NCBI GenBank assembly: GCA_020344055.1
Contig: CP070813.1
Span: forward strand, 295,551 to 359,550
Source: Candidatus Zixiibacteriota bacterium
Lineage (GTDB): Bacteria > Zixibacteria > MSB-5A5 > UBA10806
Length of the DNA: 64,000 nucleotides
Direction of reading: 5' to 3'
Part shown: piece after piece, positions 1 to 64,000 of the stretch
How positions within the stretch are numbered: position 1 is the first letter of the stretch
Layout: every line of letters starts with the position of its first letter
The notes under the pieces: model-generated
Told to the model about the DNA's origin: nothing
What the model saw: only the letters and a program-made list of their open reading frames with translations
Databases searched by the model: none
Translations under genes and position numbers: made by a program

Positions 1-108
1 GAAAGCGGACGAGGCTTATCAGCCGGCATTTATTTTATAGGTGAAAGCCAAAACCGCAGTTTTAAGAAGGTCTTGTATTTGAAATAGCGAAGGCGCCTGG
101 AGAGTTGT

Positions 109-825
109 ATGAACAATAAAATTATCGGTATTGCCCTCGTTGGAATATTGCTTTCAGCCGTTCCCGTTTCCGCCCAGGGGCAGGGTGATCTCAATTGTAA
201 TGGTTTTATTGACGTGGCTGATTTAATTACTATCATAAATATTCTTGAATACCCGTGCGAAAGAAACCTCATTGAATGTTGGCGGCGAAGCGGCGATGTC
301 GATGGTGATGGATGGCCGCTGACGATTGGCGATATGTACATAATTCCTTATTTTTTGATCAATGGTTATGGAAACTATCCACCCAATTTTCCGAATCACC
401 CCGAATCCGATACGATTTTAATTGAATCGATCGTTACTGTTCCGGGAGACTCTATATCGTTACCCGTCTGGATAAATACCATTGATACGCTCGTCGCCTT
501 CCAGTTCTGGCTCGAAGTAGATACAGACTATGTAGAATTTGATACCATGATCGTTTATGATTATATACCTGTTAGGCAGTCCAACTGTGGGGGAAATATA
601 TACCTTTATACCCTGTTTGCCGGTTATGACGATCCTATCATTCTCCTGCCGGGGAATTACCATGTTGCGGATATTATAGTTAACATAAAGCTCGAAGATG
701 ACGCACGGGTGACCACATACCTTTCATTCTCCTCCGATCCGCCGCGGATATTGTATTCCGGGTTTGCCAGTTATTCCTTTTTCCGGCCGGTCATGATCGA
801 CGCCGAAATACAGATCGTGCCTTAA
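109..825 (+). CDS. Secreted protein with an N-terminal dockerin-like double repeat and a C-terminal cohesin-like beta-sandwich module
   Basis: Signal peptide MNNKIIGIALVGILLSAVPVSAQG. Two EF-hand-like repeats follow (DLNCNGFIDVADLITIINIL and GDVDGDGWPLTIGDMYIIPYF). The rest (VTVPGDSISLPVWINTIDTLVAFQFWLEVDTDYVEF...ADIIVNIKLEDD...YLSFSS) follows the cohesin pattern. RBS ggaga upstream; TAA stop. Confidence 0.6.
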   Translation: MNNKIIGIALVGILLSAVPVSAQGQGDLNCNGFIDVADLITIINILEYPCERNLIECWRRSGDVDGDGWPLTIGDMYIIPYFLINGYGNYPPNFPNHPESDTILIESIVTVPGDSISLPVWINTIDTLVAFQFWLEVDTDYVEFDTMIVYDYIPVRQSNCGGNIYLYTLFAGYDDPIILLPGNYHVADIIVNIKLEDDARVTTYLSFSSDPPRILYSGFASYSFFRPVMIDAEIQIVP

Positions 826-863
826 TTCCTATGGTATTACTTTCAAAAAGCCTATCGTCGTAT

Positions 864-1916
864 TTAGCTTACGAGAGTTCCGGTATTGTCGTATAAAAAT
901 ACCCTGTCTGCCGAAAAGCTGATAGAGATATTATCGCCGATGGAGTAGTTACCCTCGCCCTGAACCCTGATTTTCTCGCCCTTTTCGAGCTCCACAAAAA
1001 GAAGAACCGATCGCCCCAGGTTCTCAAGAGATACAATTTTCCCGCCTATATCGCCGCTATCGACGATCTCTACATCGTCCGGCCGGATGCCGAGGGTAAT
1101 ATTTTGCGGTTTGGCCGGTTGCGGAGATCTTTCAAGGCGGACACGAGTACCATGTTCGCTGATAAAATTATTGCCCGATAATTCCCCTTTTAGAAGGTTC
1201 ATGGCCGGGAAACCGAGAAATCCCGCCGTAAACAGGTCGGGCGGTCTTTCGAAAAGATCTCTGGGAGAGCCCGTTGAAATAATCCTGCCCTCCTTCATTA
1301 TATATATGATATCCGCCAGGCTCATGGCCTCCACCTGGTCGTGCGTGACGTAAATCGATGTCCCCTTTACTCTTCGGTGAAGCGTCAGGATCTCGCCCCG
1401 CATTTTCATGCGAAGCTCGGCGTCCAGGTTGGAAAGCGGCTCGTCGAAGAGATACAGCTTCGGTTTCCTGACGATGGCTCGCCCCAGTGCCACCCTCTGG
1501 CGCTGCCCGCCGGAGAGCTCCCTCGGTTTTCGGTCTAATAGCTCCTTCAGTTCCAGAAGATCCGCCGCCCATTTAATGAACTGCTTTCTTTCCGCTTTGG
1601 GAATTTTCCTCGATTTCAGCCCGAATTCGAGATTTTCGACTACAGTCATGTGCGGATAAAGGGCATAATTCTGAAAAACCATGGCCACATCCCGTTTTTT
1701 CGGCTCCCAGCCGGTAATATCGGCGCCATCGATAAAGATTTTCCCTTCGGTGGGCCTCTCCAATCCCGAAATCAGCCTCAAAAGTGTCGATTTTCCGCAT
1801 CCCGAGGGCCCCAGAAGAACGGCGAATCGCCCCTCCTCCACAAACATATTAAGATCGTCGACCCCGATAGCGCCGTTCGGGTATAATTTTTTCAGATTCT
1901 CGGTCGTCAGTTTCAT
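864..1916 (-). CDS. ABC transporter ATP-binding protein, MalK/UgpC family (sugar/glycerol-3-phosphate importer ATPase with C-terminal TOBE domain)
   Basis: Walker A GPSGCGKST, ABC signature LSGGQRQRVALGRA, Walker B LYLFDEPLSNLD, and a C-terminal transport-associated OB domain. Start placed at MKLTTENLKKLY; the ORF extends to 1952. Confidence 0.85.
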   Translation of the reverse strand: MKLTTENLKKLYPNGAIGVDDLNMFVEEGRFAVLLGPSGCGKSTLLRLISGLERPTEGKIFIDGADITGWEPKKRDVAMVFQNYALYPHMTVVENLEFGLKSRKIPKAERKQFIKWAADLLELKELLDRKPRELSGGQRQRVALGRAIVRKPKLYLFDEPLSNLDAELRMKMRGEILTLHRRVKGTSIYVTHDQVEAMSLADIIYIMKEGRIISTGSPRDLFERPPDLFTAGFLGFPAMNLLKGELSGNNFISEHGTRVRLERSPQPAKPQNITLGIRPDDVEIVDSGDIGGKIVSLENLGRSVLLFVELEKGEKIRVQGEGNYSIGDNISISFSADRVFLYDNTGTLVS

Positions 1917-2334
1917 CGGGTATATATACAATATGGGGGAACCCCTTTTCAAATATTTTAGAGACCGGGAACTTAGAATACCGGGTAATAGTTAAAGTGG
2001 CTGAGTTGGCTTTGCCGTGTAAGCAATACAACTCATCTTTCTTCTCTCTCTCTCCTGAGGAATATCAGGAATAAACCCTGCCGGACCCGTAAAAGGGTTC
2101 GGCTTCGTTTATTTTTGGCCCCACGTCTTCTAACCTAACATATTACAATTAAACAAATTATAAAATTTATCCCCTTTTTGGGGAATGAAATTAGAGTTAA
2201 CTTGTAATCTTTATAGGGGAGAGGAAGCTCGTAGGCAAGGGAAGGAATTGACATCCGGCGCAAGCCTGATGAGGAGTAGTTTACCCCCGAATTCGTTCCC
2301 GGTCGCTATCCGGGATTCGGAAAGGGATTATGCC

Positions 2335-2910
2335 ATGCAAGTTTCTTCGCAAATATCGGGCCGCAACATCGCCAGATTCGAGAGAGTCGCTCTCGCCCAT
2401 TCCGGTTTTATGCTGAATCTGGCCCGGAAATTGACCGGGGATAGATCTCACGCCGACGATCTTTATCAGGATACCTATTTCAAGGCCTTCAGGTCTTTTG
2501 ACAGCTTTAACGGTGAGTCAAAATGCCGGGCCTGGTTAAAAAAGATCATGATCAACACCTTTATCAATATGTATAACAGAAAGCAAAAGGTGATATTCTG
2601 CTATCAGGACGATGACTCTTTCAATCAGTTTCAGGCGGCGCCCTCCGGACGGCAACCGGATTGCGAAAAAGTCGATCACGATTCGCTTCTGAGAGAATTC
2701 GTTTCCGATGAGGTCAAAAGATCATTGATGCTTCTGCCGGAATCCTACAGAACGGTCGTTATTATGTACGATATGCTGGGATTGACATATAAAGAGGTGG
2801 CGCGGAAGGTGCAGGCACCCATCGGCACAGTCAAATCAAGGCTTTTCCGGGGAAGGACCGCCCTCAAGGAAAACCTGCAGCATTACTACCTCAAAACCAA
2901 CGGGAAATAG
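2335..2910 (+). CDS. RNA polymerase sigma-70 factor, ECF subfamily
   Basis: Region 2 (DLYQDTYFKAFRSFDSF) and region 4 (LPESYRTVVIMYDMLGLTYKEVARKVQAPIGTVKSRLFRGR) motifs. The ORF is open from 2185; the ATG at 2335 gives a typical ~190 aa ECF sigma. Confidence 0.8.
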   Translation: MQVSSQISGRNIARFERVALAHSGFMLNLARKLTGDRSHADDLYQDTYFKAFRSFDSFNGESKCRAWLKKIMINTFINMYNRKQKVIFCYQDDDSFNQFQAAPSGRQPDCEKVDHDSLLREFVSDEVKRSLMLLPESYRTVVIMYDMLGLTYKEVARKVQAPIGTVKSRLFRGRTALKENLQHYYLKTNGK

Positions 2911-3060
2911 GTCTGATTCCATCCTTAATTATAAATTTTCATTTAAACTCGATCTAACGCCGTAAACGGTTAGCTTAATGTTTTTTTGCGAAAATTTATA
3001 TTGACATATCTCCGGCCGGTCTTTAAAAAATATATGTTCACGATTAAATAAGGAGGGAAT

Positions 3061-3480
3061 ATGAACTGGAAAAGGCTTTTGTTGGCGGCTCTAGTAGCTT
3101 TTATCTTCTTACAACTATCGGATTTTCTCGTCCACTGGGTCATCCTTAAATGCGTATACGAAGACTTAATGGCCCGGGGGATTTTCAGGAGCGCCGGCGT
3201 AATATGCGGGTATATATGGGTGATGATAATTATGACCGCGCTTTTCTCGTTTTTCTTCACCTATATTTTCGCAAAAGGCTATGAGGGTAAAGGGATTCTC
3301 GAAGGCGTTCGTTACGGAATCGTCATTGGATTCTTCTGGATATTCGTAAATGCCTACAACGTTTTCGCGGTCATAGATATCCCCTATGGTCTGGTATGGT
3401 CCTGGATACTCGCCGGTTTTATTCAGACAATAATTGCGGGAATTCTGCTGGCCCTTATCTATAAACCGAAGAAGCCGTAG
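3061..3480 (+). CDS. Small polytopic membrane protein (4 predicted TM helices); possible anti-sigma partner of the upstream ECF sigma
   Basis: RBS aaggaggg 6 nt before the ATG; four long hydrophobic segments; sits immediately downstream of the ECF sigma gene. Confidence 0.45.
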   Translation: MNWKRLLLAALVAFIFLQLSDFLVHWVILKCVYEDLMARGIFRSAGVICGYIWVMIIMTALFSFFFTYIFAKGYEGKGILEGVRYGIVIGFFWIFVNAYNVFAVIDIPYGLVWSWILAGFIQTIIAGILLALIYKPKKP

Positions 3481-3485
3481 AAAGC

Positions 3486-5309
3486 CTATTTCATAAAGAT
3501 CATGCTTCTGGTTTTTCCGGACCGGGTGTCGGATCTCAGACGGTAGTAATAGACGCCCGACGATACATATTTGGCGTAGTCGCTTCTCCCGTTCCAGACT
3601 ATTTCGCGCCGGTTCTCGTCGCTTATCACAAACGTTTTTACGATTTTTCCCTTTATGTCGAAGATTTCGAGGTAAAGCGGAAAAGTCATGTTTGTGACCG
3701 CAATCGGAATGCTGGTCGAGGCGTTGAAGGGATTGGGATAATTCCGTCCTACCATAAGGCCTTTCGGGGCCCCGGCTATCTCCCTGATTCCTCTCATGGT
3801 CGATTGATACAGAGCCGGCGCCGACTCCTGCCCCGCGAGGTCCACGGCCTTAACGCCGATTATGAAATCATCGAAAAGGAAATTTCCGATTTCAAAACGG
3901 TTATCATACAGAATCGAATCCCTTCCGTTAAAGTCGACTACGTAATGGCTGATATCGGGTTCGCGATTATCCATCCAGGTTATGATGTTATCTTCCCGGT
4001 GGTACCGGAAACCGCGAGGGATCAGGGGAGGAGAATCGTATATCGAATAGTAAACCTCCTCGTCTCCGAAAAGATGGGGATTTTCCCTGTTTGTTATATA
4101 GACCAGATGGAGATTTCCATATGAATCGGATGCGATAACCGGTCTCATATTGAAATAATCGCCCGAATTTGTGATCCGAAACGCCCCGGATAAAACGCCC
4201 GTGTTCAGATTGAACCTCTGGTGATAAAGTTGCGTAGTGGGGGAGTTATTTGGCGATTCATACACAAATTCGACGAAATCTCCGTTAATCGTGACGCAGG
4301 GATGACCGCTGGTGTTATCCCTGTTGGATAAAATCATCGGTTCGCTCCAGGATCCGGACCTGTTGGACAAAAATGCGGCCTTGGAATCCGTATCTCTAAT
4401 CTCGAAAGCGACGAAGATTAAATCGGTGCCTCCCTCCAGGGTCGAAACCCCGATATAAGGGAAAAGACAGCTTCTGGTCTCGTTGGGAGTGAGATCTTCA
4501 ATATCCAGAATCTGCGCGGTTCTTATATTCAATGTTAACAGGAAAATATGTCCCACCGGAAATTCGTCGGTTATCACGCGACAGGCCAGATAAACCTTAT
4601 TGTCGCTTCCCGCGCTTGCCGAAAGATGAACGCCCTTGTATGCCAGACCGGTTTCCGGCAAAGTAATCGGCAGCTCCTCCGTGGCAGGTACGCCGCTGTC
4701 ATATATCCTGAAATATACCGGCAGGCTTGCGGGCAGCTCGGTGTTGACATAGGGCCAGAACGTTATCGCCCTGTTTTCGTATACCGCTATGGTCGTCTGC
4801 CAGCCGGTGGATGAAAAGGTCAGGTAATTGCCGCCGGCGGTGGAGACCAGGTCCGATTCAATCCGTCTTGAGGGATGATCGTCAATCCAGGAACCGTATA
4901 ATTCCCCCCCGAACGATTTTTCCTCGACATAAACCGAGAAAAGTTTCCCGTTTGATTGCGGGTATATTGAAGGATGCCCGAACTTTACTACCGAATCTAT
5001 GGTTGAAAGTTCATAATCGGAGGCGTCCCATTTCATCCATGTGGGATCGGGATCCTTTCCTCTGTAATAAATCCTCAATGGATATCCATGCCGCCTGTCC
5101 TCCCAGACGACGTGCACGCGGTTATTTTTATCAACCGAGATAGACCAGGGACAGTCGGCTCCCCGGCTGGCCTGTTTCCCCGATGTCTCCACATTTACAC
5201 GAACATCGCCTTTCCATTCCGAACGGGCGGATTTCGACGCAAGCAATATCAGGCAAAACACCAGCAATGAGAGTAACAGCACGAATTTCCTGAAATTCAG
5301 ATTTTTCAT
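3486..5309 (-). CDS. Secreted protein with a T9SS C-terminal sorting domain; sialidase/BNR-like beta-propeller of unknown function
   Basis: Signal peptide MKNLNFRKFVLLLSLLVFCLILLASKSA. C-terminus GRNYPNPFNASTSIPIAV...GVYYYRLRSDTRSGKTRSMIFMK matches the Por_Secre_tail pattern. The ORF is open to 5369. Confidence 0.6.
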   Translation of the reverse strand: MKNLNFRKFVLLLSLLVFCLILLASKSARSEWKGDVRVNVETSGKQASRGADCPWSISVDKNNRVHVVWEDRRHGYPLRIYYRGKDPDPTWMKWDASDYELSTIDSVVKFGHPSIYPQSNGKLFSVYVEEKSFGGELYGSWIDDHPSRRIESDLVSTAGGNYLTFSSTGWQTTIAVYENRAITFWPYVNTELPASLPVYFRIYDSGVPATEELPITLPETGLAYKGVHLSASAGSDNKVYLACRVITDEFPVGHIFLLTLNIRTAQILDIEDLTPNETRSCLFPYIGVSTLEGGTDLIFVAFEIRDTDSKAAFLSNRSGSWSEPMILSNRDNTSGHPCVTINGDFVEFVYESPNNSPTTQLYHQRFNLNTGVLSGAFRITNSGDYFNMRPVIASDSYGNLHLVYITNRENPHLFGDEEVYYSIYDSPPLIPRGFRYHREDNIITWMDNREPDISHYVVDFNGRDSILYDNRFEIGNFLFDDFIIGVKAVDLAGQESAPALYQSTMRGIREIAGAPKGLMVGRNYPNPFNASTSIPIAVTNMTFPLYLEIFDIKGKIVKTFVISDENRREIVWNGRSDYAKYVSSGVYYYRLRSDTRSGKTRSMIFMK

Positions 5310-5597
5310 CCTCGGCCTCCGCATGCAAATCGGCGATAGTGATTTTTCTTTGACGCCGGGGTATTTCAAAAGGAATCCTGTTCATTTCTTGCGTTACAGC
5401 GTGTAACCGAGTCCTGAATTCGGCCTTGAACCGGGTTGAAAAGAGAAACAACTATTTATTTTTGAAACATCAGGCCCCGGGTCGGTAGAGAAAGAATGGT
5501 ATATCGGCAGCGGGTCTTAAAAATAAGGATTGTGAATTGATAATTATGTTGTATATTGCCGTTGAAGGGATAGAACAAAATTAAAGCGGAGGAGAGC

Positions 5598-8489
5598 ATG
5601 AGGATTCTCACAATCGTTGCGCTGGCATTTTTTCTCGCGGGTACGGCCGTTTCGGGAATGGTAGACCCGGAACTTGAAGCGAGGCTGGAAAATGCCGCCC
5701 CCGATCAGATGTTTGAGACTCTGATCTTTATGAAGGACCAGATCGATCTCGGGGAATTGAAACGGGATCTCCATTTCATAAATGCGACCCGGGCGGAACG
5801 CCACAGACGGGTAATAACGGAGCTGCAGCGTATAGCCACCGAATCCCAGCCCGATATCCTGGCATACTTAACCGATCGAAAGTACACAAGTGCGGTCGGA
5901 GAATTCAGAGGGTTCTGGATATGCAATATGATAGTCGCGGAATTGACGGCCTCCGAGATCTATGCCGTCGCCGCCCGCGATGACGTTGACAAAGTCCACA
6001 GCGATTTCAAGGGAGAATTGATCGAGCCTGTGAAGGTCGGAGGGGCCGATCCTCCGGTCATAAACAGTGTGGAGATCGGCGTCAGGGCCATCAAGGCCGA
6101 CAGTATGTGGGCGCTGGGGTACACCGGCCAGGGGCGGCTGGTCTGCAATATCGATACCGGCGTTGACGGCAACCATATCGCCTTGAGTCAGAGCTGGAGG
6201 GGCGCCAACGGTTATCCCCCGGCGGAGAGCTGGTATGATTCCGCCAATCCCAGCAATACTTTTCCGCATGACGAATACGGTCACGGTACGCATACCATGG
6301 GGACCATATGCGGCAGAAGCGCCAGCGGAACCGATACGGTGGGAGTGGCCATTGACGCCCAGTGGATCGCCTCTCGCGCCGTCGATGTTTCCGGCGGGAA
6401 TATTGCGGCCGCGTTTCAATGGGCCGCCGACCCGGACGGTAATCCCAACACCGTTCATGACGTCCCGGACGCTATCTCGAACTCCTGGGGCTCCATAGGA
6501 AGCTGTCCTCCCAGCTATTACTCGTTGATCGATAACTGCGAGGCCGCGGGGGCGGCGGTGGTGTTCGCCGCCGGGAACGAAGGACCGGGGGCGCAGACGT
6601 TAAGAATCCCCGCCAACAGAATAACCACGCCGTACAACTGCTTCTCGGTGGGGGCGGTAAACGGCGCCAACAGCAGTTACCCCATTGCGTATTTCTCATC
6701 CCGCGGGCCCTCCCAGTGCGACGGCCAAACCATTAAACCGGAAATCGTGGCGCCGGGACTCAACGTGAGATCCTCCACTCCCGGCAACGCCTACTCTTAT
6801 ATGAGCGGAACCTCCATGGCCTGCCCGCACGTGGCCGGCGCCATCGCCCTGTTGCGCCAGGTAAATCCCAACGCCACCGTCGATACCATAAAATGGGCGC
6901 TCATGCAGTCCGCCGCCGACCTCGGAAATCCCGGCGAAGACAATACCTATGGATGGGGAATCATAAACGTCCGCGCCGCCATGGATCTATTGCCCCCCGC
7001 GAACGAACCCTATCTCTTTGTCAGCGCAGCCTACGTGGTCGAACCCAACAACAATTATCCCGATCCGGGCGAAACTATCGACCTTTATATAAGACTCCAG
7101 AATACGGGGATCAGCGTCGATGACGTCGCCGCAGTGATTAGCACCAATGATGCCTATACCACCATAACGTCCGATTCGGTCTTCTACGGCACCGTGGCCG
7201 GAAATGATACATCCGCTACATCCGATCCCTACGTAATGTCTTTTTCAGAGGACACGCCCGTGGGTCATAATGTCGTCTTTGATTTACACATCACCGGGGA
7301 CGGCGGCTATAGCGTTACCAGGAATGTAACGCTTACAATCGGCATGCTGGCCGATCCCGATATAGCCGACCACGATATAGGCAGCGCCCGTTTCACCATC
7401 TCGAATTTCGGCCAGTACGGTCTGGCACCGACCAGCATAAATACTATCTGGAACGGTGTGGGATACAAGATGTCGCCTTACGGTCCCAACTATCTATTCG
7501 AGGGCGCGCTGTTTATCGGCGATGGCCCCACCCGCGTTTCCAACGGCGCCCGCGATGAAAATCAGAATATGGGCGATGATTTTAACGCCGTGACGGATAT
7601 CGTACTCCATGAACCCGGACCTCTCGCCGACCAGGAATATCATACCTCTTTCAACGATCAGAACGCCGCCGAGCCTCTCGGCGTGCTCGTCTCCCAGAAG
7701 TCCTTCGCCTTTTCAACCGCGCCCGATGACGAGTATATCATTACCGAATATACCATCACGAACGCCGGCTTCGACCCGCTGACCGGGGTGCTGGTAGCCC
7801 ACTTTGAAGATTGGGATATTCCGTGGAACACAGCCGACGATATGGTTAATTTCGATAGAAGCAGAAACCTCGGATACCTGTATAACGGCAGCAACTACCG
7901 GGGGCAACAGGTGCTCTCCGATTCGGGGATCTTTTCCTTCATGGCCCTGGATAATGCCGTTCATGTCTATCCGCCCGCTTTTACGCTGTCCGATAAATGG
8001 AGCTATATGAACGCCGGGATAATCGATACCGCCATCACCTCCATAAGGGATTGCTCCATAATAATAACCACCGGCCCATATGATCTCGCGCCGGGCCAGC
8101 AAGCGGTCGCCGCCTTTTCGATTCTCGGCGGAAACTCTCTCGCGGATCTGCAGGCCAACGCCGATGCCGCTATCGCCCGTTACGGCCTCATGACGTCGAT
8201 TGATGATGATTTCGCCGAACTGCCCGAACAGTTTTCTCTCTCTCAGAACTATCCCAACCCGTTTAACGCCAGAACGACCATAAGCTTCTCCGTACCGGTA
8301 TCGGGGCAGGTTCTAATCGAGGCTTTCGACCTGCTTGGCAGAAAAGTCGAGACAATTCTCGATGCCCATCTTGAAGCCGGGAACCATACCGCTCTATGGG
8401 ACTGTTCGAATCTGTCCTCCGGGATATATTTCTACAGACTTACCGCGGGAGATGAATCCGCGGTCAGGAAAATGACTTTAATAAAATAG
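5598..8489 (+). CDS. Subtilisin-like serine protease (peptidase S8) with an N-terminal propeptide and a T9SS C-terminal sorting domain
   Basis: Catalytic triad motifs NIDTGVDGNH, HGTHTMGTICG, GTSMACPHVAGAIALL. Signal peptide MRILTIVALAFFLAGTAVSG. C-terminal LSQNYPNPFNARTTISFSV...GIYFYRLTAG...KMTLIK. RBS gcggaggag upstream. Confidence 0.92.
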   Translation: MRILTIVALAFFLAGTAVSGMVDPELEARLENAAPDQMFETLIFMKDQIDLGELKRDLHFINATRAERHRRVITELQRIATESQPDILAYLTDRKYTSAVGEFRGFWICNMIVAELTASEIYAVAARDDVDKVHSDFKGELIEPVKVGGADPPVINSVEIGVRAIKADSMWALGYTGQGRLVCNIDTGVDGNHIALSQSWRGANGYPPAESWYDSANPSNTFPHDEYGHGTHTMGTICGRSASGTDTVGVAIDAQWIASRAVDVSGGNIAAAFQWAADPDGNPNTVHDVPDAISNSWGSIGSCPPSYYSLIDNCEAAGAAVVFAAGNEGPGAQTLRIPANRITTPYNCFSVGAVNGANSSYPIAYFSSRGPSQCDGQTIKPEIVAPGLNVRSSTPGNAYSYMSGTSMACPHVAGAIALLRQVNPNATVDTIKWALMQSAADLGNPGEDNTYGWGIINVRAAMDLLPPANEPYLFVSAAYVVEPNNNYPDPGETIDLYIRLQNTGISVDDVAAVISTNDAYTTITSDSVFYGTVAGNDTSATSDPYVMSFSEDTPVGHNVVFDLHITGDGGYSVTRNVTLTIGMLADPDIADHDIGSARFTISNFGQYGLAPTSINTIWNGVGYKMSPYGPNYLFEGALFIGDGPTRVSNGARDENQNMGDDFNAVTDIVLHEPGPLADQEYHTSFNDQNAAEPLGVLVSQKSFAFSTAPDDEYIITEYTITNAGFDPLTGVLVAHFEDWDIPWNTADDMVNFDRSRNLGYLYNGSNYRGQQVLSDSGIFSFMALDNAVHVYPPAFTLSDKWSYMNAGIIDTAITSIRDCSIIITTGPYDLAPGQQAVAAFSILGGNSLADLQANADAAIARYGLMTSIDDDFAELPEQFSLSQNYPNPFNARTTISFSVPVSGQVLIEAFDLLGRKVETILDAHLEAGNHTALWDCSNLSSGIYFYRLTAGDESAVRKMTLIK

Positions 8490-8517
8490 ATAAAATCAAA
8501 AACGTATAAATAAATAT

Positions 8518-8543
8518 GGGCCGGAAAACCGGCCCATTTTTAT
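8518..8543 (+). terminator. Rho-independent terminator downstream of the S8 protease gene, possibly bidirectional with the minus-strand NYN gene
   Basis: Perfect hairpin GGGCCGG-aaaa-CCGGCCC (8518-8535) followed by TTTTT. Confidence 0.7.
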
Positions 8544-8558
8544 GCCGGAGAATTTATG

Positions 8559-9191
8559 TCAACCAAAAAGGCTTTGATCAGGCTTTTCGTTCCTTTCCGG
8601 CTGCTGGATACCTTCGAGAAAGTCCTTGTCGATCAGGACATATTTGTCGGCGGTCTGACGGAGCAGATAGGAGCCCCCCAGGTTGGCCACCTCGACATGC
8701 TTGCCCAGGTCTTTTATGGTCTCCACCAGTATGGCGAAATCCTCGTCGCCGGATACGAGGATGGCGGTATCATAGTTGTCTTTGTAAGCGTGCGACAGCA
8801 TATCGATAACTATAAATGTATCGACTCCCTTCTCGACATATGTCGGCGCGGAGAAAAATGTACCGTCCGGAAGGGTCTGTTTTACCAGCCGTTTTTCAAG
8901 CCTTCCGAATTTTTTCGTCAGATAAGGAACGGAATCCAGCGAATCGAAAAACGATTGCTGCATGCGGTATTTCTCATCGTCATCCTCCCGGTTGAGAGGC
9001 GCGTTGTAATAATATACGCGAATAAGATGCCTTTCTTTGACGAGACGTTTGGAAAACTCCTGGAAATCTAAGTTGGTTCTGCCGGCAACATGCTTCAGAC
9101 TGTGATACAGGTTGTTGCCGTCTATGAAAATCATTACCCTCTCGTCGCCTTCGTTCCTTGAAAATAGTCTCATATCATTTCCCTCTTCCAA
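8559..9191 (-). CDS. NYN domain (LabA-like / PIN-like) protein
   Basis: MIFIDGNNLYHSLKH...LVSGDEDFAILVETIKDLGKHVEVANLG is typical of the NYN/DUF88 fold. Confidence 0.65.
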   Translation of the reverse strand: MEEGNDMRLFSRNEGDERVMIFIDGNNLYHSLKHVAGRTNLDFQEFSKRLVKERHLIRVYYYNAPLNREDDDEKYRMQQSFFDSLDSVPYLTKKFGRLEKRLVKQTLPDGTFFSAPTYVEKGVDTFIVIDMLSHAYKDNYDTAILVSGDEDFAILVETIKDLGKHVEVANLGGSYLLRQTADKYVLIDKDFLEGIQQPERNEKPDQSLFG

Positions 9192-9392
9192 TAAAGACTT
9201 TTCATTTTAAATAAAAGTCCAGATAAAGATCGAATATCCCGGATCAAAGTTGCCAATCGAAGTCTTTCGTATTTTAATAAATAAACATTCAGTAATTGTC
9301 CCAGAACTCCTTTACCGTTTGTTTCGGTCTATTGCCTCCTTTCTCTTCTAAAGCGGCGGCTGTCCGGCCGCCGCCTTGAATTTTGAATTTGC

Positions 9393-9890
9393 TTATGACG
9401 ATTCCCGCTGGCTGACAATATGTCTGTCGATATAAAACAGATTGCCCGGTTTCCCTTCCACCATCTTGATCTGGTTCAAGATATCCTCCGCCGTGGCCTC
9501 CTCCTCGACCTGCTCCGAGATAAACCACTGCAGATGAGCCTGGGTGGCGTAATCGTCTTCTTCAATGGCCAGTTTATTGAGATTATTGATTAAGCCCGTT
9601 ACTTTTCTTTCGTGCTCAAGGGTCTTTTCAAACGTGTCCTGTACGGATTTGAAATCCGAGGGCGGTTCATCGATACCCTTTAATATGACCCTTCCGCCTC
9701 TTTCCTGAAGATAATCGTACAGCTTGAAGCCGTGCATTTTCTCCTCCTCGGCCTGCAAACGAAACCATTCCGCAAATCCTTTGTAGTTTTCCGATTCGCA
9801 ATAGGCGGACATGGCCAGGTAAAAATAGGAGGAATAAAACTCGGCGTTTATCTGGGCGTTGATAGCATCCTGCATTTTCTTACTGATCAT
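9393..9890 (-). CDS. ftn: Non-heme ferritin
   Basis: MISKKMQDAINAQINAEFYSSYFYLAMSAY...EEEKMHGFKLYDYLQERGG...EHERKVTGLI matches the ferritin diiron-site pattern. The ORF is open to 9914. Confidence 0.85.
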   Translation of the reverse strand: MISKKMQDAINAQINAEFYSSYFYLAMSAYCESENYKGFAEWFRLQAEEEKMHGFKLYDYLQERGGRVILKGIDEPPSDFKSVQDTFEKTLEHERKVTGLINNLNKLAIEEDDYATQAHLQWFISEQVEEEATAEDILNQIKMVEGKPGNLFYIDRHIVSQRESS

Positions 9891-10085
9891 CTCGATCTCC
9901 TTACAAACTGTCAAATATTTAAAACAGATCCATCTTTAACTGATTATTTAACTTAGGCTTTGCGTTGAAGTCCCGCGCAGCCCCGACTGATTTAATCCCC
10001 TTCCCATTCCGTCTCAAATTTACATTAATTCGATAACTTTGGATCTGTTTTCCCGGTTCCCGATCCTTTTTGAAGATAAAATCGG

Positions 10086-11177
10086 TTACCCGGTCGAATC
10101 AAAGGAGTTGATTTCGTCAATAAGCAGTTTGAGAATCTCTGATTCATCATATCTTCCGACTATCTCCCCCCGGCGGGTCAGCATGACCCTGCCTTTTCCG
10201 CCGATCACGCCGATATCGGCCTCGGCGGCTTCGCCCGGACCGTTCACCAGGCATCCCATGACCGCGACCTTTATATCTTTATCGATACCTTCGAGCGCCT
10301 TCTCAACTTTTTCGGCCAATCCGTAAACATCGGTATCGGTTCTCCCGCACGACGGGCAGCTGACCAGCTCCAGTCCTTTCCTCCTGAGCCCTAATGCCTT
10401 GAGGATGGCCCAGGCCGCCTTTATCTCATGCTCGATGTCGGCGGTAAGCGAAACCCTTATGGTATCGCCGATACCGTCATATAGCAACTTCCCCATGGCC
10501 ATAGCGGATTTTATCGCTCCGTTAAACGCTGTCCCCGCCTCCGTAACTCCCAGATGAAGCGGATAATCGCATCGCTTCGCGACCATTTCATAACATTCTA
10601 TTGTTTCAATAACCGATGTGGCTTTAATGGAGATCACAATATCCTTGAAGTCATGTTTTTCCAGAATTTCCACATGCCGCAGCGCCGATTCCACCATCGC
10701 CTCCGGCCTGGGGCCGCCGTGCTTGTCGATCAGATCGACCTCCACCGAACCGTGATTCACTCCTATTCTTATGGGTATGCCTTTTTCGCCGGCCTTATCC
10801 ACCACCGCCCGTACTTTCTCCTCGCTGCCGATATTGCCGGGATTTATTCTCAACTTGTCGAAACCGGCGTCCGCGGCCAATAATGCGAATCGATAATTAA
10901 AATGGATGTCGGCCACCAGCGGCACGTCGGTTCCCTTTTTAATATCGGCCAGCGCCGACGCCGCTCTCTTATCCGGCACCGCCACCCTGACGATTTCGGC
11001 ACCACACGCCGCTGCCCGGTTTATCTCCGAAATCGTCCTCTCGACCTGATCCGGCGGCGTGTTAACCATGGTCTGGACGGCTATGGGATGACCACCGCCG
11101 ATAAGGATATTCCCTATCTTGACGATCCGGGATTTTCTTCTTTCAGTCTTCTTTCTCATCGTAAATTTTTGTTTCAT
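10086..11177 (-). CDS. ispG: 4-hydroxy-3-methylbut-2-enyl diphosphate synthase (MEP pathway)
   Basis: IVKIGNILIGGGHPIAVQTMVNT...ELVSCPSCGRT...KVAVMGCLVNGPGEA. The true start may be the internal MRKK at 11159. Overlaps the ispH 3' end. Confidence 0.92.
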   Translation of the reverse strand: MKQKFTMRKKTERRKSRIVKIGNILIGGGHPIAVQTMVNTPPDQVERTISEINRAAACGAEIVRVAVPDKRAASALADIKKGTDVPLVADIHFNYRFALLAADAGFDKLRINPGNIGSEEKVRAVVDKAGEKGIPIRIGVNHGSVEVDLIDKHGGPRPEAMVESALRHVEILEKHDFKDIVISIKATSVIETIECYEMVAKRCDYPLHLGVTEAGTAFNGAIKSAMAMGKLLYDGIGDTIRVSLTADIEHEIKAAWAILKALGLRRKGLELVSCPSCGRTDTDVYGLAEKVEKALEGIDKDIKVAVMGCLVNGPGEAAEADIGVIGGKGRVMLTRRGEIVGRYDESEILKLLIDEINSFDSTG

Positions 11178-12060
11178 AAACCCCTTTATCGGCCGCGATA
11201 TCCTTTATACGCTCCACCACCTGGCTTATTATTTTGTCCGGCGTGGATGCCCCGGCGGTGATACCCACATTTTCTATACCGGAGAACCATTCCGGTTCCA
11301 ATTCCTCGGCGCTGTCGATTAAATACGTTTCTGTGCCGGTCTTTTTGGATATGGATACCAGGCGCTTGGAGTTGGCCGACGTCTGCGAACCGACCACCAG
11401 CACCAGATCCACCCTCGGGGCCAGCTCGATTATGGCGGCCTGGTGTTTTCTGGTGGCGTCGCAGATGGTGTTCTTGATCTTGGCCTCAGGGTATTTTTGT
11501 CGAACCAGCTCGGCGGCCTTTTCAAACAGTTCGAGCGACTGCGTGCTCTGGGATATTAACGCTACCTTGCCGTCGATATCGGGCAGGTCCTCGGGTTTCG
11601 TAATTTCTTTTATCACGTGGACTTTTTCCGGGTTTCTCCCTTTTACCCCCTTCATCTCGTCATGATTGGGGTCGCCGTGCACCAGGACGGTGAAATTTCG
11701 ATTTATGAAATAGTCAGCCGACTTATGAATGACCTTTACCAGGGGGCAGGTTGAATCGATTACATTCAATCCTATTTTGCGGGCTTTTTCTATTACCGAT
11801 GGCGCGACCCCGTGGGCGGATATTATCAGAGTCCCGTTTTTTATATCATCCAGGTTCGTCGTGCGGGCGATCCCTTTTCGTTCCAGTTCGGCAACGACCG
11901 AATTATTGTGAACGATCTCGTTTAATATTGTTATATCTCCCTCGATTTCCTCCCGGGCCTTTTCGGCCATGCTTATGGATCTCTCCACCCCCATACAGAA
12001 GCCGCGAGCCCTAGCGAGATATATATTCAAAGTTGCCATAGTCGTCGTATCCTGAACCAT
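11143..12060 (-). CDS. ispH: 4-hydroxy-3-methylbut-2-enyl diphosphate reductase (LytB)
   Basis: LARARGFCMGVERSISMAEKA, ILNEIVHNNSVV, LVVGSQTSANSKRL. Confidence 0.92.
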   Translation of the reverse strand: MVQDTTTMATLNIYLARARGFCMGVERSISMAEKAREEIEGDITILNEIVHNNSVVAELERKGIARTTNLDDIKNGTLIISAHGVAPSVIEKARKIGLNVIDSTCPLVKVIHKSADYFINRNFTVLVHGDPNHDEMKGVKGRNPEKVHVIKEITKPEDLPDIDGKVALISQSTQSLELFEKAAELVRQKYPEAKIKNTICDATRKHQAAIIELAPRVDLVLVVGSQTSANSKRLVSISKKTGTETYLIDSAEELEPEWFSGIENVGITAGASTPDKIISQVVERIKDIAADKGVYETKIYDEKED

Positions 12061-12068
12061 CTTACTTC

Positions 12069-12623
12069 TTATAAACTCAGAAAATACTCGTGGAGGAGGC
12101 TGTTTTCGGTTAATTCCGGATGAAACGCCAGCGCCATCTTATTGCCCGAAATCACGCCCGTGATTTCGTCTCCCAGCCACGCGATCGGCTTGACCTTATC
12201 GCCTATGCGGATAAATTTCGGCGCCCTGATAAAGACCATCTCGAACGATTCATCGGAAATCGCTATTTTTCCCGTGGCCGTGAACGAGTTTATCTGCCTC
12301 CCGTAGGCGTTTCGTTTCGCGGTAATGTCCAGCATCCCCCATCCTTCGGCTTTCGGTGACTCGATCTCCTTCGCCATTAACACAGAACCCATGCAGGTTC
12401 CCATTACCGGACCTTTAAATGACGCCAGTCTGTTCCAGAATCCCTCCGATTTCGCCACCTTTCGAATTGTCGTCGATTCGCCGCCGGGAACCACCAGATG
12501 GGTAATGTCCGAAAGCTCTTTTTCGGATCTAATTTCTTTATAGGCGACGCCTAACTTCTTAAATACCCTTATATGCGCTTTAAAATCGCCCTGGATGGCC
12601 AGGACGCCTGCCAGGATACCCAT
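12069..12623 (-). CDS. pdxT: Pyridoxal 5'-phosphate synthase glutaminase subunit
   Basis: MGILAGVLAIQGDFKAH...LVVPGGESTT...GTCMG; class I glutamine amidotransferase immediately downstream of pdxS. Confidence 0.88.
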   Translation of the reverse strand: MGILAGVLAIQGDFKAHIRVFKKLGVAYKEIRSEKELSDITHLVVPGGESTTIRKVAKSEGFWNRLASFKGPVMGTCMGSVLMAKEIESPKAEGWGMLDITAKRNAYGRQINSFTATGKIAISDESFEMVFIRAPKFIRIGDKVKPIAWLGDEITGVISGNKMALAFHPELTENSLLHEYFLSL

Positions 12624-12624
12624 T

Positions 12625-13506
12625 CTATCTGGTCTGCAGGAGCTGATCCTCGGGTATCTGCTTGATATCGAGGCCCTTCATGGCCAGACCGAGCGATTTC
12701 GACGCTTCCGCCACGATTTTCGGGTCGCTGTAATGAGTGGTGGCGAGCACAATGGCTTTGGCGCGTCTTTTCGGATCGGATGATTTAAAGATGCCGGAGC
12801 CGACGAACACCGATTCGGCCCCCAGCTGCATCATCAGCGAGGCATCGGCGGGGGTGGCGATACCTCCCGCGGCGAAATTCGGCACCGGCAGTTTGCCGTG
12901 CTCCTTGACATATTTTACCAGCTCGTGGGGGGCCCCGAGGTTTTTAGCCTCGGTCATAAGCTCTTCATCGTCGAGAGTGGTTATCCGTCTTATCGCGCCC
13001 ACCACGGCTCTCATATGCCGCACGGCCTCAACGATATTACCGGAACCGGCTTCACCTTTAGTGCGTAAAAGCGCCGCTCCCTCGCCGATTCTGCGAAGCG
13101 CCTCGCCAAGATTGCGACATCCGCATACAAATGGGATCTTAAATTTCGTCTTATCGATATGATTGTGCTCGTCGGCGGGCGTAAGCACCTCGGACTCGTC
13201 GATGAAATCGACCTCCAGCGCCTCCAGCACCTGCGCCTCGGCGAAATGCCCGATCCTGGTTTTGGCCATCACAGGTATCGATACCGCCGCCTTGATCTGC
13301 TCGATTATGGTCGGATCGGCCATGCGGGCCACCCCGCCGTCCGCGCGTATATCTGCCGGCACTCTCTCCAGAGCCATCACCGCGCACCCTCCAGAATCCT
13401 CGGCGATCCTCGCCTGCTCGGCGTTGGTGACATCCATGATCACTCCGCCCTTCAACATCTCCGCCAGCCCCACCTTTACCTTAAATTCTTTATCGTTAAT
13501 AAACAT
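12625..13506 (-). CDS. pdxS: Pyridoxal 5'-phosphate synthase lyase subunit
   Basis: [35 protein letters not shown]...GVARMADP is highly conserved PdxS sequence. Confidence 0.92.
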
Positions 13507-14078
13507 AACGCACCTCTCTTTTCAGCCTCCGCAGAGGAAAATCCCCCTGCCGAGTATTTATATCCAGCATAAAAAGATAAGTTTGCGAAATACGGTTGTC
13601 AATATTTTTGGATGGCATCATGGACACCCGTTTACATTCTTGGAGGCGATGGGATGTGGGTAGGCCGCAGGCAGTCGGAAGCCCGGTTTACCGTCGAATA
13701 GCCCTGATCGCGACTGGAAAAGGTATCTTTGCGCTCGATATCACCCCGTAATAACCCCGACCTTACAGCCGGGGTGTAATACTGAAAAAAAACCTTGACA
13801 GAGCTTTAAAATGGATTATTTTGTTCACAATTGCTACTTTGATTATGCCTCATTGATTGTCTTCGGGAATTCAATATTGCGCTTTGACTGAAATGAATCC
13901 CTGCGAAAAAAATGAAAATCAGGATTATTCCGATCTCGTTGTCAATGCCGTCGGCTGCGGTATTTTCTCTAAAAGAATGGGGATACTGTTCGGCCATATA
14001 TTAATCCTGTAACTGGTCGGGAGCCAATGCTCGGGGATTTAAAAAAAATCATAACATTATAAAGATAAGGAGGTAATC

Positions 14079-15371
14079 TTGAAACTGGCAGTTTTAGCTT
14101 TGTTGGGGAGTGTATTATTTATTTTCACCAGTGTTTCATTAGCCCAGGCGCCGGATACCTTCTGGACAAGGATATATGGCGGGACATTCACTGACTGCGG
14201 TTATTCGGTTCAACAGACCTCTGACGGCGGATACATCATTGCCGGATATACGGAGTGCTTCGGTGCAGGTTTGGCGGATGTCTGGCTTATAAAGGCAGAT
14301 AACATCGGCGACACCCTCTGGGCGAGGACATACGGGGGACAAAATATCGATATTGGATATTCAGCTGACATTACTTCCGACGGCGGATTCATTATTGCAG
14401 GGCAAACGCAATCCTTCGGCGCGGGTGGTTCGGATGTTTATCTTATAAAGACAGATGCCAGCGGCGATACTCTGTGGACAAAAACATATGGAGGAACCGG
14501 TAATGACATCGGCTGGTCGGTTGAACAAACCTCTGATGGTGGATATATCATTGCCGGAAACACAACTTCGTTCGGTGCGGGCTCTAATGACGTCTGGCTT
14601 ATAAAAACAGATTCCAACGGGGATACGGCCTGGACAAAGACCTACGGGGGAGCAGATTCCGATGGAGGACGTTCTGTTCAGCAGACCTCTGACGGCGGAT
14701 ACATCATTACCGGAACCACATGGTCATTCGGCCCGGGTGAATATGATATTTACCTGATAAAGACAGACTCCTCCGGCGATACGCTCTGGACCCGGGCATA
14801 TGGCAGTGCGCTTTATGACTACGGTTATTCCGTCGATGTTACCTCCGATAGTGGATACATAGTCGCGGGATGCTGGCAAACGACGGTCCATCCTTACGAC
14901 AATAAGGCGGCTTATCTGATTAAGACGGATACCGGCGGCGATACTCTCTGGACGAAGATCATACCCTTTCCATGGCCGTATGTCACGGAAGAGGCTTTCT
15001 CGGTTCAGCAGACCTCCGATGACGGGTATATCGTCGGCGGGTACTCAGATCCGTACTATGGGCAGTCCAATTATGCTCTTCTTGTTAAAACGGATTCCGC
15101 CGGTGATACGCTCTGGGTAAGGAGATTTCGACTTGTCGACCAACCTTATCAACACCATGCATTTTATTCTGTTCAGCAGACCGCTGACGGCGGATATGTC
15201 GCCGTCGGGTATGGAAGGGGTTGGGATCTTTATTTCCTGAGAGGAGCCTATTTCCCCACCATCCCCACCCTCTCCGAATGGGGTATTCTCATAATGGGGT
15301 TGCTGCTGCTGGCTGTCGGAACAGCGGCCATTGTCAGAAGAAGGAGAACGGAATCGAGAGTACTGAATTAA
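14079..15371 (+). CDS. Secreted tandem-repeat (~47 aa x8, beta-propeller-like) protein with a C-terminal IPTL-CTERM sorting domain
   Basis: TTG start with RBS aaggagg 8 nt upstream. Signal peptide MKLAVLALLGSVLFIFTSVSLAQA. Repeats W(T/A)(R/K)TYGG..D.G.SV.QTSDGGYIIAG.T.SFGAG..DV(W/Y)LIKTD..GDTLW. C-terminal IPTLSEWGILIMGLLLLAVGTAAIVRRRR (15261-15368). Confidence 0.75.
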   Translation: MKLAVLALLGSVLFIFTSVSLAQAPDTFWTRIYGGTFTDCGYSVQQTSDGGYIIAGYTECFGAGLADVWLIKADNIGDTLWARTYGGQNIDIGYSADITSDGGFIIAGQTQSFGAGGSDVYLIKTDASGDTLWTKTYGGTGNDIGWSVEQTSDGGYIIAGNTTSFGAGSNDVWLIKTDSNGDTAWTKTYGGADSDGGRSVQQTSDGGYIITGTTWSFGPGEYDIYLIKTDSSGDTLWTRAYGSALYDYGYSVDVTSDSGYIVAGCWQTTVHPYDNKAAYLIKTDTGGDTLWTKIIPFPWPYVTEEAFSVQQTSDDGYIVGGYSDPYYGQSNYALLVKTDSAGDTLWVRRFRLVDQPYQHHAFYSVQQTADGGYVAVGYGRGWDLYFLRGAYFPTIPTLSEWGILIMGLLLLAVGTAAIVRRRRTESRVLN

Positions 15372-15574
15372 TATTGAAACAAAAAATATATTATACCGCA
15401 AGTATGGAACCGGCCCGACAAGACGGGATTGCGCCCAGGTGGTAATGATATAAGATGATTCTCCGGATATCACGGAGTGATAAAGCGGGTCAATCTTAGA
15501 GGAACACCTGTGGATATAAAAGAATTTCGCCTGTGAGGGTCATTCTCAGATCGACCCCAAAAGGCTAATTCTCT

Positions 15575-15603
15575 TGACTTCAGATCAATATCGGTTAAAT
15601 TAT
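15575..15603 (+). promoter_or_regulatory. Candidate sigma70-like promoter for the beta-helix gene
   Basis: TTGACT, 16-17 nt spacer, TAAATT; about 70 nt upstream of the GTG start. Confidence 0.3.
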
Positions 15604-15675
15604 TACAGAAGACGGCTTGCCGAATATTGAATAGCTCAGCTTCGCTTTAAAACTGCTGCTTTGCGGAGGCTGGTT

Positions 15676-17088
15676 GTGCGCAATAGATTAATATTATACG
15701 GCCTTATTATTGCTTGCATGCCCCTGACATTATGGGCTGCGGTCATCCATGTCCCCGGCGATTGCCCCGCCATCCAGGCGGCGGTCGATTCCTGTGCCGG
15801 AGGCGATACGGTCATGGTCGCGCCCGGAGTTTATTCCGGCGATGGCAACCGTGATATATCCATCTTGGCAATATCTATTACCGTCATCAGTTCCGATGGC
15901 CCGCTGTGGACTATTATCGACGGTGGGAACGGCTATAAAGGCTTCAATATAATCGGTGGCGGGGCGCCTGCCACCGTCATAGAGGGCTTTACCATCCAAA
16001 ACGTCTCCTACGGGGTTTACTGCGATTCCGCTTCCGTTGTCATGAATAACGTCATCATCGAGGATTTCCTGTTCCGGGCGATTCACTTCGACGGTTTTTT
16101 ATACGACCCGCCGTTAACAGCCGATATCGATGAGTGTATAATTCACCAGATAGATCCATCATACCAGGGGACCGGCATAGGCTTCCGCGGAGCCCGGAGC
16201 GTTATCGTGTCGGTATACGGATCTATATTCAGCGATTGCCTTTACGGTTTCGAATTTCATACCCTTGAAAATCGGGTTCCCAATTTCGATATCCAAAAAT
16301 GCGTCGTTAGAAACAATCTGCTCGACGGTATCTGGACTCATTCGTGACACCAGCTTTCGCCGGCGGGTTCGGCGCAATACTGTAATTTCTCGGGCAACGA
16401 CAACTACGATATCCGCGCCGAGGCCTGCAGCGATCCCAACACCGTTATCGACGGCCGCTACAACTTCTGGGTCCGGACCGATTCGGCCAGCATAGCCGAT
16501 AGCTGCATCTTCGATCATCTTGACGATCCCGAGGCCCCCACAGTCGATTTCATGCCTTTCCTGTCCCAGCCGGGCGTGGCCGTTATCGCCGGCGTCGTTA
16601 CCGACGATTCGCTGAACCCCATCGACGCGGTGATAGTGCACGTCGAGGGGCAGATATTCTCCGACACCACCGATATAAACGGCGAATATATGATTGCCGG
16701 GCTGCAGATGGGGTATTGCGATATCTCGTTTTCGCATGACCTTTATGATGACTCCGTGGTTACCGGCCTGTTCGCCGTGATACGCGACACCGCCGTTGTC
16801 GACATGGTCCTCTTCGAATGTACCGCGGACAATTACGTGGTCGGCGACGTTAACGAGAGCGGCGACTACAACGGCCTCGATATAATTTACGGGGTCGCCT
16901 ATTTCAAAGGCGGCGACCCCCCGCCATTTCGATGCATCTGCCCGCCCCACGGGGTCTGGCATCTGGCCGGCGACGTCAACGCCAGCTGCAGCTACAACGG
17001 CCTCGATATTACCTACGGGGTCAACTACCTCAAAGGGATAATCCCGGAACGGCTCCCCTGCCCCGACTGCCCGCCGATCGGGTCGTAG
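15676..17088 (+). pseudogene. Secreted right-handed beta-helix (pectate-lyase-like PbH1) + CarboxypepD_reg-like + dockerin-like-tail protein, interrupted by one in-frame TGA (16345-16347)
   Basis: ORFs 15661..16347 and 16552..17088 are in the same frame. Manual translation across the single TGA is continuous and sensible (...DGIWTHS*HQLSPAGSAQYCNFSGNDNYDIRAEACSDPNTVIDGRYNFWVRTDS...). N-terminal AVIHVPGDCPAIQAAVDSCAGGDTVMVAPGVYSG is the classic PbH1 start. C-terminal CTADNYVVGDVNESGDYNGLDIIYGVAYFKGG...CPDCPPIGS tail. Confidence 0.6.
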
Positions 17089-17138
17089 GCGGTCGGTTCA
17101 TCCGGCCGCGCATAAACCCCTTGACACCTTCTACTGAG

Positions 17139-17291
17139 CCGTCAGGAATCCTTTCCTGACGGTTTAAGACCACCTCAATTGTCATTCCCGAAATCGCTAA
17201 TCGGGAATCTATTATGGGCCAGTTGCAGTAGGTCGAAAGGCTTGCCTTTCGACAACCAGAGTGTCGAAACCATAAAGGTTTCGACCTACTG
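17139..17291. repeat. Cluster of short structured repeat modules: GTCAGG...CCTGACGGTTTA hairpin, attcccga...tcgggaat hairpin, and a 66-nt double hairpin
   Basis: GTCAGGaatcctttCCTGAC (17139-17160); gtcATTCCCGAaatcgctaaTCGGGAATc; cagtaggtcgaaaggcttgcctttcgacaaccagagtgtcgaaaccataaaggtttcgacctactg (17226-17291) holds two perfect hairpins (10-bp and 9-bp stems) plus an outer inverted repeat. The same modules recur at 18523-18680 in a different order. Confidence 0.6.
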
Positions 17292-17296
17292 CCTTC

Positions 17297-17500
17297 CCGC
17301 GTCCGTAGGCGGTCGGTTCATCCGGCCGCGGCCAAGTAGCGATCACGAATGCAAATTCGACAATCCACTTGACAGCAAGTTAAAATGGATTATCTTATAC
17401 ACACAACACGTTCGGCCTACTTTGATCGACTGCAAGGCTGAAATTGGATACGACGAGTTAGCGCCTTTGGATAGACAAACAGATTCAACGGAGGTCTGAG
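17297..17500 (+). promoter_or_regulatory. Conserved ~200-nt promoter/5' leader module shared with the 19007 gene
   Basis: Starts GTAGGCGGTCGGTTCATCCGGCCGCG (near-palindromic hairpin), then ...GCAAATTCGACAATCCACTTGACAGCAAG with a TTGACA -35-like hexamer at 17369-17374, then a conserved RBS region aacGGAGGtctgagGTG. It aligns with 18812-19006 along its whole length; a 27-nt identical fragment also sits at 17085-17111. Confidence 0.5.
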
Positions 17501-18514
17501 GTGAAGAGAGTTATTTCGTATTTTTCCAGATTGATTTTTATAGCTTGCCCCTTACTCGTATTTGTTTTTTCAAATGCCCGCCCAACGGAAAGGATGGTAT
17601 TAGGGGAGTTTTTTAATAATACAGGATGTCCCTACTGTCCTCCGGCAAGCCAGGTTTTGGACCAGTTAGTACAGAATTATGATTCAAACTTCGTTTCAAT
17701 CAGGTATCACATATGGTGGCCATTCTCAAACGATCCTTTCTGGCTGTACAATCAAGGCGAAATCGAGATAAGAAAAATTTACTATAATATTAGTTCCGTG
17801 CCACGTTGTTTTTTTGATGGATCTATTGATGGGGGCGGCGCCTACGGGAATTGGGAGACAATAGTCCAGGATCGAATCTTAGTTGACTCGCCGCTGGACA
17901 TCAGATCTTTTGCAGCTTTTGATAGCGTTTCTTTAACCGGCGATTTAAATATATATGTTATCGCGACGTCTAATATTTCGCAATCCGATTTAAAATTGAG
18001 AATCGCCATTACGGAAAATAACCTGGATTATGGCGGCAGTACATATAATCAGGTTTTCAGGGATATGATTCCGAGTACTGAAGGGATACCTTTTATTATA
18101 ACGGAGGGAGATACGGTAGAGTTTTTTGAGCAATATAGCTGCCCCGCGCCTTTGATTTATCAAAATTGTGAAATTGTCGTTTTTGTACAATCCGATGTTG
18201 ACAGGGAAATACTTCAGTGTAATAGGATAAAAATCCCGGAGGATCTGGTGGCGTGCAACTACGTAGTTGGGGATATCAACGGCAGCGACAGCTATAATGG
18301 TCTCGATGTAACCTACGGCGTGGCCTACCTCAAGGGCGGCAGCCCACCGCCGTTCTCCTGCGAATGTCCCCCGCACGGCGCCTGGTACGTGGCCGGCGAC
18401 GTTAACGCCAGCTGCAATTACAACGGTTTGGATATTACCTACGGCGTTAATTACCTCAAGGGGGTAATACCCATACTGCTCCCCTGCCCCGACTGCCCGC
18501 CGTCAGGGGAGTAA
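17501..18514 (+). CDS. Secreted thioredoxin/glutaredoxin-like (CPYC motif) protein with a dockerin-like Cys-containing C-terminal tail
   Basis: GTG start with GGAGG 8 nt upstream; signal peptide. VLGEFFNNTGCPYCPPASQVLDQLVQNY has a thioredoxin-fold beta-alpha layout with a CxxC. C-terminal CNYVVGDINGSDSYNGLDVTYGVAYLKGG...CECPP...GDVNASCNYNGLDITYGVNYLKG...PCPDCPPSGE (18254-18511). Confidence 0.6.
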   Translation: MKRVISYFSRLIFIACPLLVFVFSNARPTERMVLGEFFNNTGCPYCPPASQVLDQLVQNYDSNFVSIRYHIWWPFSNDPFWLYNQGEIEIRKIYYNISSVPRCFFDGSIDGGGAYGNWETIVQDRILVDSPLDIRSFAAFDSVSLTGDLNIYVIATSNISQSDLKLRIAITENNLDYGGSTYNQVFRDMIPSTEGIPFIITEGDTVEFFEQYSCPAPLIYQNCEIVVFVQSDVDREILQCNRIKIPEDLVACNYVVGDINGSDSYNGLDVTYGVAYLKGGSPPPFSCECPPHGAWYVAGDVNASCNYNGLDITYGVNYLKGVIPILLPCPDCPPSGE

Positions 18515-18522
18515 ATGCGTTA

Positions 18523-18680
18523 CAGTAGGTCGAAAGGCTTGCCTTTCGACAATCCGAGTGTCGAAACCATAAAGGTTTCGACCTACGCAACTGCCCGCCG
18601 GTGGGGCCGTAACAACCCATGCGCCGTCATGAATCCGATCCTGACGGTTTATTGTGTCATTCCTGCGAAAGCAGGAATCC
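18523..18680. repeat. Second copy of the structured repeat modules (double hairpin, GTCA(t)G..CCTGACGGTTTA, attcctgc-gaaa-gcaggaat hairpin)
   Basis: cagtaggtcgaaaggcttgcctttcgacaatccgagtgtcgaaaccataaaggtttcgacctac (18523-18586) is near-identical to 17226-17289. Followed by cctgacggttta and gtcATTCCTGCgaaaGCAGGAATcc. Confidence 0.6.
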
Positions 18681-18754
18681 ATAAAGAAAGGCCATTATGG
18701 ATGCCGGATCAAGTCCGGCACGACGATAAGATGATCTGAGATTAATTGTTTATT

Positions 18755-18797
18755 TAATTATATCCGTATCTTTTCTAGCTCCGCCTCCCCCGCCTAC
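18755..18797. repeat. 45-bp direct repeat copy A; a fragment identical to the 3' end plus stop of the PP-loop gene at 21563
   Basis: TTAATTATATCCGTATCTTTTCTAGCTCCGCCTCCCCCGCC. On the minus strand it would encode ...GEAELEKIRI*, matching the C-terminus of the 21563..22573 protein. Pairs with 21553-21597. Confidence 0.7.
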
Positions 18798-18811
18798 GCT
18801 ATCTGCTGGCT

Positions 18812-19006
18812 GTAGGCGATCGGTTCATCCGGCGGCGAGCAGGTAACGATAATGAACGCAAATTCGAAAATTCACTTGACAGCAATCTATTATCAATTAA
18901 CTTATAGCAGCAACGAAACTTGCCCGCTTTGATCAACTGCGTATTTGAGATGAAGACATTGGCAGAAAGCCTAAAAATAGATAAATAGATTCATCGGGGG
19001 TCTGAG
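18812..19006 (+). promoter_or_regulatory. Second copy of the conserved promoter/5' leader module
   Basis: GTAGGCGATCGGTTCATCCGGCGGCG...GCAAATTCGAAAATTCACTTGACAGCAAT (TTGACA at 18876-18881) ... ttcatcGGGGGtctgagATG. Alignable to 17297-17500, with more divergence in the 3' half. Confidence 0.5.
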
Positions 19007-21427
19007 ATGATGAGGATTTTAGTTTCCGGTTTTTCATTATTTTTCTTAATGATATCGTTACCTACATCCATCAGCAATACGCAGTCCACACTTGACGAAG
19101 ATCCGCAAGAGCACCAGGCAATGACAAATCTATTTTCTTTACCATTTTACTTTACAGAAAATCTTGGACAATGGGGAGAAAAAACGCTTTTCAAAACCGA
19201 GACCGTTGGAGCATCTTTCTATTTTTGTAAAGACGAAGTGGCATATCTATTTGTAAGGAAAACGGACGAATTAATGGATGAGGATTCTTCCATCCGCAAA
19301 ATGATGGGAATGGATGATAAATTTTATAGGCCGCCGTATAAGAAAGAAGCCGTTCTCGTGAAAGTTCAGTTTTTGAATGCCAATCCCAATCCCGAAGTCA
19401 TTGGTATTGATCGTTTGTCTCACAATAATAATTACTTTTATGGCAACGATCCTTCATTGTGGCAAACGAATGCACGTAATTATTCGGCAATTGCATACAA
19501 GGATATATACGCTGGAATCGATCTAAAATATCGCGCCAATGGCAGATCGATGAAGTATGATTTTATTGTCAATCCCGGTGCTGATTATTCGCAAATTCGG
19601 CTTCGCTTTGACGGTATAGAGGATTTAAGTGTCACAGCCACAGGCGATTTGCTGATAGAAACGTCACTTAACCCAGTTTACGAAAAGGCTCCTTCCATTT
19701 ATCAGGAAATCAAGGGAGAAAAACGGGAAATATCAGGCCGATATAATGTAACGGAGCCGGGAATCCTTAGTTTTGCTTTGGAAGAAGAATTTAATCCTCA
19801 TTATCCATTAATTATTGATCCAGAACTACTCTTCAGCACATATCTTGGAGGATCCGATGCAGATGAGATGTTCGAAATAGCTCTCGATACAGATAACGAT
19901 GTCTATGTTTGTGGCATTAGCGATTCCTATGATTTTCCGCTCCTCAATCCCTACGATAGCACAGTTAACGGCAATGACGCGGTAGTTTCAAAATTCGCAT
20001 CGTCAGGGGAAACGCTATTATATAGCACTTTCATAGGCGGTGGGCAATCCGACGTAGCTTATGATATAACGGTTGACCTTAACGGTAATGCGTATGTTAC
20101 CGGTATAGCTTATTCGTCCAATTTTCCGGTTATAAATGGTTATGATGAGATTTTCGATGGTGGCGCCGATGCATTCGTACTTAAATTATCAAGAGAAGGC
20201 GATTCTCTAGAGTATAGTACATTTCTGGGAGGAGGTGGCGGAGAGGTCGGTCGTGGTATCTGCCTAGATTATGAAAATAACGCATACATTACAGGCTACA
20301 CGAACTCTTCGGATTTCCCCATCGTTAATGCATATGATGAATACCTGGGAGGGATTGACGATGTTTTTATAACAAAATTATCATCGTTCGGGAATAGCCT
20401 TATATATAGCACTTACCTTGGTGGATCATCGGATGAACAGGCCCGCGGTATCGATGTTGATTCCGAAGGAAACGCATTTGTAACTGGATATACATCCTCT
20501 TCAGATTTTCCTGTGGTTAACGCATATGATGATAGCTATAACGGAAATATCGACGTATTTGTAAGTGGATTATGGCAGACGGGCGATTCACTCATATATA
20601 GTACTTATATAGGTGGAAGTGACGAAGATAGGGGCGCCGGAGTGGTTGTTGATATAAACGGTAATACGTATATAACCGGAACTACGCTCTCTTCGGATTT
20701 TCCAACTATACAAGCTTTGGACAGTAGCTACAATGGCGATCTGGACGGTTTTGTGTGCAAAATGCCACCTATTGGCAATTCTATAACATATAGTTCTTAT
20801 TTTGGTGGATCTGGAGATGATGGAGGTACGGATATTTGCGTAGATATATGTGAAAATGTATATATTACCGGAGGAACGTTCTCGCCTGATTTTCCGACAT
20901 TTAATGCATATGATTCCACCTACAATAATTGGCATGATGTATTCGTTATCAAACTATTCTCGACAGGAAACATCATTATATATAGCACTCTTTTAGGCGG
21001 AGGCTTTAGAGAGATCGCATATGGTATCAGCATCGATTCGGCAGGAAGCGCATATATTACGGGATATACCATGTCTTCAGATTTTCCGCTCGTCAATCCC
21101 TGTTTTGGAAATTTCGCCGGTTCATTTGATGCGTTTGTGGCCAAATTTGGGCCAAGTTTGGATACGGTTTGCATTTATGTAATTGGCGATGTTAATGCCA
21201 GCGGTGATTACAATTCTCTCGATATATCATTTGGAGTAACATATTTCAAGGGCGGCGAATTTCCGATTTGCGAACCTTGTTGGCTATGTAGTGATTGGTA
21301 CTATTGCGGTGATGTCAACGGTAGCTGTAATTATAATGGGCTGGATATTACGTATGGTGTCAGGTATCTTAAAGATGAACTACCAGAACTAATCCCTTGT
21401 CCCGACTGCCAACTAACGATGCAGTAG
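19007..21427 (+). CDS. Secreted SBBP-type beta-propeller repeat protein with a dockerin-like Cys-containing C-terminal tail
   Basis: Signal peptide MMRILVSGFSLFFLMISLPTS. Repeated units YSTFLGG...D.g.GI.vD..GNAYvTG.T.SSDFP..NAYD (x8-9) follow the SBBP pattern. C-terminal CIYVIGDVNASGDYNSLDISFGVTYFKGG...CGDVNGSCNYNGLDITYGVRYLK...PCPDCQLTMQ (21170-21424). By eye this gene is lower in GC than its neighbours. Confidence 0.7.
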   Translation: MMRILVSGFSLFFLMISLPTSISNTQSTLDEDPQEHQAMTNLFSLPFYFTENLGQWGEKTLFKTETVGASFYFCKDEVAYLFVRKTDELMDEDSSIRKMMGMDDKFYRPPYKKEAVLVKVQFLNANPNPEVIGIDRLSHNNNYFYGNDPSLWQTNARNYSAIAYKDIYAGIDLKYRANGRSMKYDFIVNPGADYSQIRLRFDGIEDLSVTATGDLLIETSLNPVYEKAPSIYQEIKGEKREISGRYNVTEPGILSFALEEEFNPHYPLIIDPELLFSTYLGGSDADEMFEIALDTDNDVYVCGISDSYDFPLLNPYDSTVNGNDAVVSKFASSGETLLYSTFIGGGQSDVAYDITVDLNGNAYVTGIAYSSNFPVINGYDEIFDGGADAFVLKLSREGDSLEYSTFLGGGGGEVGRGICLDYENNAYITGYTNSSDFPIVNAYDEYLGGIDDVFITKLSSFGNSLIYSTYLGGSSDEQARGIDVDSEGNAFVTGYTSSSDFPVVNAYDDSYNGNIDVFVSGLWQTGDSLIYSTYIGGSDEDRGAGVVVDINGNTYITGTTLSSDFPTIQALDSSYNGDLDGFVCKMPPIGNSITYSSYFGGSGDDGGTDICVDICENVYITGGTFSPDFPTFNAYDSTYNNWHDVFVIKLFSTGNIIIYSTLLGGGFREIAYGISIDSAGSAYITGYTMSSDFPLVNPCFGNFAGSFDAFVAKFGPSLDTVCIYVIGDVNASGDYNSLDISFGVTYFKGGEFPICEPCWLCSDWYYCGDVNGSCNYNGLDITYGVRYLKDELPELIPCPDCQLTMQ

Positions 21428-21552
21428 GGTGCGTTATTGTTATTTCTGCATTATCAAAGATCCCCAAAGGCAAAGCATGGATCTGAATCGAAAATCCATA
21501 ATGAATCCCCAATCAGTTTTAGTATGACAATAGAACAATATTAGATTTATTA

Positions 21553-21597
21553 TTAATTTTAATTATATCCGTATCTTTTCCAGCTCCGCCTCCCCCG
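21553..21597. repeat. 45-bp direct repeat copy B; the genuine 3' end of the PP-loop ATPase gene
   Basis: TTAATTATATCCGTATCTTTTCCAGCTCCGCCTCCCCCGCC; one mismatch to 18755-18797. Confidence 0.7.
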
Positions 21598-22573
21598 CCG
21601 GAGCGGTCTCCAGGGCCCCGTCACCGTTCCGGGCGACATAGGTTACTCGCAGAAGCGGTTCGTTTTTGCCGTCGCAGTAGCGCGCTACCACCGAGGCGGC
21701 GGTCTTCATGACCGTCTCATCGGCCTCCCCCCGCAATAGCCCGATCGGGGAGCCGAACTCCAGAACCTCCATTATGCAATCGTCCGGCCGCCGCAGCGAT
21801 TCGATCAGATCGTTTTCCCGTTCATCCCGCCCCACCACCAGCTTGACCCTGTCGCTCAACCGGAAATGCCGTCCTACCCTGAGCAGGTTCAGGTCGTTGA
21901 AATCGGGATCGGGATCGTATTTCAGAAGATCGCGCAGGCGGTCCGAATAACGTTCGTCGGTGAGCAGGCATCCGGCGGCGGGGTTGGGATATTCGGATAG
22001 GCCGAACTGTTCGGCCAGCGCCATCTGGCGTTTGCGGGAACGTCCCTCGATATCCAGAAGCCACTCCCTTTGTATCAGCCCCTCTTTTTCCGGTACGGTG
22101 GGGGGGAGGAGCCTGCCGCAAAGCGGCCGCACCAGCCGCCCCTCCAGGCCGCAGTTCTTGGCGATCAGGTCAAGTGTGAAACGCCTCTGCGACATGGGCC
22201 GTTGACCCAGCACCTCGCCGGTTATCACGAACTGCCCGCCGGTAAGCTCCATGTAATCCCTTGCCTCGGCCAGCATCACCAGCCGGCAGTCGATGCAGGG
22301 GTTCATGTTTCTGCCGCGCCCGTAACGGGGATTTTTCACGATATCGATGAATTTCTGCCCCAGGTGTGCCAGCTTCACCCTGAAGCCGAACTTTTCGGCG
22401 GCAGGGTAGGGGTCGTGCCCGCAGGTCGATCTGTCGGAGGCGTCGCAGCCGAAATGGGTCATGAAGGTTATCGCCTCCACCTCCACGCCGTATTTCATCA
22501 TCTGCAGTATCGCCAGCGTGGAATCCAGGCCGCCGGAATACAACGCTGCCGCCTTTACCTTGATTTTGCTCAC
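21563..22573 (-). CDS. PP-loop ATPase (adenine nucleotide alpha-hydrolase superfamily); ThiI/MnmA-like putative tRNA sulfurtransferase lacking a THUMP domain
   Basis: PP-loop SGGLDS near the N-terminus (KAAALYSGGLDSTLAIL). NPCIDCRL and ITGEVLGQRPMSQR resemble ThiI/MnmA-type motifs. ~120-aa C-terminal extension. Exact function uncertain. Confidence 0.5.
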   Translation of the reverse strand: MSKIKVKAAALYSGGLDSTLAILQMMKYGVEVEAITFMTHFGCDASDRSTCGHDPYPAAEKFGFRVKLAHLGQKFIDIVKNPRYGRGRNMNPCIDCRLVMLAEARDYMELTGGQFVITGEVLGQRPMSQRRFTLDLIAKNCGLEGRLVRPLCGRLLPPTVPEKEGLIQREWLLDIEGRSRKRQMALAEQFGLSEYPNPAAGCLLTDERYSDRLRDLLKYDPDPDFNDLNLLRVGRHFRLSDRVKLVVGRDERENDLIESLRRPDDCIMEVLEFGSPIGLLRGEADETVMKTAASVVARYCDGKNEPLLRVTYVARNGDGALETAPAGEAELEKIRI

Positions 22574-22631
22574 TATCTCATCCCGTTTGATCCAATAGCT
22601 GCATATTCGCGATAATAAAAGACATCAATTC

Positions 22632-22676
22632 TCTAAAAAATCAAATAAAAAGAAAAGGGGCGCGCACCCGCGCCCC
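22632..22676 (-). terminator. Rho-independent terminator of the Rrf2 regulator gene
   Basis: GGGGCGCG-cacc-CGCGCCCC hairpin (22657-22676) followed on the minus strand by TTTTCTTTTTATTTGATTTTTTAG. Confidence 0.7.
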
Positions 22677-22739
22677 TGATTACTGGAACTTCTTTCATTC
22701 CCGGAATCGACAATTCCGGGGATCGAACAGGTAACGCTT

Positions 22740-23210
22740 TTAATTGCTTACCGATTCGACCGGATTCGACTTGCCGGCTTTTTTTCTGGCGAAAGGATAG
22801 TACTTATCATAGTCGAATGAAGACAGATTGACGGAACCGAGCGATTTCACTACCCGCTCCTGCTCCGCCTGCCAGAATGAATGCATGGCGCATTGAGGCT
22901 TTTTGCTGCAGCCGCTTTCGTCGGAGTGACGAATACAGTCGTTTACCATGATCTTGCCCTGCATCGATTCAATTATATCCAGGAATGTGATATCTTCCCG
23001 GTTCTTGGCAAGACGATAACCGCCGTTGATACCCTTGTAACTGTGCAAAAGACCCTGGAGCGATAACTCCTTCAGGATTTTTGCCAGGTACTCTCTGGGA
23101 ACCTTCTCCGCATCGGAGATCTCGTTAATCGAACAGATCTTATCGCTCTCCCAAGCGGAGATGTAGACCATGGCCCTTAAAGCGTAATCTGATTTCCTTG
23201 AAATTTGCAT
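22740..23210 (-). CDS. Rrf2 family transcriptional regulator (IscR/NsrR-like, probable Fe-S cluster ligating)
   Basis: N-terminal wHTH MQISRKSDYALRAMVYIS...EISDAEKVPREYLAKILKELSLQGLL. Three Cys at C-x8-C-x5-C (DCIRHSDESGCSKKPQC). Confidence 0.85.
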   Translation of the reverse strand: MQISRKSDYALRAMVYISAWESDKICSINEISDAEKVPREYLAKILKELSLQGLLHSYKGINGGYRLAKNREDITFLDIIESMQGKIMVNDCIRHSDESGCSKKPQCAMHSFWQAEQERVVKSLGSVNLSSFDYDKYYPFARKKAGKSNPVESVSN

Positions 23211-23480
23211 CTTTTCTCCTTAATCATGGAGTTAATTCATCCATTTATCTCGAATCTATAAATGACTATACTCAAAGTCAAGAGAAAATGTTTCCGAACG
23301 ACGAAAATAATCGCAAAATTTATCCATATCACGTCTAACCCTATTTATTTTCAACACCTTACCTGACGACACTTTCTTTTTTTGTTTTCTTACCGGAACC
23401 GCAAAATTTAATGGTAAAAAAGATCCAAAATTTACAGATATTATAAACTAATCTGTTAATGGGAATAGTTCCCTATATTT

Positions 23481-24431
23481 TTAACGGCCTATATTCCTGG
23501 AGACTATTAATGCGTGCGCCCGGATTTTTTCGAATCCCTTGTCGTAAAGGACAGTGTCCCGGAACTGCCTGTTAAACTGCTGTTCGGTCATATTCAAAAA
23601 CGCCCCGATATCAAATTTAGATAGAAAATCCTTGGCAATAAAGCGGGTATCGGAGGTTTCAACAGGTTTGTTGTTGTACGGACACGTCAGCTGACAGATA
23701 TCGCATCCGATTACGATGTTGTTCATTTTAGCGGCGATATCCTCCGGGATTTCGCCCCTGTTACTGGTGGTGTGATACGAAATACATTTGATGGCATCTA
23801 TCGTACAATCTTCAAGTATGGCGCCGGTAGGGCAGGAATCGATGCAACGCCTGCATTTCCCGCAGGTGCCCTTGACCGGTTCATCCGGTTCCAGCCGCAG
23901 GTCTGTAACGATAACCCCGAGAAAATGAAAACTCCCTTTGTATATCGATCCGTTTATTTTGAATTTGGGAATGATAACCAGACTGTTTCTTCCTATAAAT
24001 CCTAATCCGGCCTTGACCGCCAACGTTTTCTCGGAGATAGGCGATGTATCGACAAAAATCCTGAAATTGAATTTCCCGTATTTATTCGCTATCCTGCCGC
24101 AGAGTTCCTTTAATTTTTCTTCTAAAACTATGCGATAATCCTCGCCGCGGGCGTAGATCGAGACATATCCCGATTCGGGATCATTGGTCGGATCAGTGTA
24201 ATAATTATGACCGCATACTATCACGGATGATGCATCGGGAAGGTGAATTCTGGGATCGAATCTCTTGCGTGTTTCTCTTTCGAGATAGCCCATGCTGGCG
24301 TGATACCGGTTTTTTATCCAGTTGAGGAGCTTGTCATGATGCACGGGGTCATATTCGGCCGCCGCGACCCCGGTTTTTAAAAAACCGAGCCGGGATCCCT
24401 CTTCTTTTATGAACTGTTTTAATTCCATCAA
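23481..24431 (-). CDS. queG: Epoxyqueuosine reductase
   Basis: GFLKTGVAAAEYDPVHHDKLLNWIKNRYHASMGYLERETRKRFDP is QueG N-terminal-region sequence. 4Fe-4S ferredoxin motifs CGKCRRCIDSCPTGAI and CDICQLTCPYN. Confidence 0.8.
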   Translation of the reverse strand: MMELKQFIKEEGSRLGFLKTGVAAAEYDPVHHDKLLNWIKNRYHASMGYLERETRKRFDPRIHLPDASSVIVCGHNYYTDPTNDPESGYVSIYARGEDYRIVLEEKLKELCGRIANKYGKFNFRIFVDTSPISEKTLAVKAGLGFIGRNSLVIIPKFKINGSIYKGSFHFLGVIVTDLRLEPDEPVKGTCGKCRRCIDSCPTGAILEDCTIDAIKCISYHTTSNRGEIPEDIAAKMNNIVIGCDICQLTCPYNNKPVETSDTRFIAKDFLSKFDIGAFLNMTEQQFNRQFRDTVLYDKGFEKIRAHALIVSRNIGR

Positions 24432-24453
24432 AAAGCTATTAGCCTAAATATAT

Positions 24454-25074
24454 TCAGTTTTCGATTTCGTGTCGGATAATAAGATCCGTTTCTGTAAAAT
24501 CGCCTACTGTTAAGGGAATTTTAAGTGTACTTTCCTTGAAGAAACAGGCGGCCTCCAGCCCTTTTGTACAGCAGACGACCCTGTAATACAGATACAGATC
24601 GGCCTTGCCCGGTTTTACGGATAAGGGGAACGTAAACCCTTTCTCGGGATCGTCGCCCGCGCCCTCGCCGATCGCTATTATTTCCGGATTTCCGGATTCG
24701 GCGACCAGCTTAACGGGGGCGTCCTTGACGAATTTTAGAGTAATGGGCACGGAGAGCTTAAGCTTCAATACGTCCGTTTTCGATGATATTTCTTTCCCCG
24801 CCAGCTCGATTACGTCATCGGAGGACCAGTCTATTACCTCTTCCGGTTTCTCCGCCGGGATAGTATCGCCCATGGATGATGTGATCGAATCCGGGGCGCC
24901 GTTTTTTAGCAGATCGAGCGTATCGGAACCGCCCCAGATTTTGCCTCCAATAATAGTGGGCGTCTTCGTCTCGTCATCCGTTTGCGCATTTATGGCTAAA
25001 ATCGGAATCGCTATCGTAACCAGGATAATCCCGGCCGTTATTTTTCCCATCCTTTTTATCCTTAATCTTTCCAT
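24454..25074 (-). CDS. Hypothetical secreted protein
   Basis: N-terminal hydrophobic signal (GKITAGIILVTIAIPILAINAQ); no recognisable catalytic motif. Confidence 0.4.
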   Translation of the reverse strand: MERLRIKRMGKITAGIILVTIAIPILAINAQTDDETKTPTIIGGKIWGGSDTLDLLKNGAPDSITSSMGDTIPAEKPEEVIDWSSDDVIELAGKEISSKTDVLKLKLSVPITLKFVKDAPVKLVAESGNPEIIAIGEGAGDDPEKGFTFPLSVKPGKADLYLYYRVVCCTKGLEAACFFKESTLKIPLTVGDFTETDLIIRHEIEN

Positions 25075-25523
25075 CTTTTAGGGGGATCCATATCCATCAT
25101 TCGAAAATAGGCTATTATCTCTCCCCGATGATGAATCTCATGTTCTATCACGGTGTTTATCATGACGGATACCGATACATGGGCGTGGCTTACGGTGAGG
25201 AACCGGGAATCCAATTTGTCATCATCGAGCCTCAAGATAAAATCGTCCCCCAGGTTATGGATTCTCCTCCATTGAGATAGCGAGGTTTCCAGGTCTTTCG
25301 ACGGTTTAAAATCGAACGGTATTTTATCAAGTTTCAGCGCCGTTGCGGTTTCATCCAGGATCTCGGCCTCCACCGCGGAGATATGATCTATCTGCTCGCC
25401 GAACGACATCAATTCCGGCAGCGGTTTGACATCAAACCACTCGGGCTTTATACCTTGAAGGACCATTTCCGTTCCCTCGAAAAAGGCCTTTCTCTGGGCG
25501 AGTATGAGCTCTACGGAGTTCAA
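25062..25523 (-). CDS. DinB/YfiT-like metal-dependent hydrolase superfamily protein (DinB_2)
   Basis: Four-helix-bundle His-rich pattern (DHISAVEAEI...EHEIHHRGEI). Confidence 0.5.
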   Translation of the reverse strand: MNSVELILAQRKAFFEGTEMVLQGIKPEWFDVKPLPELMSFGEQIDHISAVEAEILDETATALKLDKIPFDFKPSKDLETSLSQWRRIHNLGDDFILRLDDDKLDSRFLTVSHAHVSVSVMINTVIEHEIHHRGEIIAYFRMMDMDPPKRWKD

Positions 25524-26155
25524 AGCTTTACGGCTAATCCGAGCCCGTCGCGGATCGGAATTATCGACGATAAAATACCGTCGGAATTAAAAAGCCTGCG
25601 GTTAAATTCCTGTATACCTTTTGTGTTCTCATCGGACTTTTCCGAAAGCACTCTTCCCGACCACAGGACGTTGTCGGTTATGAAGATCCCGCCAGGTTTT
25701 AAAAGCCTTACGGCCGGATCGAAGGCCTTCGGGTAACCGTGTTTGTCAATATCGTTCATTATGATATCAAAGGGGCCTTCCAGATTCGAGGCTATCTCCA
25801 GGGCATCGCCAAGGCGAAAATCGATCTTCCTTTCGAAACCTCCCCGCTTCAGGTATTCCAGCGCCCTTTTTCTGTTGGATTCATCGCTGTCGGTGCAGAT
25901 TATACGGCCGTCATCGGGAATCCCGCCCGCAAACCAGTATGCCGAGTACCCGAAACCGGAACCCAGTTCAAGGATATTTTTCGCGTTGGTTATTATGGCC
26001 AGTTGTCTCAAAAACGGCCCCACCATGGGGCCGATAATCGGAAAATGGTTCTCGACGGCGTATTTCTCCATCTCTTTTAAGACCGGATCGGATGATTTTC
26101 CTATATTTTTTATGTACTCGTTTATCCTGGGGTCGGTTATCTCGAATGACTGCAT
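25520..26155 (-). CDS. Class I SAM-dependent O-methyltransferase (Methyltransf_3 / caffeoyl-CoA OMT-like)
   Basis: LELGSGFGYSAYWFAGG (motif I) ... RIICTDSDE ... FDIIMNDIDKHGYPKAF ... LLKPGGIFITDNVLWSGRV. Confidence 0.8.
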   Translation of the reverse strand: MQSFEITDPRINEYIKNIGKSSDPVLKEMEKYAVENHFPIIGPMVGPFLRQLAIITNAKNILELGSGFGYSAYWFAGGIPDDGRIICTDSDESNRKRALEYLKRGGFERKIDFRLGDALEIASNLEGPFDIIMNDIDKHGYPKAFDPAVRLLKPGGIFITDNVLWSGRVLSEKSDENTKGIQEFNRRLFNSDGILSSIIPIRDGLGLAVKL

Positions 26156-26164
26156 CGGCCTGTC

Positions 26165-26482
26165 TTATTCCAACGGATTAAGTCCAATAAGAATATTGTC
26201 ACCTTCGATTTTTACCGGGTAGGTTTTCAGAAATCCCCATGACTCCAGAGGAGGGTCGAGCAACGGTTCCAGGCTCCCGGCGACGTCGGGATGAAAATCG
26301 TACGGCAGCGAATAACCGTCGGGATTGGCCGCGTCATATACCTCGATGGCGAGCGGATCGTTCCCTATAAAGGTTATTATTATTACCTTGCCCTTCAGGG
26401 TAACCTTGAACCAGCCTTTTTCAGCCATCTGCTGTAGCTGGCCGACCTTTACGTATTCGGCAAATGTTACCATTAACGGCAC
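26165..26482 (-). CDS. Hypothetical protein
   Basis: ORF only; translationally coupled to the lipB 3' end; no recognisable motif. Confidence 0.35.
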   Translation of the reverse strand: MPLMVTFAEYVKVGQLQQMAEKGWFKVTLKGKVIIITFIGNDPLAIEVYDAANPDGYSLPYDFHPDVAGSLEPLLDPPLESWGFLKTYPVKIEGDNILIGLNPLE

Positions 26483-27177
26483 CCCGCCGGTTCCGGTACG
26501 ATTGAATCGATCGATTCCGCCGGCTCGATAATAAAATCGAATGTGTTGGCGAAGCTCTTTTCGAGCCTGTTTTTAACCTCATCCGGATCGACCTCATCGC
26601 CGATCATGGATTTTATGGAGCCCACCGGGAATTCGGATATACCGCAGGGCGTTATAAGCTTGAAATAATCGAGGTCGGTGTTAATGTTGAGGGCCGCCCC
26701 GTGATAGGTTATCCACCTGGATACCGCCACCCCTATAGCCGCCAGCTTATGATTGCCCGCCCAGACCCCGGTCAGCCCCTCTTTGGCGCCGGCGTCGATG
26801 CCATACTCTTTCAAAACGTCTATAATCGTTTTCTCGAGATTCCTCAAATACCTGTGCAGGTCGCGGCCGTGTTCGTTGAGATCCAGGATGGGATAGATCA
26901 CCAGCTGCCCGAGACCGTGAAACGTTACGTCGCCGCCCCTCTCGATCTCGAACAACTCGATGTTTTTCTTTTTCAGCTCTTCGGGAGAACAGAGAAGGTT
27001 TCCGGCCGAGCTGGCCCGGCCCATTGTTATCACCGGGTTATGCTCGGTAAAAAGCAGAACGTCCGGAATCTCCTCTTTCTGACGCAGTTCCACGAGCTTC
27101 TTCTGGAGATCCCAGGCGGTCTTGTAATCGGTTCGCCCGAGATCGACGCTTACCAGTTTTTTCAATTTTTCAGTCAT
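26473..27177 (-). CDS. lipB: Lipoyl(octanoyl) transferase
   Basis: YKTAWDLQKKLVELR...LLFTEHNPVITMGR...RGGDVTFHGLGQLVIYPILDL...NHKLAAIGVAVSRWITYHGAALN includes the catalytic Lys region. Confidence 0.9.
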   Translation of the reverse strand: MTEKLKKLVSVDLGRTDYKTAWDLQKKLVELRQKEEIPDVLLFTEHNPVITMGRASSAGNLLCSPEELKKKNIELFEIERGGDVTFHGLGQLVIYPILDLNEHGRDLHRYLRNLEKTIIDVLKEYGIDAGAKEGLTGVWAGNHKLAAIGVAVSRWITYHGAALNINTDLDYFKLITPCGISEFPVGSIKSMIGDEVDPDEVKNRLEKSFANTFDFIIEPAESIDSIVPEPAGCR

Positions 27178-27394
27178 TCGTCTTTGCCTCTTTACTAACT
27201 TCCCGCGCTATATACATTAACAACGGCGCGGGTCAAGCTGTTTCCGATTTCGACGTCAATTTCATCCCTCGACAGCCATGGCTTCAGTCGCTGGGCAGGC
27301 CCCGCCGGGACCAGAAAGTCCGACTCTTACCTTTACGGTCAAAAACCTGTTGTGTTTCGGGAACTATGATCGTCGACACTGGGGCCTGCAGATG

Positions 27395-27482
27395 GTAGGT
27401 CGGAAGCCCCGCCGAAGGCGGGGCGCTTCCGACGTCAGGATTAATAAGTTTTTTTGTCTGGAGCCGGGGGCTCCCGACCTAC
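27395..27482 (-). other. Structured RNA-like element in the lipB leader: outer stem GTAGGTCGG/CCGACCTAC enclosing two GC-rich hairpins
   Basis: gtaggtcgg [GAAGCCCCGCC-gaa-GGCGGGGCGCTTC] cgacgtcaggattaataagtttttttgtct [GGAGCC-ggg-GGCTCC] ccgacctac. It lies between the ferredoxin terminator and the lipB start, so it is transcribed with lipB on the minus strand. Confidence 0.35.
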
Positions 27483-27509
27483 TCGACTACTCGACTGTTA
27501 CCGTGGCCC

Positions 27510-27544
27510 CGCAAAATAAAAAGGGCCGATCCACGATCGGCCCT
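27510..27544 (-). terminator. Rho-independent terminator of the ferredoxin gene
   Basis: AGGGCCGATC-gtg-GATCGGCCCT hairpin (27522-27544) followed on the minus strand by TTTTTATTTT. Confidence 0.75.
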
Positions 27545-27619
27545 TACGTCAAAGATGTCAGCCACGGTTGAGGTCATTTTTTAGAGCGTTACGGCTCCCC
27601 GTGACCGCAAATAATTCAT

Positions 27620-27808
27620 TTATTCGATAAGCTTAATGCACTCTGCCGGGCAGGACTCCACCGCCTCGCGGGCAGCGTCCTCAACATCTTCCGGAACCTC
27701 GTCGACGATGACCTTGGCCACGTCGCCGTCCATCTCAAACACTTCCGGGCAGAGATCCACGCAAATCTCGTCTCCTGTGCACTCGTCTTGATCTATTTCG
27801 ACCTTCAT
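27620..27808 (-). CDS. Small single-cluster ferredoxin (Fd-type 3Fe/4Fe-4S)
   Basis: 62 aa, acidic. CTGDEICVDLCP ... ESCPAECI cysteine pattern. Confidence 0.8.
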   Translation of the reverse strand: MKVEIDQDECTGDEICVDLCPEVFEMDGDVAKVIVDEVPEDVEDAAREAVESCPAECIKLIE

Positions 27809-28292
27809 TCAGGTCTCCTTTCGATTGTCATCCGGGCCGGCAGCGGCCGCCTGCGGCCCAGGATCGGTTTTTCGCAAATTTTAGCACGTTAATATGGAAA
27901 TTTTGACCCGATGCGCAAGTATTTTTTTTCGGGGGGAGGCTTAAATTGATCTCTTGAAAAAAATATAGGTTAGCAGTGCGGTGTTCCTGTACCTTGGATT
28001 TTCGCATCAGAACCGCAGAAACTGATTGCCGGGCCGGCGGTAAAAACCGCTTGACAACAATTATCGGAGAAACTATGATTAATTTAATAGCGCACGCCCG
28101 ATATTATGGTGCGAGAGGTCTGCGACTGTTGGTGATCCGAGTGGTTTGAATAGCTTCAGGAATGAATTTGAAGATAAATTTCCCTCTCCAGATCAAACGT
28201 TTTTTCTCATCAATAATTTTTCAGGCATTTTAATCGAAAGTTATAGTGTTTTGATAGTAGGGGATTTCATTAAACGAAGGAGGCGTACAGCA

Positions 28293-29933
28293 ATGGTTAA
28301 TCGGATCACCTCTATTTTGGTTTTCGCGTTTGCAGCGGTTTTTTTTACACTATTCGGTTGTGGTGACGATAACGGCACGAATGGTCAGGTTCATGTGGGC
28401 AACGCCCAGGTGATGGTTGATTCTGCAAATAATATTCTGGCCGATATTTTATATGATCTGGTCAACAATGATAATATCGATCATCCCGACAGCCTGGATT
28501 TCACTGCGGCTTACAATCTGTATCTTGAGGCCCTGGATTCGTCGCTTTATCATCCGGGAGCAAACTTCGGGGCTGGTCTTCTGGAAGTTCTCATGCTTAC
28601 TCAGGACCCGGAGTTCCAGAACGCTTATGATCGCTGGGAGGAGTTTATTGACAGCGATGCCTATTTCCTGGTCGATGGCCCCTTAAGCGGCCCGTCGTTT
28701 TTCATCGGCCCCACAATAAAAATCGATAATGTCTCGATACCGATAGAAAACTCCTTGAATATCACCCGATCGTTTTGCAGGCTTTCTCTTCAGGACTATC
28801 CCACCATAGGCGAAGTTCAGAATATACTGATGACCAATATCCTCCCCAGAATCGATTTTGCCATCACATGTCTGGATAGAGTGACCGATAGTACCGATTT
28901 TGTATTTATGGTAACGGGGAGGATGCAGGGCGATTTAAACGAGGATCCCGTTGAATTGGATCTGACCGAAATTTATGCTACCCTGGCGGGTTTGTCTGCA
29001 GTGAAAGCAGCCATATATCAATCCTGCTCATACAATCTTAACCTGCAGGCTTATTCCGGCGAGGAAATGATCCAGTTTCTTTCGCAGAACTCATCATTTT
29101 TATCGCTTAACTCTGTTGGACAATCCCGCATGGACCTGGCTCTGGGAGCTTTGCAGGGTGCAGTTGATTATCTCGACGCCGGCGTTCAATTTTTGAAGTA
29201 TGAAACCGACCCTCAGGGAGATGATCTGATTTTTATCGATATGGATGATGAGTTTACCCAGGAAGAATTCGACAGTCTGGAAAACTGGATCCCTTACGTG
29301 AGAAACTCGCTGAATTCATCTCATACGTTTACATTTGAAATCGATGGAGTGGATGAGGATATCGAGATTTCCCTGTATTCATTCTATTCCTCTCCGGTGC
29401 AGAACTTAAAATCCCTTTTTCCCCCGTATCAGGTTACTCTGGATACTCAACTCGTGGATTGGCAAAACAGCATCAGCGGGCAGACCCCCATTTCGGCGAC
29501 AGTGAATGTGGGCAGCGCCGGTTATTACCAGTGGAGCCGCTCGGGCGAATTTCATTATGGTGATCCGCACTATTTTTATGAATATATCACAGAGGGCTTT
29601 TCGGCCCCGGGATTTGACTCGGCCTGGAACAGTATGGTAAGCACCATGTCGGCTCATCCTTATGTTTATATGTCCGTATGGTATTCGGGATATATTCAAC
29701 CTGGCCAACGGCAAATCTACAGCGAAATTTACTATTATTACAGCGATGATGCGTTATCTCGCTATATTCCGAAGATTACGTGGGATGCGGATACCTTCGA
29801 GGAATGGATATTCCCTGATCCGACTATGGGCGGATTGCTCCCGGGGATGACGGACAGCAGACTGAAAGACCTCCTGGATTTGACCGCCGATGATTGGCAA
29901 AAAACGGATGTTTGGGAATTGTGGTGGGATTAA
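28293..29933 (+). CDS. Hypothetical lipoprotein
   Basis: RBS aaggagg 9 nt upstream of the ATG at 28293. MVNRITSILVFAFAAVFFTLFGC has a lipobox LFGC. The ORF is open from 28146. By eye lower GC than the flanks. Confidence 0.55.
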   Translation: MVNRITSILVFAFAAVFFTLFGCGDDNGTNGQVHVGNAQVMVDSANNILADILYDLVNNDNIDHPDSLDFTAAYNLYLEALDSSLYHPGANFGAGLLEVLMLTQDPEFQNAYDRWEEFIDSDAYFLVDGPLSGPSFFIGPTIKIDNVSIPIENSLNITRSFCRLSLQDYPTIGEVQNILMTNILPRIDFAITCLDRVTDSTDFVFMVTGRMQGDLNEDPVELDLTEIYATLAGLSAVKAAIYQSCSYNLNLQAYSGEEMIQFLSQNSSFLSLNSVGQSRMDLALGALQGAVDYLDAGVQFLKYETDPQGDDLIFIDMDDEFTQEEFDSLENWIPYVRNSLNSSHTFTFEIDGVDEDIEISLYSFYSSPVQNLKSLFPPYQVTLDTQLVDWQNSISGQTPISATVNVGSAGYYQWSRSGEFHYGDPHYFYEYITEGFSAPGFDSAWNSMVSTMSAHPYVYMSVWYSGYIQPGQRQIYSEIYYYYSDDALSRYIPKITWDADTFEEWIFPDPTMGGLLPGMTDSRLKDLLDLTADDWQKTDVWELWWD

Positions 29934-31392
29934 GATAAATTCCCGGAATTCCGCCATTATATTAATCGCTCTTTGTACCCTCGGGTCATTTAAATCGGAA
30001 ATTGCTCGCGGGAATCAATATGATCGTTTGATTAAATATATTCTCGGGATTGACGGCGATAGCTTTTCATTCGGGGGTAACCTGGCGCGTCTTAAACCTG
30101 CGGATTTCGATTTTCCGTCCGAAAAGAATCGCCGTCTCTCTATCTCGGGGGCCTATTCGGATTATTACCGGCCTGGCGGACTTGAATCCTCGAATTCGTC
30201 GTTCGGGCGATGGATAGATCTGAACGCCGTCGTCTCCGGAAAAAACAGGATATGCTGGGAAATCAATTTTTCAATTATTAATCATTACTGGAAAATAACG
30301 TCTTTCAAGCAGGACATCAATCAATACGGTCGATTCAAATCCAATCGATCGCCTTCTCACTTCAACGGGAAAATCGCTTTCGGTCCCGAAATTATCGATA
30401 TCGGTTTTTCTCTGGAAAGACATGTTCCTTTCGAATTTCACATATCGAACGCACTCGATTTTAAAGAATACGGGGCGGTTGGAATCGGGTGGCGCCGCAA
30501 GCATTTTCGGCCGGAACTTGACGTGCATTGGCAGGATGATTCTGCATCCGTGGATTGTTTTATTTACAACGAGGGTTTCTTCAGCTGGACAAGACTTCCC
30601 AGAATATATATCTTCGATATTGAATTGAATTTCCAGCGTTATAATTATTTTCAAGATAATGACGACGCATCTCAGCCGATATTGACACCCTGGGGCAGAC
30701 AATATGGATACCACGGAATCTTTTCCTTTTCATTGGATCGCTGGAAAATTTATGGCGGGGCACGGGAGCAGGACTTCGATCTGATGGCATATGGTTACAA
30801 AGATCCATATGATTACGCCAAGGTAACGGCTTTTGACCTGAATATAAAATCTCTATTTTCGGGGATCGAGGTCAATTCGCGAGGCCTTGAAAAAAGCGCG
30901 TTTTTCGAGTTCGAATTGATGAATTGGGACGGGTTCAGCCGCGGTCATCTGGAATTCTGGCCATTTACATCGGGATTTATAGATCTGCTGGGATTGAGGA
31001 GATATTATATTTCGGAAACCGAGGGATCGCTCCGGCGTTTTCATTTTGGGGGATGGAAAAAGTTCAATGGAAGATGGATCGGTTCCGGAGGTATCAATAT
31101 GATATATATTAAACCTGAAGCCGAGTTGTCTCATTGGCGGCCGGCGTTTCTGATTTTTGGCAAGGCCGACGAGAAACATCACAGGCTGGATATTACAAAA
31201 AATTTTTCAGGCGTTCTTCATCTGTCGGCGATTTATAAACGCCGAGCATGGGATATCTGTTACTCTTTTAGCCAGATCATCCCTTTTAAAACATGGCGCA
31301 GGGAAAAAGAATTCGTTGATCAACCTGGAAGAAAAGCCGCAGCGGTGTATGGTGGCGGCTTTCATCAATTCAAGATAAACTACCACCTTTAA
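29908..31392 (+). CDS. Hypothetical secreted protein, aromatic-rich (possible outer-membrane beta-barrel), paired with the upstream lipoprotein
   Basis: N-terminal KINSRNSAIILIALCTLGSF signal-like region. Overlaps the previous gene by 26 nt in another frame. Alternating hydrophobic/aromatic pattern. Confidence 0.4.
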   Translation: MFGNCGGIKINSRNSAIILIALCTLGSFKSEIARGNQYDRLIKYILGIDGDSFSFGGNLARLKPADFDFPSEKNRRLSISGAYSDYYRPGGLESSNSSFGRWIDLNAVVSGKNRICWEINFSIINHYWKITSFKQDINQYGRFKSNRSPSHFNGKIAFGPEIIDIGFSLERHVPFEFHISNALDFKEYGAVGIGWRRKHFRPELDVHWQDDSASVDCFIYNEGFFSWTRLPRIYIFDIELNFQRYNYFQDNDDASQPILTPWGRQYGYHGIFSFSLDRWKIYGGAREQDFDLMAYGYKDPYDYAKVTAFDLNIKSLFSGIEVNSRGLEKSAFFEFELMNWDGFSRGHLEFWPFTSGFIDLLGLRRYYISETEGSLRRFHFGGWKKFNGRWIGSGGINMIYIKPEAELSHWRPAFLIFGKADEKHHRLDITKNFSGVLHLSAIYKRRAWDICYSFSQIIPFKTWRREKEFVDQPGRKAAAVYGGGFHQFKINYHL

Positions 31393-31617
31393 CAATCGAT
31401 ATATAACCGGCGGCTGATCTCCAATTCCGCCAGGCCGTTAAGTGTAAATACCTGGCGCCACTCGTTAACAGAGACAGCACAGTTTAATTTTTGATTACCA
31501 AACCTACCGGTTCGCCATCGGTTATGTAGGTAGACGCGGACCTCCGCCTACCACAACAATTCCATACCTGATCGAAATGTTATAGGGTCGGGTGACCCGA
31601 TAGCACCGATTTTAAAA

Positions 31618-32493
31618 TTACACTCTCAAAATTGGCCTGGTAAGACAGGTGGGGCCCCCGGCGCCCTTATGGCAGATCTCGTCGCCGTCGATCTCGAAAA
31701 CCTCTGCGCCTGCTTCTTCCAGCATCCCCCTTGTTATGGGATTGCCCGAAAGCATGATGCATTTCCGGGGTTCCACTGCCAGGACATTGCAGGCCATGTT
31801 GCCATATTCCGAATCGGGAACCTCAATAAGAGTCATCCCCCTTCTTAAGAGCCATTGTCGAAACGGCACCGGCATCATCTTTGGATATATCACCGCTAAA
31901 TCCCTGTCCACCGGGCTGATCATGGACATCAGGTGCAGGCAGTGTTCCGGCCCGCGCCAATGGGGGAGAGGCACAACGAAAAATTCGTATACCAATGACG
32001 ATGTCAGTTCCTTGAGCTGCCTGATCCCCTCGGCGTTGGTGCGATACCCCTCGCCCACGGCCATAGTCCTGTCATCCAGCCAGACAACGTCGCCCCCCTC
32101 GAGGCGGCCATTGCCTTCGATTCCGCCCAGCACCGGTATTTCCACCGCCTTGAAATATTCGGCGACGGCGCCGGGCTCGCCCCCCCGTTCGCCCTTGCCC
32201 ATATTGCATAGAATGGCACCTTCCCTGGTTACTAGAACTGAATCATGAACGTATATCGAATCGAGACCGGTCAATTCGCCTTGGGGCAGATATTCTATGT
32301 AATGAACGAATCCTTTCAGCAGGGCGACAAAATTGTCGTATTCGATAACCGCTCTTTTATAATCGGTCGGGCCGGTATAATTGAGCTTCTCCCACTGTTT
32401 ATCGATGGAATCCTGGTTGATATAGGCGTCTTTGGGATGCTTCAGCATAAGCCGTTCGATTTTGCCGTATTCACTCTGGCACCCGATTTTCAT
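31618..32493 (-). CDS. Amidinotransferase-superfamily enzyme (dimethylarginine dimethylaminohydrolase / arginine deiminase-like)
   Basis: C-terminal catalytic Cys in GAGGPTCLTRPI, a fold-wide conserved pattern (DDAH GGGxxCMT-like). Confidence 0.7.
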   Translation of the reverse strand: MKIGCQSEYGKIERLMLKHPKDAYINQDSIDKQWEKLNYTGPTDYKRAVIEYDNFVALLKGFVHYIEYLPQGELTGLDSIYVHDSVLVTREGAILCNMGKGERGGEPGAVAEYFKAVEIPVLGGIEGNGRLEGGDVVWLDDRTMAVGEGYRTNAEGIRQLKELTSSLVYEFFVVPLPHWRGPEHCLHLMSMISPVDRDLAVIYPKMMPVPFRQWLLRRGMTLIEVPDSEYGNMACNVLAVEPRKCIMLSGNPITRGMLEEAGAEVFEIDGDEICHKGAGGPTCLTRPILRV

Positions 32494-32519
32494 TTAATCC
32501 TCAACCATTTTCATAATGA

Positions 32520-32547
32520 TTATAAAAAGGGGCGCCCGAGGCGCCCC
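32520..32547 (-). terminator. Rho-independent terminator of the rubrerythrin-like gene
   Basis: GGGGCGCC-cga-GGCGCCCC (32529-32547) followed on the minus strand by TTTTTATA. Confidence 0.7.
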
Positions 32548-32562
32548 GCGCAAATCGCTATT

Positions 32563-33084
32563 TTAGAAAGGCTCGAACCTGGCCTCATCGAAAATCGCTC
32601 TCTGGAGAAAACGTTTTTGAGCGATCAAGGCACGCAAATGCTCGCCTTCCCAGATCGCCAGTTCGTGAAAGAACTTCTTAGTTTTGGGATCTTTGGAGCT
32701 TTCTTTCTGCTGGCGATAAAAATCGATAGCGTTTTGCTCCAGCATTATCCCGATGGAGAGCGCGGACATCTCGAAATTCTTTTTCTTTTTGCTTTCAAGG
32801 AATTCTCTGGAGAAAACGGGAGACTTTACCTTGAATCTCGATTTGGGCGGTTTTCTGAACGGTTTGAAATCCTTGCCCTGGATGATTAGCTGATACTGGT
32901 CGTTGAGCATATCGCGATGTCTCACCTCGTCGGCGGCCAGCGACTCGAACATCTTTTTCGCCCCTTCGTCCTTCGATTTCCCGGCGGCAATTTTGTAAAA
33001 TTCGAATCCCTCTATCTCGGTCTGTATAGCCACAGCCAAACCATCGGCGGCTGATAATGATTTCTTCGATGCTTTCTTCGGCAC
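32563..33084 (-). CDS. Ferritin-like diiron domain protein (rubrerythrin-like, no rubredoxin domain)
   Basis: Two E...E..H half-sites (EIEGFEFYK...ADEVRH and LEQNAIDFY...EGEH). Confidence 0.6.
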   Translation of the reverse strand: MPKKASKKSLSAADGLAVAIQTEIEGFEFYKIAAGKSKDEGAKKMFESLAADEVRHRDMLNDQYQLIIQGKDFKPFRKPPKSRFKVKSPVFSREFLESKKKKNFEMSALSIGIMLEQNAIDFYRQQKESSKDPKTKKFFHELAIWEGEHLRALIAQKRFLQRAIFDEARFEPF

Positions 33085-33106
33085 CCGGTCCTCCTTTACC
33101 CTGGTG

Positions 33107-34504
33107 TTAATTTATGATATGAATTGCCTTTTTGTTCACGTTTAATCCGGCTTCCATCAACGCTTCCGATAGGGTCGGATGAATCGCCATTATATGGCCG
33201 AGATCCTCGGCGGTACCGTCGAACTCCATCAGGGCCGTGCCGGCGAAAATTATATCGCCGGAATGTGGCCCGAAGATATGTATACCGAGAATTTGATCGG
33301 TCTCGGCATCGGAAATCACCTTGGCGAATCCATCGGTGGCCAGGGTGGCGATACCCTTTCCCACCGCTCTATAAGGGAATTTCCCGATCTTAACCTTTTT
33401 GCCCTCCGCTTCGGCCTCGTTTTCCGTCAAACCGATACCGGCGATCTCGGGATCGGTGAAGACGGCGTATGGCACCGCCTTCCAGTCGGCGCCGATGGTG
33501 GAACCCGCTATATCCTCGGCCGCGACTATTCCCTGGTGCGAGGCTTTATGCGCCAGGAGTATGCCGCCGGTTATGTCGCCGATGGCGTAAATATTGGATA
33601 CATTGGTGCGCATCCGTTTGTCCGTGGTTATGAATCCCTTTTTGTCGGTCGCGACTCCGGCCTTATCCAGGTTCAGGCTTTTCGTATTGGGCGTCATTCC
33701 CACCGCCACCAGCACCACGTCGAACGAGAGTTTCTCCTCTCCTTTCGGGGTTTTTACCGTCAATTCGATGCCGCTTTCCTTTTTATCCGCCGCCGTTACC
33801 TGCGACCCGGTATATATGGTCATCCCCTGTTTTGTGTACGCTTTCTCGGCGGCCTTCGATATCTCCTTATCCAGCATGGGGAGAACGTCGCTCAAAAGTT
33901 CGATAATTGTTACCTCGGAACCGAGAGTATTGTATACGGTCGCCATCTCGACCCCGATCGGCCCGGCGCCGATAACCCCCAGTCTTTTCGGCACCGAGGG
34001 AAGATCGATCGCCTCTTTGGCGCCGATAATTGTCTTGCCGTCTATTTTCAGCATGGGAAGGGAAGCTATCGATACGCCGGTGGCTATAATGAAATTCTCC
34101 GATTCTAGGTACGATTTTTTAGTGCCGTCGGAAATTTCTATTTTATTGGGATCGGCAAATGACGCCTCCCCCATGATAATATTGACTCCGGCTTTCTCCA
34201 GGAGCAGTTTAACTCCTCCGGTGAGCCTTTTTACCGTATCGTCCTTATGTTTTCTCAATTTATCGATATCGATGGTAACATTTTCGGCCTTCAGGCCGAT
34301 TCTTCCGGCGTGCTCTATTGTTCTTTTCAATTCGGTTGTATAAAGCAAGGCTTTCGAGGGGATACATCCCCAGTTGAGACAGACGCCCCCTAAACTCTCT
34401 TTTTCCACAATCGCGGTTTTCAAACCCAGCTGGGCGGCCCGTATCGCCGCCACATATCCACCGGGGCCGGCCCCGATCACCACCAACTGATACTTATCAG
34501 CCAT
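33107..34504 (-). CDS. lpdA: Dihydrolipoyl dehydrogenase (E3)
   Basis: MADKYQLVVIGAGPGGYVAAIRAAQLGLKTAIVEKE..GGVCLNWGCIPSK redox-active disulfide; full-length pyridine nucleotide-disulfide oxidoreductase. Confidence 0.95.
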   Translation of the reverse strand: MADKYQLVVIGAGPGGYVAAIRAAQLGLKTAIVEKESLGGVCLNWGCIPSKALLYTTELKRTIEHAGRIGLKAENVTIDIDKLRKHKDDTVKRLTGGVKLLLEKAGVNIIMGEASFADPNKIEISDGTKKSYLESENFIIATGVSIASLPMLKIDGKTIIGAKEAIDLPSVPKRLGVIGAGPIGVEMATVYNTLGSEVTIIELLSDVLPMLDKEISKAAEKAYTKQGMTIYTGSQVTAADKKESGIELTVKTPKGEEKLSFDVVLVAVGMTPNTKSLNLDKAGVATDKKGFITTDKRMRTNVSNIYAIGDITGGILLAHKASHQGIVAAEDIAGSTIGADWKAVPYAVFTDPEIAGIGLTENEAEAEGKKVKIGKFPYRAVGKGIATLATDGFAKVISDAETDQILGIHIFGPHSGDIIFAGTALMEFDGTAEDLGHIMAIHPTLSEALMEAGLNVNKKAIHIIN

Positions 34505-35788
34505 CTAAATCACTCCAATCAACCAGCTTTCAGGTTCTTCAAGATACTCTATCATTTTGCGTAAAAACTGGACGGCGTAACCGCCATCGATAACCCGATG
34601 ATCGAACGACAGTCCGAAATTCAATATCGGTCTTATAACTATTTCACCGTCCCGCGCGACCGGTTTATCCGTTATTTTATGCACGCCCAGGATAGCGACC
34701 TGCGGATGCGCTATGATGGGCGTGGAAGCGGTGGCGCCGAACATCCCGGCGTTGGTTATGGTGAAAGTCCCGCCCTGAATATCTTTGATGTCCAGCTTGT
34801 CGGCGTTGGCTTTCTCGCCCAGCTCCTTCATTTCCATCGCAATTTGCAGGATAGATTTCTGTTCGCAATTCCTCACCACCGGTACGATTAAAGAGTTTTC
34901 CCGCGCCACGGCGAAACCGATGTTGAAATTTTTCTTTACGCGAAGATTGTCCCCGTCGAAGGTCGCGTTGATCCAGGGAAATTTTTTAGCGGCATGGATG
35001 ACCGCTTTAACGAAAAACGGCATATACGTAATCCGTACACCATGCTCCGCTTCGATCCTGTCGACGTATTTCCTTCGCCAGGCGACGAGATCCGACATGT
35101 CGCAATCATCGAAGGTGGTGACGTGGGGAATGGTGAACGCCGCTTTGGTCATATGCTCCGATATTACCTTGCGGACGCCGGTAATCGGTATGACCTCCTC
35201 GACCTCCGTATCCGGCCAGATGAAATCCGGTTTTTTCTTGTCGATGGTGTGCCGGGCGTTGATATAATTTATTACGTCTTCCTTGGAGACACGCCCGTCT
35301 CTGCCGGTGCCGTGCACCAGGCGAAGGTCTATGAAATGTTCTCTGGCCAGCCTTCTGACGATGGGGGATGATTTTACCGCCTTTATGCCGGAGTCGATGG
35401 CTTCTTTATCCGCATGAATCCCCATCTTCTCGTGATGCGCGGTGGTCCCCACAAACTCTTCGGACGGCCTGGCGGTCTCCTGCTCGCCGGGAATATGCTC
35501 TTTCCCGTCCTCCGCCGTGGTTTGAAACGCTTTTGTCTTAATAGCCTCGCCTTCGACTTCCATTATAGCTATCTCCGCCCCGATCTCAACCACTGTATCC
35601 GCCGGCGACAGGTGCTTTATCATGGTCCCTTCATACGGAGAGGGGATTTCGATGTTGATCTTATCGGTCATTATCTCCACCAGAGGCTCGTCGACCTTGA
35701 CCTTTTCGCCTTCGGCTTTCAGCCATTTGACGATGGTCCCTTCAACAACCGATTCTCCCAGCGGGGGGACGACTATTTTATATTCCAC
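34505..35788 (-). CDS. Dihydrolipoamide acyltransferase (E2) of a 2-oxo acid dehydrogenase complex
   Basis: Lipoyl domain EGTIVKWLKAEGEKVKVDEPLVEIMTDKINIEIPSP. Subunit-binding domain SPIVRRLAREHFIDLRLVHGTGRDGRV. Catalytic DHRVIDG. Confidence 0.92.
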   Translation of the reverse strand: MEYKIVVPPLGESVVEGTIVKWLKAEGEKVKVDEPLVEIMTDKINIEIPSPYEGTMIKHLSPADTVVEIGAEIAIMEVEGEAIKTKAFQTTAEDGKEHIPGEQETARPSEEFVGTTAHHEKMGIHADKEAIDSGIKAVKSSPIVRRLAREHFIDLRLVHGTGRDGRVSKEDVINYINARHTIDKKKPDFIWPDTEVEEVIPITGVRKVISEHMTKAAFTIPHVTTFDDCDMSDLVAWRRKYVDRIEAEHGVRITYMPFFVKAVIHAAKKFPWINATFDGDNLRVKKNFNIGFAVARENSLIVPVVRNCEQKSILQIAMEMKELGEKANADKLDIKDIQGGTFTITNAGMFGATASTPIIAHPQVAILGVHKITDKPVARDGEIVIRPILNFGLSFDHRVIDGGYAVQFLRKMIEYLEEPESWLIGVI

Positions 35789-35797
35789 AAATCCTCC

Positions 35798-36781
35798 TTA
35801 ATATTCCATTAACCTGGTTGCCGCCGTGACGATCTTGTCGGCGTTTGGAAGGAAGAAATGTTCCATGGGCGGAGCGAACGGTATCGCCGGAACGTCAATT
35901 CCGCAGACCCGTGTAATGGGGGCGTCGAGGTAGTCGAATACCTCCTCGGTAATGGTGGCCGAAATCTCCGCCATCACGCCGCCGGTCTTCGAACCTTCCT
36001 GAACCAGCAATGCTCTCGATGTTTTCTTGACCGATTCCATAATCGTCTCCATGTCCCACGGCCTCAGGGTACGCAGGTCTATCACCTCTGCGGAAATCCC
36101 TTTTTTATCCAGCGATTCAGCAGCCTGCAGGGAACGATGATACATCAAACCGTATGATAAGATCGTCAGATCCGAACCCTCTTTCCTCACCGCGGCTTTT
36201 CCTATGGGAACCGTGAAATCCTCTTCGGGCAGATCTTCCTTGATCCAGCGATACAGCCGTTTGTGCTCGAAATAGATAACAGGATCATCGCCCCTGATCG
36301 CGGATCTCAACAATCCCTTGGCGTCGTAGGGCGTGGCCGGCATAACCACGATCAAACCCGGCTGAGAGAAGAACCATTGCTCGTTGATTTGCGAATGGTA
36401 TAATCCCCCGCCCACGTCGCCGCCGCAGCAGACCCTGACGGTCATGGGGCAGGTCCACTGTCCCCCGGTGCGGTATCTCATTTTGGCGGCCTGCTGGATC
36501 AGCTGATCCATGGCCGGCGTTATGAAATCGGCGAACTGTATTTCTGGTACCGGTTTCATTCCCACCATGGCCGCCCCCACTGATCCACCGGCGATATAGA
36601 CCTCCGAGATCGGCGAGTCGATAACGCGCTCCGGACCGAATCTGTCCAGGAGGCCCTTGGTGGCTTTGAATACGCCCCCGTAGACCCCTATATCTTCGCC
36701 GATCAAAAATACCCGTTCATCCCGCTCCATCTCCTCGAACAGGGTCTCCGTAATGGCCTCGATATAAGAAGTTTTTTTCAT
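35798..36781 (-). CDS. 2-oxo acid dehydrogenase E1 component beta subunit (transketolase-like)
   Basis: VFLIGEDIGVYGGVFKATKGL...; C-terminal transketolase domain. Start placed at MKKTSYIEAI, overlapping the thioesterase stop; the ORF is open to 36841. Confidence 0.88.
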   Translation of the reverse strand: MKKTSYIEAITETLFEEMERDERVFLIGEDIGVYGGVFKATKGLLDRFGPERVIDSPISEVYIAGGSVGAAMVGMKPVPEIQFADFITPAMDQLIQQAAKMRYRTGGQWTCPMTVRVCCGGDVGGGLYHSQINEQWFFSQPGLIVVMPATPYDAKGLLRSAIRGDDPVIYFEHKRLYRWIKEDLPEEDFTVPIGKAAVRKEGSDLTILSYGLMYHRSLQAAESLDKKGISAEVIDLRTLRPWDMETIMESVKKTSRALLVQEGSKTGGVMAEISATITEEVFDYLDAPITRVCGIDVPAIPFAPPMEHFFLPNADKIVTAATRLMEY

Positions 36782-37272
36782 TACGATTCCTGCCTTTTTA
36801 TCTCCAGCATTCTCTTTCTGATATTCTTGGCTTTTTCGCATTCGGCTTCTTCTTCCTCCGTCTCTAATATTAGAGGAGGAACAGCCCTCGGAACGCCGTT
36901 TTTATCCAGACATACAAATGTCAAATAGGCCTCAGACGTTTTCTTCATCTCGCCGGTATCCATATTCTCCGAATGAACGTCGACCTTGACCACCAGCGAT
37001 GTTTTGCCCACGCAAACCACTCGAGCCTTAAGATGCGCCAGATGCCCGACCTTGATAGGATTTAAAAATGATAATCCCTCTATTGCCGCCGTTACGCAGA
37101 TGGCCCTGCAATGACGATGAGCCGCCGTCGCCGCCGCCAGATCTATCCAGTGCATGACCCGTCCCCCCAGCACGTTACCCAGGACGTTGGCGTCGTTGGG
37201 AATGGCCAGCTCCGTCATTATTATTTCGGAATCGGCCGGTCTTTTGCCCTTTGGCGCGTTCGATTCAGACAT
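36781..37272 (-). CDS. Hotdog-fold acyl-CoA thioesterase (YciA/BFIT-like)
   Basis: ELAIPNDANVLGNVLGGRVMHWIDLAAATAAHRH...GKTSLVVKVDVHSEN. Confidence 0.75.
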   Translation of the reverse strand: MSESNAPKGKRPADSEIIMTELAIPNDANVLGNVLGGRVMHWIDLAAATAAHRHCRAICVTAAIEGLSFLNPIKVGHLAHLKARVVCVGKTSLVVKVDVHSENMDTGEMKKTSEAYLTFVCLDKNGVPRAVPPLILETEEEEAECEKAKNIRKRMLEIKRQES

Positions 37273-38305
37273 CTATGTTGTCGTTTCTCCTGACCGGAAA
37301 CGCCTCCGAGTAAACATCATTATAGGCTTCCTCCGGCTCCACATATTTGGCGGCTTCGCAGATTTTTATGGCCGCGTCGATTTCCTGGTCGATATCCTCC
37401 ACCATCGCGGCCCGTTTTTCAACAGTCAATATGCCCAGATCCATCAACAATTTTTCATGCCGAACCACAGGGTCCTGTTTCTTCCAGTATTCTATCTCAT
37501 CCGGAGAACGATAATCCGCGGGATCGATCTCGGAATGACCGTACCACCTGTAGGTCCTGCATTCTATAAGTGTCGGCCCCTCTCCAGCCCGGGCGCGCCG
37601 AACCGCTTCATAGGCCCTTTTGTGAACCAGCACCAGGTCGTTGCCGTCGATCGTCTCACCAGGAAATCCGTAAGCCTTGGCCCTGTCGGAAAAGTTTTCA
37701 ATACCGGCCTGTTTGGTGGAGGGGACCGATTCCGCCCAGAGATTGTTCTGGCAGATATAGACTATCGGCAGTTTGTGAATTCCTGCGAAGTTCAATGCTT
37801 CATGCCAGCCGCCCCGGGAGGTTCCGCCCTCTCCGAAAAAGGCTAATACCACGTTATCTTTTTTCTGAATTTGGAATCCCATGGCGCAGCCGGTGCCGAT
37901 AACCGCCTGGCTGGCGACGGTGGACGAGGGATGAATCACGCCCAGCTCCCGATCGCCGTAATGGCAGGGATGAGATTTGCCCTTATCGGGAGAGTTGGAT
38001 CGGGCATAGACCTGCGCGAATATCTTCTCCAGGGGAATGCCCTTGGTTATGGCGGCGCCTATCTCGCGATGAGAGGGGGCTATTATATCATCCTTGCGTA
38101 ATCCGTAGGTTGGACCGACGGTGGTGGCTTCCTGGCCCACAGCCGAAAAATATGTCCCGGCGAACCTGCCCTGCCGAAACAGCTTTCGGAGTCTTTCGTC
38201 GGTTGTCCTGGTTTTAACAATATTGATATAAAGTCCCAGAAGTATCTCCTCGGAAAGCCCGGGCTTATCCGGCTTCGCTTTCTTAGTCGCTGACTTTGAG
38301 GGCAT
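37265..38305 (-). CDS. 2-oxo acid dehydrogenase E1 component alpha subunit (TPP-dependent)
   Basis: FRQGRFAGTYFSAVGQEA ... GDGGTSRGGWHEALNFAG ... YRWYGHSEID. ATG at 38305 has GGAGGA 4 nt upstream; the ORF is open to a TTG at 38332. Confidence 0.88.
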   Translation of the reverse strand: MPSKSATKKAKPDKPGLSEEILLGLYINIVKTRTTDERLRKLFRQGRFAGTYFSAVGQEATTVGPTYGLRKDDIIAPSHREIGAAITKGIPLEKIFAQVYARSNSPDKGKSHPCHYGDRELGVIHPSSTVASQAVIGTGCAMGFQIQKKDNVVLAFFGEGGTSRGGWHEALNFAGIHKLPIVYICQNNLWAESVPSTKQAGIENFSDRAKAYGFPGETIDGNDLVLVHKRAYEAVRRARAGEGPTLIECRTYRWYGHSEIDPADYRSPDEIEYWKKQDPVVRHEKLLMDLGILTVEKRAAMVEDIDQEIDAAIKICEAAKYVEPEEAYNDVYSEAFPVRRNDNIDV

Positions 38306-38363
38306 TAGTCCTCCAGATCTCTTTATTGACAATATTTATCATTTCGAATCATTTATGCAATAT

Positions 38364-38387
38364 ATTGACGCAGTTGGATTTGTCAAT
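38364..38387. promoter_or_regulatory. Inverted repeat ATTGAC-n12-GTCAAT in the divergent E1alpha / tldD intergenic region (candidate operator)
   Basis: ATTGACgcagttggatttGTCAAT. A third TTGACA lies at 38326-38331. Confidence 0.25.
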
Positions 38388-38611
38388 CGCAAACCTGATA
38401 CTCCAGCTTCCTCTCTTCTGCAATCCATTCGGATCCTTTTTCAAAAAAAAGCGGCAATTTTCGCTATTATGGTAAAGAACCGCGACTTTTTTTATTCGTT
38501 CCCGAAAATTGCAATTTGGGGATTGTTTTTTACGGGAAAAAAATTGTATTATTAACGCATGTATCCACATCTCGCAGTCAAATTGGAATAGAGCAATAAC
38601 GCGGAGGGAAA

Positions 38612-40114
38612 ATGAAAATAGATAGAAGGGAATTCTTAAAATCCACCGCAGCCATATCGGCGGGAGCTGCTCTTTATCCCGGCATTATGAGCATCCTTTC
38701 CGGTAGCGGTTGTTCACCGGGCGTAAGAAGGGATCTCGATGAAGATCAAATAGCGGCCATTCTCGAAAAGGGATTGTCGAAGGGAGGGGATTTCTCGGAA
38801 GTTTACATAGAGGAAATCTCGTCTACCTCTTTTGATATGTCCGAGGGCTCGTTTGCCAGAGCGACGGTGGGCGTTTCTCAGGGAATCGGTGTCAGGACTG
38901 CGGAAGGACCTAAGAACGGCTACGCCTATATTAACGGATTCGATTATCGGGAGGCCATGGCGGCCGCCGAGGCATCGGCTTACATATCGGCGTCCGGTGA
39001 AATGGGCGAGGTTGCCTCTCCTGCGAAAAAGTCGCCTGCGGGATATATAACTATCGAAGTCCCGGTGAGCGATGTCGCCGAAACCGTGAAAATGGATTTG
39101 ATTCAAAGCGCCGAACAGGCCGGCCGCGATTTCAGCCCCCTCGTGAAACAGGTGGATATCGAGTATTACGACCATATGAAAAGACGCAAGATAGCCAACT
39201 CCAACGGGCTGAGGATCGAAAACGAAATTCCCCTGATCTGGGTGGTGATAAACGTCCTGGCCGAGAAAAATGGCGTACGCCACCGGGGACGTAAGCGTCT
39301 GTCCGCCCACCAGGGTTTTGAATTTTTCGAGCTAATAGATCTGGAGGAAGCGGCACGAGCCGCCGCCAACGAGGCGGTGACCATGCTGGAGGCCAGACCG
39401 GCGCCGTCGGGGAAAATGCCGGTGGTGTTGTATCCCGGCTGGGGCGGCGTGCTGATGCATGAGGCCGTCGGTCACGGGCTCGAGGGTGACGCGGTGTTCC
39501 GGGGCGCCTCCATATTCGCCGGGAAAATTGGGGAGAAGGTCGCGTCCGACCTGGTCACGCTGGTTGACGACTCCTCCTGGCCCAACGCCCGCGGCACCAC
39601 CGATTTCGACGATGAAGGAACGCCGGGACAAAGAAATGTCCTCATCGAAAACGGTATCTTGAAAGGTTATATGCACGATCTTATTTCGGCCAGACTCCTT
39701 AACGCCTCGCCCACCGGAAATGGAAGGAGAGAGTCTTATAGACATTTCCCGATTCCCAGGATGACCAATACCTTTCTCGAAAATGGAAACGCGAAACGGG
39801 AAGACATAATCGCAGAGACCGCAAGCGGGCTGTTCGTAAAGGCTCTTTCGGGAGGTTCCGTGGATACCACAACGGGCGAATTCAATTTCGAGGTCCGGGA
39901 GGCGTATCTGATAGAAAACGGGAAAATTACATCTCCCGTCTCGGGAGCATCTCTGATCGGAAAGGGTATCGATGTATTAAGCAATATAGACGCTATCGCA
40001 GGCGACCTCGAACTGGGTGTCGGTATCTGCGGCAAGGGCCAGTGGGTGCCGGTAACGTCCGGGCAACCGACCGCCAGGGTTGCCACCGGAATAACTGTCG
40101 GCGGGACGGCGTAG
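38612..40114 (+). CDS. tldD: TldD-family metalloprotease with a twin-arginine (Tat) signal peptide
   Basis: MKIDRREFLKSTAAISAGAALYP (RREFLK Tat motif); PmbA_TldD fold with HEAVGHGLEGD. RBS gcggaggg. Confidence 0.85.
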   Translation: MKIDRREFLKSTAAISAGAALYPGIMSILSGSGCSPGVRRDLDEDQIAAILEKGLSKGGDFSEVYIEEISSTSFDMSEGSFARATVGVSQGIGVRTAEGPKNGYAYINGFDYREAMAAAEASAYISASGEMGEVASPAKKSPAGYITIEVPVSDVAETVKMDLIQSAEQAGRDFSPLVKQVDIEYYDHMKRRKIANSNGLRIENEIPLIWVVINVLAEKNGVRHRGRKRLSAHQGFEFFELIDLEEAARAAANEAVTMLEARPAPSGKMPVVLYPGWGGVLMHEAVGHGLEGDAVFRGASIFAGKIGEKVASDLVTLVDDSSWPNARGTTDFDDEGTPGQRNVLIENGILKGYMHDLISARLLNASPTGNGRRESYRHFPIPRMTNTFLENGNAKREDIIAETASGLFVKALSGGSVDTTTGEFNFEVREAYLIENGKITSPVSGASLIGKGIDVLSNIDAIAGDLELGVGICGKGQWVPVTSGQPTARVATGITVGGTA

Positions 40115-40123
40115 GAGGGTAAA

Positions 40124-41449
40124 ATGGAATTTACGGAAAAAATTCTCGATAAATGCCTGGACGCCGGGGCGGATTCGGCGGAGGTTTTCAGCCTGAATCA
40201 GAAAAAGCTGTCTTTGACCGTGCGGGAAGGTCGGCTGGAGACGATTCAGAAATCGACCCCGGGCGGGCTGGCGGTAAGATTCTTTAAGGACAACAAGACC
40301 GCCTTCGCTCATACCACCGATCTCTCCGAAAAATCGGTAAATGAAATGGTCCGGACTACAAAGAATATGGCGGCGAAAACCGAGCCCGACGAGCTCGCCG
40401 TTCTTCCCGATCCCGGGCAGTACGGGAGAGATCTCGATATATTTGACGACAGCCGCGCCAATATTCCCACGGAAGCGAAGATCGCCTACCTCGTCAATCT
40501 CGAGAAGCTCGCCATGGATTACGATATTCTGATCGACAAATCCAAAGGCGCCTGGTGCTCGGAGGTGCTGTCGGAGATCGAGCTTTTAAACTCCAACGGC
40601 ATCAAATCGATTTATAAATCTTCGCATTATAACGTTGGTATATCGGTAATAGCCTCGAAGAACGGGAATATGTTTCCGGGGGAGGGTTTTATAAGCGCAA
40701 GGCATTTCAGCGATCTGCTCCCGGCGGAAAAGATAGTCGACAGATATGTATCCAGGGCGCTGAGATTGGTGGGCGGTACGCCGGTATCCGGCGGCGATTA
40801 TGAAATCATCTTTACGCCCTATGTCCCCTACACCATAATGTGGGGTTTGGGTTTCGCGCTGAACGGAGAAAACGCGCTTAAGGGAACTTCGTTTCTGGCG
40901 GGCAAAAAAGGTGAGGCTTTTGCCGACAGTAAGTTGAATGTGTACGATGACGCCATCAAACCGCGCGGTGTCTCCAGCCGCCCCGCCGATCACGAAGGTG
41001 TTCCATCTCAAAATAATAAGCTGGTCGAAAACGGCGTTCTCACCGGATACCTGTATGATACCAGGACCGCCGCCAGGGCCGGGGAAAAATCAACCGGTTC
41101 GGCCATAAGGGACGATTACAACGCCAATCCTGAAATTTCGCCCAGCAATTTTTATATCGCGCCGGGCGATGATAAGACCGATGATGTGATCAAATCCTGC
41201 AAAAAAGGGATAATGGTCGAAGCGGTTCACGGCTGGGGCTTAAATAGCGTAAACGGGCAGTATTCAGCCGGCATAAACGGTATACTGGTGAGGAACGGTA
41301 AAATGGTAAAACCGGTTGCCAATGTGACCGTGGCGGCAAACGCCGAAGATTTTTTCAAGGGGATCGGCGCGGTTTGCGATGATATCACCTTTTACCATGG
41401 ATTCAGTTTGCCTACTATAATGATTAAAAAGATGAAGGTAGGCGCCTGA
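40124..41449 (+). CDS. pmbA: PmbA/TldE-family protein (TldD partner) with no signal peptide
   Basis: Typical PmbA_TldD family length and sequence; starts 10 nt after the tldD stop. Confidence 0.8.
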   Translation: MEFTEKILDKCLDAGADSAEVFSLNQKKLSLTVREGRLETIQKSTPGGLAVRFFKDNKTAFAHTTDLSEKSVNEMVRTTKNMAAKTEPDELAVLPDPGQYGRDLDIFDDSRANIPTEAKIAYLVNLEKLAMDYDILIDKSKGAWCSEVLSEIELLNSNGIKSIYKSSHYNVGISVIASKNGNMFPGEGFISARHFSDLLPAEKIVDRYVSRALRLVGGTPVSGGDYEIIFTPYVPYTIMWGLGFALNGENALKGTSFLAGKKGEAFADSKLNVYDDAIKPRGVSSRPADHEGVPSQNNKLVENGVLTGYLYDTRTAARAGEKSTGSAIRDDYNANPEISPSNFYIAPGDDKTDDVIKSCKKGIMVEAVHGWGLNSVNGQYSAGINGILVRNGKMVKPVANVTVAANAEDFFKGIGAVCDDITFYHGFSLPTIMIKKMKVGA

Positions 41450-41601
41450 AAAACAACTGCGACAGCGTCTGACGCCTAACTCTTTTTTATTCATCCTGTT
41501 ATTAGCGGCACACGAGTGTCTCAAATTACTACATCCCGAAATCTCTTTTCCTGCCTGGATGGCTATTTAAAATAATATGCCGATAATATATTGAGGAGAA
41601 A

Positions 41602-41790
41602 ATGAAGAAACATGCCAAATACATTCCGCTGGAATTATCCGGATCGGAACTCGAGGAGCTTGTAACCCGCTTGAGAGACAGGCTTTTTTTGGAATTCTGG
41701 TCCGAGACCGAGGCAGATTCCAAAAAGGAAGAGATAAAAACCCGGATTGAAGAAAATATCTATGCGGTTCTGGAATCTTCTTTACGGTAG
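41602..41790 (+). CDS. Small hypothetical protein (62 aa, acidic)
   Basis: RBS gaggag 7 nt upstream of the ATG. Could be a spurious ORF. Confidence 0.3.
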   Translation: MKKHAKYIPLELSGSELEELVTRLRDRLFLEFWSETEADSKKEEIKTRIEENIYAVLESSLR

Positions 41791-41974
41791 GCGCATCTGA
41801 ATTCCGCAGTTCGAGCATCCATATTTTCATTGTATAACAAAAAAACCTTGCAATTATAACAACCTTTACTATTTTGTTTATGCCCGTTTCACGTCTTCAG
41901 GGGTCGGAAGCAAACCGAAAAATGAGGAAGGAATATCGAAAGCGCAGTCTAACTTATTTTGCCGGAGGTAGTTC

Positions 41975-43396
41975 ATGAAGAGGTTTGGTATTACGATTAT
42001 GTTTATTTTTTCGGCGGTATCATATACCGGGGCGCAGGATACGCTCTGGACCGGCCATTATGGCCTTATTGACACCACTGAATTGGGCTATTGCGGGGAT
42101 ATTACATCTGATGGAGGGTTTATCGTGGGAGGCGAGTCGAGCAAATTTCTTAACGGGGATATGTGGCTGGTTCGTTGCGATGCAAACGGCGATACTCTAT
42201 GGACTCGTAATTACGGCGCCGCGAGGTGGCAAATGGCCTATTCCGTTATTCAGACGTCAGATGAAGGCTTTATCGCCTGCGGCGAATATAGCGTGGCCGT
42301 GGGTGATTATGATATGTACGTGGTTCGAGTCGACCCCGCGGGCGATACCCTGTGGACTCGCCTGTTCGGGACCGTGGATCAGAATGATTATGGAAGAGAA
42401 ATTATTCAGACCTCCGATGGAGGTTTCCTGGCGCTGGGTCAAGGATATGGTACCAGCGGCTCCAGCGACCTCTATATGGCCAAAATAGATGAATCCGGAA
42501 ATCTGACCTGGAGCAAAACATACGGTTATAGCGGCGGTAGCGAATACGGCTATGGAGCGGTGCAGTTGCCTGACGACGGATATGCGATTGCCGGAAGCTA
42601 TGCCTATTTGTCAACCTCGGATCTCTGGCTTTTGAGAACCGATTCCAACGGGGACACTCTGTGGACCGAGAGATTTGATTTTCATGGTGATGTAGATCGA
42701 GGGGATGATATCGAGATAGCCGACGACGGTGGATTTGTAATTGCCGGGAGGACGAAAAATGCCGGAAACATGCGCCTTTTAACCATGAAAACCGATTCGC
42801 TCGGAAATATGCTCTGGTGGCGCGAATATGGTAGCTCCAGTTCCGATTTCGCCGAATCGATCGATAAAACCTCGGATGGCGGCTTTGTTATCTGCGGCGG
42901 AGCTAACGCTTATCCCTTTGATTTCTTTGTTGTTCGTATAAGCGCCATCGGTGACTCCCTTTGGGCCGGTATATATGATTATGATGGAATACCAGGAGAT
43001 TCCGATGATTCCTTCGAGGTAAGAGTCCATCCAAATGGAGATATAATGGTGTTCGGCTACGCCGACGTCAAAACCGGCACCGGCGCCGACAACGACTTCT
43101 GGGTTGTTAAAATACATGATGGCGCCCTTCAGCAACCGGGTTGCGAGTACGCTGTGGGCGACGCCAACAACAGCGGCAGCCTTAACGGCCTGGATGTCAC
43201 CTATGGCGTGGCCTTTTTCAAGGGAGGCCCCATGCCTCCGTACGAGTGCGAATGCACGCCGGGGAACACCTGGTTTGTGGCCGGCGACGTTAACGCCTCC
43301 TGCTCCTATAACGGCCTTGATATAACATATCTGGTGAATTACTTTAAAGGCGGATCGGATGTCGAACCGTGCGCCGACTGTCCGCCGGCCGGTTAA
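41975..43396 (+). CDS. Secreted beta-propeller-like tandem-repeat protein with a dockerin-like Cys-containing C-terminal tail (paralog of 14079 and 43415)
   Basis: Signal peptide MKRFGITIMFIFSAVSYTGAQ. Repeats WTR.YG...TSDGGF...G...DMWLVR.D.NGDTLW. Tail CEYAVGDANNSGSLNGLDVTYGVAFFKGG..CECTP...GDVNASCSYNGLDITYLVNYFKGG..PCADCPPAG (43142-43393). Confidence 0.75.
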   Translation: MKRFGITIMFIFSAVSYTGAQDTLWTGHYGLIDTTELGYCGDITSDGGFIVGGESSKFLNGDMWLVRCDANGDTLWTRNYGAARWQMAYSVIQTSDEGFIACGEYSVAVGDYDMYVVRVDPAGDTLWTRLFGTVDQNDYGREIIQTSDGGFLALGQGYGTSGSSDLYMAKIDESGNLTWSKTYGYSGGSEYGYGAVQLPDDGYAIAGSYAYLSTSDLWLLRTDSNGDTLWTERFDFHGDVDRGDDIEIADDGGFVIAGRTKNAGNMRLLTMKTDSLGNMLWWREYGSSSSDFAESIDKTSDGGFVICGGANAYPFDFFVVRISAIGDSLWAGIYDYDGIPGDSDDSFEVRVHPNGDIMVFGYADVKTGTGADNDFWVVKIHDGALQQPGCEYAVGDANNSGSLNGLDVTYGVAFFKGGPMPPYECECTPGNTWFVAGDVNASCSYNGLDITYLVNYFKGGSDVEPCADCPPAG

Positions 43397-43414
43397 ACAC
43401 TGATAGAATAGTTT

Positions 43415-44875
43415 GTGGCGGAGTATAAAATGAAAAAATCTGTATTTCTGGCAATCGCGTTCTCGCTTTTTGTCTCAAACGCTCTCGTGGCGCAGGATAG
43501 TCTCTGGAGCAGGTTTTACGGGCATACCGGAAATGGAGGAGTTTTTGACAGCGATCGCGGAATGTGCGGAACTGTCGCCTCGGATGGGGGTTATGCTATC
43601 GGAGGCGTTTCTTACGCGTTCCAGGGGCTGCTGTCCGAATTCTGGCTGGTTAGAACTGACTCAAACGGGGATACACTCTGGACAAGAAATTACGGGACCG
43701 TCGGATTTGAAGAAGCTCATTATCTGATCCAGACCGATGACGGCGGGTACGTATTATGCGGCGACACCAAACCCTCGGGAGGAAATTATAATTTATATAT
43801 AGTCAGAACCGATTCGCTGGGCGATACCCTCTGGACCCGGAGTTTCGGTTCGCCCGCCGGCGACGATAAAGGATGGGCTATTGTCCAGACCGATGACGGC
43901 GGATTTCTGGCGGTCGGCCACGGGTACGGGTCCGGCTGGGATGTTTATATGGTCAGGTTGAATGAATCCGGAGACTCTTTATGGTCGAAAAAATATGGCG
44001 GAAGCCATCCGGATGCCGCCTACGGAGTCACGCAAACGGCCGACGGCGGTTTTGCCCTGGTCGGGCAGTATGCCAACGATGACTTTGGCGATACCGATCT
44101 GTGGTTATTACGCGTCGATTCTCTGGGCGATACTCTCTGGACCCGGAAATACAGCTACAGCGGCGGATGGTCTCGAGGTGAAGCTATCGCGAAAACCTCC
44201 GACGGAGGGTTCGTTATCGCCGGTCAAAACTGGCTGACACTGACCAATGTTGTGATGCTTCTGGTTCGTACCGATTCCCTGGGCAACGAAATCTGGCATA
44301 AAGAATACGGAGGCCCCAATATCGATAACGCCATGTCGCTCGATATCACCTCCGACGGCGGAATTGTTGCCGGGGGACAAACCGATTCCTTCGGTGGCGG
44401 CAACAAAGATTTTTACATTGTCAGGACCGATTCGAGCGGTGATTCTCTTTGGTCAGCGGTTTTCGGCCATAACGGAATCGATTATTGCCACGAAATCAGG
44501 GTCGATCCGTCCGGCGATATAATGGCTTTCGGCCAGCACCATATATACGGCAGCCAGGATTTCGACTACTGGATGATAAAGATAGCCGACAGTACCGCGC
44601 AAAGTGGATGCGAGTATGTCGTCGGCGATGTCAATGACAGCGACAGCTATAACGGTCTTGATATCACTTATGGGGTCAACTTCTTCAAGGGCGGTTCCGA
44701 TCCGATGTGTCCTTTCGGTTCCTGTTCTATTTCTCCTTGCGACACGTTTTTCTACTGCGGAGATGTCAATGGCAGCTGTTCGTATAATGGCTTAGATATT
44801 ACCTACGGGGTTGCGTATTTCAAAAGCGGTCCCGATCCGATTCCCTGCCCCGATTGCCCGCCGACGGGCGATTAA
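43415..44875 (+). CDS. Secreted beta-propeller-like tandem-repeat protein with a dockerin-like Cys-containing C-terminal tail
   Basis: Signal peptide MKKSVFLAIAFSLFVSNALVAQ. Same repeat family. Tail CEYVVGDVNDSDSYNGLDITYGVNFFKGG..CGDVNGSCSYNGLDITYGVAYFKSG..PCPDCPPTGD (44609-44872). Confidence 0.75.
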   Translation: MAEYKMKKSVFLAIAFSLFVSNALVAQDSLWSRFYGHTGNGGVFDSDRGMCGTVASDGGYAIGGVSYAFQGLLSEFWLVRTDSNGDTLWTRNYGTVGFEEAHYLIQTDDGGYVLCGDTKPSGGNYNLYIVRTDSLGDTLWTRSFGSPAGDDKGWAIVQTDDGGFLAVGHGYGSGWDVYMVRLNESGDSLWSKKYGGSHPDAAYGVTQTADGGFALVGQYANDDFGDTDLWLLRVDSLGDTLWTRKYSYSGGWSRGEAIAKTSDGGFVIAGQNWLTLTNVVMLLVRTDSLGNEIWHKEYGGPNIDNAMSLDITSDGGIVAGGQTDSFGGGNKDFYIVRTDSSGDSLWSAVFGHNGIDYCHEIRVDPSGDIMAFGQHHIYGSQDFDYWMIKIADSTAQSGCEYVVGDVNDSDSYNGLDITYGVNFFKGGSDPMCPFGSCSISPCDTFFYCGDVNGSCSYNGLDITYGVAYFKSGPDPIPCPDCPPTGD

Positions 44876-45017
44876 AACCTTGACAACCTTTTAGATATCA
44901 GTATCTTAAATATATCATCGCGCGCTGTCATCTTTGAAAAATTATTATGTCAATATCGGGTGGGGGATTATTAAGATTCATAGGAAAATAAGTGTTTTAA
45001 AGGGTCGGAGGTGTGTG

Positions 45018-47825
45018 ATGTTTTATTTTCCAGTCCGCAAATCGATTGTTATTCTGTCAACAATGTTTTTATCCGTATTTATTATTACGGCAGCGTTGGC
45101 GCAAAAACCTAAGGTTAAGCTAGAACCGGTCTTGTTTGATAATTTTGAAAGCAGAACTCCCGAAGAGTTGTACGTGCCCGAACACATAACCAAAAAACCC
45201 GGCCACTACACCATCACCGACTGGCAAAACGCCATAGATTCAACCTGGGGATGGGGACGGATTAAATCTCAGAAGCTCGATATTTTTGATTCTGTTTGGA
45301 TGGCAATCGATGGAGAATTCGCCTGCTTTGTTAATCATCCAGATTATTATCCCGGGATGTGGATCGATCTGTACACTCTCTATCGAACGGAGATAGATAC
45401 AGGTAATCCTACATACGGCGTCAGCAGAGGTCGGTTTGCGGCCATCATGAATTACCTGACATTGGCTTTGAAAGAAAGCCATACTGAAGCCTGCGACCGT
45501 GATGTGAATCTTTACACATCTCTTTCACCCGGTGTTCCTCTGTTGGTTCTGGGGCCCTTCGGTGATAACGGACATTTCGGGGCGGGTTTAACCCCCCTTC
45601 CCGACAGCACCTCGCTGGTTTATAGAACCGTGCTGAATCATCCCCTTGGATTAGAGCCCGGTGACATCGTATTGGGTTATGATGGTATCCCCTGGAAAGA
45701 GCTTTATTTCGATCTCATAGACGCCCAGCTTCCTCTATATAGCTATTGGTATGAGGGGAGTTGTGAAAGCGCCTATACCCACGCATGGCTGATGAGCGCG
45801 GGCATGAACTGGCATCTTTTCGACACGCTCGATATCGTAAAATACGGAACCGGCGATACGCTTCATTTATCGGTACAACCATTGATCGGCCAGAACATGA
45901 CTCTTTTCTGCTCGGAACAAATGGACATACCGGGCGTCCCCATGCCGGATTTAAGTCAGGGTATACTCGCAAGTTACGGAGTTATCTCCGGAACCCAGAT
46001 CGGCTACATTTACGTCTGGGGCTGGTATGATGAGGATGTTGAATCACAATTCTATGACGCAGTAAGCGCGTTAGTTAGCAATCCTGATATCACCGGATTA
46101 ATCATAGACCTCAGGTTGAACTGGGGAGGTGAACATCATCTGGCAAATGCTGGATTAAATTTAATCTTCAATACGAAAGAATTAGGATTTGGCTATGGCG
46201 AACGCTGTTCTCCAACTGATCATCTTCTGATGTGTCCTAACGATTTTGCCTATTATCATTATATATACGGATCCGCCAAAGCCTATTTCGATAAGCCAAT
46301 TGCTGTCTTAACAGGTCCTGGTGCGCACAGCGCGGGAGATGTCTTTGCAATTACAATGAAACCGCATCCGATGACAAGGTTCTTTGGAAAGGCGTCGGAA
46401 TCCGCATTTAACGTTCCGGTTTATGTCAGTACTGGATATTCGGATTGGCGTTTTCGCAACGCAATTTGGAATGAGTACATGCTTGATGACCCCTCCAATT
46501 ATCTCACCCATTCCGAATTGGAAATTGATGAGTATATATGGCTTTCTCCATCCGATGTCGCCCAGGGTTTCGATACCGTTGTGGAGAGCGCCAGGAGCTG
46601 GATAAACAGCCAGCAGGGTTTACAGCCAGATATATCTGCCGATTCTACGAGTTATAATGTTACTCTTGATTACGGGGAGATTATGTCTGAGACCTTGATA
46701 ATAAACAATAACGGTAGCCGCACGCTGTTTTACTCTCTAACACCGGAAGTCGATTCCGGAACTGTCTATATGTCGAAAAAACTGCCATCGACCACGGGTC
46801 ATGGGGGTTATGATGATTACGGCTATACCTGGATAGATTCGGATCAGCCGCATGGCCCGGCTTTCAGCTGGGTAGATATTTCCGGGATCGGTACCCCCGT
46901 AAGCCTTGGAGATGATTCGTATGTGGGTCCCATAGATATCGGATTTACCTTCCCATTCTACGGCGACGACCATTCGGAGCTTTATATATGCTCTAACGGT
47001 CTTATAACTTTCGGAGCAGGTTCGGGAGTTTATAATAACACACATATTCCCGGCTCCGGCTCTCCGAATAATTTTGTTGCCCCCTGGTGGGATGATCTTA
47101 ATCCCGCAATCGGGGGAGAAGTTTATTTCCATTCAGATGAAGAACGCTTTATTGTGAGCTTTATAGGAGTTCCCAAATATGGTTATGTAAGTTCTGCCAC
47201 TTTCCAAGCGATACTTTATCCTGATGGTCAAATAGAATTCAATTACCTCAACACCGACCTTGAATACGTAGGTTTCTGGGATTTCTATACTACAACCATC
47301 GGCATAGAAAATTCGGGTGGTTCCGATGGACTCGAGATTTATTATAATGCCCCCTACACTATCGATAGCCTTAGTATTTTAATCAATACCGACTGGCTGG
47401 CCGTGAATCCCCACAGCAGCTACATCGCCCCTGGAGATAATGATACGGCCACAGTAACATTCAGTTCAAAGCATCTCGCCCTGGGGATATATACAGGGGA
47501 TATATATCTCGATTCTAATGATCCTACCGATTCGCTGATTATTATTCCGGTATCGCTTACGGTGACCGGAGGTTGCGATTATGTAACCGGTGATGTCAAC
47601 GGCAGTGATAGCTATAACGGCCTTGATATTACCTATGGCGTCAACTTCTTTAAAGGCGGGAGCGACCCGATGTGTCCTGAATGCGGTCTCTGCCCCGATT
47701 GGCACTACTGTGGCGATGTCAACGGAAGCTGCAGTTACAATGGCTTAGATATTACCTATGGTGTGGCTTATTTCAAGGGCGGCGATGCTCCGGTTCCCTG
47801 CGCCGACTGCCCGCCCATAGATTGA
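45018..47825 (+). CDS. Secreted peptidase S41 (C-terminal processing/tail-specific protease-like) with a dockerin-like Cys-containing C-terminal tail
   Basis: GGAGG 6 nt before the ATG at 45018; signal peptide MFYFPVRKSIVILSTMFLSVFIITAALAQ. S41 motifs GLIIDLRLNWGGEHHLA and PIAVLTGPGAHSAGDVFA. Tail CDYVTGDVNGSDSYNGLDITYGVNFFKGG..CGDVNGSCSYNGLDITYGVAYFKGG..PCADCPPID (47574-47822); TGA stop. The ORF is open from 44934. Confidence 0.7.
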   Translation: MFYFPVRKSIVILSTMFLSVFIITAALAQKPKVKLEPVLFDNFESRTPEELYVPEHITKKPGHYTITDWQNAIDSTWGWGRIKSQKLDIFDSVWMAIDGEFACFVNHPDYYPGMWIDLYTLYRTEIDTGNPTYGVSRGRFAAIMNYLTLALKESHTEACDRDVNLYTSLSPGVPLLVLGPFGDNGHFGAGLTPLPDSTSLVYRTVLNHPLGLEPGDIVLGYDGIPWKELYFDLIDAQLPLYSYWYEGSCESAYTHAWLMSAGMNWHLFDTLDIVKYGTGDTLHLSVQPLIGQNMTLFCSEQMDIPGVPMPDLSQGILASYGVISGTQIGYIYVWGWYDEDVESQFYDAVSALVSNPDITGLIIDLRLNWGGEHHLANAGLNLIFNTKELGFGYGERCSPTDHLLMCPNDFAYYHYIYGSAKAYFDKPIAVLTGPGAHSAGDVFAITMKPHPMTRFFGKASESAFNVPVYVSTGYSDWRFRNAIWNEYMLDDPSNYLTHSELEIDEYIWLSPSDVAQGFDTVVESARSWINSQQGLQPDISADSTSYNVTLDYGEIMSETLIINNNGSRTLFYSLTPEVDSGTVYMSKKLPSTTGHGGYDDYGYTWIDSDQPHGPAFSWVDISGIGTPVSLGDDSYVGPIDIGFTFPFYGDDHSELYICSNGLITFGAGSGVYNNTHIPGSGSPNNFVAPWWDDLNPAIGGEVYFHSDEERFIVSFIGVPKYGYVSSATFQAILYPDGQIEFNYLNTDLEYVGFWDFYTTTIGIENSGGSDGLEIYYNAPYTIDSLSILINTDWLAVNPHSSYIAPGDNDTATVTFSSKHLALGIYTGDIYLDSNDPTDSLIIIPVSLTVTGGCDYVTGDVNGSDSYNGLDITYGVNFFKGGSDPMCPECGLCPDWHYCGDVNGSCSYNGLDITYGVAYFKGGDAPVPCADCPPID

Positions 47826-47923
47826 ATATGCCCCAATAATTCAGGCCAAACCGCCGGTTGTCATTTCCTATAAATTATGTTATGTTTTAGTGGTATATAG
47901 CGAGGAGTAAAATCGCCCTGGGA

Positions 47924-48406
47924 TTGGAAATTGTAAAGATTACACAAAGCGACAGCGAGGTCTTAAAAAACCTCATGTCGATGTATCTTCACGACATGTC
48001 CGAGTTCGCCGGTTTTTTAAGGCTTGACCGGAACGGTTCATATAAATATCAAAACCTGCGTTATTACTGGGAAAAAGAAGGACTTTCGGCCTACCTAATA
48101 AAAATAGAATCCGAAGTCGCCGGTTTTATCCTCTCAAACAGAAAGCCTTTTATTCCTGACGATTGCGATATATCCATACAGGAGTTCTTTATTTTAAAAA
48201 AATACCGGGGTAAAGGATACGGTAAAAAAGCGGCGCTGGAATTTCTAAGGCTCTTTCCTGGAAAGTATTATATCGCTCAGCTGGTCAACAACAAACCCGC
48301 CATTGAATTCTGGCGCTCGGTTTACAAAAGTATTGGACTTGATTACGAAGAACGCGAGGAAGTAGATTCCAGGATCAAGATACTCACTCAGAGATTCACA
48401 ATATAA
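47924..48406 (+). CDS. GNAT family N-acetyltransferase
   Basis: Acetyl-CoA binding motif QEFFILKKYRGKGYGKKAA. The TTG start at 47924 is uncertain; internal ATGs are alternatives. Confidence 0.7.
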   Translation: MEIVKITQSDSEVLKNLMSMYLHDMSEFAGFLRLDRNGSYKYQNLRYYWEKEGLSAYLIKIESEVAGFILSNRKPFIPDDCDISIQEFFILKKYRGKGYGKKAALEFLRLFPGKYYIAQLVNNKPAIEFWRSVYKSIGLDYEEREEVDSRIKILTQRFTI

Positions 48407-48537
48407 AAGGCCTTCGGACACGTCCTGTTATTCCGGGCAAATATAATCGTTTTAAGAACTTTCGTATTTTATGTTGTTCCTTATAATTCCCATAAATCCT
48501 TCTTGACCGAATGCGATTCGTCTGGTAATCTTAAGAT

Positions 48538-49209
48538 ATGGCAAGACTGACGGCCGACCTGAAGCCGATTGAGCAGTTCTACAAATTCGGGAATCCCCAG
48601 AAGGAGATCCTCAGGCATTGTCTTTCCCTGGAGATGGCGGGCGTGGAGAGCGTTTTGATAAATACCGGCGACGGTTTTGAACCGTCCCGAAGCCGCTTGC
48701 TGGAGATCGTAAAGGACACCCTGAATATCGGGTTGACGGTGGAGACCGAGGCCGGCGAGCAGTGGATCGAGGCCCTGCAGGAAATCAAACCCTCCATGGT
48801 TATTTTCAACTATGATGATAGTCGCTATGAAGAGTATTCCGGTTTCGTTACCCGCCTGCAGGTGAAGGATATTCTGGTGGCGTTCCGCATCAAGGATAAC
48901 GTGGAATACGTCAAGAAAGCCGCCAGATTGAAATCCGATTATATCATTCTGGATTGCGGCCCCTATTGCGATACCGAGTCGATGAACAAAGAGGTGGAAG
49001 AACTGAATAAAATCGCGAAGATCTCCTCATTGGGCAAAAAGCTGTCCATGGGAGTTATAGCGTCGGGGGAATTCAACAAAAGAAAACTCAAACGGTTGCA
49101 CGATACCGGCGCGGTGGAGGAATTTATTCTGGAATTGAGGTTCTTTTCGGAATCGCTTCTCTACGGATACGGAACGGCCGTCTGGAATATCCGGTCCACT
49201 TTAATTTGA
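48538..49209 (+). CDS. PdxJ-like TIM-barrel protein, divergent and apparently lacking the N-terminal catalytic His/Arg motif of pyridoxine 5'-phosphate synthase
   Basis: Colinear similarity to PdxJ. [16 protein letters not shown]...[27 protein letters not shown] parallels AEQAGADGITVHLRED...[40 protein letters not shown] parallels ELARIAKAATFAASLGLKV. The N-terminal NIDHIATLRNAR-type segment is absent. Confidence 0.35.
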   Translation: [223 protein letters not shown]

Positions 49210-49305
49210 TACCATTTATTTGTCGCTGTTGTATATTTAATCGATTGCCAGCCGTTATATTTTTTTATATCTTAATCTTGGATTAAAATAAACCGGGAGG
49301 ATTCA

Positions 49306-50199
49306 ATGCTTACGGGAATTCACTTTCTTCTGACTTATAAATGCACCTTTGAGTGCGATCATTGTTTCGTATATTCCAGCCCCGATGCCGAGGGGGTGTT
49401 TACCATCGCCCGGGTCGAAAACGCATTGAAACAGATGAAAGAGACCGGTACTGTAAACAACGCTTATTTTGAGGGAGGAGAGCCGTTTTTATATTATCCC
49501 GTTCTCCTGGAATCTTTAGCGCTGGCCAAATCTATGGGATTTAAGACCGGTATTGTTACGAACGCCTACTGGGGAGAATCCGAAAGGGACGCCGAGCTGT
49601 GGCTGAAGCCAATAGCGGAGATCGGCATAGACGATCTCTCGATTTCAGATGACCTGTTTCACAATCCCGACGGCGGAAAGGGGCCGGCCGCTTACGCCCT
49701 CGACGCGGCCAAAAAGCTCGGTATGCCGGTCGGAGATATATGTATCGATAAACCCAAGCTGATTGAAAATGCCGATGCCAAAAAAGGCGAGCCGGTAATT
49801 GGCGGCGGCGCCCTGCTCAAAGGCCGCGCCGCGGAAAAGCTGATCGGGGATTTTCCGCGCAGGGAATATTCCATTTTCGATAAATGCCCTCATGAGGAGT
49901 TCGAAAAACCGTCGAGATTCCATCTGGATCCCTACGGGAACCTGCACCCCTGCCAGGGAATAAGCGTGGGCAATATGTGGGAAAAACCGCTTAAAGATAT
50001 CATGAATAACTATAATCCAATGAAGCACCCGATTCTGTCTCATATTTTAAAGGGCGGACCGGCAAAACTCGCGGAGGAATATGGATTTGACACCTCGCCG
50101 GGATTCGTGGATCACTGCCATCTGTGTTATGAAGTCAGAAAAACCTTGCTCGACCGTTTCCCCAAGGAGCTCGCCCCCAGGCAGGTTTATGGATTGTAA
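49306..50199 (+). CDS. Radical SAM protein with a C-terminal auxiliary Cys cluster (SPASM/twitch-like)
   Basis: LTYKCTFECDHC (C-x3-C-x2-C), GGEPFLY, and C-terminal C...HPCQG...DHCHLC. RBS gggagg. Confidence 0.7.
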   Translation: MLTGIHFLLTYKCTFECDHCFVYSSPDAEGVFTIARVENALKQMKETGTVNNAYFEGGEPFLYYPVLLESLALAKSMGFKTGIVTNAYWGESERDAELWLKPIAEIGIDDLSISDDLFHNPDGGKGPAAYALDAAKKLGMPVGDICIDKPKLIENADAKKGEPVIGGGALLKGRAAEKLIGDFPRREYSIFDKCPHEEFEKPSRFHLDPYGNLHPCQGISVGNMWEKPLKDIMNNYNPMKHPILSHILKGGPAKLAEEYGFDTSPGFVDHCHLCYEVRKTLLDRFPKELAPRQVYGL

Positions 50200-50203
50200 G
50201 TTG

Positions 50204-52318
50204 TTATTTCAATAGCAGGCATCTTCCGGTTTCGGTGAAACCATCGGATTCGATTTTATAAAAATATACCCCTGATGGGTAACCGGCGGCATTCCAGATC
50301 GTCTTATGCCGGCCGGCGTCAATATACCCGGAGCACAACGTTTCAAGTTTCCTTCCCAGCATATCGAATATTTCTACTTTGATGTCGGATCGGCTCGGCA
50401 AATCGTAGACGATGGTGGTAGAGGAGTTGAACGGGTTGGGATAATTATTGAATAAAACAAAATCGCCGGGTTTCGTTACACCAGGATCATCGACTGATGT
50501 AATCGCACCGAGTTTCAATATCATTAAGGAATAGCTGTCAGCCAGGAATATCAGGCTGTCCGATGTCGCTTCGATGCATCGGGCGATGCCGGGCGTTTTG
50601 TACTCCGAAATTAAGAAAGGATTATAAGGATCGGAGATATCCACGACCTGAACACCGCTGTTTTCAAAGGCGACATAAAGACAATCGCCGCGTAAATCCA
50701 GATCGCAAGTGATTCCATCCAGATCGAACATACCGGCCAAAGCCGGCAGGTATGGATTCGACACATCGACTATTTTTATGCCCGAGTAGCTATCGGCGAG
50801 GTAAACATAATCATCTCTCGCGATCAGCGAATACACTTCGCCGTAACAGATGTATTCGCCGCAATACTGAGGATCGGTGGGATCGCTGACATCGAGTATC
50901 TTAAAACCATACATAAGGTCCGATATATAAGCGTAATTGCCGTCAATATAAACATCGAAGGCAACATCGAAGCCCCCGAAAACAGCTGCTTGCACAGGAT
51001 AGGAGGGATTTGAAACATCGATAATGAAAAGACCATCCGACTCTGCGCACAAGTAGGCGTAATCGCCGTCAACGCAGATACCTGCCAGATAATTCGAAAT
51101 ATTCAGCAGTTGTCCTTCGAGATGGGGGTTGGCGGGAAAGGAAATGTTATAGATTTTCAAATGGCCGGGAGTCGAAGCATAGGCATAATCACCTTCGATG
51201 CAAAAGTCGTTCGCCCAGAATCCCCCCGGTGTGCTTCCCACAACAGTCGGGTTGAAAGGATCGCTGATATCAAGCGATAACAGGTTTTCACCTGCCTCGA
51301 CCCAGGCATAATCTCCGGACAACCGGACGATTTGAACCAATCCGTCGTTTTCGTAATGATCCCGGACGGTCGGATTAAAAGGATCGATGATGTTCATGGT
51401 ATAGAATCCGTACAGCGATGCGATATAGGCGGTATTCTGGTCAGCAAAGATTTCGAGGTAGTTATCCACTTGATAGTTTTCGCCGAGCAGTATGGGGTTG
51501 GAGGGATTCGATATATTGAAAATGTTCAAGGTATATCCATTGCCTGTATATTTTCCGATATAGGCATAATAGTTTCTTACGAAAACGGCGCGAACCGGCG
51601 ACGTATTATAAGTGTTTACTATTGAAGGAGTTGTGACGTCGGAAATATCGACGATATAAAAACCGTCATAATAACCGGCCATATAGGCGTAATCTCCCTG
51701 GACCACGTTATTTATAGCGATAAGTGAATCCAATTCGCTTACATATAACGGATTGCCGGGATCGCTGACGTTCAGGATCAATAAACCGCCGGTATAAAGA
51801 GAAACATAGGCGTAATCCCCCTGCACGCACGTATTCCTTGCGTACCCGGACGTTTGATAATTGGATAGCAATGAGATATTGTTGATATCAGATAAGTCGA
51901 GAATGCAAACTCCGGTGTCCTGATCGCTCAGGTAGCCGTAGTCGCCCGCAATAAAGATGTCGTAGGCATTACCGTCGGTGGAAAAACCGTTTACTATGGA
52001 CGGATTCTGCGGGTCGGAAATATCGACAATCTGCAGCCCCTGGAAACCGTCGGCAAGATATGCATAACTCCCTTCCACCCGGATCCCATGAGAGCCCCCT
52101 CCCACATAAAGCCTGCTTACAAAAGAAATATTATTCGGATCGCTGACGTCAAAAATGACCAGGCCGTTGGCATAGGAACAATAGGCGTAATTGCCCCCAA
52201 CCGCCACATCGAAATTCATTGACCATAACTTAGAATTAACATATTCGATATCCTGGGCGTTTATATTGAATGCCAATAATAGCATCAAACCTGAAATTAA
52301 TACTATCATCTTATTCAT
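50204..52318 (-). CDS. Secreted LVIVD-repeat beta-propeller protein with a T9SS C-terminal sorting domain
   Basis: Signal peptide MNKMIVLISGLMLLLAFNINAQ. Many YAY.A...G(L/F).I.D(V/I)S(D/N)P repeats. C-terminal NYPNPFNSSTTIVYDLP...GVYFYKIES...GRCLLLK. Confidence 0.8.
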   Translation of the reverse strand: MNKMIVLISGLMLLLAFNINAQDIEYVNSKLWSMNFDVAVGGNYAYCSYANGLVIFDVSDPNNISFVSRLYVGGGSHGIRVEGSYAYLADGFQGLQIVDISDPQNPSIVNGFSTDGNAYDIFIAGDYGYLSDQDTGVCILDLSDINNISLLSNYQTSGYARNTCVQGDYAYVSLYTGGLLILNVSDPGNPLYVSELDSLIAINNVVQGDYAYMAGYYDGFYIVDISDVTTPSIVNTYNTSPVRAVFVRNYYAYIGKYTGNGYTLNIFNISNPSNPILLGENYQVDNYLEIFADQNTAYIASLYGFYTMNIIDPFNPTVRDHYENDGLVQIVRLSGDYAWVEAGENLLSLDISDPFNPTVVGSTPGGFWANDFCIEGDYAYASTPGHLKIYNISFPANPHLEGQLLNISNYLAGICVDGDYAYLCAESDGLFIIDVSNPSYPVQAAVFGGFDVAFDVYIDGNYAYISDLMYGFKILDVSDPTDPQYCGEYICYGEVYSLIARDDYVYLADSYSGIKIVDVSNPYLPALAGMFDLDGITCDLDLRGDCLYVAFENSGVQVVDISDPYNPFLISEYKTPGIARCIEATSDSLIFLADSYSLMILKLGAITSVDDPGVTKPGDFVLFNNYPNPFNSSTTIVYDLPSRSDIKVEIFDMLGRKLETLCSGYIDAGRHKTIWNAAGYPSGVYFYKIESDGFTETGRCLLLK

Positions 52319-52428
52319 TGGAAATTCCTTTCCTCAGACTTAATATGCTATAAGATATCTATAATTAGTTCTTTTGTCAAGTAAACAGACTAGAGATTGA
52401 ATTTTATCGGTTGATTCTGGTATAATAA

Positions 52429-52710
52429 ATGGAAGACAGGAGGCTTGAGATGTTTGAGAAAAGGCTGCAATCGTTCACGTACGCCGTCGGGATAACGTTT
52501 ATTATACTGGCGGCGCTCACGGGAGTTACCTATTTCTGGTTTTTGCTTCTGGTGGGAGGAGCGTTCAGGAATATCCCCGCTTTCGGCGCTCTGCCCGCGA
52601 CCGAGATGGCAGAATATATGCTGGATCTGAAACTATTCTCTATAGTGATCGGGACGGTATTTATTATCTGCAGTTTGTGGCACAGAAAATTGAGAAGGGA
52701 AATTAAATAG
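52429..52710 (+). CDS. Small hypothetical membrane protein (2 TM helices)
   Basis: Two hydrophobic helices; RBS-like gacaggagg upstream. Confidence 0.35.
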   Translation: MEDRRLEMFEKRLQSFTYAVGITFIILAALTGVTYFWFLLLVGGAFRNIPAFGALPATEMAEYMLDLKLFSIVIGTVFIICSLWHRKLRREIK

Positions 52711-53227
52711 CCCTCTCATGCGCCAGAAGCCATTCTTTTCTCTTTAGACCGCCTCCGAATCCCGTGAGCGATCCATCCTTGCCGATGACTCTATGACAGG
52801 GGATAACGATTGAAATGCGGTTGCTTCCTACAGCGGCGCCGACGGCTCGTGCCGCCCCCGGGTTTCCGGTCTTTTCGGCGACCCCCCCGTAATTGACGGT
52901 TTTCCCGAACGGGATTTTTTCAAGCTGTTTCCAGATCGTCTCCTGAAACCCGGTTCCGGTATAGTCCAGGGGCAGATCGAATTTGGCCAATCTGCCGGAA
53001 AAATAAAGACTTAACTGCTTTTTCGCCTTTTTCAGGATCGGCGTTTCCTGTCTATTTAATTTCGCCCCGTAATGTCTGGAGAGAGTCTTTAAGGTTTTTT
53101 TTGTCCGGTCGCCTTTAAAATCCACCATGCAGATTTTGCCTTTGTGCTCTCCTATGATAATTTTCCCCAGAGGGGATTCGGTTTCGTTATGGTTGAGATC
53201 GCTGTCGAATTTTCTTGATTCTGCCAT
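52703..53227 (-). CDS. ogt: Methylated-DNA--protein-cysteine methyltransferase
   Basis: Active site IVIPCHRVIG; DNA-binding HTH ...GKTVNYGGVAEKTGNPGAARAVG. Confidence 0.9.
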   Translation of the reverse strand: MAESRKFDSDLNHNETESPLGKIIIGEHKGKICMVDFKGDRTKKTLKTLSRHYGAKLNRQETPILKKAKKQLSLYFSGRLAKFDLPLDYTGTGFQETIWKQLEKIPFGKTVNYGGVAEKTGNPGAARAVGAAVGSNRISIVIPCHRVIGKDGSLTGFGGGLKRKEWLLAHERAI

Positions 53228-53375
53228 TTTTCCTCCCGTTTTACCGCAAAAAAAAGGTTGAGGAGGGAAAGTCCAGCAAAATCGTGTTTTTTTGCAGAAT
53301 ACTGGAGTATCAACGGTTTTTTTACCGTAATAAAAAAAATTTGATCTTTATCGCTATGCTCCGATATTATATATT

Positions 53376-54623
53376 ATGAACATGCGTGAAGGATTAAAAA
53401 CCTTTCTTATTCCGGCGATTATTATTTCGTTCCTTGTTATTTGTTGTGACGGCGAGTCCACCAGGCCGGAAGACGGTATTCCCATTAGAATTACCGCCCC
53501 TGATGACGGTGACGTTTTATTTAATCCGGTCACGATTGCCGCTCAAACCGGGTCGGGATTTTCGATTACCGATGTGGAGTTTTATATCGACGGCGAGCTG
53601 GTATGGATTGATAATGACCGGCCGTTTGAATACTACTGGAATATTTTCGGTTATGAGAATAACTCCGAGCATACCATTATGGCGACCGGGTATTCCGATA
53701 CCGCAAGTTACACTTCGGATACCGTGACGGTAACGATTTCTCTTGAAGAGGGACTTTTATTCGTCGCCGCCTACAGGCCCAACGCGGACTGGACCTACGG
53801 GGTAGCGACTTATCAGAATATTATGTTTGTGGCCACCGGCGAAAGCGGCGTGGAGGTTATCGATGTTCTGGATAAGACATTTCCCATGTATATTTCTCGG
53901 TTTGAAAGTGCCGGACAGGCGCTAAAAGTCGACGTTCGATATCCCCACCTGTTTATCGCCGATTTTTCCGGAGGAGTGATAAGGGCCGATATTTCCGATC
54001 CGGACTCGTTGACGGAAGCCGGCCTGTACAATATCGAGGTGCAGGCTATCGACGTCGCCGTATCGGATGATATCGTATTCGTAGCCGATCAGAACGGTTT
54101 TATTATTCTCGATAATACCCTGCCGGATTTCCTGGTATCTTTATTCAGATCGTATTTATTCAGCGGCTCAAACTACGTTACCGCCAGGAACGATACCGCT
54201 TATATAACAAATCTGGGCAACCTGTATATTATTAATGCATCTACCCCCGATTCGCCGGAAATAGTTTTCGCCTATCAATCGCCCGGCGCCAGGGGAGTGG
54301 CGGTTATTGACACTTTCGCTTTTGTAGCCAGGGGCGACCAGGGGGTAGCCGCCTTATCCATCTCCGATCCTCAGAATCCGGGATACCTGGCCGGATATGT
54401 AACCCAGGGCGCGGTTTCCAGCGTGGAAGCGGCCGACTCCACTTTATTTGTCGGAACGTTCTCCGGCGAAGTAATAGCTCTGGATTATACTCAGCCCGAC
54501 ACCCTTCGCCTGTTCGACAACCTGGTAATTGACGGGGTTCTTATCAATTATTTGAAATTCGATTCTCCTTATCTTTATGCCGCCACCAGTCAAGGAATAA
54601 ACATTCTTAGATTTATCAGATAG
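53376..54623 (+). CDS. Lipoprotein with an N-terminal Ig-like domain and LVIVD-like beta-propeller repeats
   Basis: MNMREGLKTFLIPAIIISFLVICC (signal with Cys). VEVIDVLDKTFPMYISRF / IRADISDPDSLTEAGLY / IILDNTLPDF repeats resemble those of the 50204 gene. Confidence 0.6.
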   Translation: MNMREGLKTFLIPAIIISFLVICCDGESTRPEDGIPIRITAPDDGDVLFNPVTIAAQTGSGFSITDVEFYIDGELVWIDNDRPFEYYWNIFGYENNSEHTIMATGYSDTASYTSDTVTVTISLEEGLLFVAAYRPNADWTYGVATYQNIMFVATGESGVEVIDVLDKTFPMYISRFESAGQALKVDVRYPHLFIADFSGGVIRADISDPDSLTEAGLYNIEVQAIDVAVSDDIVFVADQNGFIILDNTLPDFLVSLFRSYLFSGSNYVTARNDTAYITNLGNLYIINASTPDSPEIVFAYQSPGARGVAVIDTFAFVARGDQGVAALSISDPQNPGYLAGYVTQGAVSSVEAADSTLFVGTFSGEVIALDYTQPDTLRLFDNLVIDGVLINYLKFDSPYLYAATSQGINILRFIR

Positions 54624-54776
54624 TCGAAAGATCGATTTTTTATCGCCCCTCAATTACCCCATCTCCGGTCAATAGCGGCAAAAACCTAAAATTAGCTTGC
54701 CAAATATATTCAGTTATACTATTTTAAATCAGCCATCGGCTTCTCTGTTTGGATTTGGTGCAATTCGTCTGATGAA

Positions 54777-55268
54777 ATGAAGGAATCAATCGTAGGCGAC
54801 CCCATCTTCTGGCCGGGATTAGTCTATTCTCCCATAAATCTTAACGGCCTCCTTTTCGCGTTGGGAACCGTTACCGACGAGATCGGTCTGCTATTCGAGG
54901 AGTTCTCCGAGGATGGATCTCTGGCTGTATGCCGCATGAAAACAAAAGACGGTTGGAGAAAAATCAGAGCTGCCTTTTCAATTAAGAGCTCGGAATTCAA
55001 TCTCACCGAGGATCGGCCGGATTTGCTTATATGCTGGGTGCATGATTCCGATCCCGGAACCGGAAAATTGTCCATACTGGAGCTCTCCGGGATAAGGGGC
55101 CAGCCAAGCTCCAATAATGCCTTGCCCCATAAGCCCTTGGGCGGTCTGGACGGCATATTTTCGGAGGATCCGACTAACGATCTTCTCCACAGGGGAGAAG
55201 CCATCGTCAACTTCGAAGAGACCATACGTCAACTGGACGATCGAATAAAAAAATTGAAAAATGGTTAA
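54777..55268 (+). CDS. Hypothetical protein
   Basis: ORF only; upstream of the cohesin-dockerin paralogs. Confidence 0.35.
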   Translation: MKESIVGDPIFWPGLVYSPINLNGLLFALGTVTDEIGLLFEEFSEDGSLAVCRMKTKDGWRKIRAAFSIKSSEFNLTEDRPDLLICWVHDSDPGTGKLSILELSGIRGQPSSNNALPHKPLGGLDGIFSEDPTNDLLHRGEAIVNFEETIRQLDDRIKKLKNG

Positions 55269-55446
55269 TAAAAACTTGCATTTTGATCCGTCGAAAACAA
55301 TATTGAGACGTCTACGGGAATTTCTTTTGGGGGCTTGTCCTGCCCGTTTAAGGGCCTGGCGTTTGAAAAGTTACTTAAATCTGACCGCAGATGTTTTTTG
55401 GATTTGAGATCTCAATTAATATGACCATTAAAAATGGAGAACCAAA

Positions 55447-57645
55447 ATGCTGGGAAACAGGGATATTATGAAGTTTATCGGCCTTACGGTTTTATGTTTG
55501 GTTTTGGGGACCTTTTCGGCAGTCAAGGCTCAGGATCCCGGAAATCCTGATTCCTTGATAATCGGAAACCTTGACGGTACTCCAATTTTGGCCGGGCTTG
55601 ACGTACAGATCGTAGTTCCGGTCTATTTGAAAACGGACGATTCTGTTGCTTTTATGCATCTCCCGGTAGCTACCGATAATGACTATATAGCGTCTCGGGA
55701 TGGCGGAACCTTTTATGAACCGCTTTCGCTTTGGGACGATGTCAGTTTCCTGGCCCCGGATTCGAACAGCCCTTCCGCGGGCTATACCAGCCAGAGTATT
55801 CTGGGATTCGCTTTTTTGGCGCCTCCGGAAGATCCGCAGAATTATCTTTATACGAATTACCAGTGGTGGCATATAGCCGATTATCATATGACTACGACTG
55901 ACGATATTTCTGTCTTGGGAGATACAACCTATACGCTTGAGGGTATTAATCCTGCAAACGGCGATATGCTCATGGGTTTGCCGGATGGCGTCATCGTCGT
56001 TATCCCTCAGACGATCTGGGGCGGGATATATTTTCCGCCTAACACCCCCCCGGTCTATACCGAGCCCTCCCCGGGCACCCTGCCTATAAACGAGCAATTC
56101 GGCATATGCCTGACCGTAACGGTCACCGACGAGGATGACGATAACCTTGTTCTGACCGTGGATTTCGGTCCCACCGACTATACTTTTGAAGAACTCGTCA
56201 ATATCCCCGGAGAAATATCTTATGAATTCTGCTGGTTTCCTCAATCCGGGATGGCGGGTACGTATCCGCTGACATTTACGGTTAATGACGGCGCCGGGGG
56301 GGTCATTGACCTCGATATTATCCTCGAAGTTACCCCGGCACAACTCATTATACACAGCGATTCGACTCTTCCCGGAGCCAACGTTTCTTTGCCGGTATCG
56401 CTCAACAACCTGGGTATTTCGTCGGCCGTGGGAGCCTTCGAAATTCTCATCGGATGGAATCTTAATGCTATGTCTTTAAATAGCGTGATTCGATCCGGCA
56501 GAACGGCTCCTTTCGAGTATTTCCATGTCAATCCCAATAGCGGCGGTGATGGAACCGTCAGGATTGTCGGAATCGCGGATTTGAGCTTCGGCGATATTAC
56601 GCCTCCTCTCCAGCCTGATACCGGAGCCATATTCTTTATCGATTTCTCCGTGTCCAACGATGAAAGCCTGATCGGCGTGGATCTACCTGTTGAATTCATC
56701 AATCTGGATCCGGCCGATAACACGGTGGCGGATTCGACCGGATACCTCCTCGTTCACCCGGAATTGACCGATGGCGTGGTCAGCGTCATCGGCCCTGACG
56801 ACGTTTTGACGGGCGATATCAATCTTAACGGTTGGCCCTATGAGGTCGGCGATGTTGTGCTTTTCGTCAACCATATCATTAATCCCTCCGCGTACCCCTT
56901 TAACGCAATTCAGAGAGAAGCCTCGGATATCAATGCCGACGGTATTCCTGAAACCATAGCCGACCTGGTCTTATTGATAAATATCGTAAACGGTAATGTG
57001 CCTCCTCCGAAAATCGAACCGTCGGGCGGAGATGTGATTGTGACCGTAACCCCATCGGGTGAGACTGGTTATATAACCGCCACCAGCAGCGTCGATCTCG
57101 GCGCCGTCTTGCTGAAGCTTTCTCATAATTCAATCCGCGATTTGACCGTAAGACCGACGGGCGATTTAACGGTTGTCTTCAACGACGACGACGGTGAAAT
57201 AATCGTTCTGGCTTATTTACCGATGGGCGGGGGAATTCCGGCCGGGGATATCAATCTCTTCGAAATAGGCGGAATGGGAGAGGATTTCGAAATTGTCGAA
57301 ATCGCCGCCTCTGATTCAAGAGGCAGCCTTTTGAGCGTGGTCTCGCGGATCGCAGCGGCTCTTCCGCAGAAATATGAACTGGCTCAGAACTATCCCAATC
57401 CGTTTAACGCCGCCACCAGGATCAGATTCGCTTTGCCGGAAGCCCGGATGACCACTATCGAGGTTTTCAACATTTCCGGCCAGAGAGTTGGCACGCTTAT
57501 TGATAGATATTTGGAGGCGGGAAAATATGATATAACCTGGAACGGGATTGGAGATAACGGCAAATCCGTCTCGTCAGGAGTGTATTTTTATAGACTAAGT
57601 ACCGATTCCAGCTCAATTACGAGGAAGATGACGCTTTTAAAGTAA
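55447..57645 (+). CDS. Secreted multidomain protein: cohesin-like module(s) + dockerin module + T9SS C-terminal sorting domain
   Basis: Signal peptide MKFIGLTVLCLVLGTFSAVKAQ. Cohesin pattern LPGANVSLPVSLNNLGISSAVGAFEILIGWNLNAMSLNSV...GTVRIVGIADLS...GAIFFIDFSVSND. Dockerin double repeat GDINLNGWPYEVGDVVLFVNHII...SDINADGIPETIADLVLLINIVNG. C-terminal LAQNYPNPFNAATRIRFALP...GVYFYRL...KMTLLK. Confidence 0.75.
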   Translation: MLGNRDIMKFIGLTVLCLVLGTFSAVKAQDPGNPDSLIIGNLDGTPILAGLDVQIVVPVYLKTDDSVAFMHLPVATDNDYIASRDGGTFYEPLSLWDDVSFLAPDSNSPSAGYTSQSILGFAFLAPPEDPQNYLYTNYQWWHIADYHMTTTDDISVLGDTTYTLEGINPANGDMLMGLPDGVIVVIPQTIWGGIYFPPNTPPVYTEPSPGTLPINEQFGICLTVTVTDEDDDNLVLTVDFGPTDYTFEELVNIPGEISYEFCWFPQSGMAGTYPLTFTVNDGAGGVIDLDIILEVTPAQLIIHSDSTLPGANVSLPVSLNNLGISSAVGAFEILIGWNLNAMSLNSVIRSGRTAPFEYFHVNPNSGGDGTVRIVGIADLSFGDITPPLQPDTGAIFFIDFSVSNDESLIGVDLPVEFINLDPADNTVADSTGYLLVHPELTDGVVSVIGPDDVLTGDINLNGWPYEVGDVVLFVNHIINPSAYPFNAIQREASDINADGIPETIADLVLLINIVNGNVPPPKIEPSGGDVIVTVTPSGETGYITATSSVDLGAVLLKLSHNSIRDLTVRPTGDLTVVFNDDDGEIIVLAYLPMGGGIPAGDINLFEIGGMGEDFEIVEIAASDSRGSLLSVVSRIAAALPQKYELAQNYPNPFNAATRIRFALPEARMTTIEVFNISGQRVGTLIDRYLEAGKYDITWNGIGDNGKSVSSGVYFYRLSTDSSSITRKMTLLK

Positions 57646-57660
57646 AAGGGGATCGAAATA

Positions 57661-59850
57661 ATGAACGTCAAAGGGTTGCACATTTTGGCAATTGTTGTAG
57701 CCCTGATGATGCCGGGGGAAGCATCGGGACAGGATCCTGATCTACAGGATTCGCTTATTATCGGTAATTTTAATGGATCCGTTATACCGGTGGGGCTTAA
57801 CCAGGAAATCGTTCTTCCCGTATGGATAAAGACCGATGACTCGGTAACATTCTTTCATACTCCTCTGGCGACGGATAATAATTATATAGTCTTGAGACTC
57901 GGGGGCGGGTTATATGAACCTCTGAGTTTATGGGATGAGGTCGGTTTTCTTACGCCCAATCCCAATTCCCCGTCGCCGGGCATGACCAGTCAGAGTATCC
58001 TCGGATTCGCCTATCTTTTCGATCCGCGGGATCCTCAGAATTTCCTTTATACCGATTACGAATGGTGGCATGTTGCCGATTTCCATATGCTGACCACCAG
58101 CGACACCACGGCCATAGGAGATACCGTTTGTCTGATTGAGGGTTTCAACCCGGCAAACGGAGGGTTGCTCTGGGGGATTCCCGACGGAGTGACCCAGATA
58201 GTTCCCGCCGCCATATACCCCTGTCTGTATTTTTCAGATAACGCGCCTCCGGAATTCAGTCAACCTGTTCCCGGAACGGAGTTTCTTGTAAATAACGAGT
58301 TTCCAATTAACTTTCTCGTTATAGCCACCGACGCGGATAATCACGTGATTTCGATCACCGTTTATTTTCCCGAGGATGGCGCTCAGTTCGACACCGTTTT
58401 CATGGCGCCGGGATATTCGAGTTATATGTTCAGCTGGTTGCCCGACTTTGAGGATACCGGCCAATTCATCGCCACCTTTACGGCCGACGATAATCATGGA
58501 GGTGTGGTAAACCTGGATGTCGCCATCAATGTCTCGAGGTCTATTTTGCAGGTCGACGAGGTAAGCGCCTTCCCCGGCATGGACGTGTCCGTTCCCGTTA
58601 ATATCATAAATCCGGGGGAAACCTCCTATATAGGCGGGTTCGATATTCTCCTGCAATATGGAATTCCCGAAATTATAGATCTTTTGAGCGTCGTGCGGGG
58701 ACCGCTGGTTGAAAGCTGGGAATATTTCCACGTGACTCTCGGCGACACCTCGACTATCAGAATAACCGGAATCGCGGACATTTACGGCAACGGAAACATG
58801 ATTCCGCCGGGCGAGGGGCCGATCGCCTTTCTCAATTTCGAGATTTCCGGCGACAGCGTTTATGTAGGCCATTACGCGGAGATAAATTTTATTTACGCGG
58901 ACGGTAACGATAACACTATTTCCGACAGCACCGGGTATCTGCTCATCCATCCCGACGTTGACAGCGGCTGGGTATACAACCAGGATCCCAGCAACGTCCT
59001 CATTGGCGATATAAATTTAAACGAAATAGCCTGGGAGATTTCAGATGCCGTGCTCCTGGTAAACCATATCATCGCCCCCCTTCAATTTCCGTTTAATTAT
59101 GTTCAGATGCTGGCCTCCGATACGAACCGCGACGGGGTTCCGGCGACCGTGCCCGATCTCATATATATAATCAGCGTTATAAACGGCTATATCATCCCCC
59201 CTCGAATAAATTACGAAAATGAGACTTATGCCTCCGTGGTCGCGGAATTCGATGAGATTGACGCTGAAAAGCTGATTTTCAGGTACGAATCATCCATACC
59301 GGCCGGCGGAATTTTAATGAGGTTGGATCATGGCCGGAATGAAATCAGGTCGCTTTCCACAAATACCGGCATGGATCTCCTCTCCGACGACGAAAGTGGA
59401 ATCCTGTCGGTGATGCTTTTGGATTACGACGGCGGCGTCATTCTGCCCGGGGAAGAGATTTTTGAGATGACCGTTTCCGATGGATCCGTTCCCATTGTAA
59501 CCGAGCTGCAGATCTCCGATCAGTACGGGAATTTCATACCGGCCGGATTGAGTCCGGTTTCAAGCATCCCGGAGGGATTCACGCTTTACGGAGCCTACCC
59601 CAACCCGTTCAATTCCTCCACCACCATCAAATTCTCGCTTCCTCAAAAGACCGATGTCGACCTTTCCATATATAATATGCTGGGGCAACTGGTGAAATCG
59701 TTCAGGTTCGAGAATATGAATTCGGGCGAACGCTCTATAAGCTGGGACGGCTCCGGCGACTCCGGCGACGAAGTATCTTCGGGCGTATACCTTTATCGTA
59801 TCACCGCCGGCGGATACGAAGCGGCGTCCCGTTTGACCCTTTTGAAATAA
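57661..59850 (+). CDS. Paralog: cohesin-like + dockerin + T9SS C-terminal sorting domain protein
   Basis: Signal peptide MNVKGLHILAIVVALMMPGEASGQ. Cohesin pattern FPGMDVSVPVNIINPGETSYIGGFDILLQYGIPEIIDLLSV...IRITGIADIYG...GPIAFLNFEISGD. Dockerin GDINLNEIAWEISDAVLLVNHII...SDTNRDGVPATVPDLIYIISVING. C-terminal YPNPFNSSTTIKFSLP...GVYLYRITAG...RLTLLK. 16 nt downstream of its paralog. Confidence 0.75.
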   Translation: MNVKGLHILAIVVALMMPGEASGQDPDLQDSLIIGNFNGSVIPVGLNQEIVLPVWIKTDDSVTFFHTPLATDNNYIVLRLGGGLYEPLSLWDEVGFLTPNPNSPSPGMTSQSILGFAYLFDPRDPQNFLYTDYEWWHVADFHMLTTSDTTAIGDTVCLIEGFNPANGGLLWGIPDGVTQIVPAAIYPCLYFSDNAPPEFSQPVPGTEFLVNNEFPINFLVIATDADNHVISITVYFPEDGAQFDTVFMAPGYSSYMFSWLPDFEDTGQFIATFTADDNHGGVVNLDVAINVSRSILQVDEVSAFPGMDVSVPVNIINPGETSYIGGFDILLQYGIPEIIDLLSVVRGPLVESWEYFHVTLGDTSTIRITGIADIYGNGNMIPPGEGPIAFLNFEISGDSVYVGHYAEINFIYADGNDNTISDSTGYLLIHPDVDSGWVYNQDPSNVLIGDINLNEIAWEISDAVLLVNHIIAPLQFPFNYVQMLASDTNRDGVPATVPDLIYIISVINGYIIPPRINYENETYASVVAEFDEIDAEKLIFRYESSIPAGGILMRLDHGRNEIRSLSTNTGMDLLSDDESGILSVMLLDYDGGVILPGEEIFEMTVSDGSVPIVTELQISDQYGNFIPAGLSPVSSIPEGFTLYGAYPNPFNSSTTIKFSLPQKTDVDLSIYNMLGQLVKSFRFENMNSGERSISWDGSGDSGDEVSSGVYLYRITAGGYEAASRLTLLK

Positions 59851-59891
59851 TATAAATTTGAAAATTTCATATGATGAAAATCCGCCAACTG

Positions 59892-62800
59892 TTATTGGCT
59901 GACCATTGAGAATTCTTTTTTTATTCGGGGTTCTTCGCCGGTTTGCGCTTCGGTCGAGTTTTCCGCTCTGGATAGTATCAGTCTTTTTCTATATCTGTCG
60001 GCCGCATAGCCTTCCGGGAGCGCGGACAGTAATTTTTCCCGGTAACCGTCAGCCCTGAGATTGCATTCTTCGTAAAGATCGATCCTCCCGCAGTTTTTTT
60101 GCAGCGCGCTCTCTGATTCGCAGGCCTGGAGCGCGATGGGGATATATCCCGAAGCCGCCGCTACGCTCTCTGTCTCGATCAAGCTTTCGGCTGCTTTCTG
60201 GTAATTACCCTGTTCGGCCAATATTTCTGTCCTGATTATTTCGGCTCTTAGCCTTATGCTCCTGGGCGTCCACTTTGCTTCGCATATATCCTCAAAATAG
60301 TGCAAAGCGTTATAACGGTTATTATGGTCTTTGTAATATTTCCCCAGGGATAACTGCAATTCCGCGACCAGATCAGTTAAATCATTTTTTTTGGCCTTCG
60401 AAAAAATAACCTTTAGATTTTCAATATTGTCTGTTCCCAGCGCTTCCGACCGGGATTCGGCGGCCACGATCTCCGCCTGGAGTTTAAGCTCGTGTTTTTC
60501 CATAATTGCAGCGGATCTGGATATTCGGTCCGCCATCGTAAGCGAAGCTTTACCGTCGCCCAGCGCCAGGCGGATACGGGCCTTTCTAAGGTCGGTCATA
60601 AGCCTCAGTAATTTGTCTTCATTATATATGCGGTCATTTTCGATCGCCTTAAGCATACTTAAGGCGAGAGAAAAGTTGCCCATCTCCACGGAAACGTCCG
60701 TTAGTTTGAGCTCAGCCACCGTTTTTAAACGTATATTGCAGGAGGTTTCCGCGATCTGTCTCGCGTCCTGAAAGCACTCAATAGCCATAAATAGATCGCC
60801 CGAAATCAAATGGCAGGAGCCCAGATTAAGTAGTGATTCGATTATTTCGTTTTTACGGCCCGTTTTTTCGGAAATTTCCAGCGCCTTTTTAAATTGTCCA
60901 ACCGCATCATCAAAATCCCCATTTTTCGCATGATATTGCCCCAGTTCGTTATGCGACCTTATGGTCATCCTGTGATTAACCAGCTTTTTCGAAATTTCCA
61001 GGGCTTCCGTCATTATATCATACGCATCGTTTTCCGAATCGCGCCGTCTTTCCCGCCGGCCGCTTTCGTAAGCGGCCGGGTATTTGCCGGCGGTTTTTAA
61101 GAGGTGTTCCAGGGAAAGCAAATAATCTTTCTTGTGCCACCACGCCAGCGCCATGATTTCGTTACATTCGGAGAAGCCGATATCGTCTTTCGCGCCCGCC
61201 GGATAATCGCGAGTTCTCTTTATATAATGAAGCGATTTTTTGTAATTTCCGGATAAAAGGTACAGTTCCCCCAGCTTTTTGTAGATCTCGCACCTCGTTT
61301 TTATATCACGTTCATTCAACAAAATATCGATATACATTTTTCTCGCGGTTTTGGAATAACCCATGGCCCGATTAATGTCGCCGTTTATTTCCAGCGCGGA
61401 TAGTCCGTCCGCCGGGTCATTAATTCCGCAGTTGATCAGCGTTTTCGCGAATTTTTCGGCCTTGATATAATTTCCACATTTATAAAATTCTTTTGCGGCG
61501 GCAGCGTTGAATCTATAGCTCTGCTGGATATCGCCGGAAAGAGCCCAGTGATACGCCGTCAGTTCGAGCCTTTCGTTATTATCGCTTATAAGCTCCTCGG
61601 CGTTTAATGCCCAGAATCTGTGATACCGTTGTTGCTCGGAATCCGGGATCAGGTTGTATACGTATTTTCTCAGACCGCCGGATAGAAACGATACCGAATC
61701 TCTGTGGCGAATAAGAATCCCGATGGCGGCCAAATCTTCGACAAGTTCGTGTTTATCCCTTTCGAATTTGACAAACATCAAAAGCGGGATGGTGTTGCCC
61801 CAGGCCGAAAGCATGGAGATTAATTCCCCCTGTTTATCGTTAAGCGTACCGAGCAATCTGCTGTAGAAATATTCGTTTTCCGGGATCGCGACCTCTGTCC
61901 GAAATTCCCCGTCACCCGATTCGGCCATGAGATAATCGAGGCCTTTTTGCCCGCCGGTGTGCTTTAAAAGATAGAAAATCTGTTCGGGATCGCCGCCGGT
62001 CGATTCGCTTAAAGGCCGCAGGTCGATACCCCTGTAATCCCGCTTCAGAAAGGCCTTGAGAGATTCTTCGGTCATACGCATTCGACGCCAGTATTTGATG
62101 GGATCGAAAATCTCGTGTTTGATGCCGGACCTGAACCACCGGCCCGCCGCCGCGGCGATGTGAATATTATGTGGATTCTCGATAATCTTCGCCAGTTTCC
62201 TGAGGTTCTCGTTGGCGAATGATTCCAGGTTATCTATAAGGAGTATTTTCTCGCGCCGGTCTGTTTTGGCAGCCGAGAGGCTATTCTCCAGGACCTTTTC
62301 GATCCGTTCATCATCGTCGGTTTCATGAATCCGAAAACAATCCATCTTTTCGATCCTGTATTGAGCCTCCTGGAAATCGAGCGAGCCGCCGCTGTAAGAG
62401 TAGCCGTTGATGATAAACAGCTTTCCGGGGTCGAATTTTCTGAATGAATCAAATTTCCTTTTGAGCTCCTCGGCAAAGGGCGCCGGGCCCGATGCGAGAT
62501 AATATTCCATCCTCGATTTTTCCAGGGTATCGAAATGGCCGTCGACCCCTAAAACCTTCGCGGCCTGCCTGGCATCCGATGGCCTCCTGTCCGGATCGCG
62601 ATTCAGCATCGATTCCAGGCCCTCGCGAAAACATGCCGGGACGTTATTCATATCGACACGTCCGGTTTCCGCGATATTCTCGATCAGCTCCGATTCATTT
62701 TCAGATTCGAAGGGCAAAACGCCGGCAAGAAGCTGGTAGAACAGGACCCCCATGGAGTATATGTCCGAGGATCGGGTGGTTCCATGACCCCGTATAACCT

Positions 62801-63341
62801 CCGGGGCAAGGTAATGTAATGTCCCTTTCCTGCGGGGCTTGTCGCTTGCCGCCGTCACCAGGTTAAAATCCATGAGCGCGATCTCGGGAACGCTTTTATC
62901 ATTATCGCCGTGTGCTATGATATTGGACGGCTTGAAATCGTTATAGCAATATCCTGAGAAATGAATGAATTGGGCGGCCTCCAGAATCGTGGCGAAAATT
63001 TTTCTTGTTATAGAAAAATACGCGGCGGATTCTGAATGATTCTTTAACGAGAGCATATATTTATCGATGGTGGGGCCCTCAAGGTAAGGCGTTATTATTA
63101 CGGGCCTGTCCTCGTCATAAATAATATCGTGTGGTTTTAGCAGGGAAGGATGGGTGTGCGTGAAAGCGAAGAAGTATTCCTTCTTCAGCGATTCGTTAAT
63201 TTTCCGGTTATCTTCTCCGGGAATTTTTAAGGCGAATCTTCTATCGCTCGACTTATCGACGGCGAGAAATATGCGGGCCGTTCCGCCCTCGCCGATCTTT
63301 CCGGTTATTTCGTATCGTCCCCCAACAAGGCGGGAAACCAT
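59892..63341 (-). CDS. Serine/threonine protein kinase fused to a P-loop/STAND-like region and C-terminal TPR repeats
   Basis: Kinase subdomains I/II (GKIGEGGTARIFLAVDK...FALKIP), catalytic loop YCYNDFKPSNIIAHGD (a variant of HRDLKPSN), DFNLV. Then a ~350-aa middle region and extensive TPR-like repeats. Confidence 0.75.
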   Translation of the reverse strand: MVSRLVGGRYEITGKIGEGGTARIFLAVDKSSDRRFALKIPGEDNRKINESLKKEYFFAFTHTHPSLLKPHDIIYDEDRPVIITPYLEGPTIDKYMLSLKNHSESAAYFSITRKIFATILEAAQFIHFSGYCYNDFKPSNIIAHGDNDKSVPEIALMDFNLVTAASDKPRRKGTLHYLAPEVIRGHGTTRSSDIYSMGVLFYQLLAGVLPFESENESELIENIAETGRVDMNNVPACFREGLESMLNRDPDRRPSDARQAAKVLGVDGHFDTLEKSRMEYYLASGPAPFAEELKRKFDSFRKFDPGKLFIINGYSYSGGSLDFQEAQYRIEKMDCFRIHETDDDERIEKVLENSLSAAKTDRREKILLIDNLESFANENLRKLAKIIENPHNIHIAAAAGRWFRSGIKHEIFDPIKYWRRMRMTEESLKAFLKRDYRGIDLRPLSESTGGDPEQIFYLLKHTGGQKGLDYLMAESGDGEFRTEVAIPENEYFYSRLLGTLNDKQGELISMLSAWGNTIPLLMFVKFERDKHELVEDLAAIGILIRHRDSVSFLSGGLRKYVYNLIPDSEQQRYHRFWALNAEELISDNNERLELTAYHWALSGDIQQSYRFNAAAAKEFYKCGNYIKAEKFAKTLINCGINDPADGLSALEINGDINRAMGYSKTARKMYIDILLNERDIKTRCEIYKKLGELYLLSGNYKKSLHYIKRTRDYPAGAKDDIGFSECNEIMALAWWHKKDYLLSLEHLLKTAGKYPAAYESGRRERRRDSENDAYDIMTEALEISKKLVNHRMTIRSHNELGQYHAKNGDFDDAVGQFKKALEISEKTGRKNEIIESLLNLGSCHLISGDLFMAIECFQDARQIAETSCNIRLKTVAELKLTDVSVEMGNFSLALSMLKAIENDRIYNEDKLLRLMTDLRKARIRLALGDGKASLTMADRISRSAAIMEKHELKLQAEIVAAESRSEALGTDNIENLKVIFSKAKKNDLTDLVAELQLSLGKYYKDHNNRYNALHYFEDICEAKWTPRSIRLRAEIIRTEILAEQGNYQKAAESLIETESVAAASGYIPIALQACESESALQKNCGRIDLYEECNLRADGYREKLLSALPEGYAADRYRKRLILSRAENSTEAQTGEEPRIKKEFSMVSQ

Positions 63342-63343
63342 GA

Positions 63344-64000
63344 TTACCTCAACGGAAGAGTTATTACGATACAGGCGCCCCCGTCCGGGTTATTGATCCC
63401 CGTAATCTGACCCCCATGGCCTTCCAGTATCTTCTTACACGTCGCCAGCCCCAGGCCGTGCCCCTTTTCCTTGGAGGTAAAATGGGGCTCGAAAAGCCGG
63501 GGGAATATCTCCTCCGGTATCCCCGGGCCGTTGTCCGATATTGTCAGAGTAACATTCGAATCGTCGGCTTCGACCGATATTTTTACGACGCCTTTTTCGG
63601 CCTTCCGGCTGTTTATAGCGTCGGCGGCGTTGATCAGGAGATTCAGCAGCACCTGATGGATCTGGCCGGGATCCATCATGATACCGGGAAGGTCCGGAGG
63701 CATATCGATTTCTATGTCGATATTCTTAAATCTCTGCTGCGGTTTTACGAAGAATACCACATCATCTATAACGGGAGCCAGCTCGCTCAGGGACTTGTTG
63801 GTCTCCAGGGCCGAAAAATCCATAAGTCCCGCTGTAAAACGTTTCATCCTGTCGATACTGTTGACGATCGATTCAACTTTTTCAGAGACCTTCTCAAACC
63901 TCTCCGATTCGATATATTTCGGCAGAAGCTGGGCGCCGGACATTATGGCGGTAAGGTAGTTGTTCATTTCATGCCCGATGGCGGCCGCCATCTCGCCTTT
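63344..64000 (-). CDS. Sensor histidine kinase, C-terminal part (HisKA + HATPase_c); 5' end lies beyond the window
   Basis: H-box AAAIGHEMNNYLTAI; N box LLNLLINAADA; G boxes ISDNGPGI, GHGLGLATCKKILEGHGGQI. Confidence 0.85.
   Translation of the reverse strand, partial: KGEMAAAIGHEMNNYLTAIMSGAQLLPKYIESERFEKVSEKVESIVNSIDRMKRFTAGLMDFSALETNKSLSELAPVIDDVVFFVKPQQRFKNIDIEIDMPPDLPGIMMDPGQIHQVLLNLLINAADAINSRKAEKGVVKISVEADDSNVTLTISDNGPGIPEEIFPRLFEPHFTSKEKGHGLGLATCKKILEGHGGQITGINNPDGGACIVITLPLR

Follow-up and report, generated by a model that had tools for sequence, protein, structure and literature searches.

Integrative elements classically leave a direct repeat that originates from a conserved gene's 3' end, while the gene itself keeps a complete end. 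Transposases are known to leave target duplications of 2–14 bp. O-antigen and capsule loci are variable surface gene loci between conserved flanks, and their ancient alleles are exchanged by flanking homology. GTAG-tagged REP, REPIN and BIME elements have been described (PMC3733652; PMC2817692). In homology-facilitated illegitimate recombination (HFIR), an established route, foreign DNA integrates via one homologous anchor and one microhomology joint; it is known in Acinetobacter, S. pneumoniae and P. stutzeri and documented in naturally transformable bacteria (PMC6382021).

Here we analyzed a 42-nt direct repeat in a 64-kb stretch of Zixibacteria DNA (the window). It is best read as a recombination scar, real but ordinary, without a function of its own and of a kind already known.

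The two copies of the repeat

The initial annotation placed a direct repeat of 45 bp at 18755-18797 and 21553-21597. The repeat exists, but it is 42 nt long and lies a few bases from those positions (Table 1). The copies, TTTAATTATATCCGTATCTTTTC[T/C]AGCTCCGCCTCCCCCGCC, are identical at 41 of 42 positions. This core had two matches in the window, and none was found in dinucleotide shuffles (0/100). It is not palindromic, and by eye no inverted-repeat core-site structure was obvious.

As had been proposed, the PP-loop gene truly ends in copy 2, which covers the last 11 codons and the stop of an ORF ending in ...AGEAELEKIRI*. Copy 1 reads AGEAELEKIRI* as well, and the one base that differs leaves its codon's Leu unchanged (CTG/CTA). 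Copy 1 falls in no ORF and directly follows an in-frame stop, in agreement with its earlier description as an orphaned piece of this gene. This dead remnant of the PP-loop coding sequence is stranded 2.8 kb from the real gene end. With the −35 element of leader C 83 nt downstream, a regulatory role for this orphan was considered and dropped for want of supporting evidence.

With up to 3 mismatches allowed, no further copy of the core was found in the window, including the other cassette junctions. Metagenome pattern scans with the exact core and with a degenerate back-translation of AGEAELE[EK]IRI* gave no match. The motif ETAPAGEAEL of the PP-loop C-terminus is conserved in relatives, and the core in relative L083 is only about 83% identical (counted by eye). 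PP-loop C-termini differ even among relatives that are 85–92% identical (EKIRI, ERTRI, EEIRI and AGWRV). Because this C-terminus evolves so fast, an old, conserved orphan is implausible; a near-identical orphan must be young and come from the same lineage.

Table 1. Coordinates of the features at the repeat locus.
Feature	Position	Strand	Description
Gene B	17501..18514	+	Omp28-like protein with dockerin-like tail
Second orphan	18588..18612	+	Original gene B 3' end (..CPPVGP*), displaced by a ~98-nt insertion
Hairpin H1	18620..18651	+	Terminator-like; downstream of the original gene B stop
Degenerate left extension, copy 1	18668..18752		Within spacer IGb, downstream of gene B; GC 0.41; strong hairpins, fold z −3.0 to −3.8
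Core copy 1 (orphan)	18753..18794	-	Last 11 codons, stop and 5 nt of the PP-loop gene; non-coding remnant
Junction segment, 17 nt	18795..18811		Between orphan core and the hairpin heading leader C
R27' hairpin	18812..18837	+	GTAG-headed, GC-rich, REP-like; left edge of leader homology
Leader C	18812..19006	+	Promoter-like TTGACA at 18877-18882; RBS; start context common with gene B leader; GC 0.42
Gene C	19007..21427	+	Secreted; DUF7948 and 6x SBBP beta-propeller-repeat; dockerin-like C-terminal tail ending PCPDC; compositional outlier
IGc	21428..21562		Spacer between convergent gene C and PP-loop gene; GC 0.32 (IGb 0.46)
Degenerate left extension, copy 2	21472..21557		Within IGc; GC 0.27; structure as in shuffles, z −0.0 to −0.3
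Core copy 2	21558..21599	-	Functional 3' end of the PP-loop gene; stop 21563-21565
PP-loop ATPase gene	21563..22573	-	Pfam ThiI/tRNA_Me_trans HUP domain and NFACT-R_2; conserved backbone gene, right island anchor

Flanks of the repeat

To the left of the core, the two copies continue in an ungapped homology of 85 nt (18668-18752 versus 21472-21556; 54/85 identities, 64%) that none of 20000 shuffles equalled. The signal holds in each part, with 28/47 identities in the 47 nt adjoining the core and 26/38 in the distal 38 nt. The extension is AT-shifted in copy 2: G or C in copy 1 stands against A or T in copy 2 at 18 sites, and the reverse occurs at 6. At the right end of the core, the homology stops sharply and the flanks are unrelated. 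Since the homology runs in register into the spacers and not rightward, both spacers would once have adjoined a PP-loop gene end. IGb retains four strong hairpins; these fit a spacer lying between convergent genes and support its having once abutted the PP-loop gene, to which gene B was probably the former neighbor.

The ~98-nt insertion at the end of gene B carries a double hairpin (18519-18586). The gene B orthologue P0242 ends in CPPVGP, and the displaced end is 88% identical to the tail end plus hairpin of relative L082. Hairpin H1 also occurs after gene A (17135-17166) and in L082. GC-rich hairpins headed by GTAG make up the mosaic spacers around the scar; among them are an inverted doublet whose two copies are 96% identical and a 27-nt unit with two perfect copies (17084-17110 and 17304-17330). 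An Rfam search of 13400-22700 gave no match, and a consensus terminator scan of 16800-21800 found none, although clear hairpins are present.

The right end of the core, GCTCCGCCTCCCCCGCC, resembles the end of the family tail, GCTCC-CCTGCCCCGAC, at 15 of 17 positions, in a C-rich match with one gap. This similarity is a possible microhomology at the joint. The argument is weak, because the GTAG is better read as a hairpin head. No known tail end resembles the 17 nt that follow the core. A fossil tail end followed by a TAG stop between the core and leader C had been entertained; it was mostly withdrawn, as the GTAG heads a recurrent REP-like hairpin.

The bracketed segment

The compositional difference noted by eye in the initial annotation was confirmed by calculation. 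Nowhere in the window is composition more atypical than in the bracketed segment (18795-21557, 2,763 nt). Its tetranucleotide correlation with the window was 0.641, compared with 0.862 ± 0.052, the lowest of all 2.76-kb stretches, and no value as low was found among non-overlapping stretches (0/223). Gene C has a GC content of 0.407, and its GC3 of 0.357 (z −3.2) is lower than in any other of the 46 ORFs (mean 0.582, sd 0.071). Its tail has a GC content of 0.41, compared with 0.59–0.61 in tails A and B, and the AT shift spans the leader, gene, tail and spacer of the C unit together. These values support the conclusion that the bracketed promoter-plus-gene segment is compositionally foreign, and the edges of the insert match those of a compositional island. 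GC3 is higher with distance from the PP-loop gene (0.357 in gene C, 0.497 in gene B and 0.517 in g14079). The PP-loop gene itself has a GC content of 0.61, and in all relatives it lies at 0.56–0.61, compared with 0.42–0.50 for neighboring genes. The extreme contrast at the right flank is therefore partly due to the intrinsic GC richness of this gene.

The best homologues of gene C are at most about 55% identical, and no close orthologue was found. Neither gene C nor the PP-loop protein had an exact match in the contig index. Leader C is of the B type, including the first codons (MMRI): 18812-19014 is 71% identical to 17305-17508, and R27' is identical at 24 of 26 positions to two perfect copies (17085-17110 and 17305-17330). 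The six tails scored 12.9–19.7 bits with the type I dockerin model PF00404, below its gathering cut-off of 22.9. The earlier label "dockerin" was too strong by that measure; "dockerin-like" is acceptable. No terminal inverted repeats of the insert were found, as 811 of 1000 shuffles scored as well. Pfam scans of the 46 long ORFs of the window revealed no integrase, Resolvase/Recombinase, transposase, Y1_Tnp or RAYT.

The core and its surroundings differ in age. The core is identical at 41/42 positions and the outer part at 54/85 (Fisher p = 7e-6), and the other modules shared by the B and C units are 62–77% identical (leader 68–71%, tail 71–77%, spacer 64%). In addition, leader B, leader C and leader B of relative L086 are equidistant, with informative sites split 30/35/31. 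The 98% identity of the core against 62–77% elsewhere, together with the equidistant leaders, indicates that the cassettes are old and the 42-nt duplication is young.

The island in relatives

Comparison with relatives had been suggested as a check. It established that the interval from pdxS to the PP-loop gene is a variable island, whose contents or cassette order differ in each relative; a genome with an unstacked arrangement, either B-IGb-PP-loop or X-C-IGc-PP-loop, was not found. In L086, the order is permuted (pdxS, gene B orthologue, g14079 orthologue). In the two closest relatives with sequence past the PP-loop stop, another gene in each is convergent on the PP-loop gene. In L083 this gene carries a dockerin-like tail; on the second, contig P0005, and there alone among the relatives, it is an Omp28-like gene that immediately adjoins the PP-loop gene. 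The Omp28-like gene of P0005 does not appear among the top hits for gene B and is therefore not a close gene B orthologue.

Island cargo in relatives includes mobile-looking genes, namely ORF6N/pRha and HepT/MNT in L081 and HNH in L002. No orphan PP-loop 3' end was found within 10 kb at 72 relatives' loci, including those with islands. A search for mosaicism in the PP-loop gene that would betray a crossover gave no signal, with uniform identity to the five relatives compared. Several metagenome contigs from relatives stop where the PP-loop gene ends, namely those of L084 (36 nt past the stop), L083 and L088.

Origin of the repeat

The 41/42 repeat, the orphaned PP-loop 3' end and the position in a variable island bear out the earlier view that the locus carries the footprint of a DNA rearrangement. 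The best explanation, with a probability of about 0.55, is that, in a recent illegitimate recombination assisted by homology, a second terminal cassette came to be stacked beside the PP-loop gene and the old gene end was stranded. The island between pdxS and the PP-loop gene consists of secreted-protein cassettes, in each of which a promoter leader headed by a hairpin precedes the gene body, followed by a dockerin-like tail and a spacer rich in hairpins. In an ancestor or in one strain of the population, the gene B cassette would have been the last, with IGb abutting the PP-loop stop codon. A second cassette (leader C, gene C and IGc) would also once have lain beside a PP-loop gene end, most likely in a conspecific strain with a different, anciently diverged island allele. 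One crossover would have been homologous, in the shared PP-loop gene (or on the pdxS side in a mirror-image version), so that either C was added to B or B to C. The other, an illegitimate one, would have cut 37 nt into the PP-loop reading frame and may have used the C-rich microhomology with a tail end. The result would be an intact PP-loop 3' end and, 2.8 kb away, a stranded other copy of the last 11 codons lying between gene B and leader C. A 64% spacer beside a 98% core needs ancient island alleles in one recombining population, which is plausible. The event stacked two pre-existing cassettes. It created no new member of the dockerin-like-tail family, and the idea that such an event made that family grow does not hold here.

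An in-situ tandem duplication would begin with an unequal or microhomology crossover that joined the PP-loop 3' end to a site ahead of a leader and doubled the whole unit (hairpin, leader, gene, tail, spacer and PP-loop end); the copies would later have diverged, one gene body would have been replaced, and short-patch gene conversion would have kept the core. The two units are indeed colinear module by module (R27/R27', leader, tail, spacer and core), the B-type leader C extends into the MMRI codons, and the nearby perfect 27-nt patch suggests that short-patch homogenisation may occur locally. However, the gene bodies are unrelated (Omp28-like versus DUF7948/SBBP), and a single event followed by neutral decay cannot yield modules of 62–77% identity next to a core at 98%. 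The Fisher test above likewise leaves the "tandem duplication with partial deletion" of the initial annotation unsupported if only one event is assumed. The split between leaders B and C is about as old as the split of the two genomes, the AT shift covers the leader, gene, tail and spacer together, and conversion of a 42-nt island with no homology on its right and 64% on its left would be mechanistically awkward. This model needs at least three steps, and we consider it unlikely. An assembly artefact, with the island alleles of two co-existing strains fused into one chimeric contig, would suit a metagenome-assembled genome and a locus where the contig breaks of L084, L083 and L088 point to polymorphism and difficult assembly. 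An assembler can switch between alleles only at a shared k-mer, but the sequence to the right of copy 1 (TACGCTATC...) is unrelated to that to the right of copy 2, so real reads must contain the path from the core to leader C. The two copies also differ at one base and the record is a single 3.83-Mb contig, which makes an artefact very improbable.

Site-specific integration would make the core an attachment site at the PP-loop 3' end, and the gene C segment an integrase-less, cis-mobilisable remnant or a step of tandem accretion served by a tyrosine or serine recombinase encoded elsewhere. The repeat does come from the 3' end of a conserved gene whose end is restored, the islands of relatives hold mobile-looking cargo (L081 and L002), the degenerate outer homology could represent related att arms of sister elements, and GC3 climbs away from the PP-loop gene. 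Against these points, neither the segment nor the 64-kb window contains a detected integrase or recombinase, the core is not reused at other junctions (≤3 mismatches) or at the 72 relatives' loci (10 kb), and it shows no obvious core-site structure by eye; such integration is quite unlikely. A transposon-type insertion, the sense in which a duplication of the target had been suggested, would also leave the inserted segment between direct repeats. It is effectively refuted: 42 nt is far above the known target duplications, terminal inverted repeats are absent, the window has no transposase or integrase, and the 85-nt degenerate extension lies on one side only. An integron gene-cassette array was considered as well and rejected, with no integrase, cassettes that have their own promoter-like leaders, and no shared attC-like site at the junctions. 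There is a slim chance that the island is a dedicated cassette system, in which secreted-protein genes are moved, reordered and stacked by an unrecognised recombination at gene 3' ends, either REP/RAYT-linked or site-specific. If so, the 42-nt repeat would be a recombination site and not an accident.

In such a system, each secreted-protein gene would carry a promoter leader headed by a GTAG hairpin and share the dockerin-like PC[PA]DCPP tail. Direct repeats derived from 3' ends would be expected of it, and three such repeats (23, 27 and 42 nt) lie within 4.5 kb.

Significance

The scar is small and non-functional on its own, and its value is that of a dated marker. On the preferred reading of stacking by homology-assisted illegitimate recombination, it indicates that the last cassette of a Zixibacteria surface- or secreted-protein gene island was recently added, with the neighboring housekeeping gene as the homologous anchor and without mobile-element genes. 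Together with the permuted order in L086, it illustrates the reshuffling of tail-tagged secreted-protein repertoires in an uncultured phylum. Should conspecific genomes become available, it would also supply exact breakpoints for judging whether strains exchange island alleles.

Comparison with known systems

Like REP, REPIN and BIME elements, the spacers of the scar are mosaics of GTAG-headed hairpins, including the doublet (96%) and the 27-nt unit (100%), each present twice. The 42-nt core, however, is not such an element, and the window has no RAYT gene.

The locus shares with att-bounded integrative elements and islands a repeat from the 3' end of a housekeeping gene, the restored gene end, an orphan at the far end of the insert and, in relatives, a variable island at the site. 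It differs from them in the absence of an integrase or excisionase in the 64-kb window and of the repeat at other junctions and in relatives' islands. The one-sided flank homology beside the repeat is a further difference, as att recombination alone does not predict it.

As in O-antigen and capsule loci, conserved flanks (pdxS and the PP-loop gene) enclose contents that differ in every relative, identity drops sharply exactly at the conserved gene boundary, and the cargo is low-GC and secreted or surface-exposed. Unlike those loci, this island is made of single-gene cassettes with their own leader and a shared C-terminal tail instead of a biosynthetic operon, and the two alleles would be stacked, not swapped.

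HFIR resembles the locus in that a conserved gene lies on one side only and the other joint would be non-homologous with a short GC-rich similarity. The insert is likewise compositionally foreign and free of mobile-element genes. Unlike in the described cases, the event is deduced here from the sequence of a single genome, and the putative microhomology is imperfect (15/17, with a gap). The joint also lies inside the anchor gene, so that a 42-nt piece was duplicated rather than deleted.

A 42-nt direct repeat flanks gene C

Two copies of a 42-nt core, TTTAATTATATCCGTATCTTTTC[T/C]AGCTCCGCCTCCCCCGCC, lie in direct orientation on either side of gene C, with one mismatch. The match was absent from every dinucleotide shuffle of the window, and no extra copy of either core half was found in the 64 kb with up to 3 mismatches allowed. 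The initial annotation had correctly reported a direct repeat, but its coordinates and its length of 45 bp were wrong by a few bases. Copy 2 contains the stop codon (21563–21565) and the last 11 codons of the PP-loop gene, which ends in ETAPAGEAELEKIRI and a stop, confirming that it is the true gene end. Copy 1 also translates to AGEAELEKIRI and a stop. It lies outside any ORF, with a stop codon just upstream, and is an orphaned gene end, as the initial annotation stated. The sole difference between the copies is a synonymous Leu codon.

The self-match found by BLASTN was longer than first described, on one side. It joined 18668–18794 with 21472–21599 (128 nt, 74%, E 6e-16). With the core excluded, the 85 nt to its left aligned ungapped with 54/85 identities, and 0 of 20,000 shuffles were as good. 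The signal was present in the core-adjacent 47 nt (28/47) and in the distal 38 nt (26/38) taken singly. Alignment of the right flanks indicated that the two loci are unrelated there. The core was more conserved than the outer part (41/42 versus 54/85; Fisher p = 7e-6). Differences in the left extension were directional: copy 1 had G/C and copy 2 A/T at 18 sites, and the reverse was true at 6.

Features of the window and their positions
Feature	Position	Description
Core copy 1	18753–18794	orphan
Core copy 2	21558–21599	PP-loop gene 3' end
PP-loop gene	21563–22573 (-)	ThiI/tRNA_Me_trans PP-loop domain and NFACT-R_2 (Pfam)
Gene A	15661–17088	beta-helix-like N-terminus, CarboxypepD_reg, dockerin-like tail
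Gene B	17501–18514	Omp28-like
Gene C	19007–21427	DUF7948 and six SBBP repeats (Pfam)
Original stop of gene B	18610–18612	orphan ..CPPVGP and stop
27-nt unit	17084–17110, 17304–17330	CGTAG + GCGGTCGG-TTCAT-CCGGCCGC hairpin; two copies 100% identical
Third 27-nt unit	18812–18837	24/26; heads leader C
Inverted-pair GTAG-headed GC-rich hairpins	17222–17289, 18519–18586, about 27380–27500	GTAGGTCGAAAGG...CCTTTCGAC; GTCGAAACC...GGTTTCGACCTAC
Promoter-like motif	13790–13830, 17365–17400, 18873–18905; L086 595–640, 1845–1880	CTTGACA-N11-12-TGGAYTATCTTRT
About 85-aa tail, six genes	16819–17088, 18245–18514, 21161–21427, 43130–43396, 44600–44875, 47550–47825	dockerin-like
ECF-type sigma factor gene	2185–2910	

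The bracketed segment is compositionally atypical

The GC3 of gene C (0.357) was the lowest among 46 long ORFs (mean 0.582, s.d. 0.071). Its tail was AT-shifted (GC 0.41 versus 0.59–0.61 in counterpart tails), and GC was also lower in its promoter-like leader C (0.42 versus 0.48 in the counterpart leader) and in its 3' spacer IGc (0.32 versus 0.46 in IGb, the spacer 3' of gene B). In tetranucleotide usage, no other 2.76-kb stretch was as atypical as 18795–21557 (correlation with the window 0.641 versus 0.862±0.052; 0/223 non-overlapping stretches were as low), although the internal 192-nt SBBP repeats of gene C may somewhat inflate this. The lower GC suspected by eye was thus upheld by calculation. 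A contrast with the right flank as a boundary was not, because the PP-loop gene is GC-rich in all relatives (0.61 here and 0.56–0.61 across them, versus 0.42–0.50 in neighbour genes).

The PP-loop gene lies 10–15 GC points above its neighbours in all close relatives (L081–L085), and its GC3 in the window (0.766) tops the 46 ORFs. Gene B is compositionally chimeric (body GC 0.40, tail 0.59); gene C is AT-rich throughout.

Hairpins and tails around gene B

An insertion of about 98 nt, carrying a 68-nt double hairpin (18519–18586), displaced the end of gene B, and the new end reads CPPSGE and a stop. The orphaned end matches the true C-terminus of the orthologue P0242 and shares 88% identity with the tail end plus hairpin of L082. 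The displaced end (region 18490–18612) gives the locus another orphaned gene end, 140 nt away from core copy 1. Upstream, two 27-nt units bracket 193 nt of hairpins, and the TAG of the unit serves as the gene A stop codon. Relatives of this unit occur in two other Zixibacteria genomes (L086 1754–1771 and L081 5230–5247), one in an unrelated spacer. The two copies of the inverted hairpin pair were 96% identical. Perfect GTAG+hairpin sites numbered 7 in the window versus about 2.4 in shuffles, and 6/7 were in the two spacers flanking gene B.

Gene A is one reading frame with a single in-frame stop near 16345–16347, across which the L082 orthologue aligns straight (80.6% over 961 nt). Either gene A is a pseudogene or the stop reflects a sequencing error. 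The promoter-like motif lies 5' of g14079 (another island gene), of gene B and, more weakly, of gene C, and is kept in the L086 orthologues. The window also holds an ECF-type sigma factor gene.

The tail consists of two dockerin-like Ca-binding repeats and then PC[PA]DC, followed by PP.G. and a stop in five of the six genes. Gene C, ending in PCPDCQLTMQ, is the exception. No tail exceeded the Pfam Dockerin_1 threshold (13–20 bits versus the 22.9 cut-off). In Zixibacteria this tail follows N-terminal domains of many unrelated types (plastocyanin, beta-helix, FG-GAP and others). Because the window also encodes T9SS Por_Secre_tail and IPTL-CTERM proteins, at least three C-terminal tags coexist.

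The island differs among relatives

The window is part of a 3.83-Mb contig of a Candidatus Zixiibacteriota MAG. Its backbone, LytB-PdxT-PdxS, island, PP-loop-Rrf2-QueG-...-DinB-methyltransferase-LplA, is kept in relatives. Island content was different in each relative readable beyond the PP-loop stop: SEC-C, HNH and beta-lactamase genes (L002), SOD and HtrA (L001), ORF6N and HepT/MNT (L081), two DUF5677 genes and the gene A orthologue (L082), or a Na/sulfate symporter (L085). In both closest relatives so readable, a gene converges on the PP-loop gene; it carries a dockerin-like tail in L083 (92% protein identity) and is Omp28-like in the P0005 contig (89%). Orthologues of gene B were 77% and 71% identical. 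The order is pdxS–gene B orthologue–g14079 orthologue in L086 and pdxS–g14079–A–B–C–PP-loop in the window (13786–15082 and 17322–18508 compared), indicating that cassettes were reordered. Gene C had no orthologue; its best matches were at most about 55% identical and included a same-genome paralogue with a different C-terminal tag. No orphan PP-loop end occurs within 10 kb in 72 relatives' loci.

Compared with their orthologues in L082 and L086, genes A and B have exchanged 3' flanks, suggesting that recombination took place inside the conserved tails. In several relatives (L084, L083 and L088), metagenome contigs break at or just past the PP-loop end or the gene B tail (L084 ends 36 nt past the PP-loop stop), a pattern that fits repeats or variation within the population at this island. 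A more distant relative (L090 53–1006) has a Phage_integrase/Xer-like gene about 1.5 kb away from its gene B orthologue (71%), on a contig with neither pdxS nor the PP-loop gene.

The orphan is younger than the cassettes

The gene B and gene C units share one module order: hairpin (R27/R27'), leader, gene, tail, spacer and core. The hairpins were 24/26 identical and the other shared modules 62–77%. When leader C was aligned with the B leaders of the window and of L086, the three were equidistant (65–68% overall), with a 30/35/31 split of informative sites. The B and C leaders therefore diverged roughly when the two genomes did. The PP-loop C-terminus changed during the same period (EKIRI here; ERTRI, EEIRI, AKIRI or AGWRV in relatives), and core identity in L083 is only about 83%, counted by eye on the alignment. 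The 41/42 orphan is therefore much younger than the cassettes and from this lineage. An old, conserved, functional orphan is implausible, since the orphan is near-identical while the PP-loop C-terminus changes among relatives.

These ages rule out one tandem duplication with neutral decay, and the tandem duplication with partial deletion offered initially does not, as a single event, fit a core at 41/42 beside modules at 62–77% (Fisher p = 7e-6, core versus outer part). A tandem duplication combined with body replacement and gene conversion would involve three steps, with a conversion tract that is awkward to explain, and we consider this unlikely.

Proposed origin of the scar

The homology between IGb and IGc stays in register as far as the PP-loop stop, indicating that each spacer once bordered the end of a PP-loop gene. 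Identity jumps from 64% to 98% precisely at the conserved gene boundary, as expected of two old variable-locus alleles between homogenised core genes. Four strong hairpins (fold z -3.0 to -3.8) are retained in IGb, as would suit a spacer that once separated convergent genes, whereas the folding of IGc does not exceed that of shuffles. We infer a recent recombination between an allele whose last cassette was B and one whose last cassette was C. One crossover would have been homologous, in shared flanking DNA, and the other joint illegitimate and located 37 nt into the PP-loop reading frame. In this event the PP-loop gene would have retained its full end, while the other copy of its last codons was stranded. 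Either cassette may have been the resident one, although the composition of gene C and its missing orthologues favour C as the newcomer. At the joint, the core right end GCTCCGCCTCCCCCGCC resembles the family tail end GCTCC-CCTGCCCCGAC (C-rich, 15/17). As microhomology this is weak, since the 17 nt that follow have no match and the GTAG after them belongs to the hairpin element. A fossil stop codon in that GTAG was rejected on the same ground.

An insertion footprint, as originally claimed, is retained, but not a transposition-type target duplication: the segment ends lack terminal inverted repeats, and no integrase, resolvase, transposase or Y1 transposase was found among the 46 long ORFs. 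Transposition is thus of negligible probability. The window contains no RAYT gene, and 13400–22700 matched no Rfam family. An att site used by a site-specific recombinase acting in trans would agree with the "restored 3' end" signature and with mobile-looking cargo in relatives. It is improbable, since neither an integrase in the window nor reuse of the site in the window or in relatives' loci was found. An assembly chimera seems more improbable still, as the path from core to leader C must exist in reads. We leave a small probability for a dedicated mechanism, given two further gene-3'-end-derived short repeats and REP-like hairpins in the surrounding spacers.

The GTAG hairpins of the window resemble GTAG-tagged REP/REPIN elements (PMC3733652). 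The recombination between alleles proposed here takes its logic from homology-facilitated illegitimate recombination (PMC6382021), which by analogy may account for the stacking of B and C. The repeat is a fresh case of a known scar type in a variable island.

Follow-up and report, generated by a model that had tools for sequence, protein, structure and literature searches.

A cysteine-rich dockerin-like tail on unrelated proteins of Zixibacteria and its probable role in a cellulosome-like surface assembly

In the present study, a 64,000-nucleotide stretch of DNA from a Candidatus Zixiibacteriota bacterium (the window) was found to encode six secreted proteins with unrelated cargo that share one ~85-aa C-terminal tail. 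This tail is a cysteine-rich, divergent branch of the Dockerin_1, or bacterial type-I-like, dockerin fold, and it probably serves as the plug of a surface assembly that resembles a cellulosome, consists mostly of non-CAZyme proteins and is anchored by way of the T9SS. In such an assembly, proteins with Sec signals and diverse cargo (propellers, beta-helices, an S41 peptidase and an Omp28-like CPYC protein) would dock by their tails, in a calcium-dependent manner, into cohesin modules. The receptor cohesins would be carried by proteins such as the pair at 55447-59850, presumably held at the outer surface by their T9SS C-terminal domains. More cohesins would be supplied by scaffoldin-like proteins with three to five of them in tandem, which themselves end in the tail and may thus build up a hierarchical, cellulosome-like structure. 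Its cargo would consist chiefly of adhesin-like, peptidase or redox modules rather than cellulases. It counts against this reading that the carriers bear Sec signals only and that the organism is presumably diderm, as do the low Dockerin_1 scores of the tails, two atypical loop residues and the small number of cohesin proteins seen for many tails. Together, the tail and the cohesins suggest that an uncultured Gram-negative phylum displays proteins by a cellulosome-like system not described before.

A regex scan and HMM searches of the six reading frames found exactly six copies of the tail (Table 1), in agreement with the earlier note, which had spoken of six or more. The HMM E-values ranged from 1e-43 to 1e-49 (8e-49 for carrier A and 4e-48 for carrier B), and these matches are far beyond chance. 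All copies lie on the + strand at the extreme C-terminus, with the stop codon 2-4 residues past the last motif, and the carriers form two clusters, one at 15.6-21.4 kb and the other at 42.0-47.8 kb. Hence, the span of 41975-47825 first given to the family holds for carriers D, E and F and misses A, B and C, 21-26 kb upstream; likewise, the ending PCPDCPP first ascribed to every tail fails for carrier C. Pairwise identity among the tails is 61-80% and the cargo domain assignments differ, which bears out the claim that unrelated N-terminal modules share them. Synonymous sites are saturated (pS 0.58-0.96) and pN is low (0.16-0.35; dN/dS ~0.1-0.3 among paralogs), therefore the copies are old and have been kept by purifying selection, and a recent duplication of the tails was ruled out by the same saturation.

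Table 1. Positions of the tail carriers, the candidate anchors and related proteins in the window
Feature	Position	Strand	Content
Small secreted protein	109..825	+	N-terminal canonical dockerin (aa 24-90); ~140-aa C-terminal region with cohesin-like start
D/E propeller paralog	14079..15371	+	IPTL-CTERM end in place of the dockerin tail
Carrier A	15661..17088	+	Signal peptide; right-handed beta-helix (NosD-like); CarboxypepD_reg; tail 16816..17085
Carrier B	17501..18514	+	Omp28-family protein with CPYC motif; tail 18248..18511
Carrier C	19007..21427	+	DUF7948; 7x SBBP beta-propeller; tail 21164..21424 with variant end PCPDCQLTMQ
Carrier D	41975..43396	+	~47-aa-repeat propeller; tail 43139..43393, 6-Cys 'CxC' linker type
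Carrier E	43415..44875	+	~47-aa-repeat propeller, paralog of D; tail 44606..44872, 8-Cys linker type
Carrier F	45018..47825	+	Peptidase_S41; NIDO-like; Ig-like; tail 47571..47822, 8-Cys type
Candidate anchor/receptor 1	55447..57645	+	N-type cohesin ~55549..56049; Big_9; central cohesin-like region; canonical dockerin ~56806..56991; T9SS C-terminal domain 57391..57630
Candidate anchor/receptor 2	57661..59850	+	Signal peptide; N-type cohesin ~57745..58248; Big_9-like; Pfam cohesin 58546..58929; canonical dockerin ~58999..59184; T9SS C-terminal sorting domain 59596..59829

The assignment to the dockerins is based on both fold and sequence. The AF2 model of the carrier F tail (pLDDT 96.1, pTM 0.85) has two loop-helix motifs, and 28 of its 29 Foldseek matches in the PDB were cohesin-binding dockerins (TM up to 0.81 on the target). 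The top PDB sequence-profile matches of the tail were all type I dockerins with both repeats covered, and alignment to canonical dockerins by hhalign gave a probability of 94.3% (E = 1e-7). These results confirm the two dockerin-like calcium loops seen in the earlier note and speak against a fold unrelated to dockerin. They do not sustain its view that the tail belongs to no named family, since all six copies match Pfam Dockerin_1, although below threshold (~15 bits against a gathering score of 22.9), and some relatives exceed it. The tail consists of two near-identical 24-residue calcium-loop/helix repeats (GDVNxSxSYNGLDITYGVxYFKGG) with 14-21 of the 24 residues identical between them, as in dual-binding dockerins. 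Among 315 unique modules, the most conserved columns were the cysteines and the calcium ligands D1, N3, N9 and D12 of both loops, while the Ser and Tyr found at positions 5 and 8 are atypical of dockerin loops.

A cysteine-containing linker joins the two repeats, and PCxDCPP closes the module. The four to seven conserved cysteines counted earlier become 6 or 8 in the family (287 of 332 modules), with the patterns Cx2Cx2Cx5C plus CxxC in the 8-Cys subtype and CxC plus CxxC in the 6-Cys subtype. In extracytoplasmic proteins, an even number of cysteines usually means disulfides, and those of the tail are probably paired as 3-4 disulfides, unless four of them hold a metal (a Cys4 site) and the others are in disulfides. 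The same patterns, and the thiol-oxidoreductase-like CPYC of carrier B, could suggest that the tail mainly binds metal or acts in redox chemistry, through a Zn(Cys)4 knuckle or an Fe-S-like CxxCxxC...C site, and that its resemblance to dockerins is secondary. We regard this as highly improbable, because the linker patterns differ between the subtypes while the calcium loops are conserved, the confident dockerin fold came without any metal-cluster template, and the carriers are extracytoplasmic with an even cysteine count.

The candidate receptors of the tail were found in the same window, which encodes two cohesin types, namely the Pfam cohesin and a second cohesin fold (N-type) that is invisible to Pfam and to sequence search. 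Anchors 1 and 2 are paralogs of like architecture, 42% identical over their full length (BLASTP); anchor 1 matches the N-type cohesin HMM at E = 1e-70, the canonical dockerin HMM at E = 7e-26, and Por_Secre_tail and Big_9 in Pfam. The small protein at 109..825 matches the R. flavefaciens group I dockerin 5m2o_B (phmmer, E = 1.1e-4), the canonical-dockerin HMM (E = 1e-4) and, weakly, the N-type cohesin (E = 0.01); by these matches, it may be an adaptor with a putative cohesin part. The same cohesin proteins occur in another tail-rich closed genome (P0257, P0284) and, with conserved synteny, in Ww191. Furthermore, 32 retrieved proteins combine the N-type cohesin with the tail in one chain, including scaffoldins with five or three cohesins and a terminal tail as well as Doc-Coh-Doc adaptors, and one protein (L081) is a minimal anchor made of a cohesin and a T9SS C-terminal domain. 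Thus, cohesins accompany the tail in the window, in two other Zixibacteria genomes and on the same polypeptides. In classical cellulosomes, modules within one polypeptide are usually non-cognate, so these fusions fail to identify the binding pair.

The tail family comprises ~1,800 representative clusters, and those with names are all from Zixibacteria. The module is C-terminal in ~95% of the members, so it is not merely an internal domain elsewhere, and the cargo consists mostly of propellers, beta-helices and peptidases, not CAZymes.

The earlier note had offered two roles for the tail, a ligand of the cohesins or a new C-terminal sorting signal. The dockerin character required by the former stood, with cohesin binding as the putative function, and the latter was not supported. 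As a sorting signal, the tail would be a folded element analogous to the T9SS C-terminal domain, by which a dedicated machine moves Sec-exported proteins across the outer membrane or attaches them to it. This would suit the extreme C-terminal position on unrelated cargo, the further basic C-terminal extension of ~40% of the family, the near mutual exclusion of the tail and the T9SS C-terminal domain (both on 3 of 356 proteins), the recurrence of the same cargo classes with T9SS or IPTL-CTERM ends, and carriers for which no other means of passing the outer membrane is known. The near exclusion and the exchange of ends on like cargo also fit the docking of tails into T9SS-anchored cohesins. We consider a sorting signal quite unlikely, because both its sequence and its fold mark the tail as a homolog of a known module for protein-protein docking, and because it also stands internally or N-terminally in some proteins, alternating with cohesins, and precedes the T9SS C-terminal domain in L065, L072 and P0244. 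In addition, no sorting machinery was recognised among the flanking genes scanned in the window, which were housekeeping genes (the scan covered about two thirds of the large ORFs of the window, but not those at ~23-38 kb, nor several small ones), and neither a hydrophobic transmembrane segment nor a basic anchor was found in the tail.

The dockerin fold could also be used without cohesin binding, in a calcium- and disulfide-stabilised module whose ligand is of another kind (such as a cell-surface glycan, lipopolysaccharide or an S-layer component) or which simply stabilises secreted proteins. Dockerin-like modules for which no cohesin partner has been demonstrated are widespread, as Peer et al (2009) reportedly found in a survey. 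The surface residues of the tail helix are unlike the canonical recognition pairs, the extra cysteines and the PCxDCPP cap are unnecessary for canonical cohesin binding, and dozens of tails (at least ~40 tail-bearing ORFs in the loci retrieved from a single closed chromosome) were seen against a handful of cohesin proteins. However, the repeated occurrence of the tail and cohesin folds on one chain, in proteins built as scaffoldins or adaptors, the cohesin proteins alongside tails in three genomes, and a helix face that hardly varies in either repeat among hundreds of paralogs, as fits one shared protein partner, make this use of the fold unlikely and argue for docking into cohesins.

Among known systems, the type I dockerins (PF00404; 4uyq_B, 5nrk, 4fl4, 2ccl_B) share with the tail the fold (Foldseek probability 0.8-1.0) and homology by profile, the two tandem ~24-residue EF-hand-like loop-helix repeats with ligands D1/N3/N9/D12 and internal two-fold sequence symmetry, and the place at the C-terminus of secreted cargo. 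Unlike them, the tail has 6 or 8 conserved cysteines with an invariant one at loop-2 position 6, the PCxDCPP cap, Ser and Tyr at loop positions 5 and 8, a longer, cysteine-rich inter-repeat linker, and scores under the Pfam gathering threshold. The host, a Gram-negative candidate phylum, and its mostly non-CAZyme cargo also differ from the clostridial and ruminococcal cellulosomes. The CBM10-type dockerins of fungi (Neocallimastigomycota) also serve secreted enzymes for docking, are rich in cysteine and stabilised by disulfides, and in this respect resemble the tail, but they are unrelated to its bacterial dockerin fold in structure and sequence, and no Pfam CBM_10 match to the tail was found. 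The T9SS C-terminal sorting domain (PF18962/TIGR04183) is likewise a folded module, ~80 aa long, with which diverse secreted proteins of this organism end; it is, however, a beta-sandwich that the T9SS recognises and the PorU sortase cleaves off, whereas the tail is a two-helix calcium-loop fold without a Por_Secre_tail match in Pfam. The non-cellulosomal cohesin/dockerin systems of Archaeoglobus fulgidus (2xdh) and the Clostridium perfringens toxin complex (2vo8, 2w1n) have few components, unlike the Zixibacteria, whose genomes encode multi-cohesin scaffoldins and dockerin proteins by the dozen. A precedent comes from Cloacimonadota ('Ca. Stygibacter'), for which Williams et al (2021; PMC8542988) inferred dockerin enzymes and a T9SS-CTD scaffoldin, with InterPro-detectable dockerins and cohesins and one giant scaffoldin bearing CBMs. 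Both lineages are uncultured and have cohesin proteins ending in a T9SS-type C-terminal domain and signal-peptide proteins with C-terminal dockerins, peptidase cargo included (PMC8542988). The Zixibacteria differ in the cysteine-rich, sub-threshold dockerin, in a cohesin type invisible to Pfam, and in the Doc-Coh-Doc adaptors and tail-bearing scaffoldins with 3-5 cohesins, and no CBMs were seen in them.

NCBI annotation is present on none of the six tails. Carrier C is annotated there as 'SBBP repeat-containing protein' and carrier D as UCC80055.1, 'hypothetical protein JSW64_01475'; the propeller of the latter gave weak delta-60/SBBP-like matches. Carrier F (UCC80057.1, 935 aa; Peptidase_S41 at 2.5e-13) starts at 45018 in NCBI and at 44934 in the mechanical ORF. 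Carrier B, earlier taken for a CPYC redox protein, is better described as a CPYC-containing member of the Omp28 family (Pfam, 2.9e-10), and it matches the NCBIfam models of Omp28-related selenoprotein and Omp28 lipoprotein, both under cutoff. The propeller at 14079..15371 scored 23.8 bits with Pfam IPTL-CTERM (cutoff 20.8) and 25.8 bits with NCBIfam TIGR04174 (cutoff 20.5); therefore, one cargo class uses alternative C-terminal devices. Carrier A matches Beta_helix and CarboxypepD_reg in Pfam, and its NCBI gene call covers just the final 178 aa. Its reading frame is broken by an in-frame TGA at 16345-16347, which is conserved in three orthologs (among them L077 and L082) and makes carrier A a candidate selenoprotein.

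In the present study, the C-terminal tail shared by six carrier proteins (A to F), a Cys-rich module of about 85 aa ending in PCxDCPP, was found to have the type I dockerins as its closest relatives, an assignment supported by the architecture of its repeats and their ligand pattern, by its fold, by homology at the profile level and by co-occurrence with cohesins. All six tails are built of two tandem repeats of about 22-24 residues, in which an EF-hand-like loop of 12 residues leads into an alpha-helix, as in Dockerin_1 (PF00404), and the two repeats inside one tail share 14-21 of 24 residues. Both loops carry the PF00404 calcium-ligand pattern, D1-N3-S5-N9-D12, and then the helix ITYGVxYFKGG; calcium ligation by the loops is predicted from these positions, which lie among the most conserved columns of 315 unique modules (D1, N3 and D12 at 95% or more). 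No Pfam or NCBIfam family scored above threshold for the tail, either in the full carriers or in the isolated tails. Dockerin_1 was the only consistent weak match, found in all six isolated tails (best E = 1e-3), and the single bit score available for the isolated tails, 14.9, lies below its gathering threshold of 22.9 bits. Among the full-length carriers a Dockerin_1 match was reported for one of six, and of 120 more distant members of the family about 10 have a precomputed PF00404 match.

Profile and structure comparisons support the relationship. With the six-tail profile, the five best PDB matches were type I dockerins (7 of 10 overall), and the three printed alignments cover both repeats. 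Comparison of the 126-sequence family alignment with canonical dockerins by hhalign gave 94.3% probability (E = 1e-7), also over both repeats. The AlphaFold2 model made from the family alignment (pLDDT 96.1, pTM 0.85) contains two loop-helix motifs with helices at residues 17-27 and 58-68, and 28 of its 29 Foldseek matches in the PDB are cohesin-binding dockerins (probability up to 1.00, TM on the target 0.6-0.81). Hence the two dockerin-like calcium loops described in the earlier note are borne out by repeats, ligand pattern, profile homology and predicted fold alike, and structure prediction, which could have revealed a fold unrelated to dockerin, returned a dockerin.

Three other kinds of C-terminal module were considered for the tail. 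A T9SS C-terminal domain (PF18962), which is a beta-sandwich, was rejected because there was no Por_Secre_tail or CHU_C match and the tail is predicted to consist of helices and calcium loops. An exosortase-type signal such as PEP-CTERM or IPTL-CTERM, in which a short motif precedes a transmembrane helix and a basic cluster, was rejected because no hydrophobic segment occurs in or after the tail and the extensions that follow it in some members are hydrophilic. The fungal dockerin (CBM_10, PF02013), which is also Cys-rich at about 40 aa, gave no match even at E <= 10, and the fold matches bacterial dockerins.

On sequence, the cysteine content is what sets the tail branch apart from other dockerins. 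Six cysteines were counted in 155 and eight in 132 of 332 full modules, and odd counts were rare. One invariant cysteine occupies position 6 of the second loop, the motif PCxDCPP closes the module, and two linker subtypes were seen ('CxC' and 'Cx2-4Cx2-4Cx5C'). The natural reading is that these residues would form three or four disulfides that staple the small module, while some of them may instead belong to a Cys4 metal site.

The window belongs to a 3.83-Mb Candidatus Zixibacteria MAG chromosome (locus tags JSW64_), and NCBI entries from this contig match several of its proteins at 100% identity. A motif scan and HMM sweeps in all six frames found exactly six copies of the tail, all on the + strand and each terminating its own ORF. 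The number of carriers reported in the earlier note was therefore correct, but the span to which it assigned them, 41975-47825, holds only D, E and F; carriers A, B and C sit 21-26 kb upstream of it. The coordinates of these and other features discussed here are collected in the table.

Coordinates of tail carriers, cohesin proteins and neighboring features in the window
Feature	Position	Strand	Description
Putative adaptor	109..825	+	238-aa secreted protein with canonical dockerin
T9SS-ended protein	3486..5369	-	T9SS sorting domain at end
T9SS-ended protein	5598..8489	+	T9SS sorting domain at end
Propeller paralog	14079..15371	+	paralog of D and E, ends in IPTL-CTERM
Carrier A	15661..17088	+	beta-helix + CarboxypepD_reg
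Carrier B	17501..18514	+	Omp28-like, CPYC
Carrier C	19007..21427	+	DUF7948 + seven SBBP repeats
Overlapping ORF 1	28146..29933	+	595 aa
Overlapping ORF 2	29890..31392	+	500 aa
ORF pair	38612..41449	+	500 and 441 aa
Carrier D	41975..43396	+	~47-aa-repeat propeller
Carrier E	43415..44875	+	~47-aa-repeat propeller
Carrier F	45018..47825	+	S41 peptidase, NIDO-like + Ig-like domains
Shared block	47924..59850		gene order shared with Ww191
T9SS-ended protein	50204..52318	-	LVIVD protein, T9SS sorting domain at end
Cohesin paralog 1	55447..57645	+	two cohesins, T9SS sorting domain at end
Cohesin paralog 2	57661..59850	+	two cohesins, T9SS sorting domain at end

Apart from the paralogous-type propellers D and E, the cargo of the carriers is unrelated, and NCBI labels them as 'hypothetical' or by the cargo domain only. 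A signal-peptide-like hydrophobic N-terminus was recognized by eye in all six, and 138 of 177 full-length family members were positive in a crude hydrophobicity test of the N-terminus. The six tails are 61-80% identical in pairwise comparison. At the DNA level their synonymous sites are saturated (pS 0.58-0.96) against a low pN of 0.16-0.35, so their similarity reflects long-term purifying selection, and recent duplication or gene conversion as its source was ruled out. The propeller paralog of D and E in the table ends in IPTL-CTERM (Pfam and TIGR04174, above cutoff). Tail-type cargo classes (propeller, LVIVD) carry T9SS or IPTL-CTERM ends elsewhere in the window, and one cargo class is thus combined in this genome with at least three alternative C-terminal devices, namely dockerin, T9SS C-terminal domain and IPTL-CTERM.

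When 1.84 billion cluster representatives were searched exhaustively by profile, 1,806 proteins matched at E <= 1e-3; a cutoff of 1e-10 left 1,013 of them and one of 1e-30 left 197. The tail is not confined to internal positions elsewhere: of 332 modules, 187 have no more than 5 residues between their end and the C-terminus, whereas 130 are followed by a further 6-60 residues and 15 by more than 60. All organism-named matches of the family homolog search were Zixibacteria. Among some 185,000 genomes representing species, strict peptide patterns matched only five (78 loci in total), three labelled Zixibacteria, one an unclassified 'uncultured bacterium' and one labelled Ignavibacteria; 37 of the 78 loci lie on a single closed 3.74-Mb chromosome, CP070742.1. 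Cargo diversity was drawn from the representative search together with the genome loci. In 81 representatives the main cargo families are CarboxypepD_reg, beta-helix/NosD, FG-GAP, LVIVD, BNR, SBBP, InhA-like MAM and cupredoxin. Enzymes are occasional, e.g. a beta-lactamase-fold protein, and glycoside-hydrolase and CBM families are absent from the 25 most frequent of the 48 cargo families.

About 40% of the family members extend 8-70 aa past PCxDCPP, and 93 of 140 such hydrophilic extensions end in K or R. Conserved sub-types recur ('...AVSAPISRM[RK]' and '...PETPSVIKTK..QKGPSSK'), and the extension may act in processing, as an additional signal or as a linker. Extended members include the genome loci L001, L010, L017, L018, L026, L031 and L047 and the fetched proteins P0005, P0010 and P0139-P0142, and none lies in the window.

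The cohesins that the earlier note placed in the same window are real. They occur on two 42%-identical paralogs (cohesin paralogs 1 and 2), and the candidate receptor modules have the nine-stranded beta-sandwich fold of cohesins (PF00963). The central module of paralog 2 matched Pfam Cohesin at 24.7 bits, barely above the 24.1 cutoff, and 36 of 49 homologs gave a Cohesin match at E < 0.01 (best 3e-8). The N-terminal cohesin-fold module, here called N-type, had no Pfam match at all. When the family profile was compared with the PDB, positions 297-409 aligned with cohesins, positions 456-523 with a dockerin and the end of the profile with T9SS C-terminal domains; both paralogs therefore also own a canonical, Cys-free dockerin. 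The small secreted protein at the start of the window has such a canonical dockerin at aa 24-90 (5m2o_B, E = 1e-4; no Pfam match), followed by about 140 aa with a cohesin-like start (DTILIESIVTVPGDSISLPVWINT...), and may be a small Doc-Coh adaptor.

Orthologs of both paralogs occur on CP070742.1. In Ww191, a further Zixibacteria genome, the cohesin pair lies in the same syntenic block, and a 470-aa ORF about 8 kb upstream has the coordinates of the tail carrier of locus L045. The block shared with Ww191 (L083, JAHEDG010000031.1) runs through tail gene(s), GNAT, pdxJ-like, radical SAM, MGMT, Big_7/LVIVD and a small ORF to the cohesin/T9SS pair, and the window version has an extra LVIVD T9SS protein on the - strand. 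A metagenome scan with the narrow N-type cohesin alignment returned 3 loci.

A closer link was obtained by running the N-type HMM against everything fetched, which found tail and N-type cohesin together in 32 proteins, 23 of them in the 133 newly listed representatives. The co-occurrence with cohesins, which the earlier note named as a check, holds for the window, CP070742.1 and Ww191, and extends to the same polypeptide. Scaffoldin-like members have a C-terminal tail after five tandem N-type cohesins (L040, on CP070742.1, and P0183) or a tail with three (L059, P0122, P0172), so that cohesins form tandem arrays of 3-5 copies per protein. There are also Doc-Coh-Doc adaptors of about 390 aa (P0123, P0129), alternating Doc-Coh arrays (P0135, L079) and a minimal anchor in which an N-type cohesin lies between a signal peptide and a T9SS C-terminal domain (L081). 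By contrast, only 3 of 356 proteins combine the tail with a T9SS C-terminal domain. Judged from domain order, this grammar is that of a system for cohesin-dockerin assembly, in which anchoring proteins, adaptors and scaffoldins are accompanied by many subunits that bear the plug. The fusion of tail and N-type cohesin in one polypeptide would, if anything, argue for non-cognate pairs, as in classical scaffoldins.

We propose that the tail binds one of the cohesins in a Ca-dependent manner and that a mixed set of proteins, most of them not carbohydrate-active, would thereby be displayed at the surface. This is supported by the dockerin homology and fold of the tail, by its conserved calcium-ligand and Cys positions, by its C-terminal place on Sec-type cargo, by two cohesin types that are present, co-occur and are fused with it, and by the T9SS C-terminal domains on the cohesin proteins. 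For the route of the Sec-exported tail proteins across the outer membrane a further reading may be considered, 'piggyback' secretion, in which the Cys-rich dockerin would be an export ticket as well as an anchor. Here the tail proteins, once exported by Sec, folded and oxidised, would be bound in the periplasm by the cohesins of T9SS-ended proteins, and the complex would then pass through the type IX translocon as one. We consider this unlikely; if true, one secretion signal on a few anchors or scaffoldins could be enough for a diderm cell to export dozens of cargo proteins that otherwise lack a signal, and to display them.

T9SS sorting domains stand at the end of five proteins in the 64-kb window, which include an S8 peptidase and a 10x LVIVD propeller, and the organism therefore relies heavily on T9SS. 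No T9SS machinery genes were identified in the scanned part of the window. Likewise, no dedicated sorting machine was recognized near the tail genes among the genes scanned, which took in about two thirds of the window's large ORFs, those at 23.4-27.2 and 31.6-38.3 kb not among them. The neighbors of the tail genes are ispG/ispH, pdxS/T, ferritin, Rrf2, GNAT and a radical-SAM gene. The ORF pair directly upstream of the D-E-F cluster looks by eye like a TldD/PmbA-like metalloprotease pair, and the two ORFs with overlapping ends near 30 kb had no credible Pfam match.

Zixibacteria are a widespread, uncultured phylum of sediment and soil. If the proposed binding is true, they have a cohesin-dockerin assembly of several tiers, built on a Gram-negative chassis and anchored through T9SS, with anchors, adaptors, scaffoldins of 3-5 cohesins and dozens of plug-bearing proteins per genome. 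Instead of cellulases, such a system would display propellers and beta-helices together with peptidases and redox proteins, and it would widen the cellulosome paradigm in taxonomy and function. In the literature searched, Zixibacteria were not found together with dockerin or cohesin, and one paper has Zixibacteria together with cellulosome, each term being mentioned once. A 2024 cellulosome census has no occurrence of 'Gram-negative', 'T9SS' or 'type IX'. The closest system-level precedent for the Zixibacteria arrangement is the combination of dockerins with T9SS-CTD scaffoldins inferred in Cloacimonadota MAGs (PMC8542988). The Cys-rich dockerin branch and the cryptic cohesin branch would form an elaborate network in a phylum new to such systems. 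Names become available for the 'hypothetical' C-termini of about 1,800 clusters, a cohesin family missed by sequence models comes to light, and the crossing of the outer membrane by dockerin cargo becomes a concrete question. In addition, a disulfide-stapled dockerin/cohesin pair could be a new and robust component in the design of protein scaffolds.

Carrier A is broken by an in-frame TGA at 16345-16347, at which gene callers split it, and NCBI annotates the downstream 178 aa only. TGA also occupies this codon in L077, the ortholog on CP070742.1 (~3521-3523; 85% identity over a 116-aa segment), and in the more divergent metagenomic ortholog L082 (frame 3; 67% identity over the 40 aa compared downstream of it). 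The protein is conserved on both sides (GIWTH[S/A]*HQxSPxGSA), and no homolog with Cys at the TGA position was found. A conserved GC-rich hairpin follows the UGA codon, with an apical loop that begins 16 nt past it; its stability was not significant against shuffled sequence (no more stable than 24% of shuffles), and as a putative SECIS element it is only suggestive. The TGA of this secreted, NosD-like beta-helix protein is a candidate site for selenocysteine or for recoding of UGA. The adjoining carrier B gave an alignment below cutoff with NCBIfam NF045500 'Omp28-related selenoprotein', and therefore looks like the Cys version of a family that uses selenocysteine elsewhere.
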